Part shown: one piece after another, positions 1 to 64,000 of the stretch
How positions within the stretch are numbered: the stretch's first letter is position 1
Layout: each line of letters starts with the position of its first letter
NCBI GenBank assembly: GCA_030674475.1
Contig: JAUSCZ010000035.1
Location: 74,682 to 138,681 of the forward strand
Length of the DNA stretch: 64,000 nucleotides
DNA from: Candidatus Omnitrophota bacterium
GTDB lineage: Bacteria > Omnitrophota > Gorgyraeia > Gygaellales > UBA12090
Reading direction: 5' to 3'
Notes under the pieces: model-generated
Told to the model about the DNA's origin: nothing
What the model saw: only the letters and a program-made list of their open reading frames with translations
Databases searched by the model: none
Program-made: the position numbers and the translations under genes

Positions 1-105
1 ACTCTGCCAATTGTTCAATAGTGGTCTTAGCCATCTTTCAACCTCCGGTTTTTAATGAATAAGATTTCATTTGTGTAAGGTTATTTTATATGTTAGCATA
101 AAAAT

Positions 106-1200
106 ATGCTTGAGGAAATAAAAAATAACCTGGAGCTCTCGCTCTCAAACTACGTAAACAATCTGGATAAAACTTACCAATTATCCAAAATCTCCCCCTT
201 CTTACACCAAAGTATAAAAAACTTTATCTCGCGCAAAGGAAAAAGGCTCAGGCCGCTTCTTTTTTGCCTAAGCTATCTGGGCTACAGCAAAAAACCGGCT
301 AAAGGCCTTTATGAAAGCGCCATCGCTCTGGAGTTGACGCATAATTTCCTGCTTATCCATGACGATATAATTGACAAATCCGACCTAAGGCGGGGCGAAC
401 CGTCAATGCACAAAATGATGAACAATTTCCTTAAGGGCTATAAACCGGATGTCGATGGCGCACCTTCCGTTAGCCAGGACATTAGCCAAAGCCGCCAAAA
501 TATCAAATTCTCCGGTGACGACCTGGCAATAGTAGTCGGAGATATAATCTACGCGATGGCCGTGAATTTATTTTTAACTATTGACGAGAAAAAAGCGCGC
601 AAGGAAAAAGCGGCAAAGAAGTTTTCCGAGATAGTCATTTATACCGGAGCCGGACAGTTTATTGAGCTTTTATACGGGGCCCAGAATATAAGCCGGATTA
701 ATAAAGAAGATATCTACAAAATCTACGACTTAAAAACCGCCTACTATAGCTTTTCTTACCCCTTAAGCCTGGGTGCGGTTTTGGCTGGCGAAGAAGAAAA
801 AGAACTCCGAAAATTATTTGAATACGGAAGGTGCCTGGGCCGGGCCTTTCAAATAAAGGACGACATCCTTAATCTGTTTGCCCCGGAGAAAGAGACCGGT
901 AAACCCGCTCTTACCGACTTAAAAGAAGCAAAAAGAACCATTCTGCTTAAACTTACCTATCAAAAACTTAATCCTAAGAACAGATCCCGAATAAATAAGA
1001 CGCTAAGCAAAAAACACCTTGATTCGCGAGACCTCACTATCCTGCGCGAGATCATCTCTGAGAGCGGAAGCTTAAAATCAGCCGAACAAGAAATATCATG
1101 CTACCTGGACAAGGCCAAAAAAATAAGCGCGTCTTTAAAGATGCGCCCCCGCTATAAAAACCTGATAGAATCGTATACCGCCGAACTCCTGAAAGTATAA
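106..1200 (+). CDS. polyprenyl (isoprenyl) diphosphate synthase
   Basis: Both aspartate-rich motifs are visible: LLIHDDIIDKSD (DDxxD) and FQIKDDILN. The size is typical of the trans-IPPS family. Confidence 0.8.
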   Translation: MLEEIKNNLELSLSNYVNNLDKTYQLSKISPFLHQSIKNFISRKGKRLRPLLFCLSYLGYSKKPAKGLYESAIALELTHNFLLIHDDIIDKSDLRRGEPSMHKMMNNFLKGYKPDVDGAPSVSQDISQSRQNIKFSGDDLAIVVGDIIYAMAVNLFLTIDEKKARKEKAAKKFSEIVIYTGAGQFIELLYGAQNISRINKEDIYKIYDLKTAYYSFSYPLSLGAVLAGEEEKELRKLFEYGRCLGRAFQIKDDILNLFAPEKETGKPALTDLKEAKRTILLKLTYQKLNPKNRSRINKTLSKKHLDSRDLTILREIISESGSLKSAEQEISCYLDKAKKISASLKMRPRYKNLIESYTAELLKV

Positions 1201-1202
1201 AT

Positions 1203-1237
1203 AACCCTTCCTGCACCTACGAGGTGCAGGAAGGGTT
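1203..1237. terminator. perfect 16-bp inverted repeat (AACCCTTCCTGCACCT-ACG-AGGTGCAGGAAGGGTT) between convergent genes; bidirectional terminator
   Basis: Palindrome read directly from the sequence; it sits between the + gene stop at 1200 and the - gene stop at 1248. Confidence 0.7.
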
Positions 1238-1247
1238 ATATTCCGCG

Positions 1248-1748
1248 TTACCGGCTTATCTTTAAAATTTTATACTTAATAATTCCGGCCGGGACATTTA
1301 TCTCCACGATATCATTAACTTTTTTCTGCAGAATGGCCTTTCCTACGGGTGAGTCTAAGGAAATCTTTCCCACCTCATAATCAGCCTCTTCCTTAGACAC
1401 CAGCATATACTCACACTCTTCCGCGGTATCTAAATCTGAGAGTAGAACCTTGGCTCCAAAAAAAACCTGGTCCTGAGGAATGTTCTTGGAGTCAATAACC
1501 TTGGCCCGGGATAATTTATCCTTGAACTCGGCTATTCTTTTTTCGCAATGGGCCTGCTCGTTTTTGGCGGAGTCGTATTCGGCATTCTCGCTTATGTCCC
1601 CCAGGCTCCTGGCGTACTCTAGAGCCTTAGAAATTTCCCGGCGCTTGGTTTTTTCCAAATACTCCAGCTCTTCTTTTAATTTTTCGTACCCTTGGGGGGT
1701 CAAGTAAACATCATCCAAGCCCATCAATAAATCCTCCCTTAAAATCAA
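1248..1748 (-). CDS. greA: transcription elongation factor GreA (likely true start at 1724, MGLDDVYL, with an AGGGAGGA SD upstream)
   Basis: N-terminal coiled-coil LTPQGYEKLKEELEYL plus a C-terminal FKBP-like domain. ~158 aa from the internal Met. Confidence 0.85.
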   Translation of the reverse strand: MILREDLLMGLDDVYLTPQGYEKLKEELEYLEKTKRREISKALEYARSLGDISENAEYDSAKNEQAHCEKRIAEFKDKLSRAKVIDSKNIPQDQVFFGAKVLLSDLDTAEECEYMLVSKEEADYEVGKISLDSPVGKAILQKKVNDIVEINVPAGIIKYKILKISR

Positions 1749-2644
1749 TTATAAATCAAATACTTAAAAACACCTAAGGCGGCCTTGGCGCCTTCGCCGG
1801 CGGCAATCACAATCTGTTTTTCCGGCACATCCGTAACATCGCCCGCGGCAAATATTCCAGGCACATTGGTCTCGTTGCGGGAATTAACTATAATCTCACC
1901 TGAGTTATTTTTGTCTATTCCGGAAGTAAAATCAGAATTAGGAATAAGCCCAATCTCCACAAAAACCCCCTGAACCGAAAGCAGGTTTTCTTTATCCTCT
2001 TTTTTTATCCTGATCGCGCTGACCATTCTATCGCCCAAAACTTCCTCCACCTTGGTATTATTAAAAATACTTACTTTATCACTTCCCTGAACCGCCTCTC
2101 GCATAACCGCGTCCCCGGTAAGCGCGGGAGCGATATTAATAATATACACCTTATTGGCTATTCTCATCAATTGCAGTGCCGCGTCCAGGGCCGAATTTCC
2201 TCCTCCGATAATGGCCACATCCTTATGAGAAAAAAGCGGGCCGTCGCAGGTAGCGCAATAAGTCAAACCTTTATTCTTAAATTCCTTTTCTCCCGGAACA
2301 TTGAGTTCCCGGGATCTCTTACCAGAGGCGATTATCACGCTTTTAGCCTCATATAAAGCCTTATCGGTCTTAACCTGAATTAAGCCGCCGACTTTCTCGA
2401 TTTCTCGGACCGCCTCATTTTCTTTTAAGGCGATATTAAACTTACGCAGATGTTCCTCAAATTTAAGCACCAACTCCGGCCCGCTGATAAACTGGTATCC
2501 GGTATAATTTTCCACATCTCCGCTTAAGGCGGTCTGCCCCCCGATGTCTTTGGTAATAATCAAAGATTCTATTCTCTTGCGGACAGCGTAGATAGCCGCG
2601 GTGATACCGGCCGGGCCTGCCCCTATGATTATTACATCATACAT
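1745..2644 (-). CDS. trxB: thioredoxin-disulfide reductase
   Basis: GxGxxG FAD motif IIGAGPAG, redox-active CATC in YCATCDGPLF, and a second NAD(P) GGGNSA motif. Confidence 0.9.
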   Translation of the reverse strand: MYDVIIIGAGPAGITAAIYAVRKRIESLIITKDIGGQTALSGDVENYTGYQFISGPELVLKFEEHLRKFNIALKENEAVREIEKVGGLIQVKTDKALYEAKSVIIASGKRSRELNVPGEKEFKNKGLTYCATCDGPLFSHKDVAIIGGGNSALDAALQLMRIANKVYIINIAPALTGDAVMREAVQGSDKVSIFNNTKVEEVLGDRMVSAIRIKKEDKENLLSVQGVFVEIGLIPNSDFTSGIDKNNSGEIIVNSRNETNVPGIFAAGDVTDVPEKQIVIAAGEGAKAALGVFKYLIYN

Positions 2645-3106
2645 TTATTTCAAGTGCTTCGGCGTAAGGTCAATAACTTCTTCAACCTTAATCCGAATCA
2701 TATACTTGGGATTAGGCAGGAGCGCCTCAGGATGCAGATGGTGGCCTTTTTCTCCCCGGATATTCTTTAACAGGCGGCTGGTTACCCGGCTGACAATCGC
2801 CTCATCCCAGGACTTGATTAGCGACGGATCTAAATTTTCTTTAGGCACTATTTCTGCCCGGCCCTTGAGTGAATAGCCGCTAAAACTATGTTCATCGGCA
2901 AAAGTCAGGCTGATGACGGGATTTTTATTGAGATTGCGGTAAGTCCTGCCCATATACAAATCCAGAAGATAGATTTGCCCCTCAGGGACTATCTTGAGTA
3001 TGCCTTTACAGGCATTATGGATAGTGCCGTCGCTATCAAGGGTTGAAACAATAACATATCCCTGTTTTTTAAGAAAATGTATTGTATCTTCAGGAAGCAT
3101 ATTCAC
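2645..3106 (-). CDS. pyridoxamine 5'-phosphate oxidase-like FMN-binding split-barrel family protein
   Basis: About 150 aa with a general-stress-protein-26-like pattern (VSTLDSDG...ISLTF...GYSLKGRAEIV). Family-level call only. Confidence 0.5.
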   Translation of the reverse strand: MNMLPEDTIHFLKKQGYVIVSTLDSDGTIHNACKGILKIVPEGQIYLLDLYMGRTYRNLNKNPVISLTFADEHSFSGYSLKGRAEIVPKENLDPSLIKSWDEAIVSRVTSRLLKNIRGEKGHHLHPEALLPNPKYMIRIKVEEVIDLTPKHLK

Positions 3107-3132
3107 TGAGCCAACAAGGCAATATTATTAGA

Positions 3133-3200
3133 AAAATAGGGACACATCCCATTTTTACGTCTCCATCTTTCAAGAAAAAATGGGATGTGTCCCTATTTTT
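3133..3200. terminator. 20-bp perfect inverted repeat hairpin (AAAAATAGGGACACATCCCA ... TGGGATGTGTCCCTATTTTT) with T-runs on both sides
   Basis: Read from the sequence; lies between the bacterioferritin-like gene and the PNPOx-like gene. Confidence 0.7.
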
Positions 3201-3208
3201 CTACTGAA

Positions 3209-3685
3209 CTAACCTTCTAAATTCTCAAACATTTCTTCGTGGGTTATCTCTTCTCCCAGTATGTGAGTTACCAACTGATAAGTATCGTGGTCTTTACCAA
3301 AGGTTTTCTTGGCAATCTTATTATAGACCTCAATTGCCCCAGCCTCAGCCGCTTCCACTAATTTAATAATCCCATCGTAATCGGAAAGTTCCTTGACTAC
3401 TCCCGGATAAGGAGCATTGGCATTTTTCTCTAAGTTAACCGGATTATTAGTGGGAAGTCCGCCCAGCTCAATAATTCTATTAGCCACTTCCTGGGCATGC
3501 TCTAACTCATCCTTGGCAATTTTATTTAAAAACTCCGACATATCTTCATAACCCTTGCCTTCCACGGTTTGAGCCATATACCAATAGGCATAAAAAGCCA
3601 ACCACTCGTCGCAATAGGCCTTATCCAAATCCTTGATTAAATCTTTTAGATCTAAATCCGCTATTTCTTTAGCCTTTCTTCCCAT
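3209..3685 (-). CDS. bacterioferritin-like / ferritin-like di-iron carboxylate protein
   Basis: 158 aa with two E-x2-H motifs (DELEHAQ, EEITHEE) in a four-helix ferritin-like layout, similar to Bfr. Confidence 0.6.
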   Translation of the reverse strand: MGRKAKEIADLDLKDLIKDLDKAYCDEWLAFYAYWYMAQTVEGKGYEDMSEFLNKIAKDELEHAQEVANRIIELGGLPTNNPVNLEKNANAPYPGVVKELSDYDGIIKLVEAAEAGAIEVYNKIAKKTFGKDHDTYQLVTHILGEEITHEEMFENLEG

Positions 3686-3726
3686 TTACTCCTCCTATTT
3701 TTATCTTCTACTTTCCTGCTCTCCTG

Positions 3727-3885
3727 CTACACCTTTTCAAACATATCCTTGCCCACTCCGCACTCCGGACATACCCAGACATCCGGTAAGTCGGAAAAAG
3801 CAGTATCCGGTTTGATCCCTTGCGTTGAATCCCCTATCTTGGGGTCATAAATATATCCGCAGACAGTACAACGATATTTATCCAT
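3727..3885 (-). CDS. rub: rubredoxin (52 aa; absent from the ORF track because it is under 60 aa)
   Basis: Hand translation of the minus strand gives [52 protein letters not shown]. It carries the two canonical CxxCG / CPxCG iron-binding knuckles. Confidence 0.85.
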
Positions 3886-3972
3886 CAGCGCACCTCTTAA
3901 GCTATCTAATTTTCTACTTTGATTTTTATCATACCACCAATAAAAAAGATACGCAAGAGATTTCCTATTGAC

Positions 3973-5031
3973 CTAATGATGTTCGGGTAATTTCCCAATA
4001 GGTTCATAAACACAGTAGGGCTCTTGGCTAAGATAATCTCCGGTGGCCCAATAGCCGCGGGCGCGACAGCCTCCGCAAATCTTTTTATATTCGCATATTC
4101 CGCACTTACCGGATAGCCTGGAATCGTCCCTTAGGGCCTTAAAAAGTTCGCTTTCCAGCCAAATTTCCCGGAAAGTTTGTTTTCTTAAATCTCCTGCCGC
4201 AAGCGGCAGATACCCGCAGCCAAAAACCTCTCCCTTATAAGAGACAAAACAAACCCCTTGCCCAGCCAGGCACCCCTTAGTAACCGCGTGAAAGCCATTC
4301 TTGCTTACAGACGAATTATTTTTCTCTTTGACCGAACGTTGGCGCAGGATACGGTAATAATGGGGAGCGCAGGTAGGCTTGATATGGATGGGAAAATTCT
4401 GCTGGAAATCGTAGAGCCGATTAAAGGCTTCCTCGTATTCTAAAGGTGAAATCTCATCGCCTTCAAGGGCCAGGCCGCGGCCCACCGGCACCAGAAAAAA
4501 AACATGATAAGAGAGCGCTCCCAACTTTAAGGCCAGAGCGCCGATATTCTCTAACTCGCTTAAATTTTTCCTGGTGATGGTGGTATTTATCTGGAGTTTT
4601 ATTCCAGCGTTTTTTATATTTTCAATTCCGGCTAAGGTCCTGGCGAACGCCCCCGGCCGGCCGCAGAAATCATCGTGAGCCTGAGCGGTTGAACCGTAGA
4701 TAGATACCGCGGTCAAGACTATGCCGCTTTCCTTTAGCCGCCCGGCAGTTTCCTGGTCAATCAAGGCGGCGTTAGTTGCCAGGGTGGCCTTGAGGCCGCG
4801 CTGATGAGCATAATGAATAAGCTCGTAAATATCTTCCCGGACTAATGCCTCACCCCCGGAGAAAACCAGGATAGGCTTAGCCAAAGCGGAAAGCTGATCA
4901 ATAAACCTTTTGGCCTCTAAAGTGCTTAATTCATCAGGCGAGCGCGATTTCTGGGCCTGGGCCCGGCAGTGCGGACACTCAAGATTGCAGGCCCGGGTGG
5001 TTTCCCAAAACACTAAACGCAAGTCCATCAT
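3973..5031 (-). CDS. radical SAM protein with C-terminal SPASM-type cysteine cluster
   Basis: CNLECPHC (Cx3Cx2C) near the N-terminus, plus a C-terminal cluster GKCGICEYKKICGGCRARGY. Confidence 0.75.
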   Translation of the reverse strand: MMDLRLVFWETTRACNLECPHCRAQAQKSRSPDELSTLEAKRFIDQLSALAKPILVFSGGEALVREDIYELIHYAHQRGLKATLATNAALIDQETAGRLKESGIVLTAVSIYGSTAQAHDDFCGRPGAFARTLAGIENIKNAGIKLQINTTITRKNLSELENIGALALKLGALSYHVFFLVPVGRGLALEGDEISPLEYEEAFNRLYDFQQNFPIHIKPTCAPHYYRILRQRSVKEKNNSSVSKNGFHAVTKGCLAGQGVCFVSYKGEVFGCGYLPLAAGDLRKQTFREIWLESELFKALRDDSRLSGKCGICEYKKICGGCRARGYWATGDYLSQEPYCVYEPIGKLPEHH

Positions 5032-5039
5032 TTTTTGTT

Positions 5040-6035
5040 TTATCTCTCCGCGAATCCTTTCTTAAGGATGAAATCTCCCAGGCCAAGAAGGCACCGGCGG
5101 TATTTAGAGTCTTTAAGCGCCTTAAGCTTATCTTTGGCCAAGCTGATATAAGATGAGCTGATTTTTCTGGTATAAAGATAGGCGTCAGAATCAGCGAGTT
5201 CATTTCTTATTCTCTCTAAAGAATTAGTGTCTTTTGATTTAAGCATCTCTTTCAGGCGGCTCCTCTGGTTTTTATCAGAACTCTTTAAGAGATTTAAAAG
5301 CGGCAGGGTTACTTCACCCACGCTGATATCCTGTCCCGGGGCTTTACCTAAATTGTTTTCTCCCCCTGTCAGATCCAGATAATCATCAACTATTTGAAAG
5401 GCGATTCCGAAATTAAGGCCGTAGTGCCTGAGGGAACTTCGCAGAGAGCGGGAAGAATTAGCGGAAATCGCCCCCACTTCACAGGAAGCCGCGAATAGGC
5501 TGGCGGTCTTTTTTTTGATAATCATCAGGTAGCGGTCTTTAAGCAGAGAAAGATTATCCCTTTCCACTACCTGGCTCAGCTCTCCTTCGCACATACTCTT
5601 GGTGGCTGAGCTGATACAGCTTAAAATATCGGTGTTGCCGCAATTAGAAATCAGTTCAAAAGCCAAAGAATAAAGGTAATCCCCTAAGGTAATCGAGACA
5701 TCCATGCCCCAGCGGGAATTAACCGTGGGGTTGTTATGGCGCCGCTGGGAATGGTCAATTACATCGTCGTGGATCAAAGAGGCCATATGGATAAGCTCGA
5801 TGCTAGAGGCAATATTAATTAGCTGTTTATTGACCGGGGAATCGGCCTTTCCATTGGAGGCCTTGGCCGAAAGAATAACCAAAGCCGGGCGCATCCTCTT
5901 GCCGCCAGATTCCAACAGAAAGCGATTCACCTTTAAAATGGATGAATTCCTGGCCTCACTTAAAGAGGTTTTAATCACCTCCTCAACCTGAGTAAGCTCT
6001 TCGCGTATCGGCTGATAAATTTCTTTTAATCGCAT
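5040..6035 (-). CDS. all-trans polyprenyl diphosphate synthase (IspB/HepT-like)
   Basis: LIHDDVIDHSQRRH and FQIVDDYLDLTG motifs. Confidence 0.8.
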   Translation of the reverse strand: MRLKEIYQPIREELTQVEEVIKTSLSEARNSSILKVNRFLLESGGKRMRPALVILSAKASNGKADSPVNKQLINIASSIELIHMASLIHDDVIDHSQRRHNNPTVNSRWGMDVSITLGDYLYSLAFELISNCGNTDILSCISSATKSMCEGELSQVVERDNLSLLKDRYLMIIKKKTASLFAASCEVGAISANSSRSLRSSLRHYGLNFGIAFQIVDDYLDLTGGENNLGKAPGQDISVGEVTLPLLNLLKSSDKNQRSRLKEMLKSKDTNSLERIRNELADSDAYLYTRKISSSYISLAKDKLKALKDSKYRRCLLGLGDFILKKGFAER

Positions 6036-6050
6036 TTTATCCTTATGTTC

Positions 6051-7124
6051 CTAAAACTTATCATAATATATATGTATCTCCTTGACCCCTTTTTTGGTCA
6101 AGACTTTGATTGCCGCGTCAATCATTGGCGGAGGGCCGCAAAGATAGGCCTCGGTATTTCCGTTAGAACGGATAAAACGCTCAACCGCCTGGGTAACAAA
6201 GCCGGTTTCCCCGGCCCATTTATCCTCAGCCTTAGGCTCGGAAAGCACCGGGATATACTTAAAATTAGGACATTCCTTTTCTAAAGCTTCGAGCTCCTCA
6301 GTATAAAAAATGTCCTTTTTGCTCCTGGCCCCAAAAAAATAGCTGATTGGACGCGGCATACCTTTTTCTTTCAAGTGAAGAAGTATGGAGCGGATAGGAG
6401 CCATGCCGCAGCCTCCCCCGATGCACACTATTTCTCTCTGGGAATCCTCCCGCAAGTAAAAGCTTCCGTAGGGCCCGGTTACGGTTATTTCATCATCAAC
6501 ATCCAAAACCTCGTGTATATAGGAAGAACACAGGCCCCCGGGAACCAAGCGCACAATCAGCTCAATCACGCCCACTTGCGAAGGGGCCGAGGCAACGGAA
6601 TAAGCCCGAAATTCATCAACTTCCGGAATCCGGAATTGGATGTATTGACCGGCCTTAAAACTTATCTTATCCGGCTCCAGCAATTTCATCACCACATACT
6701 TGATATCGTGGGTTAAATCGGCAATCTTAAGCACCCGGGTCTTATATTCCCTGGCCTCTAAGAGGTCTTCGGAAATCAAGACCTCAATGTCATTCTTCAC
6801 CTTCACCTGACAGGCCAGCCGTATGCCTTTGAGCCTATCTTCACGATTCACAAAGACTTCTTCGGTAGGCAGGATATGTCCGCCTCCGCTTAAAACCTCA
6901 ACCTTACAATAGCCGCAGGTAGCCTTGCCTCCGCAGGCTGAGGGGACAAAAATCTTATTCTGGGCAAAATAGCTTAAAAGGCTGTCTCCGCCGTTAACCG
7001 TGAGTATCTTTTCCTTATTAATAGTTACTTTGCACTCTCCGTAGGTAACCAAAAAACGCTCAGCGATAATCAACAAAAGCGCCACCACCACCAGAATCAT
7101 ATCCATTACTAAGATCGAGAGCAT
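6051..7124 (-). CDS. NqrF-like membrane-anchored 2Fe-2S ferredoxin / FAD / NAD(H) oxidoreductase subunit
   Basis: N-terminal TM helix, then CGGKATCGYC...C (plant-type 2Fe-2S), the RAYSVAS FAD motif, and a GGGCGMAP NAD-binding motif. It occupies the position where rnfB normally sits. Confidence 0.7.
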   Translation of the reverse strand: MLSILVMDMILVVVALLLIIAERFLVTYGECKVTINKEKILTVNGGDSLLSYFAQNKIFVPSACGGKATCGYCKVEVLSGGGHILPTEEVFVNREDRLKGIRLACQVKVKNDIEVLISEDLLEAREYKTRVLKIADLTHDIKYVVMKLLEPDKISFKAGQYIQFRIPEVDEFRAYSVASAPSQVGVIELIVRLVPGGLCSSYIHEVLDVDDEITVTGPYGSFYLREDSQREIVCIGGGCGMAPIRSILLHLKEKGMPRPISYFFGARSKKDIFYTEELEALEKECPNFKYIPVLSEPKAEDKWAGETGFVTQAVERFIRSNGNTEAYLCGPPPMIDAAIKVLTKKGVKEIHIYYDKF

Positions 7125-7127
7125 TTT

Positions 7128-7712
7128 CTATTGTAAGGTAATAATACCGGCAAAGCCCATAAAGGCCAGGGCCATCAGGCCGGCGATAATCATTGTTATC
7201 CCCGGTCCGCGCAGGCCTTTGGGAATATCACTCACCAGCATCAGCTTTTCCTTTATCGCCGCCATCAAGATAATGGCCAGGGCCCAGCCGCAGGAGGTGC
7301 CGAAGGAATAACAGACCGTCTGGATAAAGTTATAATTACGTAAAACCATAAAAAGGCAGACCGCCAAAACAATGCAATTAACTGTAATCAAAGGCAAAAA
7401 TATCCCGAATGACGACTGTAGCGGGGGGAAAAACTTTTCAATAAGCATCTCTAACAACTGAACGGTGGCGGCGATGATAATGATAAAGATTAAAAAAGCC
7501 AGAATCTCAGAATGTAAGGGCACCAGCACCTTCCAGTATATCGGCCAATTGATAATCGCGGTTAAAGTTACCACAAAAATTATAGCTATGCCCATACCCA
7601 CGGCAGTTTTGTAATTCTTAGAAATGATTATAAACGGGCACATCCCCAAGATATAAACCAGGGCGATATTATGGGTAAAAATTGAGGCGATTAATATAGT
7701 TAAAGGATTCAT
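7128..7712 (-). CDS. rnfA: Rnf/Nqr ion-translocating complex subunit A (RnfA/NqrE family)
   Basis: 194-aa polytopic membrane protein. Family resemblance and operon position. Confidence 0.75.
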   Translation of the reverse strand: MNPLTILIASIFTHNIALVYILGMCPFIIISKNYKTAVGMGIAIIFVVTLTAIINWPIYWKVLVPLHSEILAFLIFIIIIAATVQLLEMLIEKFFPPLQSSFGIFLPLITVNCIVLAVCLFMVLRNYNFIQTVCYSFGTSCGWALAIILMAAIKEKLMLVSDIPKGLRGPGITMIIAGLMALAFMGFAGIITLQ

Positions 7713-7715
7713 CTC

Positions 7716-8345
7716 TTATTCCGTCTTCTTAGCAATAGTCCTGAATATCCACAAATAAACCCCTAAAAGGAAAAAGGCTCCGGGGGCGATGGTCAAAATC
7801 ACCCAGTTAGTCCAGGCCCCAGGCATCACCCTGTAACCTAAAATAGTGCCAAAGCCCAGAGGTTCGCGGATTAAAGCCATCAAAATCAGCATAAAGCTAT
7901 AACCAACACCATAGCCTAAACCATCCAAGAAAGAAAGCCAGGGCCCATTCTTGATCGCAAAGGCCTCGGCCCGGCCCATCAGGATACAGTTGGTAATAAT
8001 CAGGCCCACATAAGGGCCCATCTCTTCGCTGATAGGAGGAAAATAGGCCTTCAAAACCCTATCCACACAGATTACAAAGGTAGAGATAATTACCATATAA
8101 GCCAGCATCCGCACCCGGGAAGGTATGACATTACGAAAGAACGAAACAAAAAGACAGCTAAAGGCGGTGCATAAAGTAACCCCTATCCCCATAGCCAGGG
8201 CGTTCTCTAAGCGGTTAGTTATGGCCAGCATTGAGCAGATACCCAAAACCACGCAGAATGTGGGATGATCCTGCCACATCCCGATAGTTAAGGTCTTAAA
8301 CCACTTGGTCTGCTTTATGCTTCTTTTAAGCTGTTTCTTGGGCAT
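7716..8345 (-). CDS. rnfE: Rnf/Nqr complex subunit E (RnfE/NqrD family)
   Basis: 209-aa polytopic membrane protein paralogous to the A subunit; operon position. Confidence 0.75.
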   Translation of the reverse strand: MPKKQLKRSIKQTKWFKTLTIGMWQDHPTFCVVLGICSMLAITNRLENALAMGIGVTLCTAFSCLFVSFFRNVIPSRVRMLAYMVIISTFVICVDRVLKAYFPPISEEMGPYVGLIITNCILMGRAEAFAIKNGPWLSFLDGLGYGVGYSFMLILMALIREPLGFGTILGYRVMPGAWTNWVILTIAPGAFFLLGVYLWIFRTIAKKTE

Positions 8346-8435
8346 GGACCCTCGCTCCGCTCGGGAGTAGCCAGAGGCCAGTTGCCAGAGGCCAGATTTT
8401 TTTCTGGCTTCTGGCTTCTGGTTTCTGGTTACTAC
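8346..8435. repeat. 5'-UTR heptamer-repeat element: CCCTCGCTCCGCTCGGGAG-CCAGAGGCCAGTTGCCAGAGGCCAG-T7-CTGGCTTCTGGCTTCTGGTTTCTGGTTACT (copy 1 of 3)
   Basis: Near-identical to 58158-58243 and partially to 56055-56089. Lies immediately 5' of the rnfE ATG. The CCAGAGG and CTGGYTT arms can pair through G-U wobbles. Confidence 0.7.
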
Positions 8436-9007
8436 TTTCCGATCAGCAGGCTGAGCTTCTTTTGTATCGTTTCATTCAGCAATTTTTCTAAGGCCTTGCT
8501 GGAGCCAGTGGCGCCGGTAATCGCGTCTACTTCATTATTAGCCTTGGCCTTGCCGGAAGGCACAAAACTTATTCTAGGAATAATCTCTTTATTTCTAAAG
8601 CCTTTCAAATATTCAAATTCAGCGATCCTGCCGCCTAAACCAGGGGTTTCTTCTTGATGCAGTATCCTCAGCACCCGAATAGTCTTTAAATCCGAATTTA
8701 TGCTGAGTATGCCTTCAATAGTCCCCCATAATCCCGGCCCTTTAAATTTAAAGGCGGTGGTGCCGTCAACAGAAGCATAAAACACGCTATCTCCCTTCTC
8801 TAAGATCTTGACATTTTCATCAAAAAGCTCTAAGACATTTTCCGGACGGTAAGGAATCTCTAAAACATCCAAGACCGCGGATTTTAATTTCAATTCTTCA
8901 TTGCGGGCAATCATTGTCGCGGTTAAGGAGTTGATTCCAAAAAGCAATCCCCCGGAAATCGTTCCCATCGCGACCACAAAAATCAATATTCTTAAAGCGG
9001 ATTTCAT
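8432..9007 (-). CDS. rnfG: Rnf/Nqr complex subunit G (FMN-binding, RnfG/NqrC family)
   Basis: Single N-terminal TM helix, followed by the DAITGATGSS covalent-FMN attachment motif. Confidence 0.8.
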   Translation of the reverse strand: MKSALRILIFVVAMGTISGGLLFGINSLTATMIARNEELKLKSAVLDVLEIPYRPENVLELFDENVKILEKGDSVFYASVDGTTAFKFKGPGLWGTIEGILSINSDLKTIRVLRILHQEETPGLGGRIAEFEYLKGFRNKEIIPRISFVPSGKAKANNEVDAITGATGSSKALEKLLNETIQKKLSLLIGK

Positions 9008-10074
9008 TTCTTGATTTTGGGATATTTTACCCCTAACACCAGACGGTCAATCAAAGGGCTGAAGACATTAATCAAAAGCAGGCTAAACATTACCCCTTCC
9101 ACATAACCGGAAAGTCCGCGGATAAGCACCACCAGAAACCCAAAGAGAACCCCGCAAATCCATTTACCGGCTTTGGTAAAAGGGCTGGTTACCGGATCGG
9201 TGAGCATAAAAAACGCGCCTAACAACAGGCCTCCGCTGGATATCTGAAATAGTGCCGGAGCAAATTTGTCCGGGGCAAAAAAATTGCCAATCCCGGCGCA
9301 AATCACAACCGATAACAAAGCGCTAAGCGGAAGCCGCCAGTTGCTTATTTTGGCAAAAATCAGGAATATCCCGCCGATAAGTATCCCTAAACGGAAGGTC
9401 TCCCCAATACATCCCGGACTTCCTCCTAAAAGCAGATTCCCGAAATCAGCAATTAGGCGCTCATTTCTAAAGGTGATTAAAGGTGTGGCCTGACTGACAG
9501 CATCCGCGGAAAATTTTAAGAATCCTCCCGCGCCTTGATTGAAAGGCATGGGCCAGAAAGTAGTCATCGCCGAGGGAAAGGCCACGCTCAAGAAAATCCT
9601 ACCCACAATCGCCGGATTAAAGATATTCCTGCCGGTTCCCCCAAAAACCTCTTTACCAAAGACCACCCCAAATATTACTCCCAGCGCCACCATCCAAAGA
9701 GGAACATTCGGGGGAAGGATTAAGGGAAAGAGTAAGCCGGTAACCAGAAAACCTTCGTGAATCTCTTTTTTGCGCGCTATGGCAAAAATAGTTTCCACTA
9801 AACCACCGAAGATGTAAGAAACCGCGATTACCGCCAAAACCCTTAAGCCCCATAAATATACCGCGGCAACCACCACCGGAATAAGAGCGGCAATCACCAA
9901 GCTCATATAGCGCTTGATATCCATACAATCCAGTATGTGGGGAACGGTGGTAACCTTATCCGTTCCAAAGAATATCTCATCAGCCGCGCTGATTGCCGGC
10001 TTCCAGGGCGCCAGGAGCTTATTTTTTTGGCTCAGCTTATTTAGATTATTGAAAATATTCCTCAAGATTTTCAT
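9004..10074 (-). CDS. rnfD: Rnf/Nqr complex subunit D (RnfD/NqrB family)
   Basis: 356-aa polytopic membrane protein; operon position. Confidence 0.75.
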   Translation of the reverse strand: MKILRNIFNNLNKLSQKNKLLAPWKPAISAADEIFFGTDKVTTVPHILDCMDIKRYMSLVIAALIPVVVAAVYLWGLRVLAVIAVSYIFGGLVETIFAIARKKEIHEGFLVTGLLFPLILPPNVPLWMVALGVIFGVVFGKEVFGGTGRNIFNPAIVGRIFLSVAFPSAMTTFWPMPFNQGAGGFLKFSADAVSQATPLITFRNERLIADFGNLLLGGSPGCIGETFRLGILIGGIFLIFAKISNWRLPLSALLSVVICAGIGNFFAPDKFAPALFQISSGGLLLGAFFMLTDPVTSPFTKAGKWICGVLFGFLVVLIRGLSGYVEGVMFSLLLINVFSPLIDRLVLGVKYPKIKK

Positions 10075-10083
10075 TTTAGCTTG

Positions 10084-11580
10084 TTATAATTCCTTAGGTC
10101 CGCGGTATTCTTCAATGCCTTTAAGGTTATCAAAATAAGGCAGAATGCACTGGTTACGGTCACAGCCCTGGATAGTCAGCTTTTCCTGCCCTTCTCTTAT
10201 CTGTTTGGCCAAGGGAATCTTGGAAGGGCAAACATAACTACACAGGCCGCACTCAATACAGTTAAATATGCGCAGGTTCATTAAGGTTTCATCAAGGATA
10301 TTACACTGAACATATTTGACTAAAAGATGAGGAATAATCCCCACCGGGCAAACCTCTTCGCAGTAATTACAGCTTATGCAGGGACGCTCCTCACCGTGTT
10401 TATTGGTGTCGCAGGTCTTTTGAATCCTTGGGGAAAGCTTGGCCATAAAGGCATTGGAGTAAGAGTCGCTTTTTAACCCCGGATTCAGAAAAGACAAAAA
10501 CTTTCTTTCGCGGTTTTCCACCAGACCGATTATCTGAGAATAGGTCTTATCTATGGGAAGGCTTAGATCCTTAAGTTCAAATCCAGTCAGCAGGCCGTTA
10601 AGCACAAAGCGCGCGCTAAGGCCTTCCTTAATTCTTCCCTCAACCACCTCTTTTAAGGGAGTGCCGATCCTGGCCTTGATATGCAGGGGCTCCTTGAATG
10701 CCGGGCCGCAAAGAGCGATAGTCCTTTCAATCAGGGGCTTACCCTCAATCACCGCCTCATAACTAAGCAAAACCGCCTGAAGATTCAAAATCACCGCTCC
10801 TACATTTGCCGCGGAATAACCATAGGGGAACTTCTGCTTTAAGATAGTCGGGACCAGCATCTCATCATAGCCTTGAGGATACTTAGGCTCCAGGGGATAA
10901 AGCTCCAGCCAATCATAAGCAGAAGTAAGTTTTTCTATCTCCTCCAGGATTTTCCGGCTGTGGATGCTTAAAGCCAAATACACCCGGGCATGAGGCATAA
11001 TTTTACGCAGTATCTTTATGCCTTCAATCAGGTTTAAAATATTTTTACCTTTAAGTAAAAGTTCCGGAGAAATATTGTATGGCTCTGAACCCACCCCGTG
11101 AACAATCAGGCTTTTAGCCTCTTTAGGCAGAATTATCGAACTACGCATCCGGGTTGGGATGCCTTCCCGGTCAAGGGCGGTAACCCCGGAAAGGTAAAGT
11201 ATTTTTTCTATCTCCTCAGAAGCAAGGCTTTCCCAATTATTTATGGCTCCCGGCAATTTTTGGTATCGCGGATTGCCGTCTCCTTTAATTGAAACCATAA
11301 GGCAGTCGCGCTTAAAATAATTTACCCTCTTAACCTCTTCCACTACGCCGTTAACACTGGAATGCACCGGGCTGGACACACCATACTCGCTATGGCCGAT
11401 AATCTGCCCGGCCAAAACCCCCTCTCCAGCCTTAACCAAGCAGTCTCCTTCTCCGCCGAAACCCTGGCGCAGAGGTATGGTAACCCTAAGAGGAACTCTT
11501 ACCTCTTCTAAAGTATCCTTGGGCTGGCCTTCAAAGTTTATAAATCTGTATCCGCCTGAAAATGTCTTGGATTTTCGCAT
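10084..11580 (-). CDS. rnfC: Rnf complex subunit C (two 4Fe-4S ferredoxin motifs)
   Basis: RnfC/NqrA-type N-terminal domain, plus C-terminal CISCNYCEEVCP and CIECGLCSYVCP. The dicluster is RnfC-specific and absent from NqrA. Confidence 0.8.
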   Translation of the reverse strand: MRKSKTFSGGYRFINFEGQPKDTLEEVRVPLRVTIPLRQGFGGEGDCLVKAGEGVLAGQIIGHSEYGVSSPVHSSVNGVVEEVKRVNYFKRDCLMVSIKGDGNPRYQKLPGAINNWESLASEEIEKILYLSGVTALDREGIPTRMRSSIILPKEAKSLIVHGVGSEPYNISPELLLKGKNILNLIEGIKILRKIMPHARVYLALSIHSRKILEEIEKLTSAYDWLELYPLEPKYPQGYDEMLVPTILKQKFPYGYSAANVGAVILNLQAVLLSYEAVIEGKPLIERTIALCGPAFKEPLHIKARIGTPLKEVVEGRIKEGLSARFVLNGLLTGFELKDLSLPIDKTYSQIIGLVENRERKFLSFLNPGLKSDSYSNAFMAKLSPRIQKTCDTNKHGEERPCISCNYCEEVCPVGIIPHLLVKYVQCNILDETLMNLRIFNCIECGLCSYVCPSKIPLAKQIREGQEKLTIQGCDRNQCILPYFDNLKGIEEYRGPKEL

Positions 11581-11753
11581 GCTGGCTTGTTAATAATTTC
11601 ACAATCTAAATTTAAATAAAAAATGCTATTTTTGACGCAAACAGCATAACGGTTAAAATAACCCAAAAAACACCGTCTGTCAAGTTAAATCAGTAGGGGT
11701 GTCAAGCCAAATTAGAAATGTCGTATTATTATATTGGGATGACAGTTAAATCA

Positions 11754-11782
11754 GTAGGGGCAGGTTCAGAACCTGCCCCTAC
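11754..11782. repeat. REP-like palindrome variant GTAGGGGCAGGTTCAGAACCTGCCCCTAC overlapping the stop codon of the MiaB-like gene; likely terminator
   Basis: Perfect inverted repeat read from the sequence. Its left arm GTTAAATCAGTAGGGG is duplicated at 11684-11699. Confidence 0.65.
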
Positions 11783-13140
11783 ACTTTTTCCGCGATAAGG
11801 CCGTCTTTGTGGATTTTTAGCGGCCGGGCGGTAACAATTGTATTTACCGCGATTCCCGGCCCCTCAGGGAGAAATACCTTGATATAATTTCCGCTATGGC
11901 TGGGGAAAAATCCATCATCCGCGAAGCCGCCTGGCGATTCAACCAGCACGTCCAGATCCTTACCAATATATTGCCGGCAGAAATCCCGCGCTAATTCCTG
12001 AGCCAATTCCCGCGCCTGCTTTATCCTATCTTTGATAATCTCGGGCCTCACCGTTGCCGGAAATCTCCAAGCGGCTGTATTCTTACGTGGGCTAAAAGGA
12101 AAGATGTGTATCTTTGCCGGGCGGACTTCTCTTAAAAAATTAAGGGTATTCTTAAAATTTTCCTCTTCTTCCCCGGGAAAACCCACCATAATATCGGTAG
12201 TCAACCCGATATCCGGCATAAGCCTCCTCAGCTTAAGGATTAACTCGCGGCAATCTTCAGCTGAGGCCTTGCGGTTCATCAACTTCAATAGTGTATCATC
12301 CCCACTTTGAAAAGAAATATGCAGATGAGGCATCAGCTTCTTAGAGGAAGCCATCTTTTCTGTCAGGCAATCGCGGACATCCAGGGCTTCAATTGAGCTA
12401 AGCCGGATACGCGAAATCCCGTCAATTTCCTCTAAGGCTTCAATAACCCTAAGCAAGCCGTCTTTAAGGCCCAGATCCTTTCCATAAGCGCCTAAGCAAA
12501 TCCCGCAAAGCACTATCTCCTTATAGCCGTTTTCAGCTAAACCTCTGGCTTCCTCAATAATTTCCACTAAAAAGCGGCTGCGGGATGAACCGCGCAATCT
12601 GGGAATTATACAATAAGAACAGCCGTTATCACAACCGTCCTGAACCTTCAGGAATGCCCGGGTGTGCCTATGAAAAGCGCTGATGGTTCGACTACGCTCA
12701 CCATCAATCCTGAGCGAAATCGAAGGACTGATGGTTGGTTTTTTAATACCTGATAACAGTTCAACTCTGGGAAGTAACTGTGTCATTGCGAGGGGTTTTT
12801 CAGTGTTAGCTAAAATAAAATCGGCAAGACGGTCTTTCTCTTGGTTTCCTAAAACCCCTGCCACCCCTTTAAAGCGCTTTAGCTTCTCCGGGTCATTTTC
12901 CGCGGAACAACCGGTAACAAAAACCCGGGCCCGGGGGTGAGAGCGAGAGAGTTTGCGAATCTCCTCTTGAGATAAAGTATCGGCCCTGCGGGTAACCGCG
13001 CAGGTATTCACTATATACACATCCGCGCCGGGTGAATCCTTGCTCTCTTTAAATCCCAGGGCAATCATTCTCTCCCGCAGAACCTGGCTTTCATATTGAT
13101 TAACCTTACAACCTAAAGTTTTAACCTCAAATGTTTTCAT
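11779..13140 (-). CDS. MiaB/RimO-family radical SAM methylthiotransferase (ORF called to 13173; probable start at 13140, MKTFEVKTLGC)
   Basis: N-terminal MTTase cysteines (KTLGCKVNQYES), a radical SAM CSYC motif, and a C-terminal TRAM-like region. Confidence 0.8.
   Translation of the reverse strand: MKTFEVKTLGCKVNQYESQVLRERMIALGFKESKDSPGADVYIVNTCAVTRRADTLSQEEIRKLSRSHPRARVFVTGCSAENDPEKLKRFKGVAGVLGNQEKDRLADFILANTEKPLAMTQLLPRVELLSGIKKPTISPSISLRIDGERSRTISAFHRHTRAFLKVQDGCDNGCSYCIIPRLRGSSRSRFLVEIIEEARGLAENGYKEIVLCGICLGAYGKDLGLKDGLLRVIEALEEIDGISRIRLSSIEALDVRDCLTEKMASSKKLMPHLHISFQSGDDTLLKLMNRKASAEDCRELILKLRRLMPDIGLTTDIMVGFPGEEEENFKNTLNFLREVRPAKIHIFPFSPRKNTAAWRFPATVRPEIIKDRIKQARELAQELARDFCRQYIGKDLDVLVESPGGFADDGFFPSHSGNYIKVFLPEGPGIAVNTIVTARPLKIHKDGLIAEKV
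12680..12732. repeat. in-frame intragenic palindromic element, family A copy 1 (CTGATGGTTCGACTACGCTCACCATCAATCCTGAGCGAAATCGAAGGACTGAT)
   Basis: 52 of 53 nt identical to 13693-13745, which lies inside a different gene and reading frame. Confidence 0.8.
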
Positions 13141-13141
13141 A

Positions 13142-13930
13142 CTATGACGTGAATAAACGCAAAAAGGCCACAACGCTGATTGCCGCGGTATCTACCTTCA
13201 AAACCAAATCTCCCAAAGACGCCCCAATACAACCGTTTTCCTTGGCTGACTTGATTTCCCGTGGGCTAAAATCGCCTTCCGGGCCGATAAAAATTATTAT
13301 TGAGGAGGGCTTAGTGCGCTGTGTAATAAAATCGCAAAAAACCTCTTTTAGGGATTTATTTCCTGGGCCTAAATGCGGAATAACCGCCAGTTCATAATTT
13401 TTTACCTGAGAGACAACTTTACTAAATTCACTGATCGGCTCAATCTCCGGAAGTTTTATCCTGCCGCACTGCTTAGAGGCCTCAACCGCAATCGCCTGCC
13501 AGCGCTTCAGCTTTTCTTTAGCCTTCTCAGGAGAATATTTAACTATGGTTCTTTCAGTCTTTATAGGTATAATCCTATCCACACCCAGATCCACGGTCTT
13601 TTCAATAATATAGTCCATCTTGACTTTCTTAGGCAGGGCGCAGGCTAAAGTGAGAGCTAATTCTGCAGACATAGCTTTTCTGACTTTACCCACTGATGGT
13701 TCGACTACGCTCACCATCAATCCTGAGCGAAGTCGAAGGACTGATAACTCCACCTTATTCTTAGCAATACTATCAATCAGACACTCGTATTCCCGGGACT
13801 TACCGTCAAAAACCAGCACCTGGTCTCCTTTTTTAAGCCGCCTAACCGAAGACAAGTGATGAATCTGGCCGGGGTCTAAAATAGTTATTCTATCCCGGAT
13901 TATATTCGCGCGAGGGCAATAGATACGCAT
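13142..13930 (-). CDS. rsmE: 16S rRNA (uracil1498-N3)-methyltransferase RsmE
   Basis: PUA-like N-terminal domain plus a SPOUT C-terminal domain, ~260 aa. Confidence 0.7.
   Translation of the reverse strand: MRIYCPRANIIRDRITILDPGQIHHLSSVRRLKKGDQVLVFDGKSREYECLIDSIAKNKVELSVLRLRSGLMVSVVEPSVGKVRKAMSAELALTLACALPKKVKMDYIIEKTVDLGVDRIIPIKTERTIVKYSPEKAKEKLKRWQAIAVEASKQCGRIKLPEIEPISEFSKVVSQVKNYELAVIPHLGPGNKSLKEVFCDFITQRTKPSSIIIFIGPEGDFSPREIKSAKENGCIGASLGDLVLKVDTAAISVVAFLRLFTS
13693..13745. repeat. in-frame intragenic palindromic element, family A copy 2
   Basis: Same 53 nt as 12680-12732. Translated in rsmE as SVLRLRSGLMVSVVEPSV, versus ISPSISLRIDGERSRTISA in the MiaB-like gene. Confidence 0.8.
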
Positions 13931-14014
13931 AATAAGAAGAAACTAAAAAAACCATTAAAAAAACAAAAACAATTTTGGTAATAACCGCTGTTTAAGTTAT
14001 AATATAGGAAAGGA

Positions 14015-16219
14015 TTGGTGTTGTCAATGCTGTCACTTATAATGTCACTCATAATCTTCTGCTTAGGATTAGGTTCGATTATCTCCCAGTTCGTATTTCT
14101 GCGTGAACTGCACACCACCTTCCAGGGAAATGAACTCTCCTTGAGCCTGATATTATTCTCCTGGCTATTTGGTTCCGGAATAGGCGGCCTCTTAGGATTT
14201 TTCTTTTCCTTAAGGAAAAGAAAATCTATCCATTCGAATTACCTCAAAAATTTATTAAGCCTCATCCTGATATTCTCCGCCTTTTGGCTTTTTATCAGCC
14301 TATTCCTCAGCCGCGGCTTAAATCTGTTTCTCTCTATCAGTCCTTTTGAAATACTCCAGCCCGGGCAAATCCTCTTGATTTCAACCATAGTCATAGTCCC
14401 TCAGACAATTACCGTGGGATTATCCTTTATCCTTATCTGCTCAATAATCCAGAATCCCATTAAGGCTTATCTTTTAGAGGCCCTGGGGGCGTTTTTCGCC
14501 GGCCTGTTAAGCCTGATCCTGATAAAATATTTTAACAACTGCCAAATCATCTGGACAATAGCAATAATTTATACCGCATCCGGCCTTCTGCTTTTAAATA
14601 AAAAACTCACATATTATCGGCTCCTGCTAATAATATGGGCCTCCTGCGCTATCTTATCTCTAGCCATGCTTAGCAAGATTGAAGAGAGCACCCAAAATCT
14701 GCGCTTTGGACCTCAAAAACTTATTTACTCTACAGATTCTATCTATGCCAATATCGCGATTGTCAAAAACGCTGAATACTCCTACAGCCTTTATGAAAAT
14801 GGTAAACTCTCTTTCTCAACTGAAGACAGCGAATCAATTGAAGAATGGGCCCATATGCTTTTACTCAGCCACGCCACGCCGCGAAAGATTTTGCTTATCG
14901 GAGGAGGCGTCTCCGGAGTCATCTCCGAAATACTCAAACATCCAATTAAATCTATAGACTATCTGGAGCCGGATAAAAAGCTGATAGAATCTGTCCTAAA
15001 ACATATCCCCCAAAGCGCCTTTTATGGCCTTAGAGATAAAAAAGTAACTATATACAATCAAGACGCCCGGCCTTTCATCAAAGCTGCTTTTACTAAATAC
15101 GACTTAATTATTCTAAATTTAGGCGGCCCCTCCAGCTTGCAGTTAAACCGCTTCTACACCCAGGAGTTCTTTGAAAAGATAAAGAATATTTTAAGCCAAG
15201 AAGGCAGATTCTGTTTTTCTTTTGAATCCAAGGAAGATATCCTCGCCGGACAACTCCTGAAATATAACTCCTGTCTCTATAAAAGCGCTAAATCGGTATT
15301 CCCTTATCTTCAACTTATTCCCGGCGAACGCCTGACCCTCATCGGCTCAAGCGAAAATATCCCTAAAATAAACCCCGAAGAATTAGCCGCGAGATTTAAG
15401 GAAAGAGACATCCAAAGCAAATACTTTACGCCATATCATATCAAGGCAAAACTATTCCGGCAGGAGTATATCCAAAAAAGGCTGGAGGAAAATTTTAACC
15501 TTGCCAGCATAAACCGCGATTATTATCCTTCAGGTTTTTTCTATTATTTAGGCCTGCGGGGAAAACAAAGCTGGTTGAATTTCAACCGGATGTGGGAACT
15601 CTCCGGAAAAATAAAAATGATTTATGGCTTTGGCTGTATGGAAAGCCAAACCATTGCCTTGCTGGCTTACTGGATTGCCACGATGCTAATCCTTGGGGTT
15701 ATTGGACGCAAGAATATCGTTAATTTGTCCGTCTTCTCCAGCGGCTTCTATGGTATCGCCTTAGCAATAATTATCAGCCTGCTCTTTCAGATAAATCTGG
15801 GCTTTCTTTATTACCGCCTGGGAATGATTGTGGCTAATTTTATGTTAGGGCTTTCCTTAGGAGGGATTTTGTTTATATACCTGCGGAAAACAAAGCTATC
15901 CTGGGAAAGGGCGTTATTTTTATCGGAAATAGCCTTAGGAATTATTTCTCTACTGGCCGCGTTTATCTTAAAAGATAACCAACTCACTTATTTCCTGCTT
16001 ACCTTACTGGCGGGAATTATAATCGGCTTTGAATTCGGAATATTCTATAGCCGGAAAAAGACAATTACTATTTATATTTTAGATTTGTCCGGGGCCTGTC
16101 TGGGGAGCCTGTTGACCGGCTTAATCTTTGTTCCGGTATTAGGCATATATAACACCTGTTTACTTATTTCATCCGCCAAGCTTATCACTGCTTTTTTTCT
16201 GAGAATACCAAAGCGCTGA
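14015..16219 (+). CDS. multi-pass membrane protein fused to spermidine synthase-like (PABS) domain
   Basis: Many N- and C-terminal TM helices surround a central LLIGGGVSGV...IDYLEPD aminopropyltransferase-like Rossmann motif. Confidence 0.65.
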   Translation: MVLSMLSLIMSLIIFCLGLGSIISQFVFLRELHTTFQGNELSLSLILFSWLFGSGIGGLLGFFFSLRKRKSIHSNYLKNLLSLILIFSAFWLFISLFLSRGLNLFLSISPFEILQPGQILLISTIVIVPQTITVGLSFILICSIIQNPIKAYLLEALGAFFAGLLSLILIKYFNNCQIIWTIAIIYTASGLLLLNKKLTYYRLLLIIWASCAILSLAMLSKIEESTQNLRFGPQKLIYSTDSIYANIAIVKNAEYSYSLYENGKLSFSTEDSESIEEWAHMLLLSHATPRKILLIGGGVSGVISEILKHPIKSIDYLEPDKKLIESVLKHIPQSAFYGLRDKKVTIYNQDARPFIKAAFTKYDLIILNLGGPSSLQLNRFYTQEFFEKIKNILSQEGRFCFSFESKEDILAGQLLKYNSCLYKSAKSVFPYLQLIPGERLTLIGSSENIPKINPEELAARFKERDIQSKYFTPYHIKAKLFRQEYIQKRLEENFNLASINRDYYPSGFFYYLGLRGKQSWLNFNRMWELSGKIKMIYGFGCMESQTIALLAYWIATMLILGVIGRKNIVNLSVFSSGFYGIALAIIISLLFQINLGFLYYRLGMIVANFMLGLSLGGILFIYLRKTKLSWERALFLSEIALGIISLLAAFILKDNQLTYFLLTLLAGIIIGFEFGIFYSRKKTITIYILDLSGACLGSLLTGLIFVPVLGIYNTCLLISSAKLITAFFLRIPKR

Positions 16220-17864
16220 AAGTATATTTTTCGGTTTTCGCGTCCTTCCAGGAGTCAGCAGGCAAGCCTGCCTTATGAGCGCATAAATTAGAAAGGAACT
16301 CCTCCTTATTCCAGCCGGTCTCTTCAGCCACCTGAGGCAAAAATACCCCCTGGCTCCACCCCCGTTTGATCAACAAACCGTGCGTGCCTAACTGAAACTC
16401 AGCCACATCATCAATCTTTTTTAAAGGCGAGAGGACCGAAATTTCAATCTCAATATCCTTAAGCTCATCCTTGGTTACCGGCTCAAACCGGGGATCTCCG
16501 GTTGCCGACTCTATGGCCATATCCCTGATGGTTTCAAAAAGAGGCTTCTGGCCGATAATATTACCGATACAGCCTTTTAGCTTACCTTGCTTATGGATAG
16601 TTACAAAGGCACCGTTAATAGCCTTTAGCTGAGGATCATCTTCGCTAAAATCTAATTTTTTCCCGCTGGTTACATATTCCTGAATAGTCTTACGGGCAAT
16701 CTCCAGTAATCGCGCTTTCTGCGTATCATTCAACATAACTGTTTCTCCTGTCTTATCCTTATTAATTAAAGCTGATAAATACCCCACAGTCCACACCCCT
16801 TTTATCTTTTTACCGGAAACCTTAGCGGAATTAGTATGCCCCAAAAACTTTATTTGATTATAGCCTAAGCTTTGCGCGGTAAGTATCGCGCTGACCACCG
16901 GCAATCCCCCGCACATCTGGATTGAACCGTCTTTTAACTTCGCGTAAATATCCTGGGCAGACCCCGTTAGAAGCCTCTTACCGCTTTCAGATTGCTCCCC
17001 AGCTTCTAACGGGGCAGGCATCTTCCCTAAATAGGACAAAGTCAGCTTATCTACTCTCTCGGTTTCCTGGTAGTCATAACTGTGGCAAAGGTCCGTGGAA
17101 GCAATCAGCAACACATCTGAACGGCCCGCGATGGCTTTATTTAATATATCCGCCAAAACATTTAAACCGTGAAGGTCCGCGTCTCCAATCAAAATGGGAA
17201 CTATCTTAAAATCATCCAGGGTCTTTTGTAAGAAAGGAAGCTGAACCTCAATGGAATGTTCTTTTTCAAAAGCCTGAGGGATAAAGCTAATATTTTGGGA
17301 AGGAGAAATTATTTTTTGCGTAAAATCAGAGTCTACTTCTAGGTCTCCCAGGGGGGTTTGGAACTTACCGGATGGATATACTGAGACTCCCTTAAAATAA
17401 TACTGGTGACTGGGCCCCAGGAGGACCACGGTTTTATAAGGACGGCCTTTAATTAACTTATAGCCCAAGGCGGCGGTCGGCCCGGAGAAATCATAGCCGG
17501 CATGGGGAGAAATCAAACAAAATATTTCGCCTGTGGTGAGCGGTGGGTTGGCCGCGTTAAGCAGGTTTTCAACTTTATGGCTAAGCTCATCTTTATCCGC
17601 GGGATAAAACTGCCCGGCCACATTCGGTTTTTTTATCTCCTCGCCAAAGCTTAGGACATTAAAGCCAAAAAGCGCTCCCCCAAAAAAAAGGAAAAAAACA
17701 ATTGCTGTCCCTACTTTTCTCTTTGAAAAAAAGGAACTTCCCCCTTTCGTAAAGGGGGATGGAGGGGGATTTTCTAGGTTAGGGGAAATTTGGGAGCATT
17801 TACACAATGCACTAAGCCCAGATTCCGGCGATTGTTTCCTGACAAAACTTGCAATGCCCATCAA
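16185..17864 (-). CDS. AmmeMemoRadiSam system fusion protein: Memo1-like (protein B) plus AMMECR1 (protein A) domains, with N-terminal hydrophobic segment; start codon uncertain
   Basis: The Memo-like core is ISPHAGYDFSG...LCHSYDY. The AMMECR1 core is GAFVTIHKQGKLKGCIGNI...DPRF. A radical SAM partner is adjacent. Confidence 0.7.
   Translation of the reverse strand: MMGIASFVRKQSPESGLSALCKCSQISPNLENPPPSPFTKGGSSFFSKRKVGTAIVFFLFFGGALFGFNVLSFGEEIKKPNVAGQFYPADKDELSHKVENLLNAANPPLTTGEIFCLISPHAGYDFSGPTAALGYKLIKGRPYKTVVLLGPSHQYYFKGVSVYPSGKFQTPLGDLEVDSDFTQKIISPSQNISFIPQAFEKEHSIEVQLPFLQKTLDDFKIVPILIGDADLHGLNVLADILNKAIAGRSDVLLIASTDLCHSYDYQETERVDKLTLSYLGKMPAPLEAGEQSESGKRLLTGSAQDIYAKLKDGSIQMCGGLPVVSAILTAQSLGYNQIKFLGHTNSAKVSGKKIKGVWTVGYLSALINKDKTGETVMLNDTQKARLLEIARKTIQEYVTSGKKLDFSEDDPQLKAINGAFVTIHKQGKLKGCIGNIIGQKPLFETIRDMAIESATGDPRFEPVTKDELKDIEIEISVLSPLKKIDDVAEFQLGTHGLLIKRGWSQGVFLPQVAEETGWNKEEFLSNLCAHKAGLPADSWKDAKTEKYTFSALVFSEKKQ
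16961..17019. repeat. in-frame intragenic palindromic element, family B copy 1 (ACCCCGTTAGAAGCCTCTT...CTTCTAACGGGGCAGGC)
   Basis: About 85% identical to 35410-35470. Encodes MPAPLEAGEQSESGKRLLTGS in the middle of the Memo-AMMECR1 protein. Confidence 0.75.
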
Positions 17865-18954
17865 TAAGATTATTTACGGTAACACTATAGCCGACCCTGA
17901 CCAATAAGGCCTGAGCGCATTTTGGGCAAAAGGTGGTCTCGCCCTGATGTCCGGGGACATTCCCGATATAGGCGTATTTAAGGCCGGCCTTCTTAGCCAA
18001 GCTTTGAGCTTTCTCTAAAGTTGCCACTGGGGTCGGGGCTAAATTCGCCAGCTTATACATCGGCCAAAAGCGGGAAAAATGTATTGGCGTGTCCGGACCC
18101 AAGTTATCCCTTATCCATACGCACATCTCCTCCATCTCTTCTGAAGAATCATTTAACCCGGGTAAAACCAGATTAGTCAGTTCTAAGTGCACCTTTTCTT
18201 CTTTGATTATCTTTAAGGTTTGGAGGATATTCTCTAAATTTCCAAAACAAATATCTTCATAGTATTTCTGGCGGAAGGCCTTTAAGTCAATGTTAGCCGC
18301 GTCCAAATGTTTACAGAGATTGCGCAGGGGCTCTTCATTGATGAAGCCGGCGGAATGCATTATATTCTTAAGGCCGCTTGAGCGGGCCAAGGCCGCGGTA
18401 TCCAGCATATACTCATAAAAAATAGTCGGCTCGGTATAGGTATAGGCGACAGTCTGGGAGCCGGACTCTTTGGCCTGTTTAACTATATCTTGCGAACTAA
18501 GAAAAACCGGCTGAACATCCTCGGGCTTGCTTTGAGAAATCTCCCAGTTCTGGCAGAATTTGCACCTTAAATTACATCCGGCGGTGGCGATGGAAAATGC
18601 GGATGTCGCGGGAAGAAAATGAAAAAGCGGCTTTTTCTCTATCGGGTCAATATGCACTGCCGCCGCCTGAGAATGCACCAGGGTATATAAAACCCCCTGA
18701 TTATTTTCCCTCACCCCGCAAAAGCCTCTCTGCTTCTCAGTTATCAGGCATTTACGCGGACAAAGCTGACATTGCAGAGACTTTTCGTCTATGGGCTTCC
18801 AATATAAAGCCTTACTTTTATCTAAAGAGGCCCAAGCCGATTGAATCTTATCCGCGCCCAAACCCAAAAGGCCCATTCCCCCGCTTATCACAACCACCTG
18901 TTTTAAAAAATCTTTTCTGGTCATCATAATCGTTTTGGGGTCAGACCTCAACAA
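17812..18954 (-). CDS. AmmeMemoRadiSam system radical SAM enzyme with Tat-like N-terminal signal peptide
   Basis: CPRKC...C and CNLRCKFCQNWEIS clusters. The N-terminus MMTRKDFLKQVVVISGGMGLLGLGA...AWA resembles a twin-arginine signal (RK variant). Confidence 0.7.
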   Translation of the reverse strand: MLRSDPKTIMMTRKDFLKQVVVISGGMGLLGLGADKIQSAWASLDKSKALYWKPIDEKSLQCQLCPRKCLITEKQRGFCGVRENNQGVLYTLVHSQAAAVHIDPIEKKPLFHFLPATSAFSIATAGCNLRCKFCQNWEISQSKPEDVQPVFLSSQDIVKQAKESGSQTVAYTYTEPTIFYEYMLDTAALARSSGLKNIMHSAGFINEEPLRNLCKHLDAANIDLKAFRQKYYEDICFGNLENILQTLKIIKEEKVHLELTNLVLPGLNDSSEEMEEMCVWIRDNLGPDTPIHFSRFWPMYKLANLAPTPVATLEKAQSLAKKAGLKYAYIGNVPGHQGETTFCPKCAQALLVRVGYSVTVNNLIDGHCKFCQETIAGIWA

Positions 18955-19005
18955 TAGAAACTAACTTCTAAGGTTGAGGTCTACTAACTTCTAAGGTTGA
19001 GGTCT
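18935..19005. terminator. 16-bp inverted repeat GGGGTCAGACCTCAAC ... GTTGAGGTCTGACCCC enclosing a 20-nt direct duplication
   Basis: Read from the sequence; lies downstream of the pilin gene at 19040-19495. Confidence 0.6.
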
Positions 19006-19039
19006 GACCCCTAATTTTCCTAATTTTCTAATTTTCTTT

Positions 19040-19495
19040 TTACCAGGAATAATCCGCGATTGTTTCTCCGTCGGTAATGTTTATAGAAATAACACCGGGA
19101 TCTGTTCCGCCTTTTTTATGTTTCCCACGTAAGCGCGCCGCGGTGGCAGTTGCTCTGGCAGCTAGCCCCGTGCCGCTGACTCCGGTTACCGCATATTCCC
19201 AGTCAGCGTTATTATAAATATCCACATTCAAAGTTGACCTTGCGGTATTACCGTTATTGTCTGACCCAAAAGTGGCAGAAGTATAGTTATTATTATCAAT
19301 CTTGTACATCTGCTCAGCACTGCGGATAGTTCCCAGAGCAGTCTTGGCTTCTTTTTTGTGCATTTCGTCAACTGTTTTATTGTAAAGAGGCATGGCAATA
19401 GCTGTTACTATGGCTACAATTATCAGGGTAACCATAATCTCCATTATGGTAAAGCCGACCACGGATATACTGTTAAGGGTTCTTGGTTTATTCAT
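19040..19495 (-). CDS. type IV pilin / pseudopilin (prepilin-type N-terminal methylation domain)
   Basis: GFTIMEIMVTLIIVAIV N-terminal hydrophobic helix following a short leader. Confidence 0.75.
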   Translation of the reverse strand: MNKPRTLNSISVVGFTIMEIMVTLIIVAIVTAIAMPLYNKTVDEMHKKEAKTALGTIRSAEQMYKIDNNNYTSATFGSDNNGNTARSTLNVDIYNNADWEYAVTGVSGTGLAARATATAARLRGKHKKGGTDPGVISINITDGETIADYSW

Positions 19496-19728
19496 TGCGG
19501 GTAATATTTAAAAGAGGAGATTAAATCAAGCGGATTTAGCAGTAATTTTACCTGGGAAAGATAACTAATGCGCCGTAAAATTAGTTTTTAGTGGTAAAAC
19601 TGTCGTTTTGAACAATAGAACAATCAGAACATTAGACCGCAATTGAGTTTTTGTTTGTCTATTGTTCTATTGTCTATTGCTCAATTGCTCTGCGCGCTGT
19701 CATATTAAAAATTAATTGGACAGCGCGC

Positions 19729-19804
19729 TGGTGGACCCGAGCGGGATCGAACCGCTGACCTCTACAATGCGAATGTAGCGTTCTCCCAGCTGAACTACGG
19801 GCCC
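19729..19804 (-). tRNA. tRNA-Ala (anticodon CGC), CCA encoded
   Basis: Hand-folded cloverleaf: acceptor GGGCCCG/CGGGTCC with the G3-U70 Ala identity pair, anticodon stem CTACA/TGTAG with loop TTCGCAT, and a TTCGATC T-loop. Confidence 0.85.
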
Positions 19805-19839
19805 GCGGGAAAAAAGTCTAAGAATAGAATTTAAGGCGG

Positions 19840-20253
19840 CTAAGGACAACTCACCGCAGAACAACTTGCACAACCAGCGCCAGTCTTACTGGTCGTGCCG
19901 TTCTCATACATGTTTATAGTATAGTTGGTAGTGCCACAGGGATTTTTTTCCGAATTTCTTAGCGCCCGAGCTACAACAGTATTCGCAGACTCATCAACTA
20001 CCGTATAGGTAAAATAGGTGCCATTGGTAGTATTGTCAATATCTAAATTATCAAAACTATTAGTATAATTCCCGTTTTCTAAATAATAGCGCGTCTGGGC
20101 GCCGCGGATAGCGGCTAAGTTGGTTAGGGCTTCGCTCTGGCGGGAGCGCTCCACGGTTTTGGTATACTGGGGTATGGCCAGGGCGGACAGGATGCCAATG
20201 ATCACCACCACTACCACCAGTTCGATTATATTAAAGCCGGAATTTTTATTCAT
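19840..20253 (-). CDS. type IV pilin / pseudopilin
   Basis: GFNIIELVVVVVIIGILSALAIPQY prepilin N-terminus. Confidence 0.75.
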   Translation of the reverse strand: MNKNSGFNIIELVVVVVIIGILSALAIPQYTKTVERSRQSEALTNLAAIRGAQTRYYLENGNYTNSFDNLDIDNTTNGTYFTYTVVDESANTVVARALRNSEKNPCGTTNYTINMYENGTTSKTGAGCASCSAVSCP

Positions 20254-20257
20254 TTTT

Positions 20258-20327
20258 ACCCCTCCCCGCCTCCCCTTGCTAAGGGGAGGATTTCTTGTCG
20301 TAGGGGCGGGTTCGAACCCGCCCCTAC
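20258..20327. repeat. composite intergenic element: SD-sequestering hairpin module (CCCCTCCCCGCCTCCCCTTGCTAAGGGGAGGATTTCTT) plus REP palindrome GTAGGGGCGGGTTCGAACCCGCCCCTAC
   Basis: Fills the whole 76-nt intergenic gap and ends 4 nt from the pilin ATG. Copies occur at 37752-37821, 38456-38495 and 59380-59424, with related arms at 26623-26760. Confidence 0.8.
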
Positions 20328-20329
20328 TA

Positions 20330-20725
20330 TTAGAATCCCATTCTTTTAATCACCTCGGTCTGCGCGGAATCAAACTGGCCGGACTTATTCCGGGTGGCGA
20401 TCAATTCACAATTGCCGTCATCAATTAACCTTATCCGGTAACTCCAGCCGGAGTTAGAGCTTTTTTTACCCAGGGCATCTTTTAGCCCCGGAGCTTCAGT
20501 AGCCAGCTCGTCAATTGTAGAGGCGTATTTGCCGTATATGCCGCGATACATTGTCTGAATCTGCCCTAAGTAAGACAAGTTGGACTCAACCTTGGTCAGC
20601 GCGGTTTTATCCATCAGCTTAAAGTAATGTGGCATAGCCAAAAACCACAAGATCACAATGAGCACCGCCAGGACCGTTAGTTGTAACGACCTCTGACCTT
20701 TATCCTGAGAGCTGTCTTCGGGCAT
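20330..20725 (-). CDS. hypothetical small membrane protein, degenerate pilin-like
   Basis: Single TM segment (LTVLAVLIVILWFLAMP) followed by a small beta-rich domain, located within the pilin operon. Confidence 0.4.
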   Translation of the reverse strand: MPEDSSQDKGQRSLQLTVLAVLIVILWFLAMPHYFKLMDKTALTKVESNLSYLGQIQTMYRGIYGKYASTIDELATEAPGLKDALGKKSSNSGWSYRIRLIDDGNCELIATRNKSGQFDSAQTEVIKRMGF

Positions 20726-20753
20726 AAAAGTTTAGTTAAGCACTATCAAATGG

Positions 20754-21149
20754 TTACCACGGAATAGCAGTACTATTATAAGTTAAGTTTCCATCATTCG
20801 TGATATTCATATACTCACCGGCGTAAACCCCTTTTAACCTCTTAGCTGCTGCGGTGAATGTCTCGTTATTATTACCCATACTACCTATAGTATAGTTCCA
20901 CTCAGGCGAAGTACTTAGTCTTAATATTTCCGGAACCTCCACAGCTAACGCTGTCGTATTATCAGTATACCTTGACTCCAAAGTAAAATATGTTGCCTCA
21001 GCCTTGCGAATCATATTCAAGGCATTTTTGGCTGTAGAACCATGGCCTCTTTCCATAAACCTGGTATATTGGGGCAAGGCCAGGGCGGCCATAATGGCGA
21101 TAATGATAACCACGGTAATTAACTCAATCAAAGTAAAACCTTTCTTCAT
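20754..21149 (-). CDS. type IV pilin / pseudopilin
   Basis: MKKGFTLIELITVVIIIAIMAALALPQY, a canonical prepilin N-terminus. Confidence 0.8.
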   Translation of the reverse strand: MKKGFTLIELITVVIIIAIMAALALPQYTRFMERGHGSTAKNALNMIRKAEATYFTLESRYTDNTTALAVEVPEILRLSTSPEWNYTIGSMGNNNETFTAAAKRLKGVYAGEYMNITNDGNLTYNSTAIPW

Positions 21150-21238
21150 TTTATCCTCCTTAATTTGTAGGGACAGAACAATGTTCTGTCCCTACCTTAG
21201 CCTTGGCCTTAACCTTCGCAATTATTTACTATTACTAA

Positions 21239-22477
21239 TCAATTAGAACCGATGGTGGCTAATTTGAATATCGGCAAAAACATTGATACTACCATTGAAC
21301 CTATGGTGGCGCCCATCACCACTATCATAATCGGCTCAAACATCGAGGCGAAACGGGTAATCTGAGTCTCCATAATCTCGGCGTAATAAGTGGCGATTTT
21401 CTTGAACATCTTATCCAAGTCGCCCACCTCCTCACCGATGTTGATCATCTGGGTAACCATGGGCGGGAAAAACGCGCTTTCATCCAGCGGCTGGGTCAGG
21501 GTCCTCCCCTCGCGCACCGCGTTCTTTACGCTACGGATAATCTTAGCTACAATCACCGTGCCGGCGGACTTCTCGGCGATTTCCAGGGCATAGAGTATGG
21601 GCACCCCGGACTCTAAGAGGGTGGCCATAGTAGAGGAAAATCTCTCGGTCTCGGCCAGGCGCAGATATTCCTTAATCACCGGAAATTTAAACATCAAATT
21701 ATCAAAGAACGCCTTACCGTTGGTAGTCTGGCGGAATTTTATTATCGCGATAATTATACCAACTATCAAGACCGAAAGCAACAAAAAATTACCCCGCAAA
21801 AAGTCACTGGTGGCAATCAACAGTTTGGTGGGCACGGGAAGCTCAATGTCAAAATTAGAGAAAATCTCGGTGAACTTGGGGATTACCGCCAGGATAAAAA
21901 TTACTACCGCTCCCGCCGCTACGGCAACTAAAATTATAGGATAGACCATGGCCGAGACAATCTTCCTCTGAAAGGCGGCCCGCCTTTCCAAATAACCGGC
22001 CAGCCTCTCTAATATTGTCGGCAGGTTACCGGAAGCCTCCCCGGTTTCAATAAGATTAATCCAAAGGTTAGAAAAAACCCGGGAATGTTTGGCCAGGGAA
22101 TCGCGGAAACTGAAACCCGACTCCACGTCATAGCTTATTTTGGTTACTACATCATGGAATTTCCGGGAGGGTATCTGGCGCAGGATTGAACCTAAGCTCT
22201 TTAGAAGCGGCACCCCTGAATCTAAGGATATGGCCAGCTGGCGGGCAAAAACCGTGAGATCGTCGGCCTTTATCCCGCTGTGGGAGAATTTATGGCCTTT
22301 GGCTTTTTGCGGGGTATGCTTGGCGCTTTTGGCCGGGACATCAGCCTGAACCTTAATGCCCGTAACAAATAACCCCCGCAACTGCAGCCGGGCAATCAGG
22401 TCGTCGGCGGTATCCGCTTCTTCGCTGGCCGCTATACGTTCGCCGCTGGCGTTCCGGGCGGCATAGATAAATCGCAT
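21239..22477 (-). CDS. pilC: type IV pilus / T2SS inner-membrane platform protein (PilC/GspF family)
   Basis: ~410 aa with two GspF-like repeats and three TM segments. Confidence 0.8.
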   Translation of the reverse strand: MRFIYAARNASGERIAASEEADTADDLIARLQLRGLFVTGIKVQADVPAKSAKHTPQKAKGHKFSHSGIKADDLTVFARQLAISLDSGVPLLKSLGSILRQIPSRKFHDVVTKISYDVESGFSFRDSLAKHSRVFSNLWINLIETGEASGNLPTILERLAGYLERRAAFQRKIVSAMVYPIILVAVAAGAVVIFILAVIPKFTEIFSNFDIELPVPTKLLIATSDFLRGNFLLLSVLIVGIIIAIIKFRQTTNGKAFFDNLMFKFPVIKEYLRLAETERFSSTMATLLESGVPILYALEIAEKSAGTVIVAKIIRSVKNAVREGRTLTQPLDESAFFPPMVTQMINIGEEVGDLDKMFKKIATYYAEIMETQITRFASMFEPIMIVVMGATIGSMVVSMFLPIFKLATIGSN

Positions 22478-22481
22478 ACTT

Positions 22482-24200
22482 TTACTCTATTCCTGTAGTT
22501 ACCGATAAAATCTCTTCCAGGGAGGTAAGGCCGCTTTCAACTTTTTTTATTCCGCTCTGTAAAATTGTCTCCATCCCCGCGTCAATGGCGGCCTTGCGTA
22601 ATTCTTTGCTGGTAACCCGTTTTCCGATTAATTCCCGGATAGTGCTGTTTATGGTCATCACCTCGGCAACCAACATTCTACCCCGGTAGCCGATCTGATT
22701 ACAACTGGCGCAGCCTTTAGGCCGGTAAATCAGCTCCGCCTGAAGATTGAAATTACTGATATGCTCTTTGGTTGGCTCATAAGCCTCCTTGCAATCCGGA
22801 CAAAGTTTACGCACTAAGCGCTGAGCAACTACCACCAGAAGCGAAGGCATCAAAAGATACGATTCTATGCCTATATCCATAAGCCGGGTAATCGCTGAAG
22901 GCGCGTCGTTGGTATGTAAGGTAGAGAGCACTAGATGGCCGGTAAGCGCGGAACGAATGCAGATATCAGCTGTTTCCATATCCCGGACCTCGCCCACCAG
23001 CATTATATCCGGATCCTGCCTTAAAAATGAGCGTAGGGCGGCGGCAAAGGTAAGGCCTATTTCCGCTTTTACCTGCACCTGGTTAATCCCGTCTAAACGG
23101 TATTCCACCGGATCCTCGACAGTAATAATATTTTTAGTAGGGTCCTTAATCTCATTCAGGGCCGCGTATAAAGTAGTAGTCTTTCCGCTTCCGGTGGGCC
23201 CGGTAAGAAATACCAGGCCGTAGGGGGAATTAATTCCCTTACGGAAGGCCTCTAACTGCTTAGACTCAAAGCCCATGCCCGGAAGGTCAACATCCACCCG
23301 GGAACGGTCAAGTATCCTCATAACCACCTTCTCGCCGTAAATAAGCGGGATAATGGAGACGCGCAGATCTATTGACCGATCCCCCATGTTAACCCGGAAG
23401 GCCCCATCCTGAGGAAGGCGCTTTTCGGCTATATCCAACTTGGATAAAATCTTGATCCGGGAAATGATAGCCACGTGCAAGTGCCTGGCCGGAGGAGGAA
23501 TATCATAAAGCTTTCCGTCAATACGGTAGCGCAGGCGAATCTTATCCCGGTAAGGCTCGATATGAATATCCGACGCCCTTTCGTCTATGGACTGGCGGAT
23601 AATCAAATCTACCAGCTTTACCACCGGCGCGTCCTCGGCACTGGCAATCAGCCGGTCAATGCTCAGCATTGAATCAGGGCCGGCGGCGCTGGAATCCGCC
23701 CCCATATCATCTAAAGAATAAGAGTGTTTGACCGCCTCTTGAAGCAGATTAGACTTTCCATAGAAATAATCCGCCACCTGCAGGATGTCGGTCCTGGTGG
23801 CGATAACCGGATTAATATCACAGCCGGTCATCTTCTTAAGGTTATCCATCAGGGTCAGGTCCAGAGGGTCGGACAGGGCGCAGGTAAGGGAATTTAAATT
23901 TCGGGAAAGGGGCAGGACGATATTCTTCAAAGCAAAATCCATTGGGATAAGTTTATCTAATTCCTGGTCAAGCGCCGGCTTAAGCAGATTGGACTTTAAG
24001 GAGGCGTAAGGTATATTTAACTGCTTGGCCAACAGGCTGACAATATCCGCCTCACTGACCATGCCCAGCCTGGCCAGCACCTCGCCGAGGCGGCCACCTT
24101 CTTTTTTCTGGACCAGCATAGCCTGCTCCAGCTGATCCACGGTAATCAGACGCTCTTTTAAAAGCATCTCGCCAAGTTTAAGATAAATTGAATAAGACAT
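22482..24200 (-). CDS. pilB: type IV pilus / T2SS assembly ATPase (PilB/GspE family)
   Basis: GspII_E N-terminal domain, Walker A GPTGSGKTTTL, and a tetracysteine CPDC...CASC motif. Confidence 0.85.
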   Translation of the reverse strand: MSYSIYLKLGEMLLKERLITVDQLEQAMLVQKKEGGRLGEVLARLGMVSEADIVSLLAKQLNIPYASLKSNLLKPALDQELDKLIPMDFALKNIVLPLSRNLNSLTCALSDPLDLTLMDNLKKMTGCDINPVIATRTDILQVADYFYGKSNLLQEAVKHSYSLDDMGADSSAAGPDSMLSIDRLIASAEDAPVVKLVDLIIRQSIDERASDIHIEPYRDKIRLRYRIDGKLYDIPPPARHLHVAIISRIKILSKLDIAEKRLPQDGAFRVNMGDRSIDLRVSIIPLIYGEKVVMRILDRSRVDVDLPGMGFESKQLEAFRKGINSPYGLVFLTGPTGSGKTTTLYAALNEIKDPTKNIITVEDPVEYRLDGINQVQVKAEIGLTFAAALRSFLRQDPDIMLVGEVRDMETADICIRSALTGHLVLSTLHTNDAPSAITRLMDIGIESYLLMPSLLVVVAQRLVRKLCPDCKEAYEPTKEHISNFNLQAELIYRPKGCASCNQIGYRGRMLVAEVMTINSTIRELIGKRVTSKELRKAAIDAGMETILQSGIKKVESGLTSLEEILSVTTGIE

Positions 24201-25666
24201 TATTTTTTGACTTCATAGCCGCGCAAAACCTGGGATACTATTTCCTTGCGTTTAATATCCACAAAAGGGTCCTGCTCGCGTTCACCGATTATCTTTGGGA
24301 TAACACTTTTTTTAACCGCGACCTCGCCAGTGGAAGGCTGCGGTTGATTTCTCATAATCCGCGGAGTAATAAAAACCAGGATCTCCCGGTCTTTGCGCGG
24401 CCCGTCTTCTTTATGGCGGAAAAACATCCCTAAAATCGGTATCTCACTAAAAAAAGGAACATTGGTCCCGGTAAAGGTAGACTTCTTACGGATCAGTCCG
24501 CCGAGAATCACTGTCTGGCCGTCCTTAATCCTGATGGTAGACTTAAAACTGCGTTCTTCAACGTCCTTGGTAGTTTGAGTGCCGATAGTTAAACCGGTTA
24601 CCGCCTCTTTTACCGTAGGCTCCAGGGTCATAGTTATCTCGCCGGTGGCCATACTTATCTGAGGGGTAACCTTCAGGCTTACTCCGGTTTGTGCCCTTTC
24701 TGCCGCAACTGTAGTAGTAGCCGCCGTGCTCCCGGTAGCGGCAGTAATACTCTGAGAACCGATTGCCTCATTAGCGCTCAGCTTCAACTCCGCGGTCTCG
24801 TTATTCAACACGAATATCTTGGGCCGGGCCAGGAATTTTGTGCTGCTGCGGGTCTGCAGGAAATCCAGGGCCACGGTTAAACTACTCATATTCCAGGCGG
24901 CCCGGGTAGAACCGGTATCACCAAGCAAACCACTAGCCAGGGTAGCCCCGGAAAAAGGATATATCGCGCCGAAATTCGGCCCGGAATACTTCAACCAGTC
25001 GGTCCCGGAGAATTTCAACCCCAATTTATCCACATCCGACTTATCCACATCCAGTATCTCCACTTCAATCATCACCTGAGGAACCGAAACATCCAGATTA
25101 GCAATCACTTTCTCAATCACCGGGAATTTGCTGGGCATATCAGTAATAATGATACTGTTAGTAGCCGGGTCCTCAATAATCTTACCCTTGGTGCTGATTA
25201 CACTGCCTAAGGCATCCCTCATCCCGCCGGAAGCAGTCCCAATCCGGGAATTAGTTACCGCCACATACTTGAGAAAGTAAACCCGGGTATCCACTTCCAA
25301 GCTGGGGCTTCCCCAGTCTTTAACGATAAAAATATTACTTCCCCGGTCTAATTCATAGGTAAGATTATTCACGGCAAATATCTTATCCATGGCCGCCTTA
25401 AGCATCACATTATCCAAAAACAAAGTAATCCTGCGGTCGGCAACCGCCTCCGAGGAAATAAAATTCAGGCCCGACTGCACCGAAAGCATCTTCAGGACAT
25501 CTCTTAAAGAGGCGTCCTTCAAATCCAGGGTAACCCTGACATTCTCCTTATTACCCAAAAGATCTTCCGGACTAGATGCGGCAAGGAGATAACCCTGGCC
25601 GCACTGCAATATTAAGGCCGGAACAATAAAAAAAGTCAGAACTCTCATCCGGATTTTATTTATCAT
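24200..25666 (-). CDS. pilQ: secretin (PilQ/GspD family outer-membrane channel)
   Basis: Signal peptide, then a C-terminal secretin domain (VILGGLIRKKSTF...VPFFSEIPILGMFF). Confidence 0.8.
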   Translation of the reverse strand: MINKIRMRVLTFFIVPALILQCGQGYLLAASSPEDLLGNKENVRVTLDLKDASLRDVLKMLSVQSGLNFISSEAVADRRITLFLDNVMLKAAMDKIFAVNNLTYELDRGSNIFIVKDWGSPSLEVDTRVYFLKYVAVTNSRIGTASGGMRDALGSVISTKGKIIEDPATNSIIITDMPSKFPVIEKVIANLDVSVPQVMIEVEILDVDKSDVDKLGLKFSGTDWLKYSGPNFGAIYPFSGATLASGLLGDTGSTRAAWNMSSLTVALDFLQTRSSTKFLARPKIFVLNNETAELKLSANEAIGSQSITAATGSTAATTTVAAERAQTGVSLKVTPQISMATGEITMTLEPTVKEAVTGLTIGTQTTKDVEERSFKSTIRIKDGQTVILGGLIRKKSTFTGTNVPFFSEIPILGMFFRHKEDGPRKDREILVFITPRIMRNQPQPSTGEVAVKKSVIPKIIGEREQDPFVDIKRKEIVSQVLRGYEVKK

Positions 25667-26078
25667 TTTCTTCCTCCCTTTTAATCACCATCGCCCTGGA
25701 TGGCGCAGGATATGAAAACATCTCTAATTTATAAACCACCTCAATTCCCTCTTTGGTTATGGCGGTAATAGCCGCGTCTTGCACCTTGTCCCCGATTCTA
25801 AAAATCTTACCCCCAATAATCACCTGAGGCACCGGCCCTCCGGCCACCAGCCCCTCCACAAGGATTGCCGGAGGCACAATTTTTTCTTTAACAGAAACGG
25901 CTTCCGGCGGCTTAACCACAGGCGCGGCCCCGGGAAGCTGTTTTTCAAAGGGGTCACGCAGATTAAAGGCGGCATATTCCGTTTTCACGGTTTGGGCTTG
26001 GGCCAGGGATAGAAACCCAAGAATAAACAAATAAATACTCAAACCCGATATGGGCATTCTTGAAGCGCTATGTCTCAT
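25656..26078 (-). CDS. PilP-like pilus assembly lipoprotein (hypothetical)
   Basis: Signal peptide, proline-rich linker and a small beta domain. Located between the secretin and PilO-like genes. Confidence 0.45.
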   Translation of the reverse strand: MRHSASRMPISGLSIYLFILGFLSLAQAQTVKTEYAAFNLRDPFEKQLPGAAPVVKPPEAVSVKEKIVPPAILVEGLVAGGPVPQVIIGGKIFRIGDKVQDAAITAITKEGIEVVYKLEMFSYPAPSRAMVIKREEENDK

Positions 26079-26611
26079 TGCCCCTTAATATAGGTAATAC
26101 CCACCGTCATAGTCAAGGATAGAATATTTGGTTCAGCCGGATTATCGCTATTTTTAAGCGAAATGCTTTCAATCTGCAGTATATCTTTCTGAGACTCTAA
26201 AACGCTTATAAATTTAGCCAGGTTATGATAACTGCCTTTAAGCGCCAGCTCAAACAATGCCGCGCTGGAAAAATCACTATTTTGCTCTTTAGCGGGAGAA
26301 ACAGAGGCCACCTTCACTCCGGCTTTAGACGCGAATTCGTGAAAGGACTGCGCGCTCCAAGCCGGCTCTTTCTTAAGATACGGCCCGGCGTCCTGAGATA
26401 TTTTCTTATCCAACCCGGCCAACTCCTGAGCCAACTGAATCCTTTGCTCTTGGATGGCTATCTCTTCTTTTAAGGCCGCGGTTTTATCTTTTTGGATCTT
26501 ATATATCCGCGAGGCCGCCAGTAAAGCCAAAATTAGAATCACCAAAAAAATAAGCTTATCCTTATTTTTTAATATTGCCTGAAGATTTATATTATTAATT
26601 GAAAAAGCCAT
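26075..26611 (-). CDS. PilO/PilN-like bitopic pilus alignment protein (ORF track extends to 26806 through repeat DNA; start likely at 26611, MAFSINN)
   Basis: TM helix, a coiled-coil (AALKEEIAIQEQRIQLAQELAGL) and a C-terminal alpha/beta domain. The upstream in-frame extension is the repeat element region. Confidence 0.55.
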   Translation of the reverse strand: MAFSINNINLQAILKNKDKLIFLVILILALLAASRIYKIQKDKTAALKEEIAIQEQRIQLAQELAGLDKKISQDAGPYLKKEPAWSAQSFHEFASKAGVKVASVSPAKEQNSDFSSAALFELALKGSYHNLAKFISVLESQKDILQIESISLKNSDNPAEPNILSLTMTVGITYIKGQ

Positions 26612-26622
26612 AGTCTTTACCC

Positions 26623-26760
26623 GTAGGGGCGGGTTCGAACCCGCCCCTACCCCCGATAAGGGGAGGATTTCTTTCCGCCTGCCCCGCCAGCGGCGGTGGC
26701 CTCCCCCTGATAAAGGAAGTTTTCTTATCCCCTCCTTTACAAGGAGGGGTAGGGGAGGTA
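26623..26760. repeat. composite repeat: REP palindrome GTAGGGGCGGGTTCGAACCCGCCCCTAC followed by several CCCC/GGGGAGG-type hairpins
   Basis: Read directly from the sequence. Sits in the intergenic region between the PilM-like stop (26766) and the PilO-like start (26611). Confidence 0.75.
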
Positions 26761-26765
26761 TTTTT

Positions 26766-28319
26766 TTAGCTGCCGGAAATTTCAAAAACCGTAATCTTGT
26801 ATCCACCGCTCTGGGTATTGCGGGTAGAGGTTATCTCCAGGCGGCTTAAGCCAGCCATAAAATCAGGGCTCTCTTTAAGCTTTTTTAAGAAATCAGCTAT
26901 TGCCTCTTCCTCTCGCGCCTTATCCCCCAGATAAATCGCGCCTTTAAGTAAAAGCGATTTTGCTTTATCCTTTACCCCGGCCACAAGGTCAAACTGCTCA
27001 ATCCACAAGCCGGTGCGGACTGTCTCAGGCAGGACATTAAAAGACACAGTCAAGGACACCCGGGAAGCAATTAATTCCTGGATAAATAAAAGTTTTTTCT
27101 TATATTCCACCCTTCTCTGACGCAGGCCATCCAAATCCAGAATGCCTAAGTTCGCCGGGGCCAAGGCGCTTTCAGCCTCAGATTTTATGCGCTCTAAATT
27201 CTTAGCAGTGCTGAACTGTTCGGGCAAAGGAAAACCATAGGCCGCGGCCACTACTACCGCCGCCAGCACTAAAGGCCGCTTAACCGTATCAAAGCTAAGA
27301 GTGAATGCCGGAGCGGGAGCTGATATGTCTTTAGGCGCGCTCAAGCGGTATTCTTTGCGCGATTTTAATAAATCTACAGATAAATTTACCTTTATGGTAT
27401 CTCTGAGGCCTACGGCACAGGCCTTAAACGCGTCCAAGTCAGTCAAGGTGTTTAAAGCGCTATTCTGATCTAATTCCAATAACTGCACCTCTATACTTAA
27501 GTTTTTGCTCAATTCGGAGATTAGCCCGGGATTAGCATTTTTAGCCACCAGGATAATCTTATCCACCGAAGAGCCGGAAAATTGCCGGCGGAAATAACCT
27601 AGGGAAACCCTGAGCTCGCTGGTTAAGCGTTCCTGAGAAACCACCTCCGCGCCGCTTCCTGTGGAAGGCGCGTCCTGGGCCCGGGCGAGCCGGACATCCC
27701 GGCTAAAACAGGGAAAACCCGCGTTCACTATGGAAAACTCCATATCCAAATCATCATCAATAGCCATAAACGCGATAGACTGCTTAAGGTCAAGCTGTTT
27801 AGCGGCTGAAATTATCCTGAGCAAGGCAAAACTGGCCGATTCAATAGCCTTTAACTGAATACCCATTTGCTTAAATAAGCTAAGATAATAATCAAAGTTA
27901 CTCCTGGTAGCCGCCACATAGAAGATATCCATCTTGTCTGAACCTTTATTTAAGCGATGCTGATAGTCAAAAACCAGGTCCTCGGTTTTAAAAGGGAGAT
28001 ACTTCCTGGCCTCAAAGCTTATCCCGGAGGCAATTTCGGATTTTACCAGAGAAGGAATCTGAAAACCCCGGATAAAAAGGTCCTTGCTGGTAAGGCCAAG
28101 CACTGCTTCCCGAGCGCTAAATTTATTCTCTTTAAGAAATCCCTTGATCTCCCGCGACAAGTTGGCCTGAGCGCTGTCTTCGGCTGTCGGAGTGCCGGTT
28201 AAAGCCTTATCCGCCGCAACCGCTATAGCTAAGCTGGCCTGCCGGATAATATCCTTGCCCCGCAGTTCAACCGCGACAATCTTATCTTTGCCAAAATATA
28301 TTCCTAATTTATTTCCCAT
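26766..28319 (-). CDS. pilM: type IV pilus assembly protein PilM (actin-like ATPase fold), probably fused to PilN-like C-terminal TM segment
   Basis: PilM-like N-terminus (MGNKLGIYFGKDKIVAVEL), with a C-terminal TM segment LVLAAVVVAAAYGF. Confidence 0.65.
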   Translation of the reverse strand: MGNKLGIYFGKDKIVAVELRGKDIIRQASLAIAVAADKALTGTPTAEDSAQANLSREIKGFLKENKFSAREAVLGLTSKDLFIRGFQIPSLVKSEIASGISFEARKYLPFKTEDLVFDYQHRLNKGSDKMDIFYVAATRSNFDYYLSLFKQMGIQLKAIESASFALLRIISAAKQLDLKQSIAFMAIDDDLDMEFSIVNAGFPCFSRDVRLARAQDAPSTGSGAEVVSQERLTSELRVSLGYFRRQFSGSSVDKIILVAKNANPGLISELSKNLSIEVQLLELDQNSALNTLTDLDAFKACAVGLRDTIKVNLSVDLLKSRKEYRLSAPKDISAPAPAFTLSFDTVKRPLVLAAVVVAAAYGFPLPEQFSTAKNLERIKSEAESALAPANLGILDLDGLRQRRVEYKKKLLFIQELIASRVSLTVSFNVLPETVRTGLWIEQFDLVAGVKDKAKSLLLKGAIYLGDKAREEEAIADFLKKLKESPDFMAGLSRLEITSTRNTQSGGYKITVFEISGS

Positions 28320-28352
28320 TATATTTAGTCTATGGCCTACTGACCGATTTAT

Positions 28353-28529
28353 TTAGCTTGCTTTCTGCTGTTTACTTTTAATCCAGATATTAACCTCTTT
28401 GCGGTCAAAACGCCAAACCCCTCCCACTTTAATCCCGGCAATCTTCTTTTCATGCAGCCAGTTATAAATGGTTTGACGGCGCAATTTAAGGTAGCGCGCT
28501 AATTCATCAACATCCATTAATTCGTTCAT
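28353..28529 (-). CDS. excisionase-family helix-turn-helix DNA-binding protein (58 aa; not in ORF track)
   Basis: Hand translation gives MNELMDVDELARYLKLRRQTIYNWLHEKKIAGIKVGGVWRFDRKEVNIWIKSKQQKAS*, which matches the excisionase-family/MerR-superfamily HTH pattern. Confidence 0.65.
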   Translation of the reverse strand: MNELMDVDELARYLKLRRQTIYNWLHEKKIAGIKVGGVWRFDRKEVNIWIKSKQQKAS

Positions 28530-28641
28530 TCTTGACCCTTTCTGTTAAAGAAAATCATATCTTATAATTAATCTTCATATTCAAGATATGATTATTATAA
28601 CTGATTAATATATATCATAACAGATTTACTTTGTCAAGTAA

Positions 28642-28758
28642 AATCTGCCTCTGGCGCTTAGATTTTACTTGATTCTGAGCTCTGCGAAGAATCTTAAGGA
28701 ACAATCTGCCTCTGGCGCTTAGATTTTACTTGATTCTGAGCTCTGCGAAGAATCTTAA
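28642..28758. repeat. two tandem 61-bp direct repeats (AATCTGCCTCTGGCGCTTAGATTTTACTTGATTCTGAGCTCTGCGAAGAATCTTAA...), motif AGATTTTACTTG present 3 times
   Basis: Read from the sequence. Lies upstream of the excisionase-like gene, so these are candidate operator/iteron sites or a small RNA. Confidence 0.7.
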
Positions 28759-28913
28759 TAATTTTGTTATGAAACGCATAAAATAATACCGCGCGCGAAA
28801 ACTCAAAAAAAAACACCAGCAAGCCAAACCTGTTTTGCTGGCGGATACCATAGCTCATATATAATTAAAATTATTTCATAACTAACTGCTATAAATATAG
28901 TTATAAAGAGTTC

Positions 28914-29297
28914 CTATTTAAACAGCTCATCAATAATCGCGAAGTGCTTATCTAAGGTGAGAATTACTGCTTTATTCTCTTTGGCCAAAACTGCTAAATA
29001 ACAATCAATTAACGATATGGTTTTACCCTGTTTCCTGAGTTTGTTCGCTAAAAACCCTGCCTGTTGCCAGGTGGAATCACTCTCGTTCAAAATTTTAACT
29101 ACTGAAGCTAAATCCGAGATAAGCTCAGTTTCTTTTTCAGACCTAACCCCCTGGATCAATTCGGCCAGGACAAGCTGACAAGTGGCGGCAACATTAAGAA
29201 GGAGGGCTGATTCTATCTCTTTAGTTATGGGGTGAGAAGTTTTCTTAAGATACTCTATCCAGGCTGAGGTATCAATAAGAACTAATTTAGCGCTCAT
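28914..29297 (-). CDS. vapC: type II toxin VapC (PIN domain ribonuclease)
   Basis: LIDTSAWIEY with the conserved acidic Asp, ~127 aa, overlapping an upstream antitoxin gene. Confidence 0.8.
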   Translation of the reverse strand: MSAKLVLIDTSAWIEYLKKTSHPITKEIESALLLNVAATCQLVLAELIQGVRSEKETELISDLASVVKILNESDSTWQQAGFLANKLRKQGKTISLIDCYLAVLAKENKAVILTLDKHFAIIDELFK

Positions 29298-29532
29298 TAT
29301 GGCGGGCCTTCAAGATTGTCTTATCAAAAGAGAAATTACCCCTTAAAAGATCTATTTTTTTTAGTCTTTCTTTTCTGAGAAATTCCTCGATAGCAATTCT
29401 TACCGCCTTGCTTTTATTTTTTAGATGTGTAGCAGTGAGTAACTGAGTTAATTCCTCTTTTTCTAAATTTATGGTTGTTCTCATTCTTATTGCCTCCGGA
29501 TAAATTATACAATGATAATCATAACAAGTCAA
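29287..29532 (-). CDS. vapB: type II antitoxin VapB-like (probable start at 29484, MRTTINLEK, GGAGG SD upstream)
   Basis: Small DNA-binding antitoxin with a 4-codon overlap to the PIN gene. Confidence 0.7.
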   Translation of the reverse strand: MTCYDYHCIIYPEAIRMRTTINLEKEELTQLLTATHLKNKSKAVRIAIEEFLRKERLKKIDLLRGNFSFDKTILKARHNER

Positions 29533-29694
29533 ATATTTTTATGATTCAGATGTATTCATTTTACTGCTGTTTTCCTGAAGTTATAATCCCTATTCCTACC
29601 AAGTGAGCCCAATCTATTTTGCTGGCGGATAACGCAGCCATCAATTAATTCATAACTAACTGCTATAAATATAGTTGTAAAGAATGTCCCTGGC

Positions 29695-30090
29695 TCAACT
29701 AATGATATTTACTGACAGGTGCTTCCTGTAATTTTCAAAGTCGTTATCGGTAGTGAAAATTATGAGGTTTTCCAAATGAGCCACAGCGCAGATTAAAAAG
29801 TCTGTTGTAGAACCTTGAATCCCCCTGCTTCTGCAGATATTGCTGAATTCCGCCGCTTTCTCAAAATGCTCTTTTTTAAGAACAATATCTTCAAAAGCGG
29901 AAAGTATGTCTTTTAACTTATTGAACTGCTTGGAATCGGGGATCCCGGATAGAATTTCCTGCCTTACGGGACCTATTATAAAGACCCTGCCGTCATTGAT
30001 GAGGCCTTTTAACCTGGAGGTTAATTCTGCGTCAGGATTTCTATGCCGCAGGACAGCTGACCAAACGCAGGTATCAACCAGCACCTTCAT
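29695..30090 (-). CDS. vapC: type II toxin VapC (PIN domain), second copy
   Basis: MKVLVDTCVWSAVLRH..., ~131 aa, overlapping an upstream antitoxin. Confidence 0.8.
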   Translation of the reverse strand: MKVLVDTCVWSAVLRHRNPDAELTSRLKGLINDGRVFIIGPVRQEILSGIPDSKQFNKLKDILSAFEDIVLKKEHFEKAAEFSNICRSRGIQGSTTDFLICAVAHLENLIIFTTDNDFENYRKHLSVNIIS

Positions 30091-30317
30091 CGCCTTCTAG
30101 CTTTCTTGTAATCATAATCTTTATCAAAATCAACACTGCCGAACAAATCGGCAATCTCCTGGCGCTTCTTATGCGCGATATACTCAAGCATAGCGGCAGT
30201 TACCGCCTCTTTTTTAGTCCTATGATGCCCTATCTTCTGAGTCTGAATAATCAACTTGTCATCTAAGGCCAGATTGGTCGCCATCTTACACACCTCCTTA
30301 CACATAAAGGATAACAC
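30087..30317 (-). CDS. vapB: type II antitoxin VapB-like (probable start at 30284, MATNLALDD)
   Basis: NLALDDKLI...KKEAVTAAMLEYI VapB-type pattern, with a GGAGG SD upstream. Confidence 0.7.
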   Translation of the reverse strand: MLSFMCKEVCKMATNLALDDKLIIQTQKIGHHRTKKEAVTAAMLEYIAHKKRQEIADLFGSVDFDKDYDYKKARRR

Positions 30318-30511
30318 CTACTATCGCGCCGGTCAAGCGCGTTTTTATAGACGATTGAACGCTTAATTCTAATAGTTTCTAAAATTGAGGCCCTTACTTC
30401 TCTCCAACCTACAGACAATTATCGCGACTGACACTTTTCAGCCAATTAGTTTACCAAAAGCTTATCTTGGCACGCCAATGGGTGACCCCTTGTTCCGATC
30501 ATTACACCTTT

Positions 30512-30859
30512 TTATTTATCAGCGCTGACCGTTATGCTCTCAACGCCTGTAGTACTATTTATCGCTACTGTAATATTTGAGGTTATATTGACTATGTTGA
30601 TACGATCACCATCGGAATCAACTGTATAAGTAAAAAGGGATGTGGTGGTGTTAGTATTAGGAGCTATTGTTGTGTTAGTATTTAAAACACCGGCGCGCAA
30701 ATAGACATCACCGCGCTGCATTGCCTCCAACTCCGCGTTTTGAATGGCCTTGGAGACAAAATCCTTATACGTAAGTTTATACGCATTGGGGGCAAAACCG
30801 ATAAACACCGCGCTCAAGGCAAAGCAAAACATCAGGATTATGGAAACTATAAAAATCAT
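30512..30859 (-). CDS. hypothetical small membrane protein at distal end of minor-pilin operon
   Basis: N-terminal TM helix (IFIVSIILMFCFALSAVFIGF); no recognizable domain. Confidence 0.35.
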   Translation of the reverse strand: MIFIVSIILMFCFALSAVFIGFAPNAYKLTYKDFVSKAIQNAELEAMQRGDVYLRAGVLNTNTTIAPNTNTTTSLFTYTVDSDGDRINIVNITSNITVAINSTTGVESITVSADK

Positions 30860-31428
30860 TCTTTTACATTAGTAAACCAAAGGCGCATACTTTCCTTTTT
30901 AGACACCTGGGTATCCGAACGCCCGGTTGTGATATTGGCAGTAATAGCCACAGTGAGTACATTAGGCTCATTCATAGGCACATAACTAAAGGTTATTCCG
31001 GGCTTATATTTACCATCAACCAGGGTTTCAGTAATCACGCCGGTAGTATTCGTAGCATTAAGCATAAGATTACCGCCCGCGTCAAGATAATAACAATAAT
31101 CCAGATTATTACTATAATTGTTAGGGGTGATATTATAGATGTCTCCCTCGCCTTCAAAGCAAAAATCAGTCCGGTTTAAGCTATCAGGAAGATCATCTTC
31201 ATTTAGAGTGTAACCATCCTTTACCCTCACCGCGCTTAAGGTATGCAGGCGGATATTCTCCATGGCATAGGCAATCTGCAGGCCGGCATTGCCGCGTTCC
31301 ATATTGCTCTTGATTTGAACAAAAAGAAAATTATATCCGGCCATTGCCGCGGCCATTGCCACACTACAAAGCACAATCGCTATAATCAATTCCACTAAGG
31401 TCAGGCCGCTTTCTGTTTTTATCCGCAT
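30856..31428 (-). CDS. minor pseudopilin (prepilin-type N-terminal domain)
   Basis: GLTLVELIIAIVLCSVAMAAA. Confidence 0.7.
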   Translation of the reverse strand: MRIKTESGLTLVELIIAIVLCSVAMAAAMAGYNFLFVQIKSNMERGNAGLQIAYAMENIRLHTLSAVRVKDGYTLNEDDLPDSLNRTDFCFEGEGDIYNITPNNYSNNLDYCYYLDAGGNLMLNATNTTGVITETLVDGKYKPGITFSYVPMNEPNVLTVAITANITTGRSDTQVSKKESMRLWFTNVKE

Positions 31429-31442
31429 CGAGAAACTTAAGG

Positions 31443-32258
31443 TTAATCGCTCTCAGTTGCTATTATGCTTAAGGCGGCCTCTCTAAGACTTATAGTTCCC
31501 GCTTCAGTATCTTTCAGCCACCGGATATCTATAGGATGAGGCCCGCTAGATACATCATCTATTTTAACCATATGACTGAATGTCGGCTGAGTAATTATGG
31601 GGGTGCGCGCGGTTAAGTTACCTACCTGCGCCCCATCAAGAAAACAAGTTGAATATATAGTATCGAGAGAAGTTAAGTTAACAAGGGGGCCATCATTAAC
31701 ATTGACCGCAATAGTATACATCACTAAAATATCCTTTTGCACCTCATAATTAATATCAATACTTAATTTATCCGTATTCCCTACAACAGCGTAATCATCA
31801 GGATCCATAGGATCGCTACTAGGAACAAAGGCAGTAGTATCTGTGGTTAGTTTATACTTGCTATGCACCTTAGGATAGGGAACAATATTGGTTAAACGGA
31901 TATGTTTGGTGTCTAAGCCGCCACTGCCGTCTTCCTCCGGGTAAGAAACCACCACCGTAATATTCTTATAGGGTATAGTTTTGGTGTTGGTAGCGTTCTG
32001 AGTAACCACCCTGGCGGTCCAGTTATAAGAGCCTTCCTGAGTAATCGGCACCACGGTATCATTTAATACACCATAAGCCCGGGCTGAATATTCTTCTATT
32101 TTGCTGGAAGCTAAACTCATAGCCTGGCTGCGGTATTCCGCCTGCCTCAAAAAACGTTTTCCGGCCACCACCGTAACCCCCAAGGCCCCCAACCCCACCA
32201 TTATCAGCAAAGCGCTGATCATTACCTCCAGAAGAGTAAACCCTTTCTGTCTAAACAT
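31443..32258 (-). CDS. minor pseudopilin (prepilin-type N-terminal domain)
   Basis: KGFTLLEVMISALLIMVGLGAL. Confidence 0.7.
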   Translation of the reverse strand: MFRQKGFTLLEVMISALLIMVGLGALGVTVVAGKRFLRQAEYRSQAMSLASSKIEEYSARAYGVLNDTVVPITQEGSYNWTARVVTQNATNTKTIPYKNITVVVSYPEEDGSGGLDTKHIRLTNIVPYPKVHSKYKLTTDTTAFVPSSDPMDPDDYAVVGNTDKLSIDINYEVQKDILVMYTIAVNVNDGPLVNLTSLDTIYSTCFLDGAQVGNLTARTPIITQPTFSHMVKIDDVSSGPHPIDIRWLKDTEAGTISLREAALSIIATESD

Positions 32259-32309
32259 TCTTGGCTTTTCCTTTAATGGAAAGGAAATTATACCCTACTG
32301 GTTCGGCTG

Positions 32310-33302
32310 TCACTCATTTTCCTCGTCCTCAATATCAGTAATCGGCATCAACATCGCGACCACATTACGCTGATTTGCCAGACTCTCTACTACTAAAGGA
32401 GAATCGTTATGCCACATTAGTTTAAAATAAATTATGGGGGGTAAGGTGTTTTTACCTGTAATGGAATTTAGAAAATCATCTTTAGTAACTATGTAACTAC
32501 CGGTGATTGTCGGATCACCGGGTTCATTTACTACCCCTGGGGGTCCAGCAGGGACAGTCATCGAAGCAATAAAATCAAGAGGCGCCCATCCAGCACTATC
32601 ACTATCCGCATTTTTTGCTATTATTGTCCCTGATCCCTTAATATAAAGCTGAGTTTGAACCTGACCTCCGGAAAAATCCTGAGTGATTTTTCCGTTATGC
32701 CAGGGATGACACAACAAAGGCCATATCGCTAAACCATTGAGTTCTTTTCCTCCATTACGCGAACATTCATTTGGCCTATTTCCTACTACCCGCACCGTCC
32801 AGGTAAATAGCACCTTGGCTATATTCCTATATCCTGCAGGTATATTAATACTATTCACTGAGTTTGAATTCAATTCAAGCGAAACATATTCCTGGTTACC
32901 ACAGTCTATGCTTCCACATTCCTCAGGTGCGCTTATGCCGTTTTTTATACAATCATATTGACCAGTAGTCTCATTAAATTCATTGTGATATCGACAATGC
33001 TTGTCCTCACTCCTGCCATAGCCAGGAAGTATCCCGCTCGCGTTGATGTAATACGCACGATCAGGCAGTGTGTCTGGATCACTACTCATGGTAAACTCTA
33101 AGTACCGCGCACACCTTTTATTATCAGAACTGCCATTAGAAAATTTCGGAAACTTTGTCGGTGAAAGATACACAGTCGTGTTACCGATAAATTCGCCGAT
33201 AGTTGCCTCCGGGTTGACCTTTACCGCTGACTCTGAAAATGCCAAAGCTGCTATGGCCAGAAAAACAAACATCATTGCCACTACGCCTATTTTTCTTTTC
33301 AT
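32310..33302 (-). CDS. hypothetical secreted protein (signal peptide) in minor-pilin operon, possible PilX/PilY-like
   Basis: Signal peptide MKRKIGVVAMMFVFLAIAALAFSES; no recognizable domain. Confidence 0.4.
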   Translation of the reverse strand: MKRKIGVVAMMFVFLAIAALAFSESAVKVNPEATIGEFIGNTTVYLSPTKFPKFSNGSSDNKRCARYLEFTMSSDPDTLPDRAYYINASGILPGYGRSEDKHCRYHNEFNETTGQYDCIKNGISAPEECGSIDCGNQEYVSLELNSNSVNSINIPAGYRNIAKVLFTWTVRVVGNRPNECSRNGGKELNGLAIWPLLCHPWHNGKITQDFSGGQVQTQLYIKGSGTIIAKNADSDSAGWAPLDFIASMTVPAGPPGVVNEPGDPTITGSYIVTKDDFLNSITGKNTLPPIIYFKLMWHNDSPLVVESLANQRNVVAMLMPITDIEDEENE

Positions 33303-33317
33303 AGCAAACCCTCCTCT

Positions 33318-35054
33318 TTATTCCTTTATCTTTACAACATTTAAAGACAGGTATTCTACATTTACTTCAAAATCATCATAAAGCACACCGCAATATTCCA
33401 CTTTTGGAAGGAAATAATAAAGCCTTGCCTCGTAAGTCTTGCCCGGAGCTAAAACAATAGAGGGAACATAGGTCGTGCCAAGTATTGAGAATGTCGCGGA
33501 CAGACTCCTCACATTCATCATGCTTTTATGTACCGGCACACCTGATCCTTTCTCTGTAATTCCAACCAGGGTATAAAAATTTATTCCTTCATCAGTAATG
33601 TCGTGGTTAATTAATACCTGCCAGATAATATTCAAAGCTTCACCGGTCTTAGCTACAAATTCATAGGTAACCCCTTCATGTGTAGTGTCGGGGTAGGTAC
33701 CTTTAATTTCTCTAAACAGCCCTGGGTTATCAACCAAACACGAAGTAACATCACTGGCATATCCGGCACATTGGCCAGCAGTGTATGCAAGGCTATCACA
33801 ACCCGGACAGGCAGTCCTCTCCTCGCACTTACTTTCAGTACAATTTTTATCGAAACCTGGGTCTCTTGTTGTTTCCCCATCTTCAAGCATTACACCAGAG
33901 CACACATTCTCTTCGCAGCAGGACTTACTGTCCTCGCATCTCTCATAATTATTGGCATAAGCGCTACAAGCACTAATGCAAGTCTTAAACGCATCTTTGA
34001 GCTTGTAAGTATAGGATGCCACTTTCACCTTGGCGATGCATTCTACATATCCGTTACAAGTACAAGTATCGCAGGTAGTAACATAAGTTGTACTGCAAGA
34101 AGGAGGCGGCGGAGTCCAGGGAGGAGGCGGCGGAGTCCAAGAAGTACAAGTAGTTACAGGAACACTAACACAGTTACAACTATACGTGCAAGAGTCAGAC
34201 ACATTATCTACTATATTACTGCAAGAAGTAGCACTACTACTATTGCAATCCCCAGCCGGATCCCGAGAAGGACAACTATTGTCTAAGGTACAAGAAGAAC
34301 ATCCGACTGGTGTGCGAGATGTTCCGTCATTTTCCCAGACATAGGTTACATCATAATAAGAAGTCAAACCATCGCATCTGGGCGGGCCCGAATTCTCGGA
34401 ACAGGCCTGAAAAATAGGGCTGAGGCTTGGCCCGCAGGTTGCCGGACAACTCCAGATCCTATACCCATCAATATCGGTTCCTGTTACGGTACAGTCATCA
34501 GAGCAGTTTGGCGTCAGCTCATCGCTATCCGCGTCCGGACAACCTCGTCTCTGCAGGCCATAAGGAGAACCTGATGAAACTGAGCCAGAACTACAGGTAA
34601 GATTTTCACAATAAGTAGAATCGTCGCTTGATCTCGAACCGCCAGTACCTGTTGTGCCTACACCACATTCAGTTTGCGCGCAATCATCAACCTGAAAAGG
34701 AGGCTCAGTGCAATTATAATTAGCCAACGTATCATGATCACCTGAACTGCACTTAATTGCTTTGGGAAAAGAAGCAGTGGTCAAACAGCAATCCGGACAT
34801 TCCTTCTTAAGCTCAACACATTTATTACATTCTGAAACACTGCTAAGTGCGGTCGAACAATCTCCTCCGGTTAACAGATCTTTTCCGTCTAACTGGCTAA
34901 GAATTATTGGGTCAGTCCCGTAATCCTTGCTCTCTGTATCAGAAGTATAATTAGACGGCAGGTATTTTATGCGCTTATCCTTAGGATAGGCTGGGCTATT
35001 AAAGAAAGCCAGAAATAACAAGAGTAGAATTAAGGCCTTTTTATTTTTTACCAT
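33318..35054 (-). CDS. large secreted cysteine/threonine/serine-rich protein with PPPPWTPPPP motif; candidate pilus-tip adhesin
   Basis: Signal peptide, then a ~400-aa segment carrying dozens of Cys (CSSC, CTCNGYVEC, CCEENVC). The operon context with pseudopilins supports a pilus-associated role. Confidence 0.5.
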   Translation of the reverse strand: MVKNKKALILLLLFLAFFNSPAYPKDKRIKYLPSNYTSDTESKDYGTDPIILSQLDGKDLLTGGDCSTALSSVSECNKCVELKKECPDCCLTTASFPKAIKCSSGDHDTLANYNCTEPPFQVDDCAQTECGVGTTGTGGSRSSDDSTYCENLTCSSGSVSSGSPYGLQRRGCPDADSDELTPNCSDDCTVTGTDIDGYRIWSCPATCGPSLSPIFQACSENSGPPRCDGLTSYYDVTYVWENDGTSRTPVGCSSCTLDNSCPSRDPAGDCNSSSATSCSNIVDNVSDSCTYSCNCVSVPVTTCTSWTPPPPPWTPPPPSCSTTYVTTCDTCTCNGYVECIAKVKVASYTYKLKDAFKTCISACSAYANNYERCEDSKSCCEENVCSGVMLEDGETTRDPGFDKNCTESKCEERTACPGCDSLAYTAGQCAGYASDVTSCLVDNPGLFREIKGTYPDTTHEGVTYEFVAKTGEALNIIWQVLINHDITDEGINFYTLVGITEKGSGVPVHKSMMNVRSLSATFSILGTTYVPSIVLAPGKTYEARLYYFLPKVEYCGVLYDDFEVNVEYLSLNVVKIKE

Positions 35055-35473
35055 TGGTCACATCCAGTTCTATTAATAAGGCCGCCTTGGTTAGTAATAG
35101 TCATATTCCTACCACTACAGGCCAAACCGGAAACCGCGCGGGTAGCCGTGGCAGTAAAGCTTGGGCTGGTGGTGGCGTTAATAGAATAAGTAAAACTGTC
35201 TCCTTCTAAATCAATCCCTAAATTCTCAGTATCATTAGTATACTCTCCCTCGTTCAAATAATACCTCTGCTGGGCAGAGTAGATTAATTGCAGGTTAGCC
35301 TCGGCTTCTTTGGCCTTATTTTTCTCTGAAGATCGGCTAAAATTACCCATATTCAGGCTAACCAAAATCCCGATAATTACCAAAACCACCAGCAACTCAA
35401 TCATAGTAAACCCCGTTAGAAGCCTCTTGCCTCTTACAGGTTGCTCATTAACTTCTAACGGGGCAGGCCCCAT
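35048..35473 (-). CDS. type IV pilin with 21-aa leader (ORF track starts at TTG 35485; ATG at 35473 has an AGGAGA SD upstream)
   Basis: ...GKRLLTG|FTMIELLVVLVIIGILVS prepilin cleavage/methylation site. Confidence 0.7.
   Translation of the reverse strand: MGPAPLEVNEQPVRGKRLLTGFTMIELLVVLVIIGILVSLNMGNFSRSSEKNKAKEAEANLQLIYSAQQRYYLNEGEYTNDTENLGIDLEGDSFTYSINATTSPSFTATATRAVSGLACSGRNMTITNQGGLINRTGCDQW
35410..35470. repeat. family B palindromic element copy 2, encoding the pilin leader peptide
   Basis: About 85% identical to 16961-17019. The CCCCGTTAGAAG / CTTCTAACGGGG arms are an inverted repeat. Confidence 0.75.
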
Positions 35474-36091
35474 TTTCACTTGCAAATCTCCTTATAAGTG
35501 CGATAAATCGCACCGCTACGCAACATGAGATAAATCGCCTACCTGCGGTAAGCAGGCACCGCTACGCGACATGAGTGACCCACGGTAGGCGGAGGTAAAA
35601 CCCGCGCCCTTATCACTCCCAAGGAGCAACTGCATCTCAGAGTATCGGTATAACCAACTCAAGAACAGACTTTTAAAAACTCCTGCTATAATAAAAAACC
35701 AAGCTCTACTTTTTAAGGGTAGCTTGGCTTCGCACTCTAAGAATAAAACCGAGTGCTCTTTTCTTGTTTGAGCTTAACAACTTGGCTTTATTCTGGTTTT
35801 AAAGTTAAGTTGTCGGTGCGCCAGGCTACCTTATCCAGAGGGCTTTCCCCTCCTTTACTTCTGGTAAGACTTAGGTCCTTTAGCTTTGCGCCCCGCGGTT
35901 TCCCGCGGTTTGCCCCGGCCTTAATTTCCTGTGCCGGCCTACCGGTTTCCTGTTTGCGCGGTAGATTTTCGGATGTGGTAATTAAAGTATACACCATAAA
36001 AGAACTAATTACAAGGGTAAAACCGCCTTTTCAGGAAAGCGCTTTCTTGGGAGGAATTTTATCGGTTGAACTCTTTGGTTATCGCTTAGCT

Positions 36092-36949
36092 TTACCTTTC
36101 CCGCAGGAAATTCTCCTTTATGAAATCAATCAGGTATTCGTAAAGCGGCTGGGAGGTTTTTATAAATCCCTCTATCTGCTGCCAGCGGATATCCAGATAT
36201 TCATGGGTAATCATATTCCTTAACCCCGCGAACCTGCCCAGCTTCTCGGCAGTGTTTTTATCAAAATCTTTCAGCAAAGACAGCGATTTCAGGATCTCTT
36301 TATATTTCTCCGGCAGGCGGATTTTCTCTGAGGCCAGAACAATCTCGGCGATGTCAATCGAACAAAGCGCGATGCCTTCCGCCCAATGCTCAACATTTCT
36401 TTTTTTGCCGCGATCAGACTCATAAAGGGATTGATTAAGCTCCCGGAATTCCTCGTAAGATTTTAATTCTTCTTCCAGGAAATCAATCAAAACCTCCAAC
36501 TGTTCTTTATCTTCCAGGCTTAATGATTTTGACCTTTCCCGAATCCGCCTATAGTCTTGAATAAATTCTTTAAAATCCGCGGACGCGGAATTAATGGTTA
36601 GGAAGAATCGCCAATACAGGGAACGGTCTTTTATAAATATGGGCAGGCCGGTCTTTAGAACCTTGGAAGCCATCGTGCTTGCTGCCCGGTTTAAAACCAG
36701 AAGGTCAACTTCTCTATCCAGAAGATTTTCCAGTTCCCGCCATATCCGGTCTTCTTCGGGATAAAAGGTGTCTTCTTCCCATTCAAGAGCCCTGCCCGCC
36801 GGATTAAAATAAACCGCGATATCCATATCAGAATCCGGCAGGTGCTGGCCTTTGGCAAAAGAGCCGAAAATAAAGGCCATAGAGATATTTTTTTGGTTTT
36901 TGAAATACTCTTTTAACTCTTGGATCTTGACCTTTACCGGCGTTATCAT
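36092..36949 (-). CDS. nucleotidyltransferase (MNT, Pol-beta superfamily) fused to HEPN (DUF86-like) domain
   Basis: N-terminal GSFAKG...DSDMDIAV nucleotidyltransferase motif, with a C-terminal RNMITHEY (Rx4H HEPN motif). Confidence 0.65.
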   Translation of the reverse strand: MITPVKVKIQELKEYFKNQKNISMAFIFGSFAKGQHLPDSDMDIAVYFNPAGRALEWEEDTFYPEEDRIWRELENLLDREVDLLVLNRAASTMASKVLKTGLPIFIKDRSLYWRFFLTINSASADFKEFIQDYRRIRERSKSLSLEDKEQLEVLIDFLEEELKSYEEFRELNQSLYESDRGKKRNVEHWAEGIALCSIDIAEIVLASEKIRLPEKYKEILKSLSLLKDFDKNTAEKLGRFAGLRNMITHEYLDIRWQQIEGFIKTSQPLYEYLIDFIKENFLRER

Positions 36950-36976
36950 TTTATTCTTTATTTTTTTCGCCTTATT

Positions 36977-37186
36977 TTATCTCCTCAGGGAAATATTATA
37001 ATCACTGCCCTCCTGGCTTAAGATTATATGGCCTTCCCTGGCCAGCCAGCCCATACTCATTAAAAGTAAGTCCTTGGGCTGGTCTATGTCTTTGCATAGG
37101 CGGCTCAAGACTGCGCTTCCATGATGCTGATCCAGATAATGCCAGATATCTCCGGCGGTAATGCCTATTTCAGTAATCATATCCAC
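36977..37186 (-). CDS. hypothetical small protein, possible winged-helix regulator partner of the MNT-HEPN gene
   Basis: 69 aa, 27 nt upstream of the MNT-HEPN gene on the same strand. Confidence 0.35.
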   Translation of the reverse strand: MDMITEIGITAGDIWHYLDQHHGSAVLSRLCKDIDQPKDLLLMSMGWLAREGHIILSQEGSDYNISLRR

Positions 37187-37345
37187 CCCCTTTTTTTTAG
37201 TTCTGTGGTTCTTAAACTATTAGCTATTAAAGAACTTGCGAACTAACGAACTGGCGAATTTATAGCCTGTTACTAACAATATATACCATACTTTTGACTT
37301 ATTTCAAAATAAATTTTGTCTGCCCGACGGGGTAGTCAGGGTATT

Positions 37346-37747
37346 TTAATCCCGGTCGGTGGCGATATTTACCTGTTCAACCCCTAAATCCCGGGCCATA
37401 TCCCAGACCTCAACCACCCGGCCCAGCCTTGCTCCCTGATCCGCCATAATCAAAACCGGGCGTTTGGTTTTCTTGGCCTCATTAAGAACAATCTTAATCT
37501 CTTTGGCAGTTAAAACCTTTTTATCCAAATAAATGACATTTTCCCGGCTGATAGTAATAATAATGGTGTCTCCTTCGCTGGCCTCCGCGCTTACCGCCTT
37601 GGGTAGATTCACCTTGATTCCCGACTGCACGATAAAACTTGAGGTCAGCATAAAAAATATCAAAAGCTGAAACACCATATCTATCAAAGGGGTAATATCA
37701 ATCTGGCGCAGGCCATGCTCCAATTCCATATGTCTTTTAAAGCGCAT
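37346..37747 (-). CDS. exbD: biopolymer transport protein ExbD/TolR
   Basis: Single TM segment (IDITPLIDMVFQLLIFFMLTS) plus a periplasmic domain; 133 aa. Confidence 0.85.
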   Translation of the reverse strand: MRFKRHMELEHGLRQIDITPLIDMVFQLLIFFMLTSSFIVQSGIKVNLPKAVSAEASEGDTIIITISRENVIYLDKKVLTAKEIKIVLNEAKKTKRPVLIMADQGARLGRVVEVWDMARDLGVEQVNIATDRD

Positions 37748-37751
37748 TTTT

Positions 37752-37821
37752 ACCCCTCCCCGCCTCCCTTTGTTAAGGGGAGGATTTCTCCCCGTAGGGG
37801 CGGGTTCGAACCCGCCCCTAC
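37752..37821. repeat. composite intergenic element (SD-hairpin module plus REP palindrome) between exbB stop and exbD start
   Basis: ACCCCTCCCCGCCTCCCTTTGTTAAGGGGAGGATTTCTCCCCGTAGGGGCGGGTTCGAACCCGCCCCTAC. The exbB stop codon TAG lies inside the palindrome. Confidence 0.8.
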
Positions 37822-38450
37822 TCCGTAAGGAAATTGACTAATTCGGTTGCCGCTTTTTCCATCTCTAAAATCACGGAGTTAACCCGGCCTACCAGGTAAT
37901 TATAAGTGATAAAAGCCGGTATGGCCACCACCAGGCCTGCCACCGTGGTTAAAAGCGCCTCCCAAATTCCCCCGGCCAGGTCTCCCGGGCTGACCGGGTG
38001 GCTGGCGGTAGACTTGACTTGAATAGTATTAAAACAAGTAACCATTCCGGTAACCGTGCCTAAAAGCCCTAAAAGAGGGGCAATGTGGGCAATGGTGGCC
38101 AAAACGTTTAAATTCTTTTCTAATATCGGTATCTCATACAAAGAGGCGTCTTCAATAGCCTCCTTAATATCCTGACGGCTCCTGCCATGCTTTAGTATCC
38201 CGGCCTTTAAAATCTGGCCTACCGGGCTTAAGGTTTTATCACAGTCATAAATTGCCTCTTTTATCTTCTGTTGTTTTAACTTCTCCAATACATTCCTCAG
38301 GAAATAAGTAGAATTTATTTTTATCTTTCTCAGATACCACAATTTCTCTATAGTTATTGCCAGGGCCCATATTGAACTGATAAGTATGGGCCACATAACC
38401 GGCCCGCCAGCCAAAAAAAGCTTCCAAAAATTCATCTGCCAGATATTCAT
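37818..38450 (-). CDS. exbB: MotA/TolQ/ExbB proton-channel family protein
   Basis: Three TM helices with a conserved ExbB core (GLLGTVTGMV). Confidence 0.85.
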   Translation of the reverse strand: MNIWQMNFWKLFLAGGPVMWPILISSIWALAITIEKLWYLRKIKINSTYFLRNVLEKLKQQKIKEAIYDCDKTLSPVGQILKAGILKHGRSRQDIKEAIEDASLYEIPILEKNLNVLATIAHIAPLLGLLGTVTGMVTCFNTIQVKSTASHPVSPGDLAGGIWEALLTTVAGLVVAIPAFITYNYLVGRVNSVILEMEKAATELVNFLTE

Positions 38451-38455
38451 TTTCT

Positions 38456-38495
38456 TACCCCTCCCCGCCTCCCCTTGTTAAGGGGAGGATTTTTT
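38456..38495. repeat. SD-hairpin module copy (CCCCTCCCCGCCTCCCCTTGTTAAGGGGAGGATTTTTT) directly upstream of exbB ATG
   Basis: Read from the sequence; this copy has no REP palindrome attached. Confidence 0.8.
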
Positions 38496-38499
38496 GCCT

Positions 38500-38640
38500 C
38501 CAACAAGTTATTAAACTCTAAATCCTAAATTCTAAACTCGAAACCCTAAACAAATCCCAAACCCAAAACATTATATTTTTAGTTTTGAGTTTATGATTTT
38601 GCCTGCCTGCCGGCAGGCAGGAGTTTGTTTAGGATTTAGG
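38500..38640. terminator. large inverted-repeat region (CTAAATCCTAAA... / ...TTTAGGATTTAGGG arms around the perfect palindrome GCCTGCCTGCCGGCAGGCAGG)
   Basis: Read from the sequence; lies downstream of the TPR gene stop. Confidence 0.55.
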
Positions 38641-41077
38641 GTTTAGGATTTAGGGTTTTTTGTATTTCCAGGAGCCTCTCCTGGGCGAATTTAGACTCTT
38701 CAACATCAAGGCTGACTATTTTTTCATACATCTCAACTGCCTTCTGAATATCTTCTTTGTCCTCATAAATCTTGCCCGCGCGCAGTAAACCTTTTACCAA
38801 TATATCCTTATCGGCTTCGGAGCTGATAGCGCGATATTCCAGGACCGCTTCGTCCAATAAACCCGCCTCTTCCAAACATTCCGCCAGGCCAAACCGCGCC
38901 TGAGCCTTGTTTTCAGAACCGCCTTCCTGAAGAACCTTCCGGTAGTAAGAGGCCGCGTCTAGAAAATTACCCGAAGATTTATAGATATCGGCTATCTTAG
39001 GATACACCTTTTGCTTATCGCGCTCTATCTTTTTAAACGCCTCCAGGGCTTCTTCGTAGCGGCCGTCCTTCTCGAAAGCCCGGCCCAATAAATAATACGC
39101 ATCGTCCCGCGCTAAAGGATCCTGCCCGCTCTGAATAATATCTAACAGATAGCGCCGGGATAAGTCAAGCTTATTTTCCTGGAAATAATGTTCGGCCAGG
39201 CGCCAGAGAACCGCGGATGAAACCTCAGAACTGCTGTATTTAGAGCGCAGATACTCCAGCTTGCTTAAGGCCTCCTCAATCCGGCCCAGAGAATACAAAC
39301 AGTCCGCCATCTCAAACTCCGCCCTGGCCGATAGCTTCGCGTCTTGAGCGTCCAGCTTAGCCGCCTGCTTAAAAATCTCGTAAGCATCCTGAAACCGGCC
39401 CAAGGATTTAAGGCTTAACCCCTGAAAGTTAAGCGCCCGGGCCTTATGGGCACTCCGGGGATAACGGGTTACAAAACTTCTCAACTGCATATAGCTGTTT
39501 AGAAAATCACCCTGTTCGTAATAAGCCGTTCCCAAATAAAAGTTGATTGTCTCTCTCGCTGGCGATTCGGAATATTTAGCTATTGCCGATTTTAAAACTT
39601 CTATTGCCCGGCCGTATTCCCGGGATTTCAATAAAGCTAAACCCAAACCGCTATAGACATAGCCGCAATTCGCGCAATCAGGATAGTCTTTCAAAATACC
39701 CTCGTAAATACCAATGGCCTTCTTGTTATCCCCTGATTCCAGGAAAACCTCGGCCATTTCAGTCAGCGCCGAAACCTTAAGGCTATCATCCTTGGAATTC
39801 TGGGCCAATAAAGAGAATTCTTTTAAGGCCTGGCCAGTATTTCCCGACTTTAAGTAACTTAGGCCCAGACCATAACTTATCCTATCCGAAAATGAACCGC
39901 TCACCTCAGGATTGATTCGGCCCTCTGCCTCTTTATACGCCGAGATTGATTGAGAATAGTCTCCTTGATTGTAAAGCGCCTCGGCTTTTCCTATATACGC
40001 CTCTAAGACAATAGCGGCATCCTTAGAGCGGCTGATAAGCTTATCATAGTTTTCTATGGCTTCAGGAAACTTTAAGCTCATCCCCAGGGCCAAGGCCCGG
40101 CCTAAAAGCGCGTTTTCAAAATAACCGCCGCTTTCGGCAGAAAGAGGTTTATCAAAATTCATCAGCGCCGAGGCATAATCCCCTGATTTCAAATAACTCC
40201 ATCCCAAGCCTAAATAAACCGGGTTCTTGAAATCGTCATCACTATCCTGAGCCAAGGCCTGTATATAGTTATCTATAGCATAAGGATAGTCTTTTAAATA
40301 AAAACCGCTTTCGGCTAAATAAAATTTAATTAATCTTTTCCCGGACGCGTCCGAAAGAACCTCCGGAATATTCCCGGATTGAGCCGAATTTGGCCTTAAA
40401 TAATAGTTCTTTTCCAGATATTCAGCGTAACTTTTAAGCTGAGAGTAATCCTTTAAGCTGTAAAGACATTCGGCAATCTTATAATCCGCCTCTCTTACCA
40501 GAAGATTCCCGGGAAACTTATCCTTGAAAGCGCTGAATTTATCCTGCGCCTCTTTAAATTTACCCTGTTCAAATAAACACCAGCCCAGGGAATAATAGGC
40601 CTGAGCCAAATAAGCTGAATCCAGACACTCCAGGGTTAACTTTTCATAAAAATTTAACGCCGAAGGCATATCCTGGCTTCTAAGATAACTCTCGGCCAGC
40701 CAATAATAAATTTTATCCTTAGATACTGCCGCATCCTTTAAATTTATGGTTCGACCGCGCGGTTCACCATCAAGCAGACGATTAAATTGTTCTATTGCCG
40801 GAGCGTATTTTTTCTGATTAAAATAACACCTGCCAATATATAAATCCGCTTCCGGTGAAAGCGCGCTTTGGGGAAATCGCGAGATAAATTTATTTAAAAG
40901 GTTAAGGCTGGTATCGTAAAAACCATTCTCGAAAGCGCCCACAGCCAAAGAAAGCTCTTCTTGTTCTTTTTTGTCAGAATCCGTCTCCTGGGCACGCGCG
41001 GCAGAGAACGAAAAACAAATAACGGAAAGTAGAAGAAAAGATAAAATTAATATTTTTGACTTTTTATTTTTCAACAT
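38636..41077 (-). CDS. secreted tetratricopeptide-repeat (TPR) protein, 813 aa
   Basis: Signal peptide followed by more than 15 TPR-like helical repeats (recurrent A..Y/F..G.Y..A patterns). Confidence 0.7.
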   Translation of the reverse strand: MLKNKKSKILILSFLLLSVICFSFSAARAQETDSDKKEQEELSLAVGAFENGFYDTSLNLLNKFISRFPQSALSPEADLYIGRCYFNQKKYAPAIEQFNRLLDGEPRGRTINLKDAAVSKDKIYYWLAESYLRSQDMPSALNFYEKLTLECLDSAYLAQAYYSLGWCLFEQGKFKEAQDKFSAFKDKFPGNLLVREADYKIAECLYSLKDYSQLKSYAEYLEKNYYLRPNSAQSGNIPEVLSDASGKRLIKFYLAESGFYLKDYPYAIDNYIQALAQDSDDDFKNPVYLGLGWSYLKSGDYASALMNFDKPLSAESGGYFENALLGRALALGMSLKFPEAIENYDKLISRSKDAAIVLEAYIGKAEALYNQGDYSQSISAYKEAEGRINPEVSGSFSDRISYGLGLSYLKSGNTGQALKEFSLLAQNSKDDSLKVSALTEMAEVFLESGDNKKAIGIYEGILKDYPDCANCGYVYSGLGLALLKSREYGRAIEVLKSAIAKYSESPARETINFYLGTAYYEQGDFLNSYMQLRSFVTRYPRSAHKARALNFQGLSLKSLGRFQDAYEIFKQAAKLDAQDAKLSARAEFEMADCLYSLGRIEEALSKLEYLRSKYSSSEVSSAVLWRLAEHYFQENKLDLSRRYLLDIIQSGQDPLARDDAYYLLGRAFEKDGRYEEALEAFKKIERDKQKVYPKIADIYKSSGNFLDAASYYRKVLQEGGSENKAQARFGLAECLEEAGLLDEAVLEYRAISSEADKDILVKGLLRAGKIYEDKEDIQKAVEMYEKIVSLDVEESKFAQERLLEIQKTLNPKP

Positions 41078-41273
41078 TACTGTCTAAATTAGTTGTAACA
41101 TGTCATTCCCGCAATCTTTAGGCGGGAATCCACGACGATAGAAGAACCTAGATGCCCGCCGCAGCCTGCCCTCGAATGTTTTAATCGGGGGCGGGCATGA
41201 CAGTTTTGATATCTCGAAATGATTTATCGCCGACAGATAGCGGTTTATTTGGACACGAGTGATTTTTCATTCC

Positions 41274-44060
41274 TTACGCGTCCAGCACCTTCTTCAAATA
41301 GCTTCCGGTGTAAGACTTATTTGATTGAATAATATCCCGCGGCCTGCCGCAAGCAACTACCTCACCGCCCAAATCCCCTCCCTCGGGCCCTAAATCAATT
41401 ATATAGTCGGCTCCTTTTATCACATCCAGATTATGCTCAATCACAATCACGCTGTTGCCTTTATCAACCAAACGGTGCAGGACTGATAAGAGTTTATCCA
41501 CATCGGCAAAGTGCAGTCCGGTAGTCGGCTCATCCAGGACATACAGGGTATTCCCGGTTGAGCGCTTGCTCAGCTCCGAGGAAAGCTTAATCCTCTGGGC
41601 CTCGCCTCCGGAAAGGGTAGTCGCGGACTGGCCTAACTGAATATATCCTAAACCCACGTCGCTAAGGGTATCCAGGATATTTTTTATTTTGGGGATGGAG
41701 GAAAAAAACTCTCCCGCCTCCTCAACCGTCATATCCAGGACATTGGCTATGGTTTTTCCCTTGTAGTTGACCTCCAGGGTCTGCTGGTTAAAGCGCTGTC
41801 CCTGACAGACATCACATTTCACATACACACAGGGGAGAAAATGCATCTCAATTTTCTTTATCCCGTCTCCGGCACAGGCCTCGCATCTGCCGCCCGGGAC
41901 ATTAAAAGAGAATCTACCCGGACGGTAACCCCTGACCTTAGCCTCAGGCAGGCTGGAAAAGATATCGCGAATATAAGAATAGACCCCGGTATAAGTAGCC
42001 GGATTGGAACGAGGAGTCCTTCCGATGGGTGATTGATCCACCACAATCACCTTATCAATAAACTGATGCCCCTCTATTCTTTTGTGCCGGCCGGCTTTAA
42101 GTTTACTCTTATAAAGCCTTTGCATTAAAGCCGGGTATAAAATATCATACACCAGGGTGGATTTTCCCGAACCCGACACCCCGGTAACGCAGACCAATAA
42201 ACCCAGGGGTATTTCCACATCTATATCTTTAAGATTATGTTCGGCGCCGCCGATAACCTTAAGCATCTTTTTAGTATTTATAGGCCTGTTACTTAATTTA
42301 GGACCTATTTTCAGCTCTTTGTTTAAATACCGCGAGGTTAGGGAATCTTTATTTTTTAGCAATTCCCCAACCGGGCCGCTAAAGATTACCTTGCCTCCAT
42401 GCCTACCCGCGCCCGGGCCCAAATCCACCACCCAATCCGCGCTACGGATAGTTGCCTCATCGTGCTCAACCACTATTAAAGTATTGCCTAATTCTTTAAG
42501 CGCTTTAAGGGTAGCCAGAAGCTTATCATTATCTCTTTGATGTAAGCCAATACTTGGCTCATCCAAAACATACAAAACTCCTACCAGGCCCATTCCCACC
42601 TGAGCCGCCAGACGAATTCTCTGGGACTCCCCTCCGGAAAGCGTGGAGCTAAGCCGGTCTAAACTTAAATAACCCAGGCCCACATCAACACAGAATTTTA
42701 ATTTTAAGATTATCTCCTTTAAAACCTGGTGGGCGATAAGTTTCTCTCTTTCCTGAAGCCGCAAAGTCCTGAAAAAATCCATAGCCCGGACCAGAGACAT
42801 CTTAGTTACCTCGTATATGGATAAGCCGTTTACTTGAACGCTTAAACTCTCAGCTTTAAGGCGCGCGCCCTTACATTGAGGACACGGCTGATCCGACATA
42901 AAACGGGAAATCTCTTCCTTTAGATAATCCGACTTGGTTTCTTTAAACAGCCTTTCCAGGTGGGGAAGGACCCCTTCATAGCGCTTGCCCCAAATCAATT
43001 CATCAGTGCCATAGAGAATTATCTTTCGCTCCGAAACGGTTAATTTTTTAAAAGGCTTTTCTATGTCGATCCTCAAAACGCGGCATAATTCCCTCAAAAA
43101 GCCGCGATAATACATACTATAGCCTCTGGGGCCCTTTCTCCAGGGCTCGATTGCCTCAATCACCGGCCTCTCTTTATCCGGAATAATAAAATCCGGATCA
43201 AATTCAAATTTCACCCCCAAACCATTACAAGCCGGACAGGCCCCGTAAGGAGAATTAAAAGAGAAAACCCGCGGCTGGACCTCGGCGTAACTTATGCCGC
43301 ATTTCAGGCAGGAATATTCCTGGTTGTAGAGTTTATCTCTTGAGCCTGATGAAACTATAACTACCCCCTTGCCGACTTTCAGGGCCGTCTCCAGCGAATC
43401 CGCCAACCTCTTCTTATCCTCTTCCCTGACTATAAGCCTATCCACCACCGCCTCAATATTGTGGAGCTTATATTTACCCAGATCCGGGAATTCATCTAAT
43501 TCATAGATGTTCCCGTCAACCCTGACCCGCGCAAAGCCGGCCTTACGCACCTGAGCCGGAATTTCCCGGTATTGGCCCTTCTTGCCCCTGATTAAGGGTG
43601 TAAGTATTTCTATTTTCTGATTCTTAAGCCCGGATAAGACATCAGCGCTGATTTCATCCAAGCTCTGACGGGATATCGCCTGTTGGCACTTATAACAATG
43701 CACGATCCCAATCCGGGCAAAAAGAAGCCTTAAGTAATCGTGGATTTCGGTCTGGGTGGCCACGGTGGAACGGGGGCTTCCTCCGGCAGTCCTCTGCTCA
43801 ATAGAGATAGCCGGCGACAGGCCCTCAATAGACTCCACATCCGGCTTCTGCAGCTGCTCTAAAAACTGGCGGGCGTAACTGGAGAGGCTTTCCACATAGC
43901 GGCGCTGGCCTTCGGCGTAAATAGTATCAAAGGCCAGTGAAGACTTGCCTGAGCCGGATAAACCGGTAATCACAATCAGTTGGTCGCGCGGCAGGCTTAA
44001 GTCAATATTCTTCAGGTTATGGACCTTGGCCCCGCGGATAATTATTTGGTCAGTGGGCAT
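41274..44060 (-). CDS. uvrA: excinuclease ABC subunit A
   Basis: Two ABC ATPase modules ([20 protein letters not shown]), zinc-finger cysteines, and LSGGE signature motifs; 928 aa. Confidence 0.95.
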
Positions 44061-44758
44061 CTTTTAAACAACAACCTTGGCCCCAAAAAAAACGCCTCCC
44101 GGACTATTTCCCGGGACATTTTTGAGGAACCGGCCCTGCGATCGGTAAAGGTAATCGGGATTTCTTTCAACGATAAACCTAATCTTTGGCACCAGAAATT
44201 AACTTCAATCTGAAAGGCATAACCATTAGATTTAATTAAACTTATCGGCAAGGCTTCTAATGCTTTCCGGGAAAAACATTTATAACCGCTGGTTAGATCG
44301 GTTAACTTTAGTCCGCTCATCAGGCGGGCGTAGATATTTGCCGCGTAACTTAAAATAAGCCTGGATAACGGCCAGTTCATAATCCTGATTCCATCCAGAT
44401 AACGCGAGCCGATAACCACATCCGCGGATTGGACAGCTTCCAGGAAAACCGGAATCTCCCGCGGGTCATGAGAAAAATCGGCATCCATTTCAAAAATATA
44501 CTCGTAGTTATCGCCTAAGGCAAACCTAAATCCTTCAATATACGCCGAACCTAATCCTAACTTCGCGGGGCGCTCTATCAAAAATACTTTTTCTTTATAT
44601 CTTTCAATCAGGCCGGAAGCTATCTCCCTGGTCCCGTCAATAGAATTATCGTCTATTATCAGAATATCCGCCTCTAGCCTCAAACTTACAATCTTTTCAA
44701 CAACCCCCTTTAAATTCTGAGCCTCATTATAAGTCGGCAAAATGATGAGTACGCGCAT
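44042..44758 (-). CDS. family-2 glycosyltransferase (polyprenol-phosphate mannosyl/glucosyl transferase-like; ORF track extends to 44818, start likely 44758 [12 protein letters not shown])
   Basis: PTYNE...DDNSxDGT GT2/Dpm1-like motifs. Confidence 0.75.
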
Positions 44759-44837
44759 AAGAATTTTTGGTTCATTCGTAAATAATATAGAGTATTCTCC
44801 ACACACATTACAATACAAGATGAGACATCAAAATGAC

Positions 44838-45062
44838 ATTACGTAACGAAACTAATGGTTTTTGAGCGAATGACGATTTTAGCCAAAGCAGCTTGAGTAT
44901 TTTGGGAATCCCAGTGGAGCGAAGCGACAACACTGGGACGGCGAGGATGTTTGAGGGGTATTTGTGAGAACAAATACCCCGAGTTCCGCAGCCGCCAAAA
45001 TGCGAAAGACCTTTGGCGTTAAAAAATCGTCTTTGAGCGAAAAGACCATTAGTTTCGTTCAC
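44838..45062. repeat. ~225-nt structured element bounded by ~40-nt imperfect terminal inverted repeats (ACGAAACTAATGGT...GACGATTTT), with internal hairpins; candidate MITE or structured ncRNA
   Basis: Terminal IRs read from the sequence. Internal hairpins include GGGGTATTTGT-GAGA-ACAAATACCCC and CCCAGTG...CACTGGG. A hairpin with a T-tract follows at 45132-45190. Confidence 0.55.
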
Positions 45063-45186
45063 AGAACTCTCCACAATAATTACGAAAGAACCGGATTTCA
45101 TAATCCTGACACTTTAGTTTTAAAAACAAGGACAGTGCCCATTCCTTAATTTACGCGGATTACTAATGGACACTGTCCTTATTTTT

Positions 45187-45438
45187 TTATTTTTTGGACT
45201 TCTTCTTTTTCTTGCCGCCCCTGACCATCTTGGCGCAGGAGATATCACCCTGTTTATCCACAAAATAGAGATAACCGGATTCCTTCTCCACCCCTACCTT
45301 GGCCACCTTCTCAGGCTTACCGCCTTTTTTGCCGCCCCTGGCCATCTTGGCGCAGGAGATATCACCGGCCTTGTCCACAAAGTAGAGATACCCATCTTTC
45401 CTCTTTATCCCGGCCTTTGCTACTTTTTTTTGTGCCAT
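45187..45438 (-). CDS. small lysine-rich protein with internal ~40-aa tandem duplication (GYLYFVDKxGDISCAKMxRGGKK x2)
   Basis: A strong SD (GAGGGGAGGTG) lies 8 nt upstream of the ATG. The antisense + ORF is judged spurious. Confidence 0.55.
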   Translation of the reverse strand: MAQKKVAKAGIKRKDGYLYFVDKAGDISCAKMARGGKKGGKPEKVAKVGVEKESGYLYFVDKQGDISCAKMVRGGKKKKKSKK

Positions 45439-45538
45439 ATTTTTTCACCTCCCCTCTTTTTTTAGTTTTCAGCTATCCGCTTTCGGCATTCAGCTTTTTT
45501 ATTTTTGCTGACGGCTGACAGCTGATAGCTTTTTTTAC

Positions 45539-46354
45539 TTAGGTTCCTATTTTTATCGGGTTAAAAATATCCTTTAACACCGCGATTGCCGATAAAACCG
45601 CCAAATAGCTTGTTTTAGGATTATCCGGACAGGGGCTGTTTTCACAACGGATAAAAGTTTTTCCGGCGCTGGATTCAATTTCTATCTCGTGAATATTCTT
45701 GGAATAACCCGGCGAACAGAAAATCTTTACCCGGGTTTTTTCTTTGCCTATTCCGGCCAGGCTTAAGAGCGCGGCCACATTTATGTTCTGAGGAAAAAAG
45801 GTAACTGCCTTTTGAGCGCTTCCTTCAAAAATCATGGTCTCCTCTTTTATGTTATCCAGATCTATCTTTTTTTGAATTACATAAGGCGCGCCGGAAAGTG
45901 CCTGAGGGGATTTACGGGTTATCAAAATTACCCTCTTGATATTAGCTAATTTATGCGCCTTTAAGGCATCTATCCCGGCAATGGCCCCGGAAGGCACATA
46001 TACGGAACAGTTTTTTTCCCTGGCTAAGTCAAATATATCCTCGGCCCCAAGTAACCCCCCCACACTCATTATCAGACAATCGCGCCGGTTTCTAAGCGCC
46101 TCGCGGGCGATATCCGCCGCGGCCCCGGCTGATGAGGCCTCAACCACAAGGTCAGACCTTCTGATTAGCCGCGCTAAACTCAAAACAATTATGTTTTTCT
46201 TTCTTAATTTACCGGCTAAATCCCGCGCCTTGGCTGAGTCAATATCATACAGCGCGCTTAACTTAGCCTTATCTTTTAAATCAGAGCTTATGGCTTCGGC
46301 AATCTTTGAACCTATGGCCCCACAGCCAACTATCCCGATTCTTTTAAGCTTCAT
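45539..46354 (-). CDS. L-aspartate dehydrogenase-like (NadX / DUF108 family) NAD(P)-binding protein
   Basis: IGIVGCGAIG Rossmann motif, and a central segment ...MSVGGL...VYVPSGAIAGIDALKA... that fits the NadX family. Confidence 0.5.
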   Translation of the reverse strand: MKLKRIGIVGCGAIGSKIAEAISSDLKDKAKLSALYDIDSAKARDLAGKLRKKNIIVLSLARLIRRSDLVVEASSAGAAADIAREALRNRRDCLIMSVGGLLGAEDIFDLAREKNCSVYVPSGAIAGIDALKAHKLANIKRVILITRKSPQALSGAPYVIQKKIDLDNIKEETMIFEGSAQKAVTFFPQNINVAALLSLAGIGKEKTRVKIFCSPGYSKNIHEIEIESSAGKTFIRCENSPCPDNPKTSYLAVLSAIAVLKDIFNPIKIGT

Positions 46355-46356
46355 CT

Positions 46357-47628
46357 TTAGCCAACAATAATGTTGTCAATGAGCCTGGTCTTTCCGAAGT
46401 ATACCGCTAAGGCAATTAAGGCCTTTTGCTTAACATATTCCAACGGTTCCAATGTTTCAACATCCGCGATTGCCGTATAATCAATTCTGGCTGATTTCTT
46501 CCGGCTGATTTCATTTCTCATCGCGGCGATTATTTTCCCGGCTTTTCTCTCTCCCCCAAAAATTATCTCTTTAGCCTTCTGTAAAGATCGGGACAAAACC
46601 AGGGCGTCGGATCTTTCCTGAGCGCTTAAATAGACATTGCGGGAACTCAAGGCTAAACCGTCGGAATCTCTCACAATCGGCATCACCTTTATTTTTAAAG
46701 GCATATTTAAATCCTTTACCATCTTCTTAATTACCAATGCCTGCTGAAAATCCTTCTGCCCGAAATAGGCAATATCCGGCTGGATGATGTTAAATAACTT
46801 GGCGACCACCGTGGTTACCCCCCTGAAATGTCCGGGCCGGGAAGCGCCGCAAAGATAATCGGTTTTTTTCTCCACGTTCACATAGGTAGAATATCCCAAG
46901 CCATACATATCTTTGGCCTGAGGATAAAATACGCAATCACCTCCGGCAGATTTGGCCAGGATGCTGTCAACTTCTAAATCCCGGGGGTATTTTTTATAAT
47001 CTTCCTGGGGCCCGAATTGAATAGGATTGACAAATATGCTTACTAAGCAAATATCGCAGTCTTTTTTGGCCTGGCGGACTAGAGAAAGATGCCCTGGATG
47101 CAGATAACCCATTGTAGGAACAAAGCCGATAGTTTTACCGCTGGATTTAACCTTGGCGGCATATTTACGCATTGCCTCAATGTGAGAAATAACCTTGGCT
47201 TCTTTAGCTAAGGATTTTATCAGGGAAGGGGCGATTTCTTTTAAAGGCTTAAGAACAAAACTTCTTTCCTTAAGACGAGGATGGGGAATTTTTAAACGGG
47301 GTGAATTTATTTTTTTATTGCCGTAAAACAATATATCCAGGTCAATGGGCCGGCTGGAATTTTTTCTCTCATCTTTCCGGCCTAAGTCCGACTCTAGGAC
47401 TTTTAATTCATTCAAAAGGGACAACGGGGACAAATTCGTCTTTATTTTGGCGGTTAAATTCAGAAAGCGCGGGCTTCCCGGAGGACAATTACACGGATCA
47501 GTTTCGTAAATACCGGATATTCTCACTAATTTAGTGTTTTTTAAACTCCCGATGTGTTGAAGCGCCAATCTTATATTTTGCTGTCTGTCGCCTAAGTTTG
47601 AACCCAACCCAAGATAACAAATAATCAT
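46357..47628 (-). CDS. bifunctional fusion: HPPK (FolK) N-terminal domain plus pantoate--beta-alanine ligase (PanC) C-terminal domain
   Basis: The FolK part is CYLGLGSNLGDR...RPIDLDILFYG. The PanC part is GFVPTMGYLHPGHLSL...GQKDFQQ...LALSSRN. Confidence 0.75.
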   Translation of the reverse strand: MIICYLGLGSNLGDRQQNIRLALQHIGSLKNTKLVRISGIYETDPCNCPPGSPRFLNLTAKIKTNLSPLSLLNELKVLESDLGRKDERKNSSRPIDLDILFYGNKKINSPRLKIPHPRLKERSFVLKPLKEIAPSLIKSLAKEAKVISHIEAMRKYAAKVKSSGKTIGFVPTMGYLHPGHLSLVRQAKKDCDICLVSIFVNPIQFGPQEDYKKYPRDLEVDSILAKSAGGDCVFYPQAKDMYGLGYSTYVNVEKKTDYLCGASRPGHFRGVTTVVAKLFNIIQPDIAYFGQKDFQQALVIKKMVKDLNMPLKIKVMPIVRDSDGLALSSRNVYLSAQERSDALVLSRSLQKAKEIIFGGERKAGKIIAAMRNEISRKKSARIDYTAIADVETLEPLEYVKQKALIALAVYFGKTRLIDNIIVG

Positions 47629-48788
47629 ACGCGCTTCTGGATTCGTTCCATAGCCTCCTGAACGCGTTCTTTAGAAACGGTAAGAGCAAAACGGATATAG
47701 CCTTCACCGCACTTCCCAAAACCTACTCCGGGGGTAACCACTATATCGCATTTCTCAAGCAGAAGCGCGGCAAAACCCCGGGAATCATAACCTTTAGGCA
47801 CCGAAACCCAGACATAAAAGGTGGCTTCGGGTTTAAGGAAATTCCAGCCTATGGACTTTAATCCCGCGCACAGGACATCTCTTCTTTCCTGATAAATCGC
47901 GCGCATCTTCTGAATATGCTCCTGGGGGCCGCTTAAGGCCTCAACCCCGGCAATTTGAATCGCGCTGAAAATCCCGGAGTCAATATTAGACTTAACTTTG
48001 GCAATACCTGATACTACCTGGGCATTTCCGCATACCCAGCCGATACGCCAGCCGGTCATATTATAAGTCTTGGACAAAGAATGAAATTCCACACCCGTAT
48101 CCTTTGCTCCTTCAGCTTCCAGGAAGCTCATTGGCTTGTAACCATCATAAGACATCTCAGAATAGGCCGCGTCGTGAGCAATGATAATATTATACTTAGA
48201 GGCAAAGTCTATCGCCTTACGGTAGAATCCGGCGTCCGCGATTGCCCCGGTGGGATTATTAGGATAATTCAAGAACATCAACTTTGCCTTTTTACGCGCC
48301 GGAAGTGGGATTTTCTTGAAATCCGGCAGGAAATTATTCTTTTCTAAAAGCGGCATATCCTGGACCTTGCCGTCAGAAAGAATAGTAGAACCCCGATAAG
48401 GCGGATAAGACGGATTGGGGGCCAGCACATAATCTCCCCGGTTAACAAATGCCAGAGGCATATGGGCAATTCCTTCTTTTGAGCCGATAAGAGGCAGGAT
48501 TTCAGTTTCAGGGTTTAAGCTGACGCTGAAACGTTTTTTGTACCAATCGGCAATTGCCTGACGCAAGACAGGCATGCCCTGATCCAAGGCGTACTTATGA
48601 TTCCGGGGATCTTTAGATGCGTGATATAATTTCTCAATGATGTTGCCTGGCGTGGGCAGGTCCGGGTCACCTATTCCCAAATCAATTAAATCCCTTCCCT
48701 GCTTTCGGACTTCTCTTTTAGCCTTATCAATCTCCACGAATAAATACGGTGGGAGATTCTTCAGCCGTTTAGAAAATCTGATTTCCAT
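47625..48788 (-). CDS. dapL: LL-diaminopimelate aminotransferase (DapL-type class I aminotransferase)
   Basis: LPPYLF, LGIGDPDLPTP and the SKTYNMTGWRIG PLP-lysine region. Located inside a dap operon. Confidence 0.75.
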   Translation of the reverse strand: MEIRFSKRLKNLPPYLFVEIDKAKREVRKQGRDLIDLGIGDPDLPTPGNIIEKLYHASKDPRNHKYALDQGMPVLRQAIADWYKKRFSVSLNPETEILPLIGSKEGIAHMPLAFVNRGDYVLAPNPSYPPYRGSTILSDGKVQDMPLLEKNNFLPDFKKIPLPARKKAKLMFLNYPNNPTGAIADAGFYRKAIDFASKYNIIIAHDAAYSEMSYDGYKPMSFLEAEGAKDTGVEFHSLSKTYNMTGWRIGWVCGNAQVVSGIAKVKSNIDSGIFSAIQIAGVEALSGPQEHIQKMRAIYQERRDVLCAGLKSIGWNFLKPEATFYVWVSVPKGYDSRGFAALLLEKCDIVVTPGVGFGKCGEGYIRFALTVSKERVQEAMERIQKRV

Positions 48789-48791
48789 TTT

Positions 48792-49505
48792 TTATCCCTT
48801 CAACACATCTTGCATGGAATACAATCCCACAGGTTTGCTGGCAATCCATTTAGCCGCCTTTAAGGACCCCAGGGCAAAGACATCCCGGGAATGAGCCTGA
48901 TGCTTTATTTCAATCCGCTCGCCTCCTCCAGCATAGATAACCGTATGGTCTCCAATGATATCCCCGGCGCGAATAGCGTGCACCGGTATATTTCTTCCGG
49001 TATCATTGGCAATAACCTGGGCCAGCTTCTTGGCTGTTCCCGAAGGAGCGTCTTTTTTAGCCTTATGGTGGGCCTCCACCATCTCAATATCATATCCGGG
49101 GCCAAGCTTTTTGGCAATTTCGCCTACTATGCCAAAAAGAAGGTTTACTCCTACGGACATATTAGGAGAAAATACTATTGCTATGGATTTGGCGGCATCC
49201 CGGATTTTAACCGTCTGCTCCTCATTAAAACCGGTGGTGGCTAACACCAAAGGTTTCTGGTATTGCAAACAATAAGCCAAATTCTCCATAGATGCCTCGG
49301 GAATGGTAAAATCTATTACCGCGTCGGTAAGAAATATACCATCGGGGCTGGAGGAAATTTTGACCTTATCTATGTTCTTGCCGATTAAATGGTGGCCTTT
49401 CCTTTCCAAAGCCAGGATAACCTCCAACTCCTTATCATTAAGGGCAAGCTCAATAATCCGCCTGCCCATCCTGCCGCCCGCGCCCAAAACCCCTAATTTA
49501 ATCAT
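48792..49505 (-). CDS. dapB: 4-hydroxy-tetrahydrodipicolinate reductase
   Basis: GAGGRMG N-terminal motif and an EAHHKAKKDAPSGTA C-terminal motif. Confidence 0.85.
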   Translation of the reverse strand: MIKLGVLGAGGRMGRRIIELALNDKELEVILALERKGHHLIGKNIDKVKISSSPDGIFLTDAVIDFTIPEASMENLAYCLQYQKPLVLATTGFNEEQTVKIRDAAKSIAIVFSPNMSVGVNLLFGIVGEIAKKLGPGYDIEMVEAHHKAKKDAPSGTAKKLAQVIANDTGRNIPVHAIRAGDIIGDHTVIYAGGGERIEIKHQAHSRDVFALGSLKAAKWIASKPVGLYSMQDVLKG

Positions 49506-49628
49506 CAGTTACTCCAGTTCATTGCTGTCCCAATTAACTGTCCTGCCCGTGAAAACGGGCATCCAGAGATACTTAATCCGACAAGGCTGGATTCCCGCTT
49601 TCGCGGGAATGACACAGTTGACCATTGA

Positions 49629-50504
49629 CTATAATAGCCCGTAATCTTTTAAGGCCTTTCTTAACTTCTCTTGATTTTCAGCCGACAACTCGCACATCGG
49701 AAGCCGTAAATCCGGCTGGCAAAGCTTAAGCAATCCCATCGCTGTTTTCACCGGAATGGGGTTAGTCTCAATAAACATTGCTTTTATCAATGGCAGTAAT
49801 TTATAATGCGATTCTTGAGCTTTTTTTAAATTTCCTTTTTCAAAGGCCTCAATCATATTCGCCACATCCTTGGGCACGATGTTAGCCACAACCGAAATAA
49901 CTCCTGTCCCGCCAATTGCCAATACCGGTAAAGTCAAGGCGTCGTCTCCGGAAATAAGGGCGAATTCCGCCGGGCAAAGCGCTCTGATCTTAGACATCTG
50001 TTCTAAGGAACCGGAGGCCTCTTTCACCCCCACGATATTTTTACAATCCCGGGCTAATTTGGCTATTGTTTCCGGCTCAATATTTACCCCGGTCCGGGAG
50101 GCAATATTATAAAGAATTACCGGTATATCCGCGCACTCAGCTACTGCCTTAAAATGCAGATATAAACCTTTTTGAGTAGGACGGTTATAATAAGGCGAAA
50201 CGTGCAAGGTGGCATCCGCGCCGGATTTAGCCGCCTGTTTAGTCAGCATTACCGCCTCATCGGTAGAATTTGAGCCGGTTCCGGCAATCACCGGGACCCT
50301 TTTCTCCACCGTCTCAATCACCACCTCAATCACCCGCTCATGCTCAGCCCAGGATAAAGTCGCGGATTCACCGGTCGTGCCGCAAGGAACAATGCCGGAA
50401 GTTTTATTTTTAATCTGAAACTCAACCAGCTCTTTTAATTTCTTCTCATCAACCTTACCGTTCTTAAAAGGAGTAACCATCGCCACCATTGAGCCCTTAA
50501 ACAT
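49629..50504 (-). CDS. dapA: 4-hydroxy-tetrahydrodipicolinate synthase (ORF track extends to 50525; start likely MFKGSMVAMVTPF)
   Basis: Classic DapA N-terminus with the GTTGE motif. Confidence 0.85.
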   Translation of the reverse strand: MFKGSMVAMVTPFKNGKVDEKKLKELVEFQIKNKTSGIVPCGTTGESATLSWAEHERVIEVVIETVEKRVPVIAGTGSNSTDEAVMLTKQAAKSGADATLHVSPYYNRPTQKGLYLHFKAVAECADIPVILYNIASRTGVNIEPETIAKLARDCKNIVGVKEASGSLEQMSKIRALCPAEFALISGDDALTLPVLAIGGTGVISVVANIVPKDVANMIEAFEKGNLKKAQESHYKLLPLIKAMFIETNPIPVKTAMGLLKLCQPDLRLPMCELSAENQEKLRKALKDYGLL

Positions 50505-51312
50505 AATATTCCCCCCCATACACAATTCTCACCTTGCCCTCCAGCCAGACATCGCTTATTCTGTCGGCTTCTTTATTGAAACATACCTTTAAAGTCTCCC
50601 CGCCTTGAGTAATAACATTAATTATCTCACGAATACCAGAGGATGGAGATTGAAGGCTAAAGATTATCGCCGAGGCGACAGATCCGGTTCCGCAGGCCAG
50701 GGTTTCCCCCTCAACTCCGCGTTCATAGGTGCGCAAGCGGATAGTATCTTTATCTACGACTTCCACAAAGTTTACATTGGCGCCTTCGGGCGCGAAATTC
50801 TTGTGATAACGGACTGCCCTGCCGATTTCGGCGGCATTGATTTTATTTATCCCCGCGACAAATATCACCGCGTGCGGCACACCGGTATTGATGAAATTCA
50901 CTTTTAATTCGCGGTTATTTATTTTTATACTCAAATCCGGCCGGTAATTCTCGGGCTTCGTCAGCTTTATCTTCGCCTTTTCACCTTTCACTTCTGCTTC
51001 AATTATCCCTGCTTTCGTTTCTATTCTTAACCTGGAGCCTGGAGACCGGAGACCGGAGCGTGCATAAAAAGCGACGCAACGCGCCCCGTTCCCGCACATT
51101 TGTGCCTCAGTACCATCCGCGTTAAAGACGCGCATTCGGACATCGGCGATTTTTGACTTCTCTAAAACCAACAATCCATCCGCTCCCGCGCCAAACTTCC
51201 GGTCGCAAATTTTTTTCGCTAAATTTATTAATTCCGCGTTCTTAGCTCTTAGTTCTGTAATTATGAAGTCATTTCCTGAAGCGACAATTTTCGTAAATTT
51301 TATTTTTTTCAT
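50497..51312 (-). CDS. dapF: diaminopimelate epimerase
   Basis: ASGNDFI and GNGARC motifs. The CDS carries an internal heptamer-repeat tract at 51031-51059. Confidence 0.85.
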   Translation of the reverse strand: MKKIKFTKIVASGNDFIITELRAKNAELINLAKKICDRKFGAGADGLLVLEKSKIADVRMRVFNADGTEAQMCGNGARCVAFYARSGLRSPGSRLRIETKAGIIEAEVKGEKAKIKLTKPENYRPDLSIKINNRELKVNFINTGVPHAVIFVAGINKINAAEIGRAVRYHKNFAPEGANVNFVEVVDKDTIRLRTYERGVEGETLACGTGSVASAIIFSLQSPSSGIREIINVITQGGETLKVCFNKEADRISDVWLEGKVRIVYGGEYYV

Positions 51313-51322
51313 TTTCGCGGTG

Positions 51323-52602
51323 TTATCTCAAAAAATCCGGAATAACATCTTTTTTCACTAAATCCAGGTAGCTGTCGCGCTTACGCGTGGTATAAAATTT
51401 ATTCCCTTTAACCATTATCTCGGCTGGCTTCAGACGGCAGTTATAATTGGAAGCCATGGAAAATCCGTAAGAACCGGCGCTCATCACCGCCAGGTAATCG
51501 CCTTCATTAAGCTCAGGCATTTGCCTGTCCTTAGCCAGGAAGTCCCCGGATTCGCATATCGGGCCCACCACGTCAAACCTTTCCGCTTTCCGCTTTCCCT
51601 GCCTGCTCGTCCGGCAGGCGCTTTCTGCAAAGGCAAAATATCGTGATGCGCGCCATAGAGAGACGGCCGGATTAAATCATTCATCCCGGCATCCACGATT
51701 ATAAAATTCTTCAGCGGAGTTTTCTTGATATAAAGAATTTTGGCAACCAGTATACCGGAAGGACCCACTATGAACCTCCCCGGCTCTAAGATAATTTTCA
51801 ATCCGGTGCTTTTCAATAAAGGAAGTATTTTCCCGGCGAATTCTTCGGCAGTCTGGGGCTTCTCATTATTATAAATAATGCCTAATCCGCCGCCAATATT
51901 AAGATATTGAATATCTATCGCTTCTTCTTTCAGTCTTTTGATAAATTTTATCATCTTCTTGATGGCCAAAATATAAGGAGCGCCGTCAATTATCTGAGAG
52001 CCTATATGCATATGCAGGCCGCTAAACTTTAAATGAACGAATTCAGCCCGGTTTTTAAAAATGTTATAAGCGGTATCTAAATCAATGCCAAACTTGTTGG
52101 TGAGCTTGCCGGTAGTTATGTAGCTGTGGGTTTTGGGCTCAACATCGGGATTTATCCTTAAAGCGACTGAGGCGTTCACCCCCAAATCGCACGCCACCCT
52201 ATTAATCAGCTCTAATTCCGACAGCGACTCCACGTTGAAAAAGAGTATCTGTTTGGCGATTGCCTGGCGGATTTCCTCTTCGGTTTTTCCCACTGACGCG
52301 TAGACTATTTTCTTTGGGTCACAGCCGACCAGAAGCGCCTTATACAACTCGCCTCCGGAGACAATATCCAAGCCCGAGCCCGCCTTTACCAGCGCCCGCA
52401 GAATAGCCAGATTAGAGTTTGCCTTCATTGAGTAGCAGATAACCGGACTTAATGCCCTAAAGGCCGCGGCTAATTTACGATAATGGCTCAAAAGGGTATT
52501 ATAACTATAAAGATAAAATGGGGTAGAAACCTTATCCGCGATATCGGCTATCTTTACCGCCTCGCAATAAAGCTCATTGTTTTTATATTTAAAGTCGTGC
52601 AT
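51323..52602 (-). pseudogene. lysA: diaminopimelate decarboxylase (lysA) split by a single frameshift into 372-aa and 82-aa ORFs
   Basis: The upstream ORF carries the LysA core as far as YGAHHDILPL; the downstream ORF carries DVVGPICESGDFL and the C-terminus. The shift lies within or next to the tandem CTTTCCG repeats at 51579-51600. Confidence 0.75.
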
Positions 52603-52616
52603 TTTCTCTTGGGCAA

Positions 52617-53930
52617 TTATCCAAAAATTTCTTTTATTATTTTGTGATTCAGGTGCGCGGAAAATGTATTCAACAAGCTGTCTTCCATATCCTTTATCTT
52701 ACATTTATTATCTTCAGCATAGCGGATCACTTTCCCAATAATCTCGTGGGCCTGGGCAAAAGGGATTTTCTTCTCTTTTACCAGATATTCCGCCAGATCA
52801 ACGGTATACAAACTTTCATCTTCTAGCGCCTTTTCTATAACTTTCTCGTTAAGTTTTATTCCTTTTATAAACCGGGCCAGGATTTTAAGCTCGTCCTTAA
52901 TAATATCCACCGAAGAAAATAAAGGCTCTTTATCTAACTGCATATCCCGGTTATAGGTTAAAGGCAGGCCCTTCATTATGGTTAACAAAGCCATAAGGTT
53001 ACCGTAAATCCTTCCGGTATAGCCCCTGACCAATTCCAGGAAATCCGGGTTTTTCTTATGCGGCATAAGACTGCTTCCGGTGCAAAATTCCTCCGGCAAA
53101 TCCACGAAATTAAACTCTTGGGTGGAAAACAGTATCATATCCTCAGCAAAACGGGATAGATGCATCTGCAATATAGAAAGAATACTCAAGAACTCAACAA
53201 TAAAATCCCGGTCGCTTACATGCTCAAGAGGATTTTCCACAGTTTGCAGCTTAATTGTTTCATCTAGAGCGAGTTTTTTAATAATTCCCTGTAAGGCGTT
53301 ATCATAATGTTTAGTTAAAATTGTTCCTTTAAAAGCTCCTGAACCAAGGCTTGCGACAATTTTATTACTAAAATCATCACATCTTTTCCGGTCTCTTTCA
53401 AAAATACAGACAAAAGAACCTAAGTAATCCTTGAAGTCAACTTTCTGGGCCCTTTGGGTGTGGGTATAGCCCACAATAGAAAAACCAATGTATCGTCTAC
53501 TTAATTCTAAAAATGATTTTATGACTTCTAAAATTAATTTTTCAATTTCTAATGATTGTTTTCGGCAATAAAATTTCTCATCAAAGGCAATCTGGTCATT
53601 TCTTGAGCGCAAGGTATGCAGTTTATCGGCTAACTTTCCCACTTTTTTTTCAACCCGATTTTGAATTTCCGTATGTATGTCTTCGGATTGTAAGTTTGGC
53701 TTAAATTTATTTTCTTTTATTTCTGTATATATTTCTTGTAAAGCAAAATGCAATTTCTTCTCTTCCTTAGGGGTTAAAATGCCGGCATCTTTTAATGCTA
53801 ATATATGTATCTGAGAGTGCGTAACATCATAAAGGGCGAGCCTATAGTCATACTGTATAGATTTCTGGAACTCAAAGAAATCTATATCAATTTCTTTCTT
53901 AAACCTTCCGCCCCACAATTTCTTGGCCAT
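52617..53930 (-). CDS. argH: argininosuccinate lyase (ORF track extends to 54026; start at 53930 MAKKLWGGRF)
   Basis: KLWGGRF and HTLRSRNDQIAFD (fumarate lyase signature region). Confidence 0.85.
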   Translation of the reverse strand: MAKKLWGGRFKKEIDIDFFEFQKSIQYDYRLALYDVTHSQIHILALKDAGILTPKEEKKLHFALQEIYTEIKENKFKPNLQSEDIHTEIQNRVEKKVGKLADKLHTLRSRNDQIAFDEKFYCRKQSLEIEKLILEVIKSFLELSRRYIGFSIVGYTHTQRAQKVDFKDYLGSFVCIFERDRKRCDDFSNKIVASLGSGAFKGTILTKHYDNALQGIIKKLALDETIKLQTVENPLEHVSDRDFIVEFLSILSILQMHLSRFAEDMILFSTQEFNFVDLPEEFCTGSSLMPHKKNPDFLELVRGYTGRIYGNLMALLTIMKGLPLTYNRDMQLDKEPLFSSVDIIKDELKILARFIKGIKLNEKVIEKALEDESLYTVDLAEYLVKEKKIPFAQAHEIIGKVIRYAEDNKCKIKDMEDSLLNTFSAHLNHKIIKEIFG

Positions 53931-53940
53931 TTTCTTCTCT

Positions 53941-55137
53941 CTATTTTTTACTTTTGATTTTTGATTTTTGATTTTCAAACGGCATCCCAAAAATCCGGAT
54001 AAACCCTTCGGAAAGTTTCTGGTCAAATTTGTCTTTCGCGGTATAGGTGGCTAATTCTTCCCGGTAGAGCGAACGCGGCGATTTTCTGCCCACCACACTG
54101 CAATTTCCCTTATACAACTTAAGCCTTACCGTGCCGCTGACTGTTTTTTGGGTTTCTTCAATAAACTTATCCAGGGCTGTCCTTAATTTGGAATACCACA
54201 GGCCGTAATAAATAAGCTCCGCGTATTTAAGGGCCACGGTTTCTTTGTAATGGCAGGTTTCCCGGTCCAGAACTAAAGCCTCTAATTCCCGGTGGGCGAT
54301 ATGCAGAATAGTCCCGGCCGGGGCCTCATAAATCTCCCGGGATTTTATCCCTACCAGCCGGTTTTCCATCATATCACTTCTGCCGATACCGTGGATTGAG
54401 CCTAGATTACACAGTTTATCAATCAATTCAAGAGGAGAACAACTCTTTCCGTTTATCTTTTTAGGGATTCCTCTTTCGAATTCTATCTCTACGTATACGG
54501 GCTTATTCGGGGCTTCTTCCGGCGAATTGGTCCACTGATAACAATCCTCCGGCGGACTTACCCAGGGGTCTTCTAAAACCCCGGATTCTATGGAAACCCC
54601 CCATAAATTCTTGTCTAAGCTGTAAGACTTTTTCTTGGTAACATCAATGGGAATTCTTTTGGCCTTAGCGTATTCTATCTCTTCTTCCCGGGATTTAAAC
54701 TCCCAAATTCTTACCGGGGCGATAATTTCTAACTCAGGGTCAAGAATCCTGGAGGTAACCTCAAAGCGCACCTGGTCATTGCCTTTTCCGGTACAACCAT
54801 GGGCAATCGCGGCGGCCTTTTCCTTATGCGCCACCTCAACCAGATATTTGGCAATCAAAGGCCTGCCCAGCGCGGTAGCCAGGAGATATTTACCTTCATA
54901 AACCGCGTCTGCTTTTAAGGAAGGGAAAATAAAATCCTCAACAAATTCTTTTCTTAGGTCTTGGATATAAACCTTGGAAGCCCCTCCTAAAAGGGCGCGT
55001 TTTTCTATCTTTATAAAATCCTCGCCCTGTCCTAAGTCGGCAATAAAACAGATAACCTCATAACCCTTATCCTTAAGCCAATGCACCGCGCAAGAGGTAT
55101 CTAAACCGCCTGAATATGCCAATACCACCTTTTTCAT
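53941..55137 (-). CDS. argG: argininosuccinate synthase
   Basis: AYSGGLDTS PP-loop. Confidence 0.9.
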   Translation of the reverse strand: MKKVVLAYSGGLDTSCAVHWLKDKGYEVICFIADLGQGEDFIKIEKRALLGGASKVYIQDLRKEFVEDFIFPSLKADAVYEGKYLLATALGRPLIAKYLVEVAHKEKAAAIAHGCTGKGNDQVRFEVTSRILDPELEIIAPVRIWEFKSREEEIEYAKAKRIPIDVTKKKSYSLDKNLWGVSIESGVLEDPWVSPPEDCYQWTNSPEEAPNKPVYVEIEFERGIPKKINGKSCSPLELIDKLCNLGSIHGIGRSDMMENRLVGIKSREIYEAPAGTILHIAHRELEALVLDRETCHYKETVALKYAELIYYGLWYSKLRTALDKFIEETQKTVSGTVRLKLYKGNCSVVGRKSPRSLYREELATYTAKDKFDQKLSEGFIRIFGMPFENQKSKIKSKK

Positions 55138-56054
55138 ATTCCTCCTAATAACTTTAAAAGAATCGCCTTTTGCGCGTGCAATCTGTTTTCCGCTTGGTCA
55201 AAGACTACCGATTTTGAGGAATCAATCACCTCATCGGTTATTTCTTCTCCCCGGTGCGCCGGCAGACAATGCATAATCAAACAATTTTTCTTGGCGGAGG
55301 AAACAAGTTTTTGATTAATTTGATAATCCCGGAATATTTTCCTTCGCGCCTTGGCCTCTTTTTCCTGGCCCATGCTCGTCCAGACATCAGTATAAATCAC
55401 ATCCGCGTTTTTGCAAGCTTTTAATGGGTCGCGGCTTAAGCTGATCAAGGCCCCGGAAATCGAAGCCATACCCAAGGCCTCTTTAAAAACTGTCTTATCC
55501 GGCTCAAATTTTTTGGGTGTGGCGATATTCAGGTTTAAGCCGATTTTCGCGCAGCCGTAAAGAAGAGAATGGGTAACATTGTTACCATCGCCGCAATAAG
55601 TTAAGGTCCTGCCTTTAAACGAGCCGAATTTCTCTCTTATGGTATATAAATCCGCTAAGGCCTGGCAGGGATGCGAAAGGTCGGAAAGCCCGTTAATCAC
55701 CGGCACACTGGCGTATTTTGCCAGTTCTATAATATTCTTATGCTCAAAGGTCCGCAGAACTATTCCGTCAACATAGCGAGAGAGCGTCTGAGCCACATCC
55801 CTGATTGCCTCTCTCACCCCTAAATTTATTTCCCCCGGACCCAAATAAATGCTTAACCCCCCAAGCTGAAATATGCCCACCGCGAAAGATACCCTGGTCC
55901 TGTTGGACGGCTTCTGAAAAATAAGGGCCAGGGTCTTTCCTTTTAAACTCTGGGAGTATTTTTGCTTGTTTTCTTTAAGCTTGTCCGTAAGCAGAAAAAT
56001 CTCTTCTATTTCCTTCAAGCTTAAATCCTTAACTGATATTAAATCTTTTTTCAT
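55134..56054 (-). CDS. argF: ornithine carbamoyltransferase
   Basis: STRTR carbamoyl-phosphate motif and HCLP ornithine-binding motif. Confidence 0.85.
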   Translation of the reverse strand: MKKDLISVKDLSLKEIEEIFLLTDKLKENKQKYSQSLKGKTLALIFQKPSNRTRVSFAVGIFQLGGLSIYLGPGEINLGVREAIRDVAQTLSRYVDGIVLRTFEHKNIIELAKYASVPVINGLSDLSHPCQALADLYTIREKFGSFKGRTLTYCGDGNNVTHSLLYGCAKIGLNLNIATPKKFEPDKTVFKEALGMASISGALISLSRDPLKACKNADVIYTDVWTSMGQEKEAKARRKIFRDYQINQKLVSSAKKNCLIMHCLPAHRGEEITDEVIDSSKSVVFDQAENRLHAQKAILLKLLGGI

Positions 56055-56068
56055 TCTCTGGTTGCTGG

Positions 56069-57256
56069 TTACTGGTTTCTGGTTACTACAGTCAACACCA
56101 TATCCAATATCCCCACTGCCTTATCAATCTGCTTGCAAGTTACATTTAAGGCCGGCATCAGCCTTAAGACCGTTTCGTGAGTGCAGTTAATCAATAAACC
56201 TCTTTTAATACACTCCTCGACTACCGGCTTCCCTGCCGTATTCAGTTCAATGCCAATCATCAACCCCAGGCCGCGGACTTCTTTGATTATAGAATATTTC
56301 TTAGCCAACTCTGATAATCTCTTTTTTAAATATTCCCCCATTTCCCGGGCATTGGCAATCAGCTTTTCTTTACGCAGGGCCTTAAATACCCCTAAAGAGG
56401 CCCTACAGACCAGAGGGCTCCCTCCAAAGGTAGAGGCATGTCTTCCCGGGCCCAGGATATCAGCAATTTCTTTTCTCGCCACCATTGCTCCGATAGGTAA
56501 ACCCCCTCCCAGGGCCTTGGCTAAGGTCATTATATCCGGAGTGATTCCGTAGTGCTGATACGCGAACATCTTGGCAGTCCGGCCTAGGCCGGTCTGGACC
56601 TCATCCGCGATCAAAAGTATCTTTTTCTCATCGCAAAGCTTTCTTAAATATAAGACAAAATCCTGATCGGCAACATTTATCCCTCCTTCGCCCTGCACCA
56701 GCTCAATAATAATTCCCGCGGTTTTATCCGATAGCGCGTTTTTCAAGGCATCCCTGTCATTATAGGCAACGCTTTTAAAACCCTCAGGAAGCGGTTCGAA
56801 GCCCTCTTGATATTTGCTCTGACCGGTCATAGTCAGGGACGCCAGGGTCCTGCCGTGAAAGGAATTCTCAAATGAGATTATCTCATATCTGCCCGCGCCA
56901 TACGCCCGGGTGAGCTTTACCGCGGCCTCATTGGCCTCAGCCCCGGAATTGGCAAAAAACACCTTACCGGGAAAGGAGTGATAAATTATTTCTTTGGCTA
57001 ATTTTGCCTGGGGAATAGACAGGTAATTGTTAGGCAGATGAATCAGCTTATCTATCTGGTCCCGGACCGCCGAGACCACATCCGGATGGCAATGCCCCAA
57101 AGAACTCACCCCCCAGCCGGGAAAGAAATCCAGGTATTCCTTGCCGTCAACATCAATAACCTTCATCCCCTTTCCTTTGACAAAAATCAAAGGTATCCGG
57201 GTATAGGTAGGCATGATGTAATCCTGATAGGCCTGAAAGATTTCTTGCTTCTTCAT
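56069..57256 (-). CDS. argD: acetylornithine aminotransferase (class III)
   Basis: Class III PLP-aminotransferase signature (...ADEVQTGLGRTA...). Confidence 0.85.
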   Translation of the reverse strand: MKKQEIFQAYQDYIMPTYTRIPLIFVKGKGMKVIDVDGKEYLDFFPGWGVSSLGHCHPDVVSAVRDQIDKLIHLPNNYLSIPQAKLAKEIIYHSFPGKVFFANSGAEANEAAVKLTRAYGAGRYEIISFENSFHGRTLASLTMTGQSKYQEGFEPLPEGFKSVAYNDRDALKNALSDKTAGIIIELVQGEGGINVADQDFVLYLRKLCDEKKILLIADEVQTGLGRTAKMFAYQHYGITPDIMTLAKALGGGLPIGAMVARKEIADILGPGRHASTFGGSPLVCRASLGVFKALRKEKLIANAREMGEYLKKRLSELAKKYSIIKEVRGLGLMIGIELNTAGKPVVEECIKRGLLINCTHETVLRLMPALNVTCKQIDKAVGILDMVLTVVTRNQ

Positions 57257-57302
57257 CTAATTTTTAGATCGTAATTTTGCGTTTTTAGTTTTAACTTTTA
57301 AC

Positions 57303-58157
57303 TTATTTAATGATTTCGGTGCCGATTCCCTGCTTGGTAAAGATCTCTAAGAGCAAGGCGTGGGGAATCCGGGCATCTATAATATGGGTCTTCTTTACCG
57401 TGGCCTCTAAAGCGGATATACAGCTCTTCACCTTAGGGATCATCCCTTGATGCACTGCCCCTTCCTTAATCAAACCATTGGCCTCGGAAATAGTCAAGGT
57501 GGAAATAAGCGAACTAGTGTCTGAGGTAGAGCGCATAATTCCCCGCACATTAGTCAAAACTACTAATTTTTCCGCGCACAGGCTGGAGGCAACCCTGGAG
57601 GCCGCCTCATCAGCATTAATATTATAGGTTTTTCCGTCTTTGCCTTTTCCCATCGGACACAATACCGGGATAGAGTAATTCTTAGTTTCCCGAAGTATCG
57701 GCTCAGTATCTATCGCTTCCACCTCCCCCACCAGGCCCAAATCCTTAGCCTCTTGTCTTTTACGGGCTAAGATTACCCCGCTATCTTTACTGGAGAACCC
57801 TGTCGCCTTTTGGCCTAATTCCTGAAGCTCCGAAACAATTATCGCGTTAAGCTTCTCCAGCTCTTCCTCGACCACCGCCAGGGTCTTCGCGTCAGTAACC
57901 CGCATCCCGTCCACAAACTCGGTCTTCATACCCTCCTGCTTCATCCTCTCGGATATATTCGGCCCGCCGCCGTGAACCAGGACCGGGCACAAACCCATAT
58001 AGCTTAAGAAAACTATATCCTCCAAAACCCCCTGGCGGATTTTTTCATCGCCTAAAATGCTCCCACCATATTTTATCACCATCACCTTGCGGTGAAATTC
58101 CTTAATATAAGGCAAAGCCTCAATCAAAACATCCGCTTTTCTAATCGCGTCTTCCAT
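57303..58157 (-). CDS. argB: acetylglutamate kinase
   Basis: Amino-acid kinase family (VIKYGGS...VLVHGGGP). Confidence 0.85.
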   Translation of the reverse strand: MEDAIRKADVLIEALPYIKEFHRKVMVIKYGGSILGDEKIRQGVLEDIVFLSYMGLCPVLVHGGGPNISERMKQEGMKTEFVDGMRVTDAKTLAVVEEELEKLNAIIVSELQELGQKATGFSSKDSGVILARKRQEAKDLGLVGEVEAIDTEPILRETKNYSIPVLCPMGKGKDGKTYNINADEAASRVASSLCAEKLVVLTNVRGIMRSTSDTSSLISTLTISEANGLIKEGAVHQGMIPKVKSCISALEATVKKTHIIDARIPHALLLEIFTKQGIGTEIIK

Positions 58158-58243
58158 GTGCCCTCGCTCCGCTCGGGAGAAACCAGAGGCCAGTTGCCAG
58201 AGACCAGATTTTTCTGGTTACTGGTTACTGGTTTCTGGTTACT
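58158..58243. repeat. 5'-UTR heptamer-repeat element copy 2 (same as 8346-8435), immediately upstream of argB ATG
   Basis: CCCTCGCTCCGCTCGGGAGAAACCAGAGGCCAGTTGCCAGAGACCAGATTTTTCTGGTTACTGGTTACTGGTTTCTGGTTACT. Confidence 0.75.
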
Positions 58244-59379
58244 TAGTTATATTTCGCGTTTATCCTGATATATTCCGGGGTCAGGTCTGAAGTGTAAACT
58301 ACGGCCTTACCTCTGCCAAGTCTTAAATCTATCTTGACTATTATATCCTTTTTCCGGAAAGAATCACCCTCTATTTTTATTTTTTCTCTTACCTCTACCC
58401 CGGATGCCCCCACCGCCGCCACTATCCTTCCCCAGTTAGCGCCTCCGCCGTAAACAGCGGTCTTGAAAAGATTGGAATTGGCCACGGCCAAAGCCGCTTT
58501 TTTAGCCTGCGTATTATCCTTGGCTCCGGATACCTGAATAGTTATAAACTTGCTGGCTCCTTCAGCATCCAAAATAATCATCTTGGCTAAACCCAGGCAA
58601 ATTTCACTTAAGGCAGTTTTAAATTTAGAAAAATTACGCGTGCCTAAACAGACTTTCTTGTTTTCCGCTAACCCGTTAGCCAAAATAATCACGCTGTCAT
58701 TAGTGCTCATACATCCGTCAATAGTAATCATATTAAAAGAATATTCAACTGCCTGCTTCAAGGCCTCTTTTAATGCCGAATACTCGATCAAGACATCCGT
58801 AGTGATAAAGCAAAGCATCGTAGCCATATCCGGAGCAATCATTCCCGCGCCCTTGGCAATTGCCCCGATAGTTACTTTTTTTCCGCCTATCTCTAACTCC
58901 CGCGCTAAGGCCTTGGGCTTAGTATCGGTAGTCATTATAGCCTGGGCTGTCTTATTACCGCTGCTTCTATCTAAAGAGCCAACCAAAGACGGCAAGGCCT
59001 TCTTTATCTTGGAGAAATCAAGCGGACGGCCAATAATTCCGGTTGAGGCAACCAGCACCATTTTTTTATCTATTCCCAACAACTCCGCGCTAAGGCAGGT
59101 GGTGTTCTTGGCCGTTTCCATTCCCGGCTTTCCGGTATAGCAATTAGCATTCCCACTGTTGACTATTATAGCTTGGGCTTTTTTTGATTTCAGATATTCC
59201 CGGCAAAGCTCAACCGGAGCCGCGGCAAACTTATTTTTGGTAAACATACCACAGGCGGATGCCGGGACATCGGAATATATCAAAGCCAAATCCAGGCCGC
59301 TGGATTTCTTTATCCCCGCCTCTATTGCCTGAGATCTAAACCCCTTAGCCAGGGTTATAGCGTTTTTATACTCTTTCAT
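58243..59379 (-). CDS. argJ: bifunctional ornithine acetyltransferase / N-acetylglutamate synthase
   Basis: ATMLCFITTD autoproteolytic site region. Confidence 0.85.
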   Translation of the reverse strand: MKEYKNAITLAKGFRSQAIEAGIKKSSGLDLALIYSDVPASACGMFTKNKFAAAPVELCREYLKSKKAQAIIVNSGNANCYTGKPGMETAKNTTCLSAELLGIDKKMVLVASTGIIGRPLDFSKIKKALPSLVGSLDRSSGNKTAQAIMTTDTKPKALARELEIGGKKVTIGAIAKGAGMIAPDMATMLCFITTDVLIEYSALKEALKQAVEYSFNMITIDGCMSTNDSVIILANGLAENKKVCLGTRNFSKFKTALSEICLGLAKMIILDAEGASKFITIQVSGAKDNTQAKKAALAVANSNLFKTAVYGGGANWGRIVAAVGASGVEVREKIKIEGDSFRKKDIIVKIDLRLGRGKAVVYTSDLTPEYIRINAKYN

Positions 59380-60440
59380 ACCCCTCCCCGCCTCCCCTTG
59401 TTAAGGGGAAGATTTCTTAACAGGCCCTCGGTTTCTTTAAAGCCGCAGAGCAAATTCATATTCTGCACTGCTTGAGCCGAAGCGCCCTTAAGCAAATTAT
59501 CTATCGCGGAAATTATAATAATTGTTTTCTGATCCGTACTAATCTTAACGCCGATATCGCAAAAGCTGGTTCCCTGAACATCCCTCAAACAAGGAAATTC
59601 GCCTTCGTTTTTTATCCTCACCAAAGGCTTATCCTTATAGTATTTTTTATAAATATTTATTAACTGGTGGCTGGTGGCTGGTGGCTGATGGCTGACTTTC
59701 ATATATATCGTTTCCAAAATTCCCCTTTCTATGGGCAAAAGATGGGGAACAAAGGTAACCTTTATCTTTTTCTTGGCCAGCTTAGACAGCTCCTGCTCTA
59801 TTTCAGGCGTATGCTGATGGGCATCAACCTTATAGGCCTTGAAATTGTCCTTTAGTTCGAGCCAGAAAGGATCATCCGCCGGCTTTCTGCCGGCTCCGCT
59901 GTAACCGCTTTTGGCATCAATAATAATCTCTCGCGGGCTAAGTTTTTCTTTTAATAAGGGAGCCAGGGCCAAAATCGCCGCGGTGGGGTAACATCCGGGA
60001 TTAGCTATAAAATCCGCCTTTTCTATCTTTAAACCGTTAATCTCCGGCAAGCCATAAATTGCCTTTTTAATATTCGCCTTATCCTTATGCTTGACCTTAT
60101 ACCAGGCTTCATAAAGCTCCCAGTCATTCAGCCGGTAATCCGCGCTTAAATCAATAACCTTTTTCCCTCCCCTTAGCAGGACGGGAACCACATCCATAGA
60201 GTTGGTATGCGGCAAGGCCAGGAAAAACAAATCCGCGGATTGGACGGCCTTAGTTAGATTAAGATTATCGCAATACAGATCCAACCGGCCCTTAAATTGA
60301 GGAAAAATTTCAGCTATCGGAACCGGCTTATCCAGCCTGGCCGTGAGATAACTTATCTTTACCTGGGGATGTCTTAACAAAATCCTGATTAACTCTTCCC
60401 CGGTATATCCCCTTACCCCGATTATTCCTACCCTCACCAT
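59376..60440 (-). CDS. argC: N-acetyl-gamma-glutamyl-phosphate reductase
   Basis: Semialdehyde dehydrogenase family (GVRGYTG, active-site Cys region). Carries two embedded repeat tracts: a (CTGGTGG)n run at 59664-59694 and the SD-hairpin module at 59380-59424. Confidence 0.85.
   Translation of the reverse strand: MVRVGIIGVRGYTGEELIRILLRHPQVKISYLTARLDKPVPIAEIFPQFKGRLDLYCDNLNLTKAVQSADLFFLALPHTNSMDVVPVLLRGGKKVIDLSADYRLNDWELYEAWYKVKHKDKANIKKAIYGLPEINGLKIEKADFIANPGCYPTAAILALAPLLKEKLSPREIIIDAKSGYSGAGRKPADDPFWLELKDNFKAYKVDAHQHTPEIEQELSKLAKKKIKVTFVPHLLPIERGILETIYMKVSHQPPATSHQLINIYKKYYKDKPLVRIKNEGEFPCLRDVQGTSFCDIGVKISTDQKTIIIISAIDNLLKGASAQAVQNMNLLCGFKETEGLLRNLPLNKGRRGGV
59380..59424. repeat. SD-hairpin module copy embedded in the 3' end of argC, supplying the argC C-terminus (LLRNLPLNKGRRGGV*) and the RBS/start of argJ
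   Basis: ACCCCTCCCCGCCTCCCCTTGTTAAGGGGAAGATTTCTTAACAGG. The argC TGA stop overlaps the argJ ATG (ATGA). Confidence 0.8.
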
Positions 60441-60556
60441 AATAATTTCCTATTTTCTTACTCTCGCATTCTCTTACTAATCAATCCGCTTAACTTTATC
60501 AATATATCATAATCCGTAATGAAATCAATGTTTTTTTCGTCGGTAAAATAAAAAGT

Positions 60557-60585
60557 CCCGCTTAAAACAAGCGGGACTTTTCCAT
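60557..60585 (-). terminator. rho-independent terminator after rpsI (GUCCCGCUU-loop-AAGCGGGAC followed by U-run)
   Basis: Read from the sequence; lies downstream of the rpsI stop on the minus strand. Confidence 0.7.
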
Positions 60586-60621
60586 ATCTTAGCTCTGAGC
60601 TCTTAACTCTTAGTTCTGTTT

Positions 60622-61017
60622 TTACCTCTTAGTCCACTGGAAGCGTTTACGCGCGCCTTTTTGGCCGTATTTCTTACGCTCCTTCATCCGCGAATCCCGG
60701 GTTAAGAAATTTCCTTTTCTAAGAATTGTCTTGTAGGCAGGATCAACATCAAGAAGAGCCCTGGCAATTCCTAAGCGCAAGGCTCCGGCCTGGCCGGATA
60801 ATCCGCCGCCGCAAAGGTTAGCAAAACAATCAAATTTATTTAAGGTATTAGTTATTTGAAAAGGCTGTTTGATTAAAATCCTGTCGGTTTCCCGGCCAAA
60901 GTATTTATCTATGGAAGATTTATTAACTACTATCTTTCCTTTTCCGGGCATCAGCCTGACCCTGGCTATGGCCTCTTTACGCCTTCCGCAGGCGGAATAA
61001 GTAACTGCTGAATCCAT
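60622..61017 (-). CDS. rpsI: 30S ribosomal protein S9
   Basis: GRRKEAIARVRL...GGGLSGQAGA...ARKRFQ. Confidence 0.95.
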   Translation of the reverse strand: MDSAVTYSACGRRKEAIARVRLMPGKGKIVVNKSSIDKYFGRETDRILIKQPFQITNTLNKFDCFANLCGGGLSGQAGALRLGIARALLDVDPAYKTILRKGNFLTRDSRMKERKKYGQKGARKRFQWTKR

Positions 61018-61062
61018 TATTTACCTCCAATGAACACGTAACTTATAGAACAAAGTGCCCCA

Positions 61063-61536
61063 TTACCCACGAGCGGATTTCGAAGAAATGCGCGAAGTTT
61101 TTTGGTAATCGGGCAATGCAATCGGCTTGATTGATGTATAGGGATGTTTATCCTGGGCATAAATCTTAAGTTTCTTGAGCAAATCCCTGCCTAAGGGCCC
61201 TCCGGGGAGCATCCTTTGCACTGCCAATTTTATCACCTGGGTAGGCGCCTTTTTTAGCATATCCTCTAAATAGACCTCCCTCAAGCCAGCGGGATAACCG
61301 GAATACCGGCGGTAGACCTTTTGAGCCAGCTTTCTTCCGGTAACCTTAATCTTAGCGGCATTGATGATAATAACATTATCTCCGCAGTCAATGTTGGAAG
61401 TGAACCGCGGCTTGTGCTTGCCGCGTAAAACCTTGGCCACCTCAACCGCCAGCCGGCCTAAGATTTTATCCTTGGCATCAGCTATATACCAGCTTCTTTT
61501 AAAATCGCCTTTTTTGGCTAAATATGTCTTTTGCAT
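61063..61536 (-). CDS. rplM: 50S ribosomal protein L13
   Basis: WYIADAKDKILGRLA...LRGKHKP. Confidence 0.95.
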   Translation of the reverse strand: MQKTYLAKKGDFKRSWYIADAKDKILGRLAVEVAKVLRGKHKPRFTSNIDCGDNVIIINAAKIKVTGRKLAQKVYRRYSGYPAGLREVYLEDMLKKAPTQVIKLAVQRMLPGGPLGRDLLKKLKIYAQDKHPYTSIKPIALPDYQKTSRISSKSARG

Positions 61537-61662
61537 AAGATATTAATTATATCTTATTTTTAATCTTTGTCAATATATTTATGAAAATTATTTTGGAAGG
61601 CTCTTTCCTCAGAAAACCACCCCATGTCAAATCATTTCACATTTCAAAAGCTTTTGCTTTAC

Positions 61663-62220
61663 CTACTTTCCTTGAGGTCTGACCCCCGCTTTTATAATCT
61701 TTTCCGGTTTTCTCAATTTATCAGTAAAGACCTCTACATTCTTATTAAAAATAAATATCGCGGTGTCTCGGGGAGAATTCTTTACTGCCTGATTAGCCGC
61801 TCTAATTATATCTTTTGCCTTCAAGGAAAATTTCCCGGCTATAAAAAGAGAATCATTCAAATCCGCTTCAGTGCCCCGTCTAAGCTTGGCAATAACAAAA
61901 TCTATTGGGGAGAGCACCTTTACCTTTAATTTATCATCCGAATAAACAGTTGTTGCCCTTTTTTTGTATCCCGGAGGCAAGGAAATAAGCGACCATCTGG
62001 ATATGTCTTCGCCGATATCAGAAGGGATTCTATTCTTTCTTAAGAAATCTGAGAGCTTGTCCACATCGCCTTTCACCTCGGCGTCAATATCCAGGGTAGC
62101 TTTACCCCGCAGGCCGTAATATTCCAGGCTTAAACCGCCGATGAGAATAATCTCCAAGCGGCTATCCCTGGAGAATTTCTTCAGCAATTGAATAACATTA
62201 TCTAATTTAATCCCGGACAA
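61663..62220 (-). CDS. small nucleotidyltransferase-fold protein (minimal MNT / DUF6036-like)
   Basis: LIGGLSLEYYG...TLDIDAEV (the GG...DxD nucleotidyltransferase signature). Confidence 0.5.
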   Translation of the reverse strand: MSGIKLDNVIQLLKKFSRDSRLEIILIGGLSLEYYGLRGKATLDIDAEVKGDVDKLSDFLRKNRIPSDIGEDISRWSLISLPPGYKKRATTVYSDDKLKVKVLSPIDFVIAKLRRGTEADLNDSLFIAGKFSLKAKDIIRAANQAVKNSPRDTAIFIFNKNVEVFTDKLRKPEKIIKAGVRPQGK

Positions 62221-62539
62221 AGTTTAAGGCCTCCTGGAACCTTCTATACTCCGCAAAATCAACTTTTCCCCTTCTAAATTCCAACGGCTCCCTCTTTAGG
62301 CAGCCGTTAATCAAACTCTTAAAGCTATGATACCACACACAGGCCTTTACATAAGCTTCTTTTACGGCTGAATATTTTATCTCCTTCCAGCAAATACCGT
62401 CGTTAAAGAGTATCTCTAACCATAGAAGCGAGCTACTCTTATCATCCTTAAGCGCCTGCTTAAGGGTTTCTTTCCCAGTATAAAAGGGAATTATCTTTAA
62501 TTTATTTTTTACTATTTCTTTTCTTTTAACCGTAGGCAT
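62207..62539 (-). CDS. hypothetical protein, upstream partner overlapping the nucleotidyltransferase gene by 14 nt
   Basis: 110 aa with no recognizable motif. The coupled arrangement suggests a two-gene module. Confidence 0.4.
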   Translation of the reverse strand: MPTVKRKEIVKNKLKIIPFYTGKETLKQALKDDKSSSLLWLEILFNDGICWKEIKYSAVKEAYVKACVWYHSFKSLINGCLKREPLEFRRGKVDFAEYRRFQEALNFVRD

Positions 62540-62616
62540 AATATTTTAAACCATCGAACAAAGGAACAAAGAAGAACAAAGAAGACGCTTTATATAACTT
62601 ATTAATAGGCAATAAA

Positions 62617-63303
62617 TTACCTATTAACTATTTCTCTTCGCGGCCTACCATTCCGAGGCATAAATACTCCTCGCTCTAATACTAATCTTCTTAAGAATTC
62701 ACCTGAACCCAGCGGTTTTTCAAAATCATCAAATAATTCCTCTTCTTTTTCATCAAATTCCAGTAGAAAACTCTGATATTTCAATCTTCTTCCTTCAGCC
62801 GTTAGTCCAAAAGTGGCAAATAAAGGATTCTCCTCTGTAAGACTGTCCACTTTACCATAAATATAATATGCCGCGCTGCTAAACGGATATTCAGCCGCTG
62901 ACTGAACAAGCCCGGCATTAATCGGATTTCTCTCAATATATCTTCCGCAGGTTAATAGATATTCTTCCTTCTCGACAGCCTGGCATTTAAATCTACCCTG
63001 AAAAAGATGCCCAACGGAGTTATATTTTTTATGATAATAGTAAACATAAGAACGCGCGATACCGGCCATAATGGACGATATTTCTTTAGGATTATCCAAC
63101 GCCAGCAGGAGATGGTAGTGATTAGACATAATGACCCAGTGATGAATCCTTAAGTTACGCTGGCGGGTATATTTAGTTAATATCTCAATAAAACGGTTAT
63201 AATCTTCGTTATCATGGAAAATATTATTCTTGGCGTTTCCTCTATTAAAGATATGATAGATCAGCGACCCAGTTATACTATAAGAACGGGCTGTATAAGG
63301 CAT
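62617..63303 (-). CDS. IS200/IS605-family Y1 (HUH) transposase, REP-associated tyrosine transposase (RAYT)-like
   Basis: HUH motif (SNHYHLLL), a downstream catalytic Tyr region (YVYYYHKKY), and a ~228 aa size. Confidence 0.7.
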   Translation of the reverse strand: MPYTARSYSITGSLIYHIFNRGNAKNNIFHDNEDYNRFIEILTKYTRQRNLRIHHWVIMSNHYHLLLALDNPKEISSIMAGIARSYVYYYHKKYNSVGHLFQGRFKCQAVEKEEYLLTCGRYIERNPINAGLVQSAAEYPFSSAAYYIYGKVDSLTEENPLFATFGLTAEGRRLKYQSFLLEFDEKEEELFDDFEKPLGSGEFLRRLVLERGVFMPRNGRPRREIVNR

Positions 63304-63370
63304 AGATTAAACTATATTGGAGAATGATAATGTTGTCAAATAGTTTTTGTGTATCTATAAGGTATTCAAT

Positions 63371-63445
63371 TTGTTATGTAAAGCGTCTTCTTAAAACTTT
63401 AAAAATTTGTTATGTAAAGCGTCTTCTTAAACTTTTAAATTTTAA
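63371..63445. repeat. tandem direct repeat (AATTTGTTATGTAAAGCGTCTTCTTAAAACTTTAAA x2) upstream of the transposase gene
   Basis: Read from the sequence. Confidence 0.7.
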
Positions 63446-63461
63446 ACTTTCTTAAACTACC

Positions 63462-63968
63462 TTATTCTGTAAGACAACATTTTAACTCTATAGCGTGGGT
63501 ATCACCCCCGCAACCCTGGCCTGTTCTAATTGCAGTCACCACTGTGTCTGCTGGACAACTTATTTGCCTACCGCCTCCGGTCAAACACATTGGACCAGTC
63601 CAGGTACAGGAAGAGCTTAGTATTCCTGCTCTACTTGCCCATCTAGCATTACCACTCCTTGGTGTTTTTAAATAAATGTCGTCTACCGCCGCATATCCTC
63701 CTACATCAAATTTTGCTTCTTTACCATCATAACTCCCGGGATTTGTTATTCCAATACCAACATCACCGTCTCGTTCTACGACTAACCTATTCTCGCTGTT
63801 GGTTAAATCTCGGACTACAAACCTGCCCGGCAACGCATCAGCTGTCCCTCCTACCCTCACGCTGTAGCTATGATTGTCTGACTCAAGCCGCACAGCAACT
63901 CCCCGATTACCTGCATTATAGATGCTCGCCGCGGTAGAGGCAGCATTATCTGTTCTCTGTATATCCAA
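63462..63968 (-). CDS. hypothetical protein with glycine-rich N-terminal region and cysteine-rich C-terminus; locally higher GC
   Basis: ORF only; sits at the window edge next to the transposase. Confidence 0.3.
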   Translation of the reverse strand: MDIQRTDNAASTAASIYNAGNRGVAVRLESDNHSYSVRVGGTADALPGRFVVRDLTNSENRLVVERDGDVGIGITNPGSYDGKEAKFDVGGYAAVDDIYLKTPRSGNARWASRAGILSSSCTWTGPMCLTGGGRQISCPADTVVTAIRTGQGCGGDTHAIELKCCLTE

Positions 63969-64000
63969 AGCGTATACAGGATCAGTATTTCCTATCCCCA

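Follow-up and report, generated by a model that had tools for sequence, protein, structure and literature searches.

A probable NQR-branch ion pump with an iron–sulfur-bearing first subunit in Candidatus Omnitrophota

The window, i.e. the whole 64,000-nucleotide stretch of Candidatus Omnitrophota DNA analysed here, contains six co-directional open reading frames on the minus strand that fill positions 6051–11580. These encode, in order of transcription, a 498-residue NqrA/RnfC homologue (g1, 10084..11580), a 356-residue NqrB/RnfD homologue (g2, 9004..10074), a 191-residue NqrC/RnfG homologue (g3, 8432..9007), a 209-residue NqrD/RnfE homologue (g4, 7716..8345), a 194-residue NqrE/RnfA homologue (g5, 7128..7712) and a 357-residue NqrF-type subunit (g6, 6051..7124). 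The order (RnfC/NqrA-like, D/B, G/C, E/D, A/E, NqrF) is that of the six genes of Vibrio cholerae NQR and, as C-D-G-E-A, that of clostridial-type RNF operons. All six frames are intact and closely packed, with intergenic spacings from g1 to g6 of 9, -4, 86, 3 and 3 bp, and the same six-gene order recurs with 97% protein identity in an independent metagenome-assembled genome (MAG; Omnitrophica bacterium GWA2_41_15). A putative promoter-like site, TTGACA-17-TATTTT (11655..11683, minus strand), precedes the g1 start codon by about 75 nt; it was recognized by consensus match alone, and such sites are no more numerous around the operon than in shuffled sequence. Neither apbE nor nqrM is found inside the operon, which differs in this respect from canonical NQR.

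The last gene, g6, encodes an N-terminal transmembrane helix followed by 2Fe-2S (plant-type), FAD and NAD(H) domains (Pfam Fer2, FAD_binding_6 and NAD_binding_1), with the motifs RAYS at residues 173–176 and GGGCGMAP at 236–243. The 2Fe-2S cysteines (SACGGKATCGYC...LACQ) and the hydrophobic N-terminus are legible in the sequence. The protein scores 311.6 against the NCBIfam nqrF model TIGR01941, over its cutoff of 295, and aligns with V. cholerae NqrF over its full length, including the transmembrane helix, at 229 bits, the best non-NqrF match reaching 162 bits; the ~35-residue insertion specific to canonical NqrF is missing. The sequence-only reading had placed an NqrF-type reductase where RNF has the RnfB polyferredoxin, and this is borne out: no rnfB occurs within the 64 kb, since g1 is the sole frame of at least 50 residues with a CxxCxxCxxxC motif in a scan of the whole window. 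As an NqrF-type reductase replaces RnfB, NADH and not ferredoxin is expected as the donor, in agreement with the ferredoxin-independent entry that had been suggested.

The first subunit combines features of both families. As in RNF, its RnfC_N barrel and NuoF-like fold are joined to a 2x[4Fe-4S] domain at the C-terminus (Pfam RnfC_N, Complex1_51K at 46 bits and 4Fe-4S dicluster), and its two CxxCxxCxxxCP motifs, CISCNYCEEVCP at residues 401–412 and CIECGLCSYVCP at residues 441–452, are intact, as the sequence-only reading had noted. Their eight cysteines are invariant among 60 diverse relatives, and the 68% mean column identity of the family indicates strong purifying selection. The best sequence and fold matches are RnfC proteins. 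In phmmer searches of the PDB, RnfC (7zc6_C) is matched in two stretches at 6e-50, and NqrA (7xk3_A) in one full-length stretch at 1e-15; the rnfC model TIGR01945 is passed marginally (247 vs a cutoff of 245.95), and the nqrA models give 120–171, well under their cutoffs. In Foldseek comparisons, the AlphaFold model (pLDDT 83.8) yields query/target-normalised TM-scores of 0.76/0.87 for RnfC and 0.69/0.76 for NqrA, so that the predicted fold appears slightly nearer to RnfC.

However, motif alignment reveals ALDREGIPT in place of the GxGGxxFPT loop of RnfC and GSEPY in place of its ECEPY loop, and a linker of ~35 residues that RnfC lacks, and that otherwise occurs only in NqrA, is shared by g1 (at about residues 354–395), its relatives and V. 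cholerae NqrA. The missing FMN/NADH loops and the NqrA-type linker rule out g1 as a working RnfC, and the initial view of the locus as an Rnf-type complex that has a genuine RnfC is not upheld. The remnants KYPQG, G-x-PT and SEPY are retained and highly conserved within the g1 sub-clade; together with the Complex1_51K match they suggest that some ligand, possibly even FMN, could bind. The C-terminal tail, with C473 and C478, is clade-specific. About 100 of the best 150 cluster representatives have likewise lost the loops and kept the clusters, and canonical RnfC appears among these 150 matches only below ~187 bits.

The membrane subunits lie on the NQR side. Pfam assigns g2 to NQR2_RnfD_RnfE, g3 to FMN_bind, and g4 and g5 to Rnf-Nqr. 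Candidate flavinylation threonines, which the sequence-only reading had asked after, are T197 of g2 (DAVSQAT) and T167 of g3 (DAITGAT), and the cysteine pairs C37/C120 of g4 and C25/C113 of g5 are candidate ligands of an intramembrane cluster; both features have counterparts in V. cholerae NQR (the B and C, and D and E subunits, respectively). Like NqrB, g2 has an N-terminal arm and a GG motif (G90, G91), although the match to NqrB across residues 24–91 is weak (12 bits, i-Evalue 0.91), and the ~50-residue NqrB loop insertion is missing. Against V. cholerae NqrB, g2 scores 199 bits vs 161, 157 and 148 bits against solved RnfD subunits; the corresponding values are 173 bits (NqrD) vs 146, 139 and 95 bits (RnfE) for g4, and 186 bits (NqrE) vs 161, 155 and 133 bits (RnfA) for g5. 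Judged by these scores, g2, g4 and g5 are nearer to the V. cholerae pump than to any RNF of known structure (solved complexes include those of Clostridium tetanomorphum, 7zc6, Acetobacterium woodii, 9eri, and Azotobacter vinelandii, 8ahx). With the NCBIfam models, five of the six subunits stay under the NQR equivalog cutoffs: g2 reaches 276 with nqrB TIGR01937 (cutoff 350) and passes rnfD TIGR01946 (264, cutoff 207), g3 remains under both rnfG (70, cutoff 102) and nqrC (64, cutoff 144), and g4 scores 225–228 with nqrD (cutoffs 235–245) and 165 with rnfE (cutoff 213).

Far from being a local chimera, the arrangement recurs in 52 of the 80 genome loci that were retrieved, across about ten phyla, complete chromosomes included. 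The first gene lacks the RnfC loops in 69 of the 80 loci and has them in the other 11. Wherever the layout behind a loop-less first gene could be read (52 of 52 loci), the gene after 'A' is of NqrF type; the uncounted 17 of the 69 end at a contig edge (13) or have an atypical layout (4). None of the 11 loci with canonical RnfC loops has an NqrF-type gene. A first gene stripped of the RnfC NADH motifs and an NqrF-type gene thus go together without exception. In a neighbour-joining tree of concatenated D, E and A subunits (735 columns, 100 bootstraps), with V. cholerae as the sole canonical NQR anchor, g2, g4 and g5 cluster with NQR; V. cholerae NQR falls within the Fe-S/NqrF group (95/100) as sister to a Planctomycetota-type clade (90/100), and a grouping of RNF with NQR receives 0/100. 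A Pirellulales locus has NqrB and NqrD exceeding the curated NQR cutoffs and a Brocadiia locus an NqrF of 485 bits (cutoff 295), each beside a first gene with both Fe-S motifs. The lineage is large, old and spread over many phyla. The case that the sequence-only reading had named as speaking against it, with all subunits inside NQR and the Fe-S motifs misread, holds only by half: the membrane subunits do fall on the NQR side, but the Fe-S motifs are genuine and do not vary within the family. The mixed Rnf/Nqr operon is confirmed as an observation, and its interpretation is partly supported.

A long-chain polyprenyl-diphosphate synthase gene (5040..6035, minus strand; best matched by heptaprenyl, hexaprenyl, solanesyl and octaprenyl synthase models) starts 15 bp past g6 on the same strand. 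It is probably co-transcribed with the operon and would supply a quinone side chain. Such a gene adjoins the operon in 18 related loci, on the same strand in 17, while MenA does so in 10 loci (the three best-scoring, L001, L033 and L070, exceed the TIGR00751 cutoff) and MenG/UbiE in five. MenA, MenG and ApbE were not found within the 64-kb window, so that for the source organism the quinone link is drawn from the polyprenyl synthase and from the relatives; polyprenyl synthases serve other pathways too. An AhbD-like radical SAM haem b synthase gene (3973..5031, minus strand; TIGR04545 481.6, cutoff 500) starts 8 bp past the synthase on the same strand and lies close to the operon in eight related loci, and haem and cytochrome c biogenesis genes recur near related operons.

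Taken together, we consider it likely, with a probability of roughly 65%, that the locus encodes a six-subunit, redox-driven membrane ion pump from the NQR branch within the RNF/NQR superfamily, a little-derived 'proto-NQR' acting as NADH:menaquinone oxidoreductase. NADH would be oxidised at the FAD of g6, whose 2Fe-2S centre would hand the electrons to an intramembrane centre ligated by cysteines of g4/g5; from there they would move on to the covalent FMN of g3 at the outer face and back via the covalent FMN, presumably with riboflavin, of g2, coupled to the export of Na+ (or H+). This core path is that of both RNF and NQR. In these complexes, ion export is coupled to the movement of electrons from E/A towards D (PMC12174285). 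The clusters of g1 would most likely serve as the relay by which electrons leave g2 for the final acceptor, for which menaquinone is proposed because MenA, MenG and polyprenyl synthase neighbours recur. In canonical NQR, no Fe-S cluster takes part in quinone reduction at NqrB; those of g1 may therefore be unnecessary for this step or serve another partner. Thermotogae and Spirochaetes, which are among the host lineages, are not known for quinone-based respiration.

The foremost alternative is an NADH-driven pump whose g1 clusters reduce a soluble or peripheral non-quinone acceptor, such as a rubredoxin/rubrerythrin-type stress system, a cytochrome or a thiol/disulfide couple. A protein partner would naturally dock at Fe-S clusters placed at the cytoplasmic exit; Dps/ferritin-like, PPOX-class and thioredoxin-reductase/AhpF-like flavoprotein genes lie downstream on the same strand, and multihaem cytochromes are encoded nearby in planctomycete loci. 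However, the AhbD-like gene and larger gaps part the stress genes from the operon, and no candidate partner is conserved beside it across phyla, whereas menaquinone genes are; we regard this alternative as rather unlikely.

Somewhat less likely still is a ferredoxin:NAD+ oxidoreductase of RNF-like function whose modules have been swapped. In it, reduced ferredoxin would dock on the Fe-S domain of g1, electrons would take the core path backwards, from D over G to E/A, and the NqrF-type subunit would reduce NAD(P)+; in another version an ion gradient drives the reverse reaction. The complete 2x[4Fe-4S] ferredoxin-like domain of g1, its marginal pass of the rnfC model, its RnfC-leaning predicted fold and the host names, mostly of ferredoxin-using anaerobes, would fit this scheme. 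Yet with E/A-to-D as the ion-exporting direction (PMC12174285), electron transfer from ferredoxin to NAD+ along the reverse path would be redox-downhill and coupled to ion import, so that nothing would be conserved. Moreover, canonical rnf operons with RnfB-like genes in Omnitrophota (L044, L064, L079) already cover this function, and the recurrent MenA, MenG and polyprenyl synthase neighbours would be left unexplained.

Nicotinamide sites at both ends, as in an ion-translocating NADH/NADPH transhydrogenase, are improbable. The Complex1_51K and rnfC matches of g1 and the standard NAD(P)H domain of g6 would allow for them, but both RnfC/NuoF FMN/NADH loops are replaced in g1, in ~100 cluster representatives and in 69 genome loci. 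This replacement and the NqrA-type linker argue against the earlier suggestion of 'NADH at both ends', and the perfect co-variation of loop loss with NqrF gain fits an NADH site that was moved, not doubled. A chimera created in assembly or binning, or an operon in decay, is conceivable as most relatives are MAGs, but is effectively refuted by the identical arrangement in 52 loci drawn independently from many phyla and studies, by six intact, tightly spaced frames, and by purifying selection with invariant cysteines.

The preferred reading, an NQR-lineage NADH:menaquinone pump, implies that the first subunit retains the two iron–sulfur clusters of an RNF ancestor. The complex would differ from canonical NQR in these clusters, NqrA being cofactor-free according to recent structural papers and reviews (PMC12174285, PMC11889175), and from the V. 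cholerae enzyme in that the likely quinone is menaquinone and not ubiquinone. The form is widespread and apparently undescribed, intermediate between the two well-known bacterial respiratory pumps RNF and NQR; in the searchable literature we found neither a description of an Fe-S-bearing NQR-type form nor biochemistry for any member of the Fe-S/NqrF group. Non-canonical mixtures of RNF and NQR modules with an NqrF-type NADH domain have been reported from anaerobes: 'nqrBCDEF' clusters without NqrA in Pseudothermotoga lettingae and Clostridium ultunense (PMC5924567), and partial systems resembling NQR and RNF in Meheust et al. 2021 (PMC8238504). Those systems lack the A/C subunit or have an NqrB/RnfD-NqrF fusion, whereas the operon described here encodes all six subunits, among them an A/C subunit that bears Fe-S clusters.

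The six genes of the operon (window 6051-11580, minus strand) are all intact and co-directional. The layout proposed in the sequence-only reading, with two cluster motifs in the first gene, a RAYS motif and an NqrF-type last gene, is borne out by ORFs, motifs and Pfam domains. The RnfC/NqrA-like gene g1 (10084-11580, 498 aa; RnfC_N, Complex1_51K and 4Fe-4S dicluster domains) is followed by the D/B homologue g2 (9004-10074, 356 aa; NQR2_RnfD_RnfE), the G/C homologue g3 (8432-9007, 191 aa; FMN_bind), the E/D and A/E homologues g4 (7716-8345, 209 aa) and g5 (7128-7712, 194 aa), both with an Rnf-Nqr domain, and finally g6 (6051-7124, 357 aa; Fer2, FAD_binding_6 and NAD_binding_1). From g1 to g6 the intergenic gaps measure 9, -4, 86, 3 and 3 bp. 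Much of the g3/g4 gap, the sole sizeable intergenic space of the operon, is occupied by a palindrome with a 13-bp stem (GCCAGAGGCCAGA…TCTGGCTTCTGGC, window 8384-8415), with a possible role in mRNA processing or stability or as an attenuator. One plausible promoter-like site lies upstream of the operon, found in a consensus scan whose promoter and terminator counts in the operon region were no better than those of shuffled sequence.

The position after the A homologue is taken by an NqrF-type gene and not by an RnfB polyferredoxin. The g6 protein has the architecture expected of NqrF, namely a TM anchor followed by 2Fe-2S ferredoxin, FAD and NADH domains, with the RAYS motif at residues 173-176. 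It passes the nqrF equivalog model TIGR01941 (311.6 against a cutoff of 295) and matches V. cholerae NqrF over its full length, including the TM helix, with 229 bits, compared to 162 for the best non-NqrF reductase; the ~35-residue insertion of canonical NqrF is missing. The earlier claim that no RnfB accompanies the operon holds, as g1 is the only ORF in the 64-kb window with a ferredoxin-type cysteine motif, and nothing RnfB-like was detected by Pfam among the other large ORFs of the window. In addition, ApbE and NqrM domains were absent among window ORFs of at least 150 aa (V. cholerae has apbE and nqrM in or near its operon), and menA, menG and NuoEF were not found within the 64 kb.

The first gene stands between RnfC and NqrA. 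Among solved structures, g1 is matched best by RnfC (7zc6_C, E = 6e-50), as two segments that leave g1 residues 354-395 uncovered; the match to V. cholerae NqrA is weaker (E = 1e-15), but forms one piece spanning these residues. A targeted alignment places here a linker of ~35 residues, connecting the SLBB-like domain to the ferredoxin domain, that is common to g1, its relatives and NqrA and is missing from every RnfC included. The NuoF-type FMN/NADH loops of RnfC (GxGGxxFPT and ECEPY) are replaced in g1 by ALDREGIPT and GSEPY, so that the Fe-S motifs of RnfC are kept and the signature loops of its NuoF-like FMN/NAD(H) site are not. These two CxxCxxCxxxCP motifs (g1 residues 401-412 and 441-452) are both complete and family-invariant, which sets g1 apart from the cofactor-free NqrA of Na+-NQR; in V. 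cholerae NqrA the cluster motifs are reduced to a relic (…LALCTFVCPGK…). Curated NCBIfam models reflect this position: g1 passes the rnfC subfamily model by one bit (247 vs 245.95) and scores 120-171 bits with the nqrA models, which have cutoffs of 321-450. Its sequence describes g1 as a protein of NqrA architecture in which the nicotinamide/flavin signature is gone and the two [4Fe-4S] sites of RnfC are predicted to remain. The AlphaFold model of g1 (pLDDT 83.8, pTM 0.88) superposes on RnfC (TM 0.76/0.87) as well as on NqrA (TM 0.69/0.76); this comparison of a predicted fold confirms homology to both and is silent on the flavin/quinone pocket.

The C-terminal tail of g1 (GCDRNQCILPYF…YRG, residues 472-498, window 10087-10167) contains two extra cysteines, C473 and C478, which are conserved to 90% or more across the Omnitrophota-type clade. 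The tail has no counterpart in V. cholerae NqrA, with which the alignment stops at g1 residue 470, and the RnfC matches to g1 end by about residue 470 at the latest. AlphaFold confidence is low over this segment.

The core subunits are nearer to NQR than to RNF in both pairwise and tree comparisons. The best PDB matches of g2, g4 and g5 are V. cholerae Nqr subunits: g2 scores 199 bits with NqrB (161, 157 and 148 with the RnfD proteins of solved structures), g4 scores 173 with NqrD (146, 139 and 95 with RnfE) and g5 scores 186 with NqrE (161, 155 and 133 with RnfA). Against the curated models, the core remains below the NQR cutoffs for nqrB (276, cutoff 350), nqrD (225, 245), nqrE (204, 248) and nqrC (64, 144); on the RNF side it exceeds the cutoff for rnfD (264, cutoff 207) and falls below those for rnfG (70, 102), rnfE (165, 213) and rnfA (193, 229). 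The long loop insertion of NqrB is absent from g2, and its match to the NqrB N-terminal arm is weak (12 bits, i-Evalue 0.91), with the GG motif aligned. The g2 residues aligned with D346, F342 and D397 of V. cholerae NqrB are conserved (numbering counted from the alignment), the first two being positions mutated in an earlier study (PMC10643135). Motif searches also located candidate flavinylation threonines in g2 (T197) and g3 (T167), the check proposed for covalent FMN, as well as both cysteine pairs of the intramembrane centre (g4 C37/C120 and g5 C25/C113).

Close homologues of g1 number in the hundreds, mostly from Candidatus Omnitrophota MAGs, and are inconsistently named in public databases as NqrA, RnfC or '4Fe-4S dicluster domain-containing protein'. 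An exhaustive HMMER search with g1 against 1.84 billion cluster representatives matched 5651 proteins at E <= 1e-3. Among the best 150 of these, ~100 show the g1 pattern of two Fe-S motifs without G-loop and ECEPY, canonical RnfC proteins, with both loops, all score less than about 187 bits, and cysteine-free NqrA does not occur. An alignment of 60 relatives with 27-63% identity to g1 shows no variation at any of the eight cluster cysteines. A scan of 185,579 species genomes yielded 80 related loci, restricted to Fe-S-bearing relatives because the query was the Fe-S motif pattern. One of these, from Omnitrophica bacterium GWA2_41_15 (L010), shares 97% protein identity and, from this identity, evidently represents the same species as the window. 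The new form, i.e., an NqrF-bearing operon whose NqrA/RnfC homologue keeps two Fe-S motifs without the RnfC loops, is carried by Omnitrophota, Tissierellales, Dethiobacter, Spirochaetota, Planctomycetota (Pirellulales, Phycisphaerae, Sedimentisphaerales and Brocadiia), Eisenbacteria, Fibrobacteria, Bipolaricaulota, Thermotogae and Desulfobulbia-like deltaproteobacteria.

Across the 80 loci, loss of the RnfC loops and presence of NqrF co-vary cleanly. The first gene lacks the loops in 69 loci, and an NqrF-type gene follows the A homologue in all 52 of these that are readable (33 full length, 4 cut by a contig end, 11 in a 149-201-aa form with only a TM helix and the 2Fe-2S domain, and 4 with the 2Fe-2S domain fused to a NuoE-like domain); the other 17 either end early at a contig end (13) or have atypical layouts (4). 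Canonical RnfC loops are present in the remaining 11 loci, none of which has an NqrF-type gene. Four of these 11 are from Omnitrophota, and in three of the four a polyferredoxin-like gene follows rnfA. The observation is real and not due to chance. The suggestion that NADH could be used at both ends of the complex is rejected as unlikely on the loop alignment together with this co-variation, as the FMN/NADH loops are replaced in g1 and their loss tracks the presence of NqrF. A chimeric assembly is likewise rejected on the evidence of the related loci. Taken together, the form is, judged from conserved motifs, widespread and strongly conserved, with NqrF present, the RnfC NADH site absent and the A-subunit clusters invariant.

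Several loci carry variants of the closing gene. The short TM and 2Fe-2S protein occurs in L009, L013-L018, L021-L023 and L036 (e.g. the regions L014:14298-14747 and L036:18402-20803), nearly all labelled Spirochaetes, and measures 149 aa in most loci and 201 aa in L015. Downstream of it lie NuoE-like, NuoF-like (598 aa) and 2Fe-2S/4Fe-4S NuoG-N-terminal-like genes, and in these loci the NADH-oxidising module appears to be swapped for a NuoEF-type flavoprotein. In the Desulfofustis-like loci L068 (7951-8907), L073 and L077 the last gene encodes about 318 aa, which in L068 comprise, according to Pfam, an NqrF-type 2Fe-2S domain fused to a NuoE-like thioredoxin-like [2Fe-2S] domain; the Pirellulales locus L008 is of the same type by length and matched region. 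The arrangement is further reduced in L026, L028 and L030 (Bipolaricaulota and relatives), where NqrF-like fragments come immediately after the Fe-S first gene and a D homologue, and G, E and A homologues are missing from the locus.

A neighbour-joining tree was built from concatenated D, E and A homologues (735 columns, 64 taxa, Kimura distances, 100 bootstraps), including V. cholerae NQR and three solved RNF sequences rebuilt from PDB alignments. With V. cholerae as the sole canonical NQR anchor, NQR is nested within the Fe-S/NqrF group in 95/100 bootstraps and is sister to a Planctomycetota/Eisenbacteria/Fibrobacteria clade in 90/100, while RNF and NQR form one grouping in 0/100. The tree accordingly retains V. 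cholerae NQR inside the group and does not uphold the earlier assignment to the Rnf lineage. The same clade and V. cholerae NqrA share a deletion of three residues in what was the FMN loop. In the Pirellulales locus L051, NqrB and NqrD score above the NQR equivalog cutoffs and the first gene keeps two Fe-S motifs. The sharpest mosaic of the locus set is L025 (Candidatus Brocadiia, 8984-15185), in which the first gene passes the rnfC model (258 vs 246) with both Fe-S motifs, the NqrB homologue has 400 aa and the operon closes with a canonical NqrF of full length (485 bits). Tree placement, shared deletion and the curated-model scores of L051 and L025 argue for a graded series from RnfC through the window type, with G-x-PT, SEPY and KYPQG remnants, and the Planctomycete type, which is NqrA-like with the Fe-S motifs still in place, to canonical NqrA. 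The description as an Rnf complex with NqrF instead of RnfB was right about the mosaic and wrong about the lineage and the likely chemistry; the operon is best described, from its sequence relationships, as a putative NADH-driven ion pump of the NQR lineage with an Fe-S-bearing NqrA, a type that is widespread and apparently uncharacterised.

By homology to NqrF and the shared core, NADH would be oxidised at g6, after which electrons would cross the membrane twice, coupled to cation export, as described for the core of RNF and NQR (PMC12174285, PMC9588780, PMC11889175). Transfer in the pumping direction requires an acceptor whose potential is more positive than that of NADH, which makes ferredoxin implausible in this role. 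In RnfC, the clusters accept electrons from the RnfD riboflavin, at 11.7 Å in 7zc6 (PMC9588780); since the g1 clusters would occupy the same position, they may relay electrons from g2 to the acceptor. Neighbouring genes were clustered across the loci and annotated by Pfam and NCBIfam. A polyprenyl-diphosphate synthase adjoins the operon in 18 loci (17 on the same strand), MenA in 10 (the three best-scoring exceed the TIGR00751 cutoff) and MenG/UbiE in 5. AhbD-like and siroheme-decarboxylase genes are each found near the operon in 8 loci, CcsA in 7 and NapC/NirT-type multihaem cytochromes in 6. Within the window, the gene beginning 15 bp past g6 encodes a long-chain polyprenyl synthase, with AhbD 8 bp further. 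These recurrent quinone and haem neighbours, together with the polyprenyl synthase and AhbD of the window, point to a role in menaquinone- and haem-linked respiration, i.e., that of a probable NADH:menaquinone oxidoreductase.

Two members are known of the unique class of redox-driven ion pumps to which the operon relates, RNF and NQR, the latter an antibiotic target. Recent papers and reviews derive NQR from RNF through loss of RnfB and gain of NqrF and leave NqrA without an assigned function. The absence of a cofactor in NqrA is noted in recent structural papers and reviews (PMC12174285, PMC11889175), and its loss of cofactors was restated in a 2025 review and a 2025 A. woodii structure paper. 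In the model of Reyes-Prieto et al. 2014 (PMC4014512), RnfB was lost first, RnfC then ceased to function and its cysteines and its NAD and FMN sites disappeared, and NqrF was recruited last, all within Chlorobi/Bacteroidetes. The new form has NqrF, its NADH site is gone, its clusters are kept under strong selection, and it is found in many anaerobic phyla. The open-access literature searched contained no account of a complex that combines NqrF with an Fe-S-bearing A subunit, and genome papers enter such operons merely as 'Nqr' or 'Rnf'. NqrA-less nqrBCDEF clusters (PMC5924567) and NqrB-NqrF fusions (PMC8238504) are non-canonical relatives with arrangements that differ from the new form.

We tentatively propose, with a probability of roughly 0.4, that these operons are a living RNF-to-NQR transition, in which NqrF already stands in for RnfB, the NADH site of RnfC is gone, the clusters of the future NqrA are still used (as an exit to menaquinone or a second entry), and canonical NQR with its cofactor-free NqrA originated inside the anaerobe-borne group. 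If true, the origin of NQR was not a single step inside Bacteroidota/Chlorobi, the published order, with loss of RnfC function and cysteines before NqrF recruitment, is wrong, and the long-puzzling NqrA is the relic of a real electron-output module. As a concrete intermediate, the new form would constrain the order of evolutionary events and make the ancestral role of NqrA experimentally testable. Calls of 'Rnf' or 'Nqr' also decide between a fermentative and a respiratory reading of genomes, and their inconsistency affects metabolic reconstruction in Omnitrophota, Planctomycetota (including anammox relatives), Spirochaetota, Bipolaricaulota and others.

Elsewhere in the window, two distinct paralogues of trans-polyprenyl-diphosphate synthase are encoded in a stretch of 6 kb (106-1200, plus strand, and 5040-6035, minus strand); the best model for the former is a family 2 encapsulin-cargo polyprenyl transferase, below cutoff. 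Downstream of AhbD on the same strand, genes for a Dps/ferritin-like protein (3209-3685), a PPOX-class flavoprotein-like protein (2645-3106) and a thioredoxin-reductase/AhpF-C-terminal-like flavoprotein (1745-2644), all on the minus strand, resemble a gene set for oxidative stress, in an organism presumed to be anaerobic. A Memo-like and AMMECR1 fusion (559 aa) beside a radical SAM protein (16185-18954, minus strand) condenses the AmmeMemoRadiSam trio to a pair of genes. The minus strand further contains a large type IV pilus/type II secretion cluster (19040-35054) with PilM/O-like proteins, secretin, T2SSE ATPase, T2SSF and several N-methyl prepilins, besides ORFs of 330 and 578 aa without a Pfam match. 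Finally, a single ORF (36092-36949) fuses an MNT-type nucleotidyltransferase to a HepT-like RNase, both toxin-antitoxin domains, and an IS200-like Y1 transposase (62617-63303) lies close to the window end.

Follow-up and report, generated by a model that had tools for sequence, protein, structure and literature searches.

Two stretches of about 90 nt were analysed that precede internal genes of two unrelated operons in a window of 64 000 nt (the whole stretch of DNA under study, from an Omnitrophota genome). With a probability of roughly two in three they are copies of a dispersed REP/BIME/MITE-type intergenic repeat, composite in build and non-coding, that is represented in the window by two full copies and one half copy, in a genome with many such elements. 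The repeat would consist of two modules, a long imperfect hairpin made of CAG heptads and inverted CUG heptads and, behind it, a GC-rich module of 19 nt (S module); the copies look like a fast-turnover hairpin repeat with a ribosome-binding site of its own, not like a dedicated leader common to the two operons.

Copies and heptad arrays in the window

Positions 8343–8434 and 58155–58245 align with about 90% identity (nine substitutions and one 2-nt indel over about 90 nt), and the 19-mer CCCTCGCTCCGCTCGGGAG is matched exactly at two places, 8349–8367 and 58161–58179, while any match was obtained in 0 of 100 shuffles; the near-identity from which the original prediction had set out is real. The CTGGYTN heptads are non-random as well (14 matches in the window vs 0.1 expected), and the structured repeat does stand directly before internal genes of two unrelated operons, as had been proposed. 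The genes flanking both full copies and the half copy are all encoded on the minus strand, so that the mRNA is the reverse complement of the orientation first written; the positions that had been read as G-U wobbles in the mRNA are A·C mismatches, and G·U occurs only on the antisense (+) strand. In mRNA sense, each full copy occupies the whole stop-to-start gap in the order stop codon, four (W)AACCAG heptads, loop of A5–7, four inverted (W)CUGGNN heptads, CUCCCGAGCGGAGCGAGGG (S module), 3 nt and AUG; GGAGCGAGGG, previously placed against the AUG, is instead 3 nt apart from it.

In copy 1 (minus strand) the UAG stop codon of an rnfG-like gene (8432–8434) is directly followed by the 5′ arm UAACCAG AAACCAG AAGCCAG AAGCCAG (8404–8431), a hairpin loop of A7 in mRNA sense (8397–8403; T7 on the + strand) and the 3′ arm UCUGGCC UCUGGCA ACUGGCC UCUGGCUA (8368–8396); the arms pair as helices of 5–6 bp with small internal loops between them. 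The S module CUCCCGAGCGGAGCGAGGG (8349–8367) contains a CCC/GGG stem, tandem GA/GA and a GC-GGA-GC mini-hairpin (GCGGAGC), and a UCC spacer (8346–8348) separates it from the AUG (8343–8345) of the RnfE/NqrD-like gene. Copy 2, also on the minus strand, has its 5′ arm UAACCAG AAACCAG UAACCAG UAACCAG (58214–58241) 1 nt after the UAA stop codon of argJ (58243–58245), followed by a loop of A5 (58209–58213; T5 on the + strand), the 3′ arm UCUGGUC UCUGGCA ACUGGCC UCUGGUUU (58180–58208), an S module identical to that of copy 1 (58161–58179), a CAC spacer (58158–58160) and the AUG of argB (58155–58157). The pair adjacent to the loop shows a compensatory change from G-C in copy 1 to A-U in copy 2. The non-repetitive S module and an irregular GCAACUGGCC unit are retained in both of these ~90%-identical copies, which supports a recent duplication. 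The gene downstream of copy 1 (7716–8345) had been labelled rnfE; its best score is indeed NqrD/RnfE-like, but falls under the curated cut-offs, and the gene belongs to a hybrid Rnf/Nqr cluster that is closed by a bona fide NqrF.

The shorter array that had been noted before argF, overlapping the end of argD, was confirmed at 56058–56087 (minus strand; TRF coordinates) as a solo array of the 5′-arm type, UAACCAG AAACCAG UAACCAG CAACCAG, with neither an inverted partner nor an S module. It encodes the last residues of ArgD and the stop codon (argD ORF 56069–57256) and ends 3 nt before the argF ATG (56052–56054). Heptad arrays undergo concerted evolution in place: two relatives (L112 and L179) have a degenerate array at the same argD–argF position (GUAAUCAG UAAUUAG AAGAUAG AGACCAG), and an array inside argC has drifted by one base between lineages (CCACCAG, CCAUCAG, CCACAAG). 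In 372 kb, 91 tandem arrays were counted, 60 of them with a period of 7; 58 of the 91 are intergenic or lie at gene edges, though about 92% of the sequence is ORF, and the heptamer arrays in these genomes cluster at 27–33 nt. CAG/CTG is enriched among the heptad units (17/47 vs 7.5 ± 2.5 expected) and is contained in only about one third of the heptad arrays. In one case, one such element frameshifts a gene.

Pairing, strand and the S module

The family follows the pattern (NNNNCAG)x4, loop, (WCUGNNN)x4, S module and a start codon 2–4 nt downstream. Its arms form four 5-bp helices with 2 × 2 internal loops between them, and the CAG/CUG cores, spaced by 7 nt, hardly change across the family, in contrast to the other positions. 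Slipped pairing is possible between the repeats, which led RNAalifold to a register shifted by one heptad on the family alignment; the full register was therefore tested explicitly. In this register 71.7% of the cells of alignment A2 pair vs 63.5 ± 1.8 in shuffles (reached by 0 of 500), the proportion is 34–43% with the partners slid, and 41 cells are changed on both sides of a pair vs 24.2 expected. A covariance model (R1) recovered more members, in Thermomicrobiales (L007, 72 bits; L094, 68 bits) in Acidobacteriaceae (L001) and in L121. The elements form a coherent family with covarying pairing, located before unrelated genes in different genomes: members adjoin murA, rpsJ, rnfE and argB in Omnitrophota and are also present in Thermomicrobiales.

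The sense RNA fold is stable (z about −5). For the two copies, folding energies were −62.5 and −48.1 kcal/mol on the + (antisense) strand vs −46.5 and −39.6 kcal/mol in sense, and for the hairpins alone −51.1 vs −35.8 and −42.3 vs −32.7 kcal/mol (+ strand vs mRNA strand, two copies). When 20 hairpins of this kind were compared, neither strand folded consistently better; there is thus no sign of selection on the mRNA strand, and strand-specific RNA selection was rejected. The long hairpin excludes the Shine-Dalgarno sequence; within the S module, the GAGGG tract is partly paired with a CUCCC anti-Shine-Dalgarno-like tract through the CCC/GGG stem.

The S module carries GGAG and GAGG Shine-Dalgarno-like tracts, and its GGAGCGAGGG end is located 2–4 nt before the AUG. 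A positional bias towards start codons, on which the original prediction had been made to depend, was found: an ORF of at least 85 aa starts 2–4 nt downstream in 9 of the 12 S modules examined, five of these nine being rnfE starts retrieved for that purpose. The exact S 19-mer occurs at 111 loci of species-representative genomes from many phyla, and 13 of the matches are in loci of at most 49% GC (estimated <1 by chance). Its core GCGGAGC, seen in the window and in most copies, fits the GCGNAGC mini-hairpin motif by sequence match, as do GCGCAGC (L117), GCGAAGC (L126 and L013) and GCGATAGC (L176); the loops GGA, GCA, GAA, AAUA and GAUA were seen, and the inner stem has changed in a compensatory manner from GC..GC to AC..GT in L122 and to GT..AC in L179. 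The S module accompanies CAG-heptad hairpins in the window and at six other loci (L019, L030, L038, L013, L144 and L122) and a CGCAGAAC hairpin in L117; hairpins without it were found in L145, L174, L130 and L121, and a mini-palindrome is nested inside hairpins at window positions 38505–38665 and in L179.

Turnover at orthologous junctions and alternative readings

Among near-identical strains the element is present, absent or replaced at one and the same junction, and the flanking arg and rnf operon genes are syntenic in all relatives. At argJ–argB, a CACGGAT hairpin with a period of ~10 nt (L179; argB 97.0% nt identity) and a UUCAUUGAG hairpin with a period of 9 nt (L112; argB 94.2% nt identity) are both unrelated to the window copy; a CGCGGAAC hairpin (L174; the same type is seen at rnfG–rnfE in L117), tandem repeats only (L181) or a nearly empty junction (L182) were found elsewhere, and some hairpin is present in 6 of the 8 lineages examined. 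Of the rnfG–rnfE junctions in 38 related distinct loci, about 25 are empty and 13 contain at least eight kinds of insert, with CCAG/CUGG remnants retained in L117 and L122. The dapA–dapB junction also differs between the window, L179 and L112. A UUUAUUGAG hairpin type is found at argJ–argB in L112 and at rnfE–rnfA in L117, L145 and L172 (empty in the window), and hairpin families with periods of 9–11 nt occupy these same junctions. Comparison of filled and empty junctions revealed neither a target-site duplication nor defined element ends, and transposition therefore remains putative; the two copies could alternatively be explained by ectopic gene conversion. The recurrence of hairpins in 6 of 8 argJ–argB lineages could mean that a stem-loop is selected there, any hairpin sufficing.

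These junctions speak against a dedicated cis-regulatory RNA leader that would co-regulate the internal rnf/nqr and arg genes via a trans-acting RNA or protein or by sequestration of the Shine-Dalgarno sequence, a reading that is unlikely. The position immediately upstream of start codons with a fixed spacing of 2–4 nt, the stable sense fold, the covarying pairing and the partly paired GAGGG tract are what such a leader would display; however, near-identical strains do not share the element at orthologous junctions, most rnfG–rnfE junctions are empty, the downstream genes are unrelated, the Shine-Dalgarno sequence is outside the long hairpin, and the antisense folds better for these two copies while neither strand is favoured over the 20 hairpins. 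Rfam searches (whole window at gathering threshold, both copies at relaxed threshold) returned only a tRNA, a c-di-GMP-I riboswitch elsewhere and meaningless miRNA-like hairpin matches. On these grounds the shared dedicated post-transcriptional control element or specific binding site of the original prediction found no support, and a riboswitch or other Rfam-type leader was discarded for its lack of an Rfam match, its non-conserved junctions and its unrelated downstream genes. Two further candidates were rejected: an intrinsic terminator, as the hairpin is followed by the S module and not by U residues, and an integron attC site, as the hairpin bases GUAACCAG ... CUGGUUUC misfit the R″/R′ core sites (RYYYAAC ... 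GTTRRRY) and synteny of the operons is retained. At neither copy did scans for terminators and promoters give a sense-strand signal.

The CAG/CUG cores common to several phyla and the CAG/CTG enrichment hint at sequence-specific recognition, which the repeat model leaves unexplained. We nevertheless consider it improbable that the element is a periodic protein-binding platform, in which CAG/CUG (NAG) triplets spaced by 7 nt would be multivalent RNA or ssDNA sites for an oligomeric protein. The candidates would be RNA binders of the kinds suggested for TAACTGA repeats (HutP/TRAP-like, S1, cold-shock or CsrA-type) or a CTG-recognising transposase or primase. The near-invariant cores at their 7-nt spacing and the enrichment of the units agree with a platform, as do the TAACTGA repeats, which have the WCUGNNN form of the 3′ arm when read as ACUGAUA and which, in Beggiatoaceae, cyanobacteria and Bacteroidetes, are found 1 nt ahead of start codons (PMC4679880); but only ~1/3 of the heptad arrays contain CAG/CTG, hairpins of 9–11-nt period sit at the same junctions, the triplets in the hairpin are base-paired and not exposed, and no candidate protein was identified. 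Purely local microsatellites, arising by replication slippage and template switching in quasi-palindromes with no movement between loci, are very unlikely to account for ~90 nt common to loci 50 kb apart, with both the non-repetitive S module of 19 nt and the irregular unit among them, for an identical S 19-mer with CAG heptads in other phyla or for hairpin families that recur at different junctions, even though heptamer arrays clustering at 27–33 nt are everywhere in these genomes, the argC and argD–argF arrays persist in place with single-base drift, CCAG/CUGG remnants stay at rnfG–rnfE and, among the long simple repeats of prokaryotes, those with heptanucleotide units are the most frequent according to the summary in PMC4679880 (Mrazek 2007). 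We give least credence to a DNA-level or antisense function, with the ssDNA hairpin or a + transcript serving as a priming or replication signal, an N4-like hairpin promoter or a DNA-uptake signal. In both copies it is the + strand that folds far better, a ComP_DUS-like minor pilin is encoded at 19840–20253, and CTG triplets stand beside a mini-hairpin as they do in phage G4-type origins. GCGGAGC is the phage N4 promoter mini-hairpin, and primase sites are marked by hairpins of this type (PMC13037366). The argument is, however, one of resemblance. GCGGAGC is on the gene-sense strand, whereas the + strand is the one with the better fold; other family members lack the strand asymmetry, there is no promoter or terminator signal, and a scan of viral contigs for the S module and a 3′-arm 18-mer gave no matches and no sign of a phage vector.

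There is a modest chance that the hairpin with its S module represents an unrecognised cross-phylum family of mobile 'intercistronic cassettes'. These would be inserted or exchanged precisely in the gap from a stop codon to the following start codon, each with a ribosome-binding site of its own, and a dedicated enzyme or binding protein would read their 7-nt-spaced CAG/CUG cores. Members were seen in Omnitrophota and Thermomicrobiales and related forms in Acidobacteriota; kinship to the TAACTGA repeats is possible.

Known systems, possible spread and implications

The dispersed repeat resembles REP/BIME and REPIN-RAYT elements (Bertels & Rainey 2011, PMC3116915; PMC3337134), which are likewise short palindromic extragenic repeats transcribed within operons. 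As in BIMEs, the build is mosaic (S with different hairpins, hairpins without S), the modules occur in different combinations between operon genes and inverted halves give a long hairpin; the sequences themselves do not resemble E. coli BIMEs. Unlike REP, neither S nor the arms have a conserved GTAG/GTGG head (GTAG before copies 1 and 3 comes only from the stop-codon context), the arms are arrays of four 7-nt units instead of one REP, and the element brings a ribosome-binding site 2–4 nt from the start codon. In another family of the window, GTAGGGGCGGGTTCGAACCCGCCCCTAC, a GTAG head is present. In copy number, REP systems reach tens to hundreds per genome; in the 64 kb analysed here only two full copies and one half copy are seen, a point against the repeat reading. 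The genome shares with REPIN-RAYT systems a single-copy gene for a RAYT-like Y1 (HUH) transposase with inverted-repeat flanks (62617–63303, minus strand; Pfam PF01797, 55 bits; NCBIfam REP_Tyr_transpos, 70.1 bits vs a cut-off of 80), which has hundreds of homologues in Omnitrophota. Its flanks, inverted copies of AAGAAGACGCTTTAYATAAC at 62579–62603 and 63368–63443, differ from the focal element, unlike the cognate repeats of REPIN-RAYT systems; a 64%-identical homologue has flanks of the same kind, and AAGAAGACGCTTTAYATAAC, searched for in the window and all loci, was found only beside the RAYT-like gene or its remnant and is unrelated to the focal element. The enzyme is a candidate trans-acting enzyme for hairpin repeats here, and nothing ties it to the focal family. 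Compared with MITEs, inverted arms are present, but no target-site duplication is visible and no parent element was identified.

The TAACTGA repeats of Beggiatoaceae, cyanobacteria and Bacteroidetes (MacGregor 2015, PMC4679880) are likewise tandem heptamers, for the most part intergenic, whose last unit is followed within a few nt by a start codon; they come in sets of 2–6, sometimes overlap the upstream stop codon, contain stops in all three frames and are scattered across phyla. Correspondingly, each arm here has four units, and the array at 56058–56087 overlaps the argD stop codon and ends before the argF ATG. The differences are that inverted heptad pairs form a hairpin here, whereas in the 'Maribeggiatoa' genome only 1 of 170 heptamer sets is an indirect repeat (PMC4679880), that the unit sequence varies between copies and genomes, and that the heptads are joined to the S module, which is conserved, non-repetitive and equipped with a Shine-Dalgarno sequence. 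The S core GCGGAGC and its variants GCGCAGC, GCGAAGC and GCGAUAGC fit exactly the d(GCGNAGC)/d(GCGNNAGC) DNA described by Hirao and colleagues, published as extraordinarily stable mini-hairpin motifs (review PMC13037366); the variation is in loop positions and the two stem pairs are kept, twice via compensatory changes. In contrast to the published work, which concerns isolated oligonucleotides, phage origins and phage promoters (PMC13037366), the motif is embedded here in CCC-GA...GA-GGG as a dispersed repeat beside start codons, and its RNA form is less stable than the DNA form.

Searches of the literature gave no description of arms made of four 7-nt units with conserved CAG/CUG cores, of a 19-nt module identical across phyla that provides a ribosome-binding site with constant spacing to the start codon, or of complete intercistronic replacement between strains with 94–97% identical flanking genes, and nothing was found on intergenic tandem repeats in Omnitrophota. 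BOX elements of Streptococcus pneumoniae, whose internal module (unit ~45 nt) is tandemly repeated in variable number, and Correia/NEMIS elements of Neisseria are modular or inverted-repeat intergenic sequences that are co-transcribed with neighbouring genes, fold into stable stem-loops and can change the way an mRNA is processed or expressed. The elements described here differ from these in having no sequence similarity, 7-nt units and no target-site duplication seen. In phage T7 early mRNA, long imperfect intercistronic hairpins cut by RNase III leave a stabilising 3′ hairpin upstream and a free ribosome-binding site downstream; they are a plausible model for the element as RNA, although the likeness would be functional only, the T7 sites being fixed and the elements here polymorphic repeats. 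Cyanobacterial STRR units, which we take to resemble the NNNNCAG heptads, were not used as evidence.

If the element is a dispersed repeat, it would have spread at the DNA level, via transposition in trans or ectopic recombination, possibly using single-stranded DNA hairpins and a Y1/RAYT-type enzyme. The S module would replace the ribosome-binding site displaced by the insertion; with a Shine-Dalgarno sequence thus provided, essential operons would tolerate the element. In mRNA, the element probably acts as a generic stem-loop: once transcribed, the stem-loop of −33 to −46 kcal/mol would behave like other intercistronic REP-type stem-loops, blocking 3′ exonucleases or serving as a processing site and loosening translational coupling, and it would be insensitive to specific signals.

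It would follow from this reading that there is no co-regulation of the two operons and that a regulatory-looking repeat is a genomic hitch-hiker. One practical consequence is for the annotation of uncultivated genomes, where such elements lengthen or shorten the ends of genes; a second is variation between strains in the expression of operons. The lineages in question are abundant in groundwater of the Hainich wells H41, H43 and H52. Should the less probable cassette reading be true, near-identical strains would differ in the coupling and balance of their operon genes. The finding also bears on a long-standing puzzle, the accumulation of heptanucleotide repeats at the starts of genes in scattered lineages of bacteria.

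Sequence, gene setting and folding of the two copies

All genes concerned are carried by the minus strand. Copy 1 (window 8343-8434, minus strand, rnfG-rnfE junction) reads in mRNA sense UAG(stop) UAACCAG AAACCAG AAGCCAG AAGCCAG A7 UCUGGCC UCUGGCA ACUGGCC UCUGGCUA CUCCCGAGCGGAGCGAGGG UCC AUG; copy 2 (58155-58245, minus strand) has the same layout, spans the argJ stop codon to the argB start codon and differs by 9 substitutions and one 2-nt indel across ~90 nt. The S module (a GC-rich 19-mer between the heptad hairpin and the start codon) occurred exactly twice in the window (0 matches in shuffles), and the heptad pattern matched 14 times against 0.1 expected. A third array (56058-56087, minus strand) consisted of four 5'-arm-type heptads only, included the argD stop codon and ended just 5' of the argF AUG. 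The sequence description in the original prediction matched the window, and a repeated element before genes of two operons was confirmed. ArgJ, ArgB, ArgD and ornithine carbamoyltransferase were identified by NCBIfam; the 'rnfE' gene scored best as NqrD/RnfE-like, under the curated cut-offs. The rnf cluster (6051-11580, minus strand) is a hybrid of RnfC, RnfD, an RnfG-like gene, NqrE/RnfA and NqrF, in which RnfC and RnfD passed Rnf cut-offs; NqrD and NqrE were the top-scoring models for the E and A subunits, and a bona fide NqrF (TIGR01941, 311.6 bits, cut-off 295) takes the place of RnfB as the last gene.

The predicted fold of the sense RNA is a long hairpin with imperfect pairing and, 3' of it, a small S hairpin (-46.5 and -39.6 kcal/mol, z ~ -5). 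The G-U wobbles originally proposed for the mRNA had been read from the wrong strand: the mRNA has A.C mismatches at those positions, and G.U exists only in the antisense strand, which gave far more stable folds (-62.5 and -48.1 kcal/mol). Across 20 hairpins, neither sense nor antisense folded better, which agrees better with DNA palindromes than with selection on a single RNA strand. A terminator and promoter scan of both copies gave no sense-strand signal, and Rfam returned nothing meaningful, relaxed thresholds included. Riboswitch, terminator and attC site were rejected as identities of the element. Elsewhere in the window (35812-35924, minus strand), a c-di-GMP-I riboswitch (RF01051, 47 bits, gathering score 35) was found ~330 nt 5' of a pilin-like gene (35048-35485) in a type IV pilus/type II secretion region.

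Heptad hairpin and S module

Ten aligned S-bearing elements had a single layout: (NNNNCAG)x4, loop, (WCUGNNN)x4, S, 2-4 nt, start codon. The full-register hairpin was tested explicitly on this alignment; 71.7% of cells were in a standard pair, compared with 63.5 ± 1.8 in shuffles (0/500 reached 71.7%) and 34-43% with partners slid by 1-3 columns, and 41 cells were changed on both sides (24.2 in shuffles, 0/500), the aligned sequences being kin and a palindromic origin yielding an identical signal. The pattern consists of four 5-bp helices (N-C-A-G-W with W-C-U-G-N) separated by 2x2 internal loops, with flanking positions exchanging A-U for U-A or C-G. CAG/CTG was enriched in heptad units generally (17/47, 7.5 ± 2.5 expected).

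The focal element belongs to a repeat family. Among loci retrieved from other genomes and metagenomes (L numbers), four from Omnitrophota (L013, L019, L030, L038) carry the S module after a heptad hairpin of the same design and other unit sequence, in the last three 5' of the start codons of murA, a small ORF and rpsJ. A covariance model built from the ten-element alignment was used to search for further members and gave two full-length ones in Thermomicrobiales (L007 and L094, UAG-(GACUCAG)x4 ... (UCCUGAG)x3-S-C-AUG), so the composite design extends beyond Omnitrophota; it also gave, both lacking S, a CAG-heptad hairpin from an Acidobacteriaceae genome (L001) and a close relative of the window's arms in L121. 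The Thermomicrobiales elements (L007 60-240 and L094 415-590, both minus strand) lie 5' of one same gene (MALIDLY...) in two species and comprise (GACTCAG)x4, a 45-nt GC-rich insert, (TCCTGAG)x3, an identical S module, C and ATG.

The exact S 19-mer (CTCCCGAGCGGAGCGAGGG) was found at 111 loci of species-representative genomes (L001-L111) in many phyla (Acidobacteriota, Gemmatimonadota, Chloroflexota, Omnitrophota, CPR (Nealsonbacteria) and others), with ~4 chance matches estimated at uniform base composition and more for GC-rich genomes; in loci of at most 49% GC there were 13 matches against <1 expected. It always lies within larger lineage-specific repeats, for instance occupying a hairpin loop (CGCGGCGCGGA...TCCGCGCCGCG) in Acidobacteriota. 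The module folds as CCC-GA-GC-[GGA]-GC-GA-GGG; variants differ in the loop (GGA, GCA, GAA, AAUA, GAUA) and retain the inner stem, with compensatory changes twice (AC..GU in L122, GU..AC in L179), and L147 has Watson-Crick pairs at the GA/GA positions. The core GCGGAGC agrees with the GCGNAGC/GCGNNAGC mini-hairpin described in the literature, whose DNA form has extraordinary stability and whose RNA form is less stable (PMC13037366). GGAG and GAGG lie within the 3' half, and an ORF of at least 85 aa begins 2-4 nt 3' of the module in 9/12 cases; five of these nine are rnfE starts retrieved on purpose, unbiased genome hits giving 3/5.

Turnover at orthologous junctions

The comparison of orthologous junctions was decisive. 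At argJ-argB, flanking coding sequence was nearly identical throughout the loci compared, and the junction itself held a 135-nt hairpin of CACGGAT units with ~10-nt period in L179 (argB 97.0% nt identity to the window), a hairpin of four plus four UUCAUUGAG nonamers in L112 (94.2% nt), a CGCGGAAC-type hairpin in L174 (79% aa), a CACGAAU hairpin homologous to that of L179 in L176 (74% aa), only tandem repeats in L181 (74% aa) and a 20-nt spacer in L182 (67% aa). At rnfG-rnfE, stop-to-start distance was 1-14 nt in ~25 of 38 distinct metagenomic loci, and 13 of the 38 carried inserts of at least eight kinds. L117 (95% aa) retained two CCAG heptads, the S module and the identical UCC-AUG joint, with a CGCAGAAC hairpin between heptads and S module; L122 had a degenerate CCAG/CUGG hairpin with an S variant, and L118 and L123 a UAGGGACA palindrome present too at window 3116-3216 and L112 argB-argD. 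At dapA-dapB, the window, L179 and L112 each had a different, unrelated element. L112 has the UUUAUUGAG-type hairpin at argJ-argB; L117, L145 and L172 have it at rnfE-rnfA, a junction with a 3-nt spacer in the window. The CGCGGAAC-type hairpin was also at rnfG-rnfE in L117. Since hairpin families recur at different junctions, the pattern is that of dispersed repeats quickly gained and lost, unlike a conserved leader.

The focal element is an insertion or replacement occupying the stop-to-start gap and turns over between close strains. Heptad arrays evolve in place too: an in-frame argC array of ~31-33 nt (window 59664-59694; L112 8471-8503; L176 8482-8513; L181 4472-4498) shares its position and has units one base apart across three lineages (CCACCAG, CCATCAG (mRNA CCAUCAG), CCACAAG), which is concerted evolution within a coding region, and L112 and L179 have a degenerate argD-argF array. 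Perfect heptamer arrays were also seen within lysA and dapF of L112 and L179. The window's lysA (diaminopimelate decarboxylase, 51300-52610, minus strand) has a net 14-nt insertion relative to L112 near 51600-51620, a mini-palindrome CCTGCCGGACGAGCAGGCAGG within a GCGGAAA heptamer array, which causes a frameshift and breaks the ORF in two at 51484; the gene may be a pseudogene, or the difference may be genuine strain variation or an artefact of assembly. Further occurrences of this mini-palindrome are within hairpins at window 38505-38665 and at L179 argJ-argB, and in the argF-argG spacer of L176.

Other repeats and related systems

ArgB and further proteins assign the window to Candidatus Omnitrophota. 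The window is crowded with other short intergenic repeats, among them hairpins with tandem heptad or octad arms (38505-38665, 45478-45540, 19600-19700) and numerous solo heptamer arrays. A count over 372 kb of Omnitrophota sequence gave 91 tandem arrays of periods 5-12 (60 of period 7), with lengths concentrated at 27-33 nt; 58 of the 91 were intergenic or at gene edges, despite ORFs making up ~92% of sequence. A perfect 28-nt GTAG-headed palindrome of classic REP-like form (GTAGGGGCGGGTTCGAACCCGCCCCTAC) has four copies (20300-20327, 26623-26650, 37794-37821; variant 11751-11784), the one at 26623-26650 falling within a called ORF (26075-26806). An SD/anti-SD hairpin module (CCUCCCCUUAACAAGGGGAGGCGGGGAGGGG) abuts four start codons. 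The module AAAUCCUCCCCUUAACAAGGGGAGGCGGGGAGGGG(UA...)AUG (20251-20328, 37745-37822, 38450-38527, 59373-59450; also 26641-26679), an anti-SD/SD hairpin with a free GGGGAGGGG tract after it, lies 1-7 nt 5' of the start codons of a pilin-like gene, exbD, exbB and argJ, and at argC-argJ lengthens ArgC by ~13 residues relative to L112, whose argC and argJ overlap. The UAGGGACA...UGUCCCUA palindromic family (~60-100 nt) occupies different junctions in different Omnitrophota genomes (window 3116-3216; L112 10855-10930; L118 and L123 rnfG-rnfE; L181 4750-4800). A perfect 61-nt tandem duplication (28642-28758, 1.9 copies, 100% identity) lies 5' of two PIN-domain toxin modules, one at 28914-29297 preceded by a small ORF and one at 29695-30090 with a VapB antitoxin partner (30087-30317); a further repeat, of 41 nt, is at 28869 and 29643. 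A minor pilin (19840-20253, minus strand) of this repeat-crowded genome matched Pfam ComP_DUS (E = 4e-10), the DNA-uptake-sequence receptor of Neisseria.

REP/BIME/REPIN elements are among the closest known systems: like the focal element, they are extragenic palindromic repeats of mosaic build in a RAYT-carrying genome. The focal element differs in lacking two defining REP/RAYT traits, the GTAG head and a flanking repeat in common with the RAYT. The RAYT-like gene (62617-63303, minus strand, 228 aa) encodes a Y1 (IS200-type HUH) transposase (Pfam Y1_Tnp 55 bits; NCBIfam REP-associated tyrosine transposase 70.1 bits, cut-off 80) with hundreds of homologues in Omnitrophota. Its flanks (62579-62603, 63368-63443) carry AAGAAGACGCTTTAYATAAC, upstream as a tandem pair of 36-nt copies and downstream as a single inverted copy, and a 64%-identical homologue in L183 has similar flanks (GACGCTTTAC ... 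TAAAGCGTC). This repeat is unrelated to the focal family, so the link to the gene is circumstantial only. Also among the closest systems are the mini-hairpin DNA motif and the TAACTGA intergenic heptamer repeats, which end 1 nt 5' of start codons in Beggiatoaceae, cyanobacteria and Bacteroidetes (PMC4679880) and, read as ACUGAUA, have the WCUGNNN form of the focal 3' arm. The focal element showed no target-site duplication.

The element would spread at the DNA level and may be tolerated through a ribosome-binding site re-supplied by S; at empty junctions this site lies within the final codons of the preceding gene or a ~10-nt spacer. With a ~92% coding genome and intercistronic gaps of 3-15 nt, any tolerated insertion would look as if placed precisely before a start codon. 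Once transcribed, the element's stem-loop probably acts like other intercistronic stem-loops. The specific regulatory role originally proposed is unsupported, orthologous junctions of near-identical strains holding unrelated inserts. Notable features are heptads at regular spacing with conserved CAG/CUG cores, an S module identical across phyla and the wholesale exchange of intercistronic sequence among near-identical strains. What the rnf and arg operons have in common is a hitch-hiking repeat, not a control circuit.

Follow-up and report, generated by a model that had tools for sequence, protein, structure and literature searches.

The analysed window (the whole stretch of 64 kb) holds two copies of a 48-nt palindromic DNA unit, one inside a gene for an MtaB-type tRNA methylthiotransferase and one inside the gene for the 16S rRNA methyltransferase RsmE, and the segment in RsmE is a proven insertion. 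We consider the unit probably to be a mobile DNA element of the REP/MITE class that is miniature and non-autonomous and folds into a hairpin. Intragenic palindromes like REPs or RPEs are an already known phenomenon; the element family itself is undescribed and unusually small. Its interest lies in this minimal size, in a defined target that is complementary to the loop, in the conservation of its arms across phyla, and in its frequent insertion into essential genes.

The repeated unit and its insertion sites

As listed in Table 1, a 53-mer occurs at two places in the window. The copies are identical at 52 of 53 nt, as originally predicted, and both match the R-degenerate pattern on the + strand with 0 mismatches. 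No further copy was found elsewhere in the 64-kb window (2 in total), and 100 dinucleotide shuffles gave a chance expectation of 0 matches. The original prediction regarded all 53 nt as the element. The 53-nt repeat is real, but the inserted unit measures 48 nt and the other 5 nt are the repeated target ATCAG. The original prediction named the host genes as a MiaB-like methylthiotransferase and rsmE, and the Pfam domains agree with an MtaB-type enzyme and with RsmE; both proposed translations are correct and free of stops, and the reading frame of the MtaB copy differs from that of the RsmE copy.

Table 1. Positions in the window of the element copies, their host genes and other features.
Feature	Position	Strand	Details
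MtaB-type tRNA methylthiotransferase CDS, host gene 1	11779..13140	-	Pfam UPF0004 and Radical_SAM
Element copy 1, MtaB linker	12680..12732	-	48-nt unit plus 5-nt repeated target (ATCAG, gene strand); reading in MtaB ..SPSISLRIDGERSRTIS..
Copy 1, arms	12687-12700 and 12711-12724
Copy 1, loop	12701-12710
RsmE 16S rRNA methyltransferase CDS, host gene 2	13142..13930	-	Pfam PUA_4 and Methyltrans_RNA
Element copy 2, RsmE	13693..13745	-	Unit 13693-13740, target ATCAG 13741-13745 (CTGAT on + strand); reading in RsmE LRLRSGLMVSVVEPSV, residues 65-80
Copy 2, arms	13700-13713 and 13724-13737
Copy 2, loop	13714-13723
Empty target site AATATTAGCTTT, Memo/AMMECR1 gene	17295..17306, approximate (alignment breakpoints)	-
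Y1 HUH (RAYT/IS200-like) transposase gene	62620..63306	-	Best PDB match E. coli TnpA-REP
Inverted repeats around the Y1 gene	62580-62598 and 63376-63394		Unrelated to the element

The unit runs in the order TCC, arm B (TTCGACNNCGCTCA), loop (GGAYTGATGG), arm B' (TGAGCGNNGTCGAA) and CCATCAR. Its main palindrome consists of a stem of 14 bp (TTCGACTACGCTCA / TGAGCGAARTCGAA) that encloses a 10-nt loop (CCATCAATCC), and this hairpin of 38 nt proved strong in the folding check: taking the best strand in each copy, the z-scores were -4.2 to -4.3. The TGATGGT/ACCATCA inverted repeat reported earlier does exist but is secondary, as it represents the pairing of flank to loop, while the 14-bp stem is the dominant palindrome.

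Insertion takes place directly 3' of an ATCAR pentanucleotide, and the same pentanucleotide stands at the element's own end. Thus, the element comes to lie between the two copies of a 5-nt direct repeat, which is complementary to the middle of the loop that the element itself carries. The left flank pairs with one half of the loop and the right flank with the other half, which results in an interleaved palindrome (flank, arm, loop, arm', flank) with a 48-nt period. According to two filled/empty pairs of sites, each insertion adds exactly 48 nt, equal to 16 codons. Because the length is a multiple of three and one period contains no stops in four of the six frames, insertions in those frames leave the gene unbroken. 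The added peptide of 16 residues is mostly hydrophilic (..PSTTLRIDGERSRTI.., ..DGSTSLTINPERSRRI.., ..LRLRSGLMVSxVEPS..).

The RsmE of the window, whose best database match, at 100% identity, belongs to a Candidatus Omnitrophota MAG, carries the element in the linker between its PUA and methyltransferase domains. Exactly these 16 residues are absent from the 18 aligned RsmE orthologs, including ones at 82-92% identity, and from all solved RsmE structures (n=12), with the gap falling between ..VELSV and GKVRK... The intact empty site GGAGTT-ATCAGT-GGGTAAA is present in five syntenic loci (L001, L002, L004, L005 and L006), and the filled site in the window reads ATCAGT, a 42-nt hairpin and ATCAGT. 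The orthologous empty sites therefore prove that the RsmE segment is an insertion, in line with the predicted lineage-specific origin. This copy is recent, and it probably derived from the MtaB copy 1 kb away, from which it differs by one base.

The AlphaFold model of the window RsmE is confident overall (mean pLDDT 89.9), except for residues 73-88 (pLDDT <50), an insert-containing coil that connects the PUA domain to the methyltransferase domain. In this one modelled protein, the insert is predicted to be a disordered coil of the interdomain linker, in agreement with the earlier view that the element adds a peptide loop. The inserted peptide would be translated and tolerated, rather than removed.

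A second filled/empty pair, which came to light by chance, concerns the Memo gene. In metagenome locus L127 this gene carries the element, whereas the orthologous sites of L006 (AATATCAGCTTT) and of the window (AATATTAGCTTT) are empty. The Memo and RsmE pairs obey the same rule, in which the 48-nt TCC-arm-loop-arm'-CCATCAG lies directly 3' of a pre-existing ATCAG. The two insertions are independent of each other, and each is backed by orthologous empty sites. Separately, the window Memo gene bears a second in-frame palindrome, which is unrelated to the 48-nt element.

The MtaB copy, located between the UPF0004 and Radical_SAM domains, is older than the RsmE copy. Here the expected lineage specificity held in part: more distant orthologs lack the element, but it is found at the identical position in orthologs of 86-89% identity, so that it is not private to this genome. 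Two tandem units occupy the MtaB site in L005 and L166, while the site of L006 is essentially empty with the ATCAGC target kept. The MtaB linker tends to gather such elements. It should be further mentioned that a fragment of another repeat family (..PLAMTQLLPRVELLSGIKK..) is found in the same linker.

Distribution among relatives and across phyla

A metagenome scan for the window subfamily yielded 55 loci holding 60 copies in all, and by their flank pairs these fall into 44 distinct sites. The copies come from independent JGI and ENA assemblies. An assembly artefact, which had been named as a possible refutation, is ruled out by the presence of the same element in these independent assemblies. 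The ends (A)TCAATCC...CCATCAA are constant across the 60 copies, except that the last A is G in the window, L127, L150 and L153. Doublets at exactly 48-nt spacing were seen in three loci; a second unit can insert into the repeat that flanks the first, and tandem arrays spaced in this way are the result. Several copies lie within AAATCAA runs.

Twenty of the 44 sites fall within long ORFs (>=200 codons, with >=30 codons on each side of the element), and significant Pfam domains were detected in 16 of the 18 spanning ORFs tested (9/10 and 7/8). The intragenic share of the window subfamily sites is ~45-60%. Beyond RsmE and MtaB, at least 18 other genes of relatives carry the element. The element-bearing genes include those for PolA (DNA polymerase I), HolB (DNA pol III delta'), GltX, GatB, QueA, LpxB and a PilB-type ATPase, as well as Memo, DegT, a SurA-like protein, a PrmC-like methyltransferase, glycosyltransferases and radical-SAM enzymes. 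Each of the four open frames is used, the hydrophilic readings PSTTLRIDGERSRTI and DGSTSLTINPERSRRI being the commonest in genes, and the element DNA is found in either orientation, within unrelated genes as well as between genes.

For annotation, this means that many 'lineage-specific insertions' in conserved proteins of Omnitrophota and other uncultured phyla are repeat-derived. Hence, they should not be taken for adaptive domains, and they can mislead orthology calls, phylogenetic alignments and structure prediction. The sites also amount to a natural list of places at which essential enzymes (PolA, GltX, GatB, QueA, RsmE, MtaB and others) accept a loop of 16 residues.

An arms-only pattern of 24 specified bases, applied to one-genome-per-species data, matched at least 120 loci in at least 10 phyla, often with multiple copies per genome; by our estimate, fewer than one match would be expected by chance over 596 Gb. 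Among the matches listed are Leucothrix, Scalindua, many cyanobacteria, Chloroflexales, Aquificaceae, Bacteroidota, Acidobacteriota, Desulfobacterota, Pirellulales and Omnitrophota. As the arms are kept base for base across phyla, a sequence-specific protein partner is suggested.

Loops and flanks vary by lineage, and each arm is bracketed by a short inverted repeat. Among the matches listed, flank-to-loop matching reached 3.4-3.6 of 4 bases compared with ~1.6 after shuffling, and direct-repeat flanks complementary to the loop centre were found in 50 of 154 copies compared with 2.2 expected (maximum 7). A flank direct repeat with its complement in the loop centre is a feature of the short-loop subfamilies. 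Target and loop covary by subfamily (ATCAAT/ATTGAT, CATTGA/TCAATG, GCCGAT/ATCGGC, GTCAA/TTGAC and TCAG/CTGA), and the pairs differ between the Omnitrophota and Pirellulales subfamilies. Only 19 of 128 cross-phylum copies among the matches listed lie in long ORFs. Compared with the share in Omnitrophota, the strong intragenic habit is thus a feature of the Omnitrophota subfamily. The unit of this subfamily happens to measure 16 codons.

Mode of movement

Movement would be catalysed in trans, and the most likely agent would be a Y1/HUH single-strand transposase of the IS200/IS605-RAYT type. Such an enzyme would recognise the hairpin and select its target through base pairing to a guide within the element, in this case the loop, and it would paste the element 3' of the target with no true duplication. 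A fixed non-palindromic pentanucleotide target, the same pentanucleotide at the end, complementarity between target and internal sequence, and a recognition hairpin all fit IS200/IS605-type single-strand transposition. In both filled/empty pairs, ATCAG lies directly 5' of the unit; the target is complementary to the loop, and the two covary among subfamilies. For comparison, the target of ISDra2 is TTGAT, 3' of which it inserts and which is the reverse complement of ATCAA (PMC2806898), and the target of IS608 is read by pairing with an internal guide (PMC5934647). Judging from the sequences, pairing between target and loop may be used for target recognition; in the window copies this pairing would have to tolerate wobble (ATCAGT vs ATTGAT).

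IS200/IS605 elements resemble the unit in having a fixed non-palindromic 4-5-nt target, a complementary internal sequence and recognition hairpins, and in needing no true duplication. However, they are hundreds to thousands of nt long and carry two different subterminal hairpins, the guide being located 5' of the hairpin foot (PMC2806898, PMC5934647), whereas here both ends would have to be supplied by one 38-nt hairpin, and it is the loop that holds the complementary sequence. This difference counts against the Y1 mechanism, and so does the lack of an element-linked transposase in the window or the ~180 loci. The presence of a Y1 gene in the window speaks for this class of enzyme, but the inverted repeats around the gene are unrelated to the element, so that it stands for a candidate type of mobilising enzyme only. 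A strict HUH...Y motif scan of all loci (~180) gave no match, and a relaxed scan of the same loci revealed, the window gene apart, no other Y1 gene adjoining a copy. One match of the relaxed scan, in L008, was a false positive and turned out to be a hydrogenase.

A more far-reaching proposal can be offered tentatively. The single 38-nt hairpin, its 10-nt loop acting as a DNA guide for an ATCAR-type target, might constitute the smallest self-targeting mobile DNA yet seen. Loop mutations would then re-program the target, with which the differing loop/target pairs of the Omnitrophota and Pirellulales subfamilies are consistent, and one widespread hairpin-binding enzyme, probably Y1/HUH, might lie behind the arm conservation in at least 10 phyla. 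We regard this as speculative.

A constant 5-nt flanking repeat would equally be left behind by a DDE transposase that is target-specific and duplicates 5 bp, which is a further point against the Y1 mechanism. The element would then be a classical MITE, its 14-16-nt arms serving as terminal inverted repeats and ATCAR being a true target-site duplication at a strongly preferred target. Terminal inverted repeats with a flanking direct repeat are the signature of MITEs, and in both filled/empty pairs the repeat corresponds to a sequence present once in the empty site. Nevertheless, we judge this origin unlikely. With 43 nt plus the duplication, the element is below the usual MITE range of 70-300 bp (PMC3733652), an invariant non-palindromic 5-nt target is atypical for DDE enzymes, and covariation of the flanking repeat with the loop is not predicted. 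Moreover, a parental IS with these ends was found in none of the ~180 loci. The size and the missing parental IS set the element apart from a standard MITE, and a 5-nt repeat that is both invariant and complementary to the loop may be a product of target-specific pasting instead of duplication.

Spread without any transposase seems rather improbable to us. Replication template-switching or gene conversion at ATCAR microhomology would copy the 48-nt unit from a resident copy into another ATCAR site, and slippage would create tandem arrays. The RsmE copy, being 52/53 identical to a donor 1 kb off, in the same orientation and like it bounded by ATCAG, is what this process would give, as are the arrays with an exact 48-nt period; hairpins are also known to favour polymerase stalling. 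However, the 44 sites are dispersed over many contigs, the arms conserved to the base across phyla point to a sequence-specific protein partner, and 5 nt of microhomology is very little to support two switches that must be coordinated.

The possibility that the inserts are untranslated was considered as well. A ribosome hopping from a take-off codon to an identical landing codon 48 nt downstream would restore the original protein, as has precedents in T4 gene 60 and the mitochondrial 'byp' elements. The direct repeat does give identical codons on both sides (in RsmE, ..TTA TCA before and ... CCA TCA GTG after), and the stable hairpin begins right after the take-off position. However, genic copies are confined to stop-free frames, as selection for read-through would yield, the take-off site has no following stop codon, and the codon phase of the repeat differs among genes, which leaves hopping very unlikely.

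The segments might instead be taken, with no insertion, for functional linker peptides of ancestral origin or for a module shared between proteins, and conservation of the MtaB peptide among orthologs of 86-89% identity speaks for this. Such a reading is scarcely credible, because the RsmE segment is present in 0/18 aligned orthologs and 0/12 solved structures (which refutes the idea for RsmE), distant MtaB orthologs lack the MtaB segment and L006 keeps the bare ATCAGC target, and the same DNA is found in four frames, both orientations, unrelated genes and intergenic DNA. An intein or intron was rejected, the unit being far too small and devoid of catalytic features.

Relation to known repeat families

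An Rfam scan of positions 12300-14100 at E<=10 returned one meaningless match only; thus, the unit belongs to no known RNA family. Full-text searches of a paper collection with the arm sequences and the encoded peptides, and for Omnitrophota together with palindromic repeats, brought up nothing relevant.

The original prediction compared the element with Rickettsia palindromic elements (RPEs). As presented in PMC10969869 and PMC3733652 (after Ogata et al. 2000/2002), RPEs are palindromic selfish DNA lying in frame in many unrelated housekeeping genes and also in intergenic DNA. Going by these accounts, both kinds of repeat are palindromic, sit in frame in functional ORFs where the peptide is tolerated, and have intergenic copies too. 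By the same accounts, RPEs measure ~100-150 bp, are confined to Rickettsia and in several cases bear a CGTC tag, whereas the present element has 48 nt and resides in Omnitrophota. It has neither a CGTC nor a GTAG tag, possesses a defined ATCAR target, unlike RPEs, and has related hairpins in at least 10 phyla. The element works like an RPE but is no RPE, being set apart by length, tag and host. The RPE-type reading is supported as regards behaviour, in that the palindrome sits in frame in genes and adds a peptide, and the checks on orthologs, empty sites, assembly artefact and folding came out in its favour.

The accompanying statement that such insertions are rarely described outside Rickettsiales is out of date, as in-frame intragenic REPs occur in Opitutus, Thauera, Thioalkalivibrio and others, including RAYT genes (PMC3733652, PMC6006769). 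Intragenic REPs were reported in 2013 from several phyla, notably in replication and repair genes such as those for DNA polymerase I, uvrA and recBCD (PMC3733652), and REPs were also found within RAYT genes (PMC6006769).

REPs and REPINs are 20-40-nt hairpins with many copies that are sometimes in frame in genes and commonly form dimers and clusters (PMC3733652, PMC6006769, PMC3116915), and in these as in the present element a Y1 transposase is the suspected mobiliser. The element is similarly a 38-nt stem-loop with a 14-bp stem and 44 sites in relatives. However, the unpaired GTAG (GTGG)/CGTC tetranucleotide at the stem end is absent in 60/60 copies, whose feet read ..ATCAATCC, stem, CCATCAA..; GTAG is confined to the stem interior of those copies that have TA as their variable dinucleotide. 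Thus, the element is no GTAG- or CGTC-tagged REP. No REPtron (a RAYT flanked by its cognate element) was found in the window or the ~180 loci, the only Y1 gene found being that of the window with its unrelated inverted repeats. It also differs from REPs, which are mostly extragenic, in that ~45-60% of its sites are intragenic and its flanks form a direct repeat complementary to the loop. The unit offers a compact system for studying how REP-like repeats move, a question that also stands for classical REPs and REPINs.

The small dispersed repeats (SDRs) of Nostocaceae, attributed to Elhai et al. 2008 (a paper cited in PMC5861425), are reportedly mobile repeats of <100 nt with conserved secondary structure that nest within themselves and lie within short tandem heptamer runs. 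They reportedly measure 21-27 nt and are restricted to Nostocaceae, and in-frame gene insertion is said not to be their hallmark. Their sequences are unrelated to the element, which resembles them in being small, structured, nesting and set among heptamer runs (here AAATCAA).

Insertions in the MtaB linker and the Memo/AMMECR1 gene

The interdomain linker of the tRNA methylthiotransferase MtaB is a hotspot for repeat insertions. Here a further repeat family is represented by a fragment adjacent to the 48-nt hairpin element, and a longer version of the peptide encoded by this fragment (CEGAKRPKQSQKGIASSLSLLAMTQLLPKAELLSGIKK) was found in the ortholog P0139.

The Memo/AMMECR1 ORF of the window carries an in-frame palindrome of the D11 family, which differs from the 48-nt element. 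This insertion contributes about 19 residues (MPAPLEAGEQSESGKRLLTG), which are lacking in the ortholog from metagenome locus L002. An in-frame 69-nt palindrome related to D11 was also observed in the L005 ortholog of the methyltransferase RsmE. In or near the Memo site occupied by the 48-nt element in L127, single arms of that element (half elements, e.g. GTGGTGAGCGCAGTCGAACCA) were detected, and a remnant of 5 residues (INGSTSLTIK) was found at a third site in L002 and L127. The solo arms and the remnant suggest decay of the element or half-insertions.

Coordinates of repeat features and associated genes (window positions unless a locus is named)
Feature	Position	Strand	Remarks
Memo/AMMECR1 ORF	16188-17873	-	
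D11 palindromic repeat	16961-17019 (within Memo/AMMECR1 ORF), 35410-35468		ACCCCGTTAGAAGC...GCTTCTAACGGGGCAGGC
Solo arms	L006 ~930-960; L127 ~1140-1170; L002 Memo gene		
Repeat fragment in MtaB linker	12745-12800		gene strand ..ACTGAAAAACCCCTCGCAATGACACAGTTACTTCCCAGAGTTGAACTGTTATCAGG..; encodes ..PLAMTQLLPRVELLSGIKK..
Near-perfect 28-nt palindromes	11753-11782 (degenerate copy), 20299-20326, 26622-26649, 37793-37820		GTAGGGGCGGGTTCGAACCCGCCCCTAC
D1 and D2 families	20251-20328, 37745-37822, 38450-38527, 59373-59450, 26641-26679		..CCCCTCCCCGCCTCCCCTTGYTAAGGGGAGGATTTCTT..
Composite repeat	8343-8447, 56054-56087, 58155-58243, 59660-59693		CATGnnCCCTCGCTCCGCTCGGGAG..CCAGAGGCCAGTTGCCAGAGGCCAG, then TTCTGGTTACTGG-type short tandem runs
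56-nt repeat, two exact copies	28642-28758		AATCTGCCTCTGGCGCTTAGATTTTACTTGATTCTGAGCTCTGCGAAGAATCTTAA; start-to-start distance 61 nt
Y1 HUH transposase, 229 aa	62620-63306	-	Pfam Y1_Tnp 1e-14; best PDB match TnpA-REP, 4ER8
Inverted repeats flanking Y1 gene	62580-62598, 63376-63394		AGAAGACGCTTTAYATAAC

GTAG palindromes and the Y1 transposase

The 28-nt palindromes correspond to the REP of the "double-foot" GTAG...CTAC type that has been reported for RAYT subclass 2.4. Their degenerate copy overlaps the end of MtaB, and the gene's TAG stop codon comes from the CTAC foot of this copy. Repeat families D1 and D2 are frequently fused to the GTAG REP. The NHYH / YIERNP motifs of the window's Y1 transposase are consistent with RAYT subclass 2.1. 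The right-hand inverted repeat of this gene appears to be duplicated shortly downstream.

Composite and tandem repeats

The last listed copy of the composite repeat is contained in a 357-codon ORF. Inserted peptides similar to this repeat, "SGLPSDRQSHK" and "SGWQPNSQSH", were observed in the MtaB and RsmE orthologs P0166 and P0049. No ORF spans the region of the 56-nt repeat pair. A relative of the 56-nt repeat (..aagtaaaatctaagcgccagaggcaga..) flanks copies of the 48-nt element in loci L136, L142 and L151.
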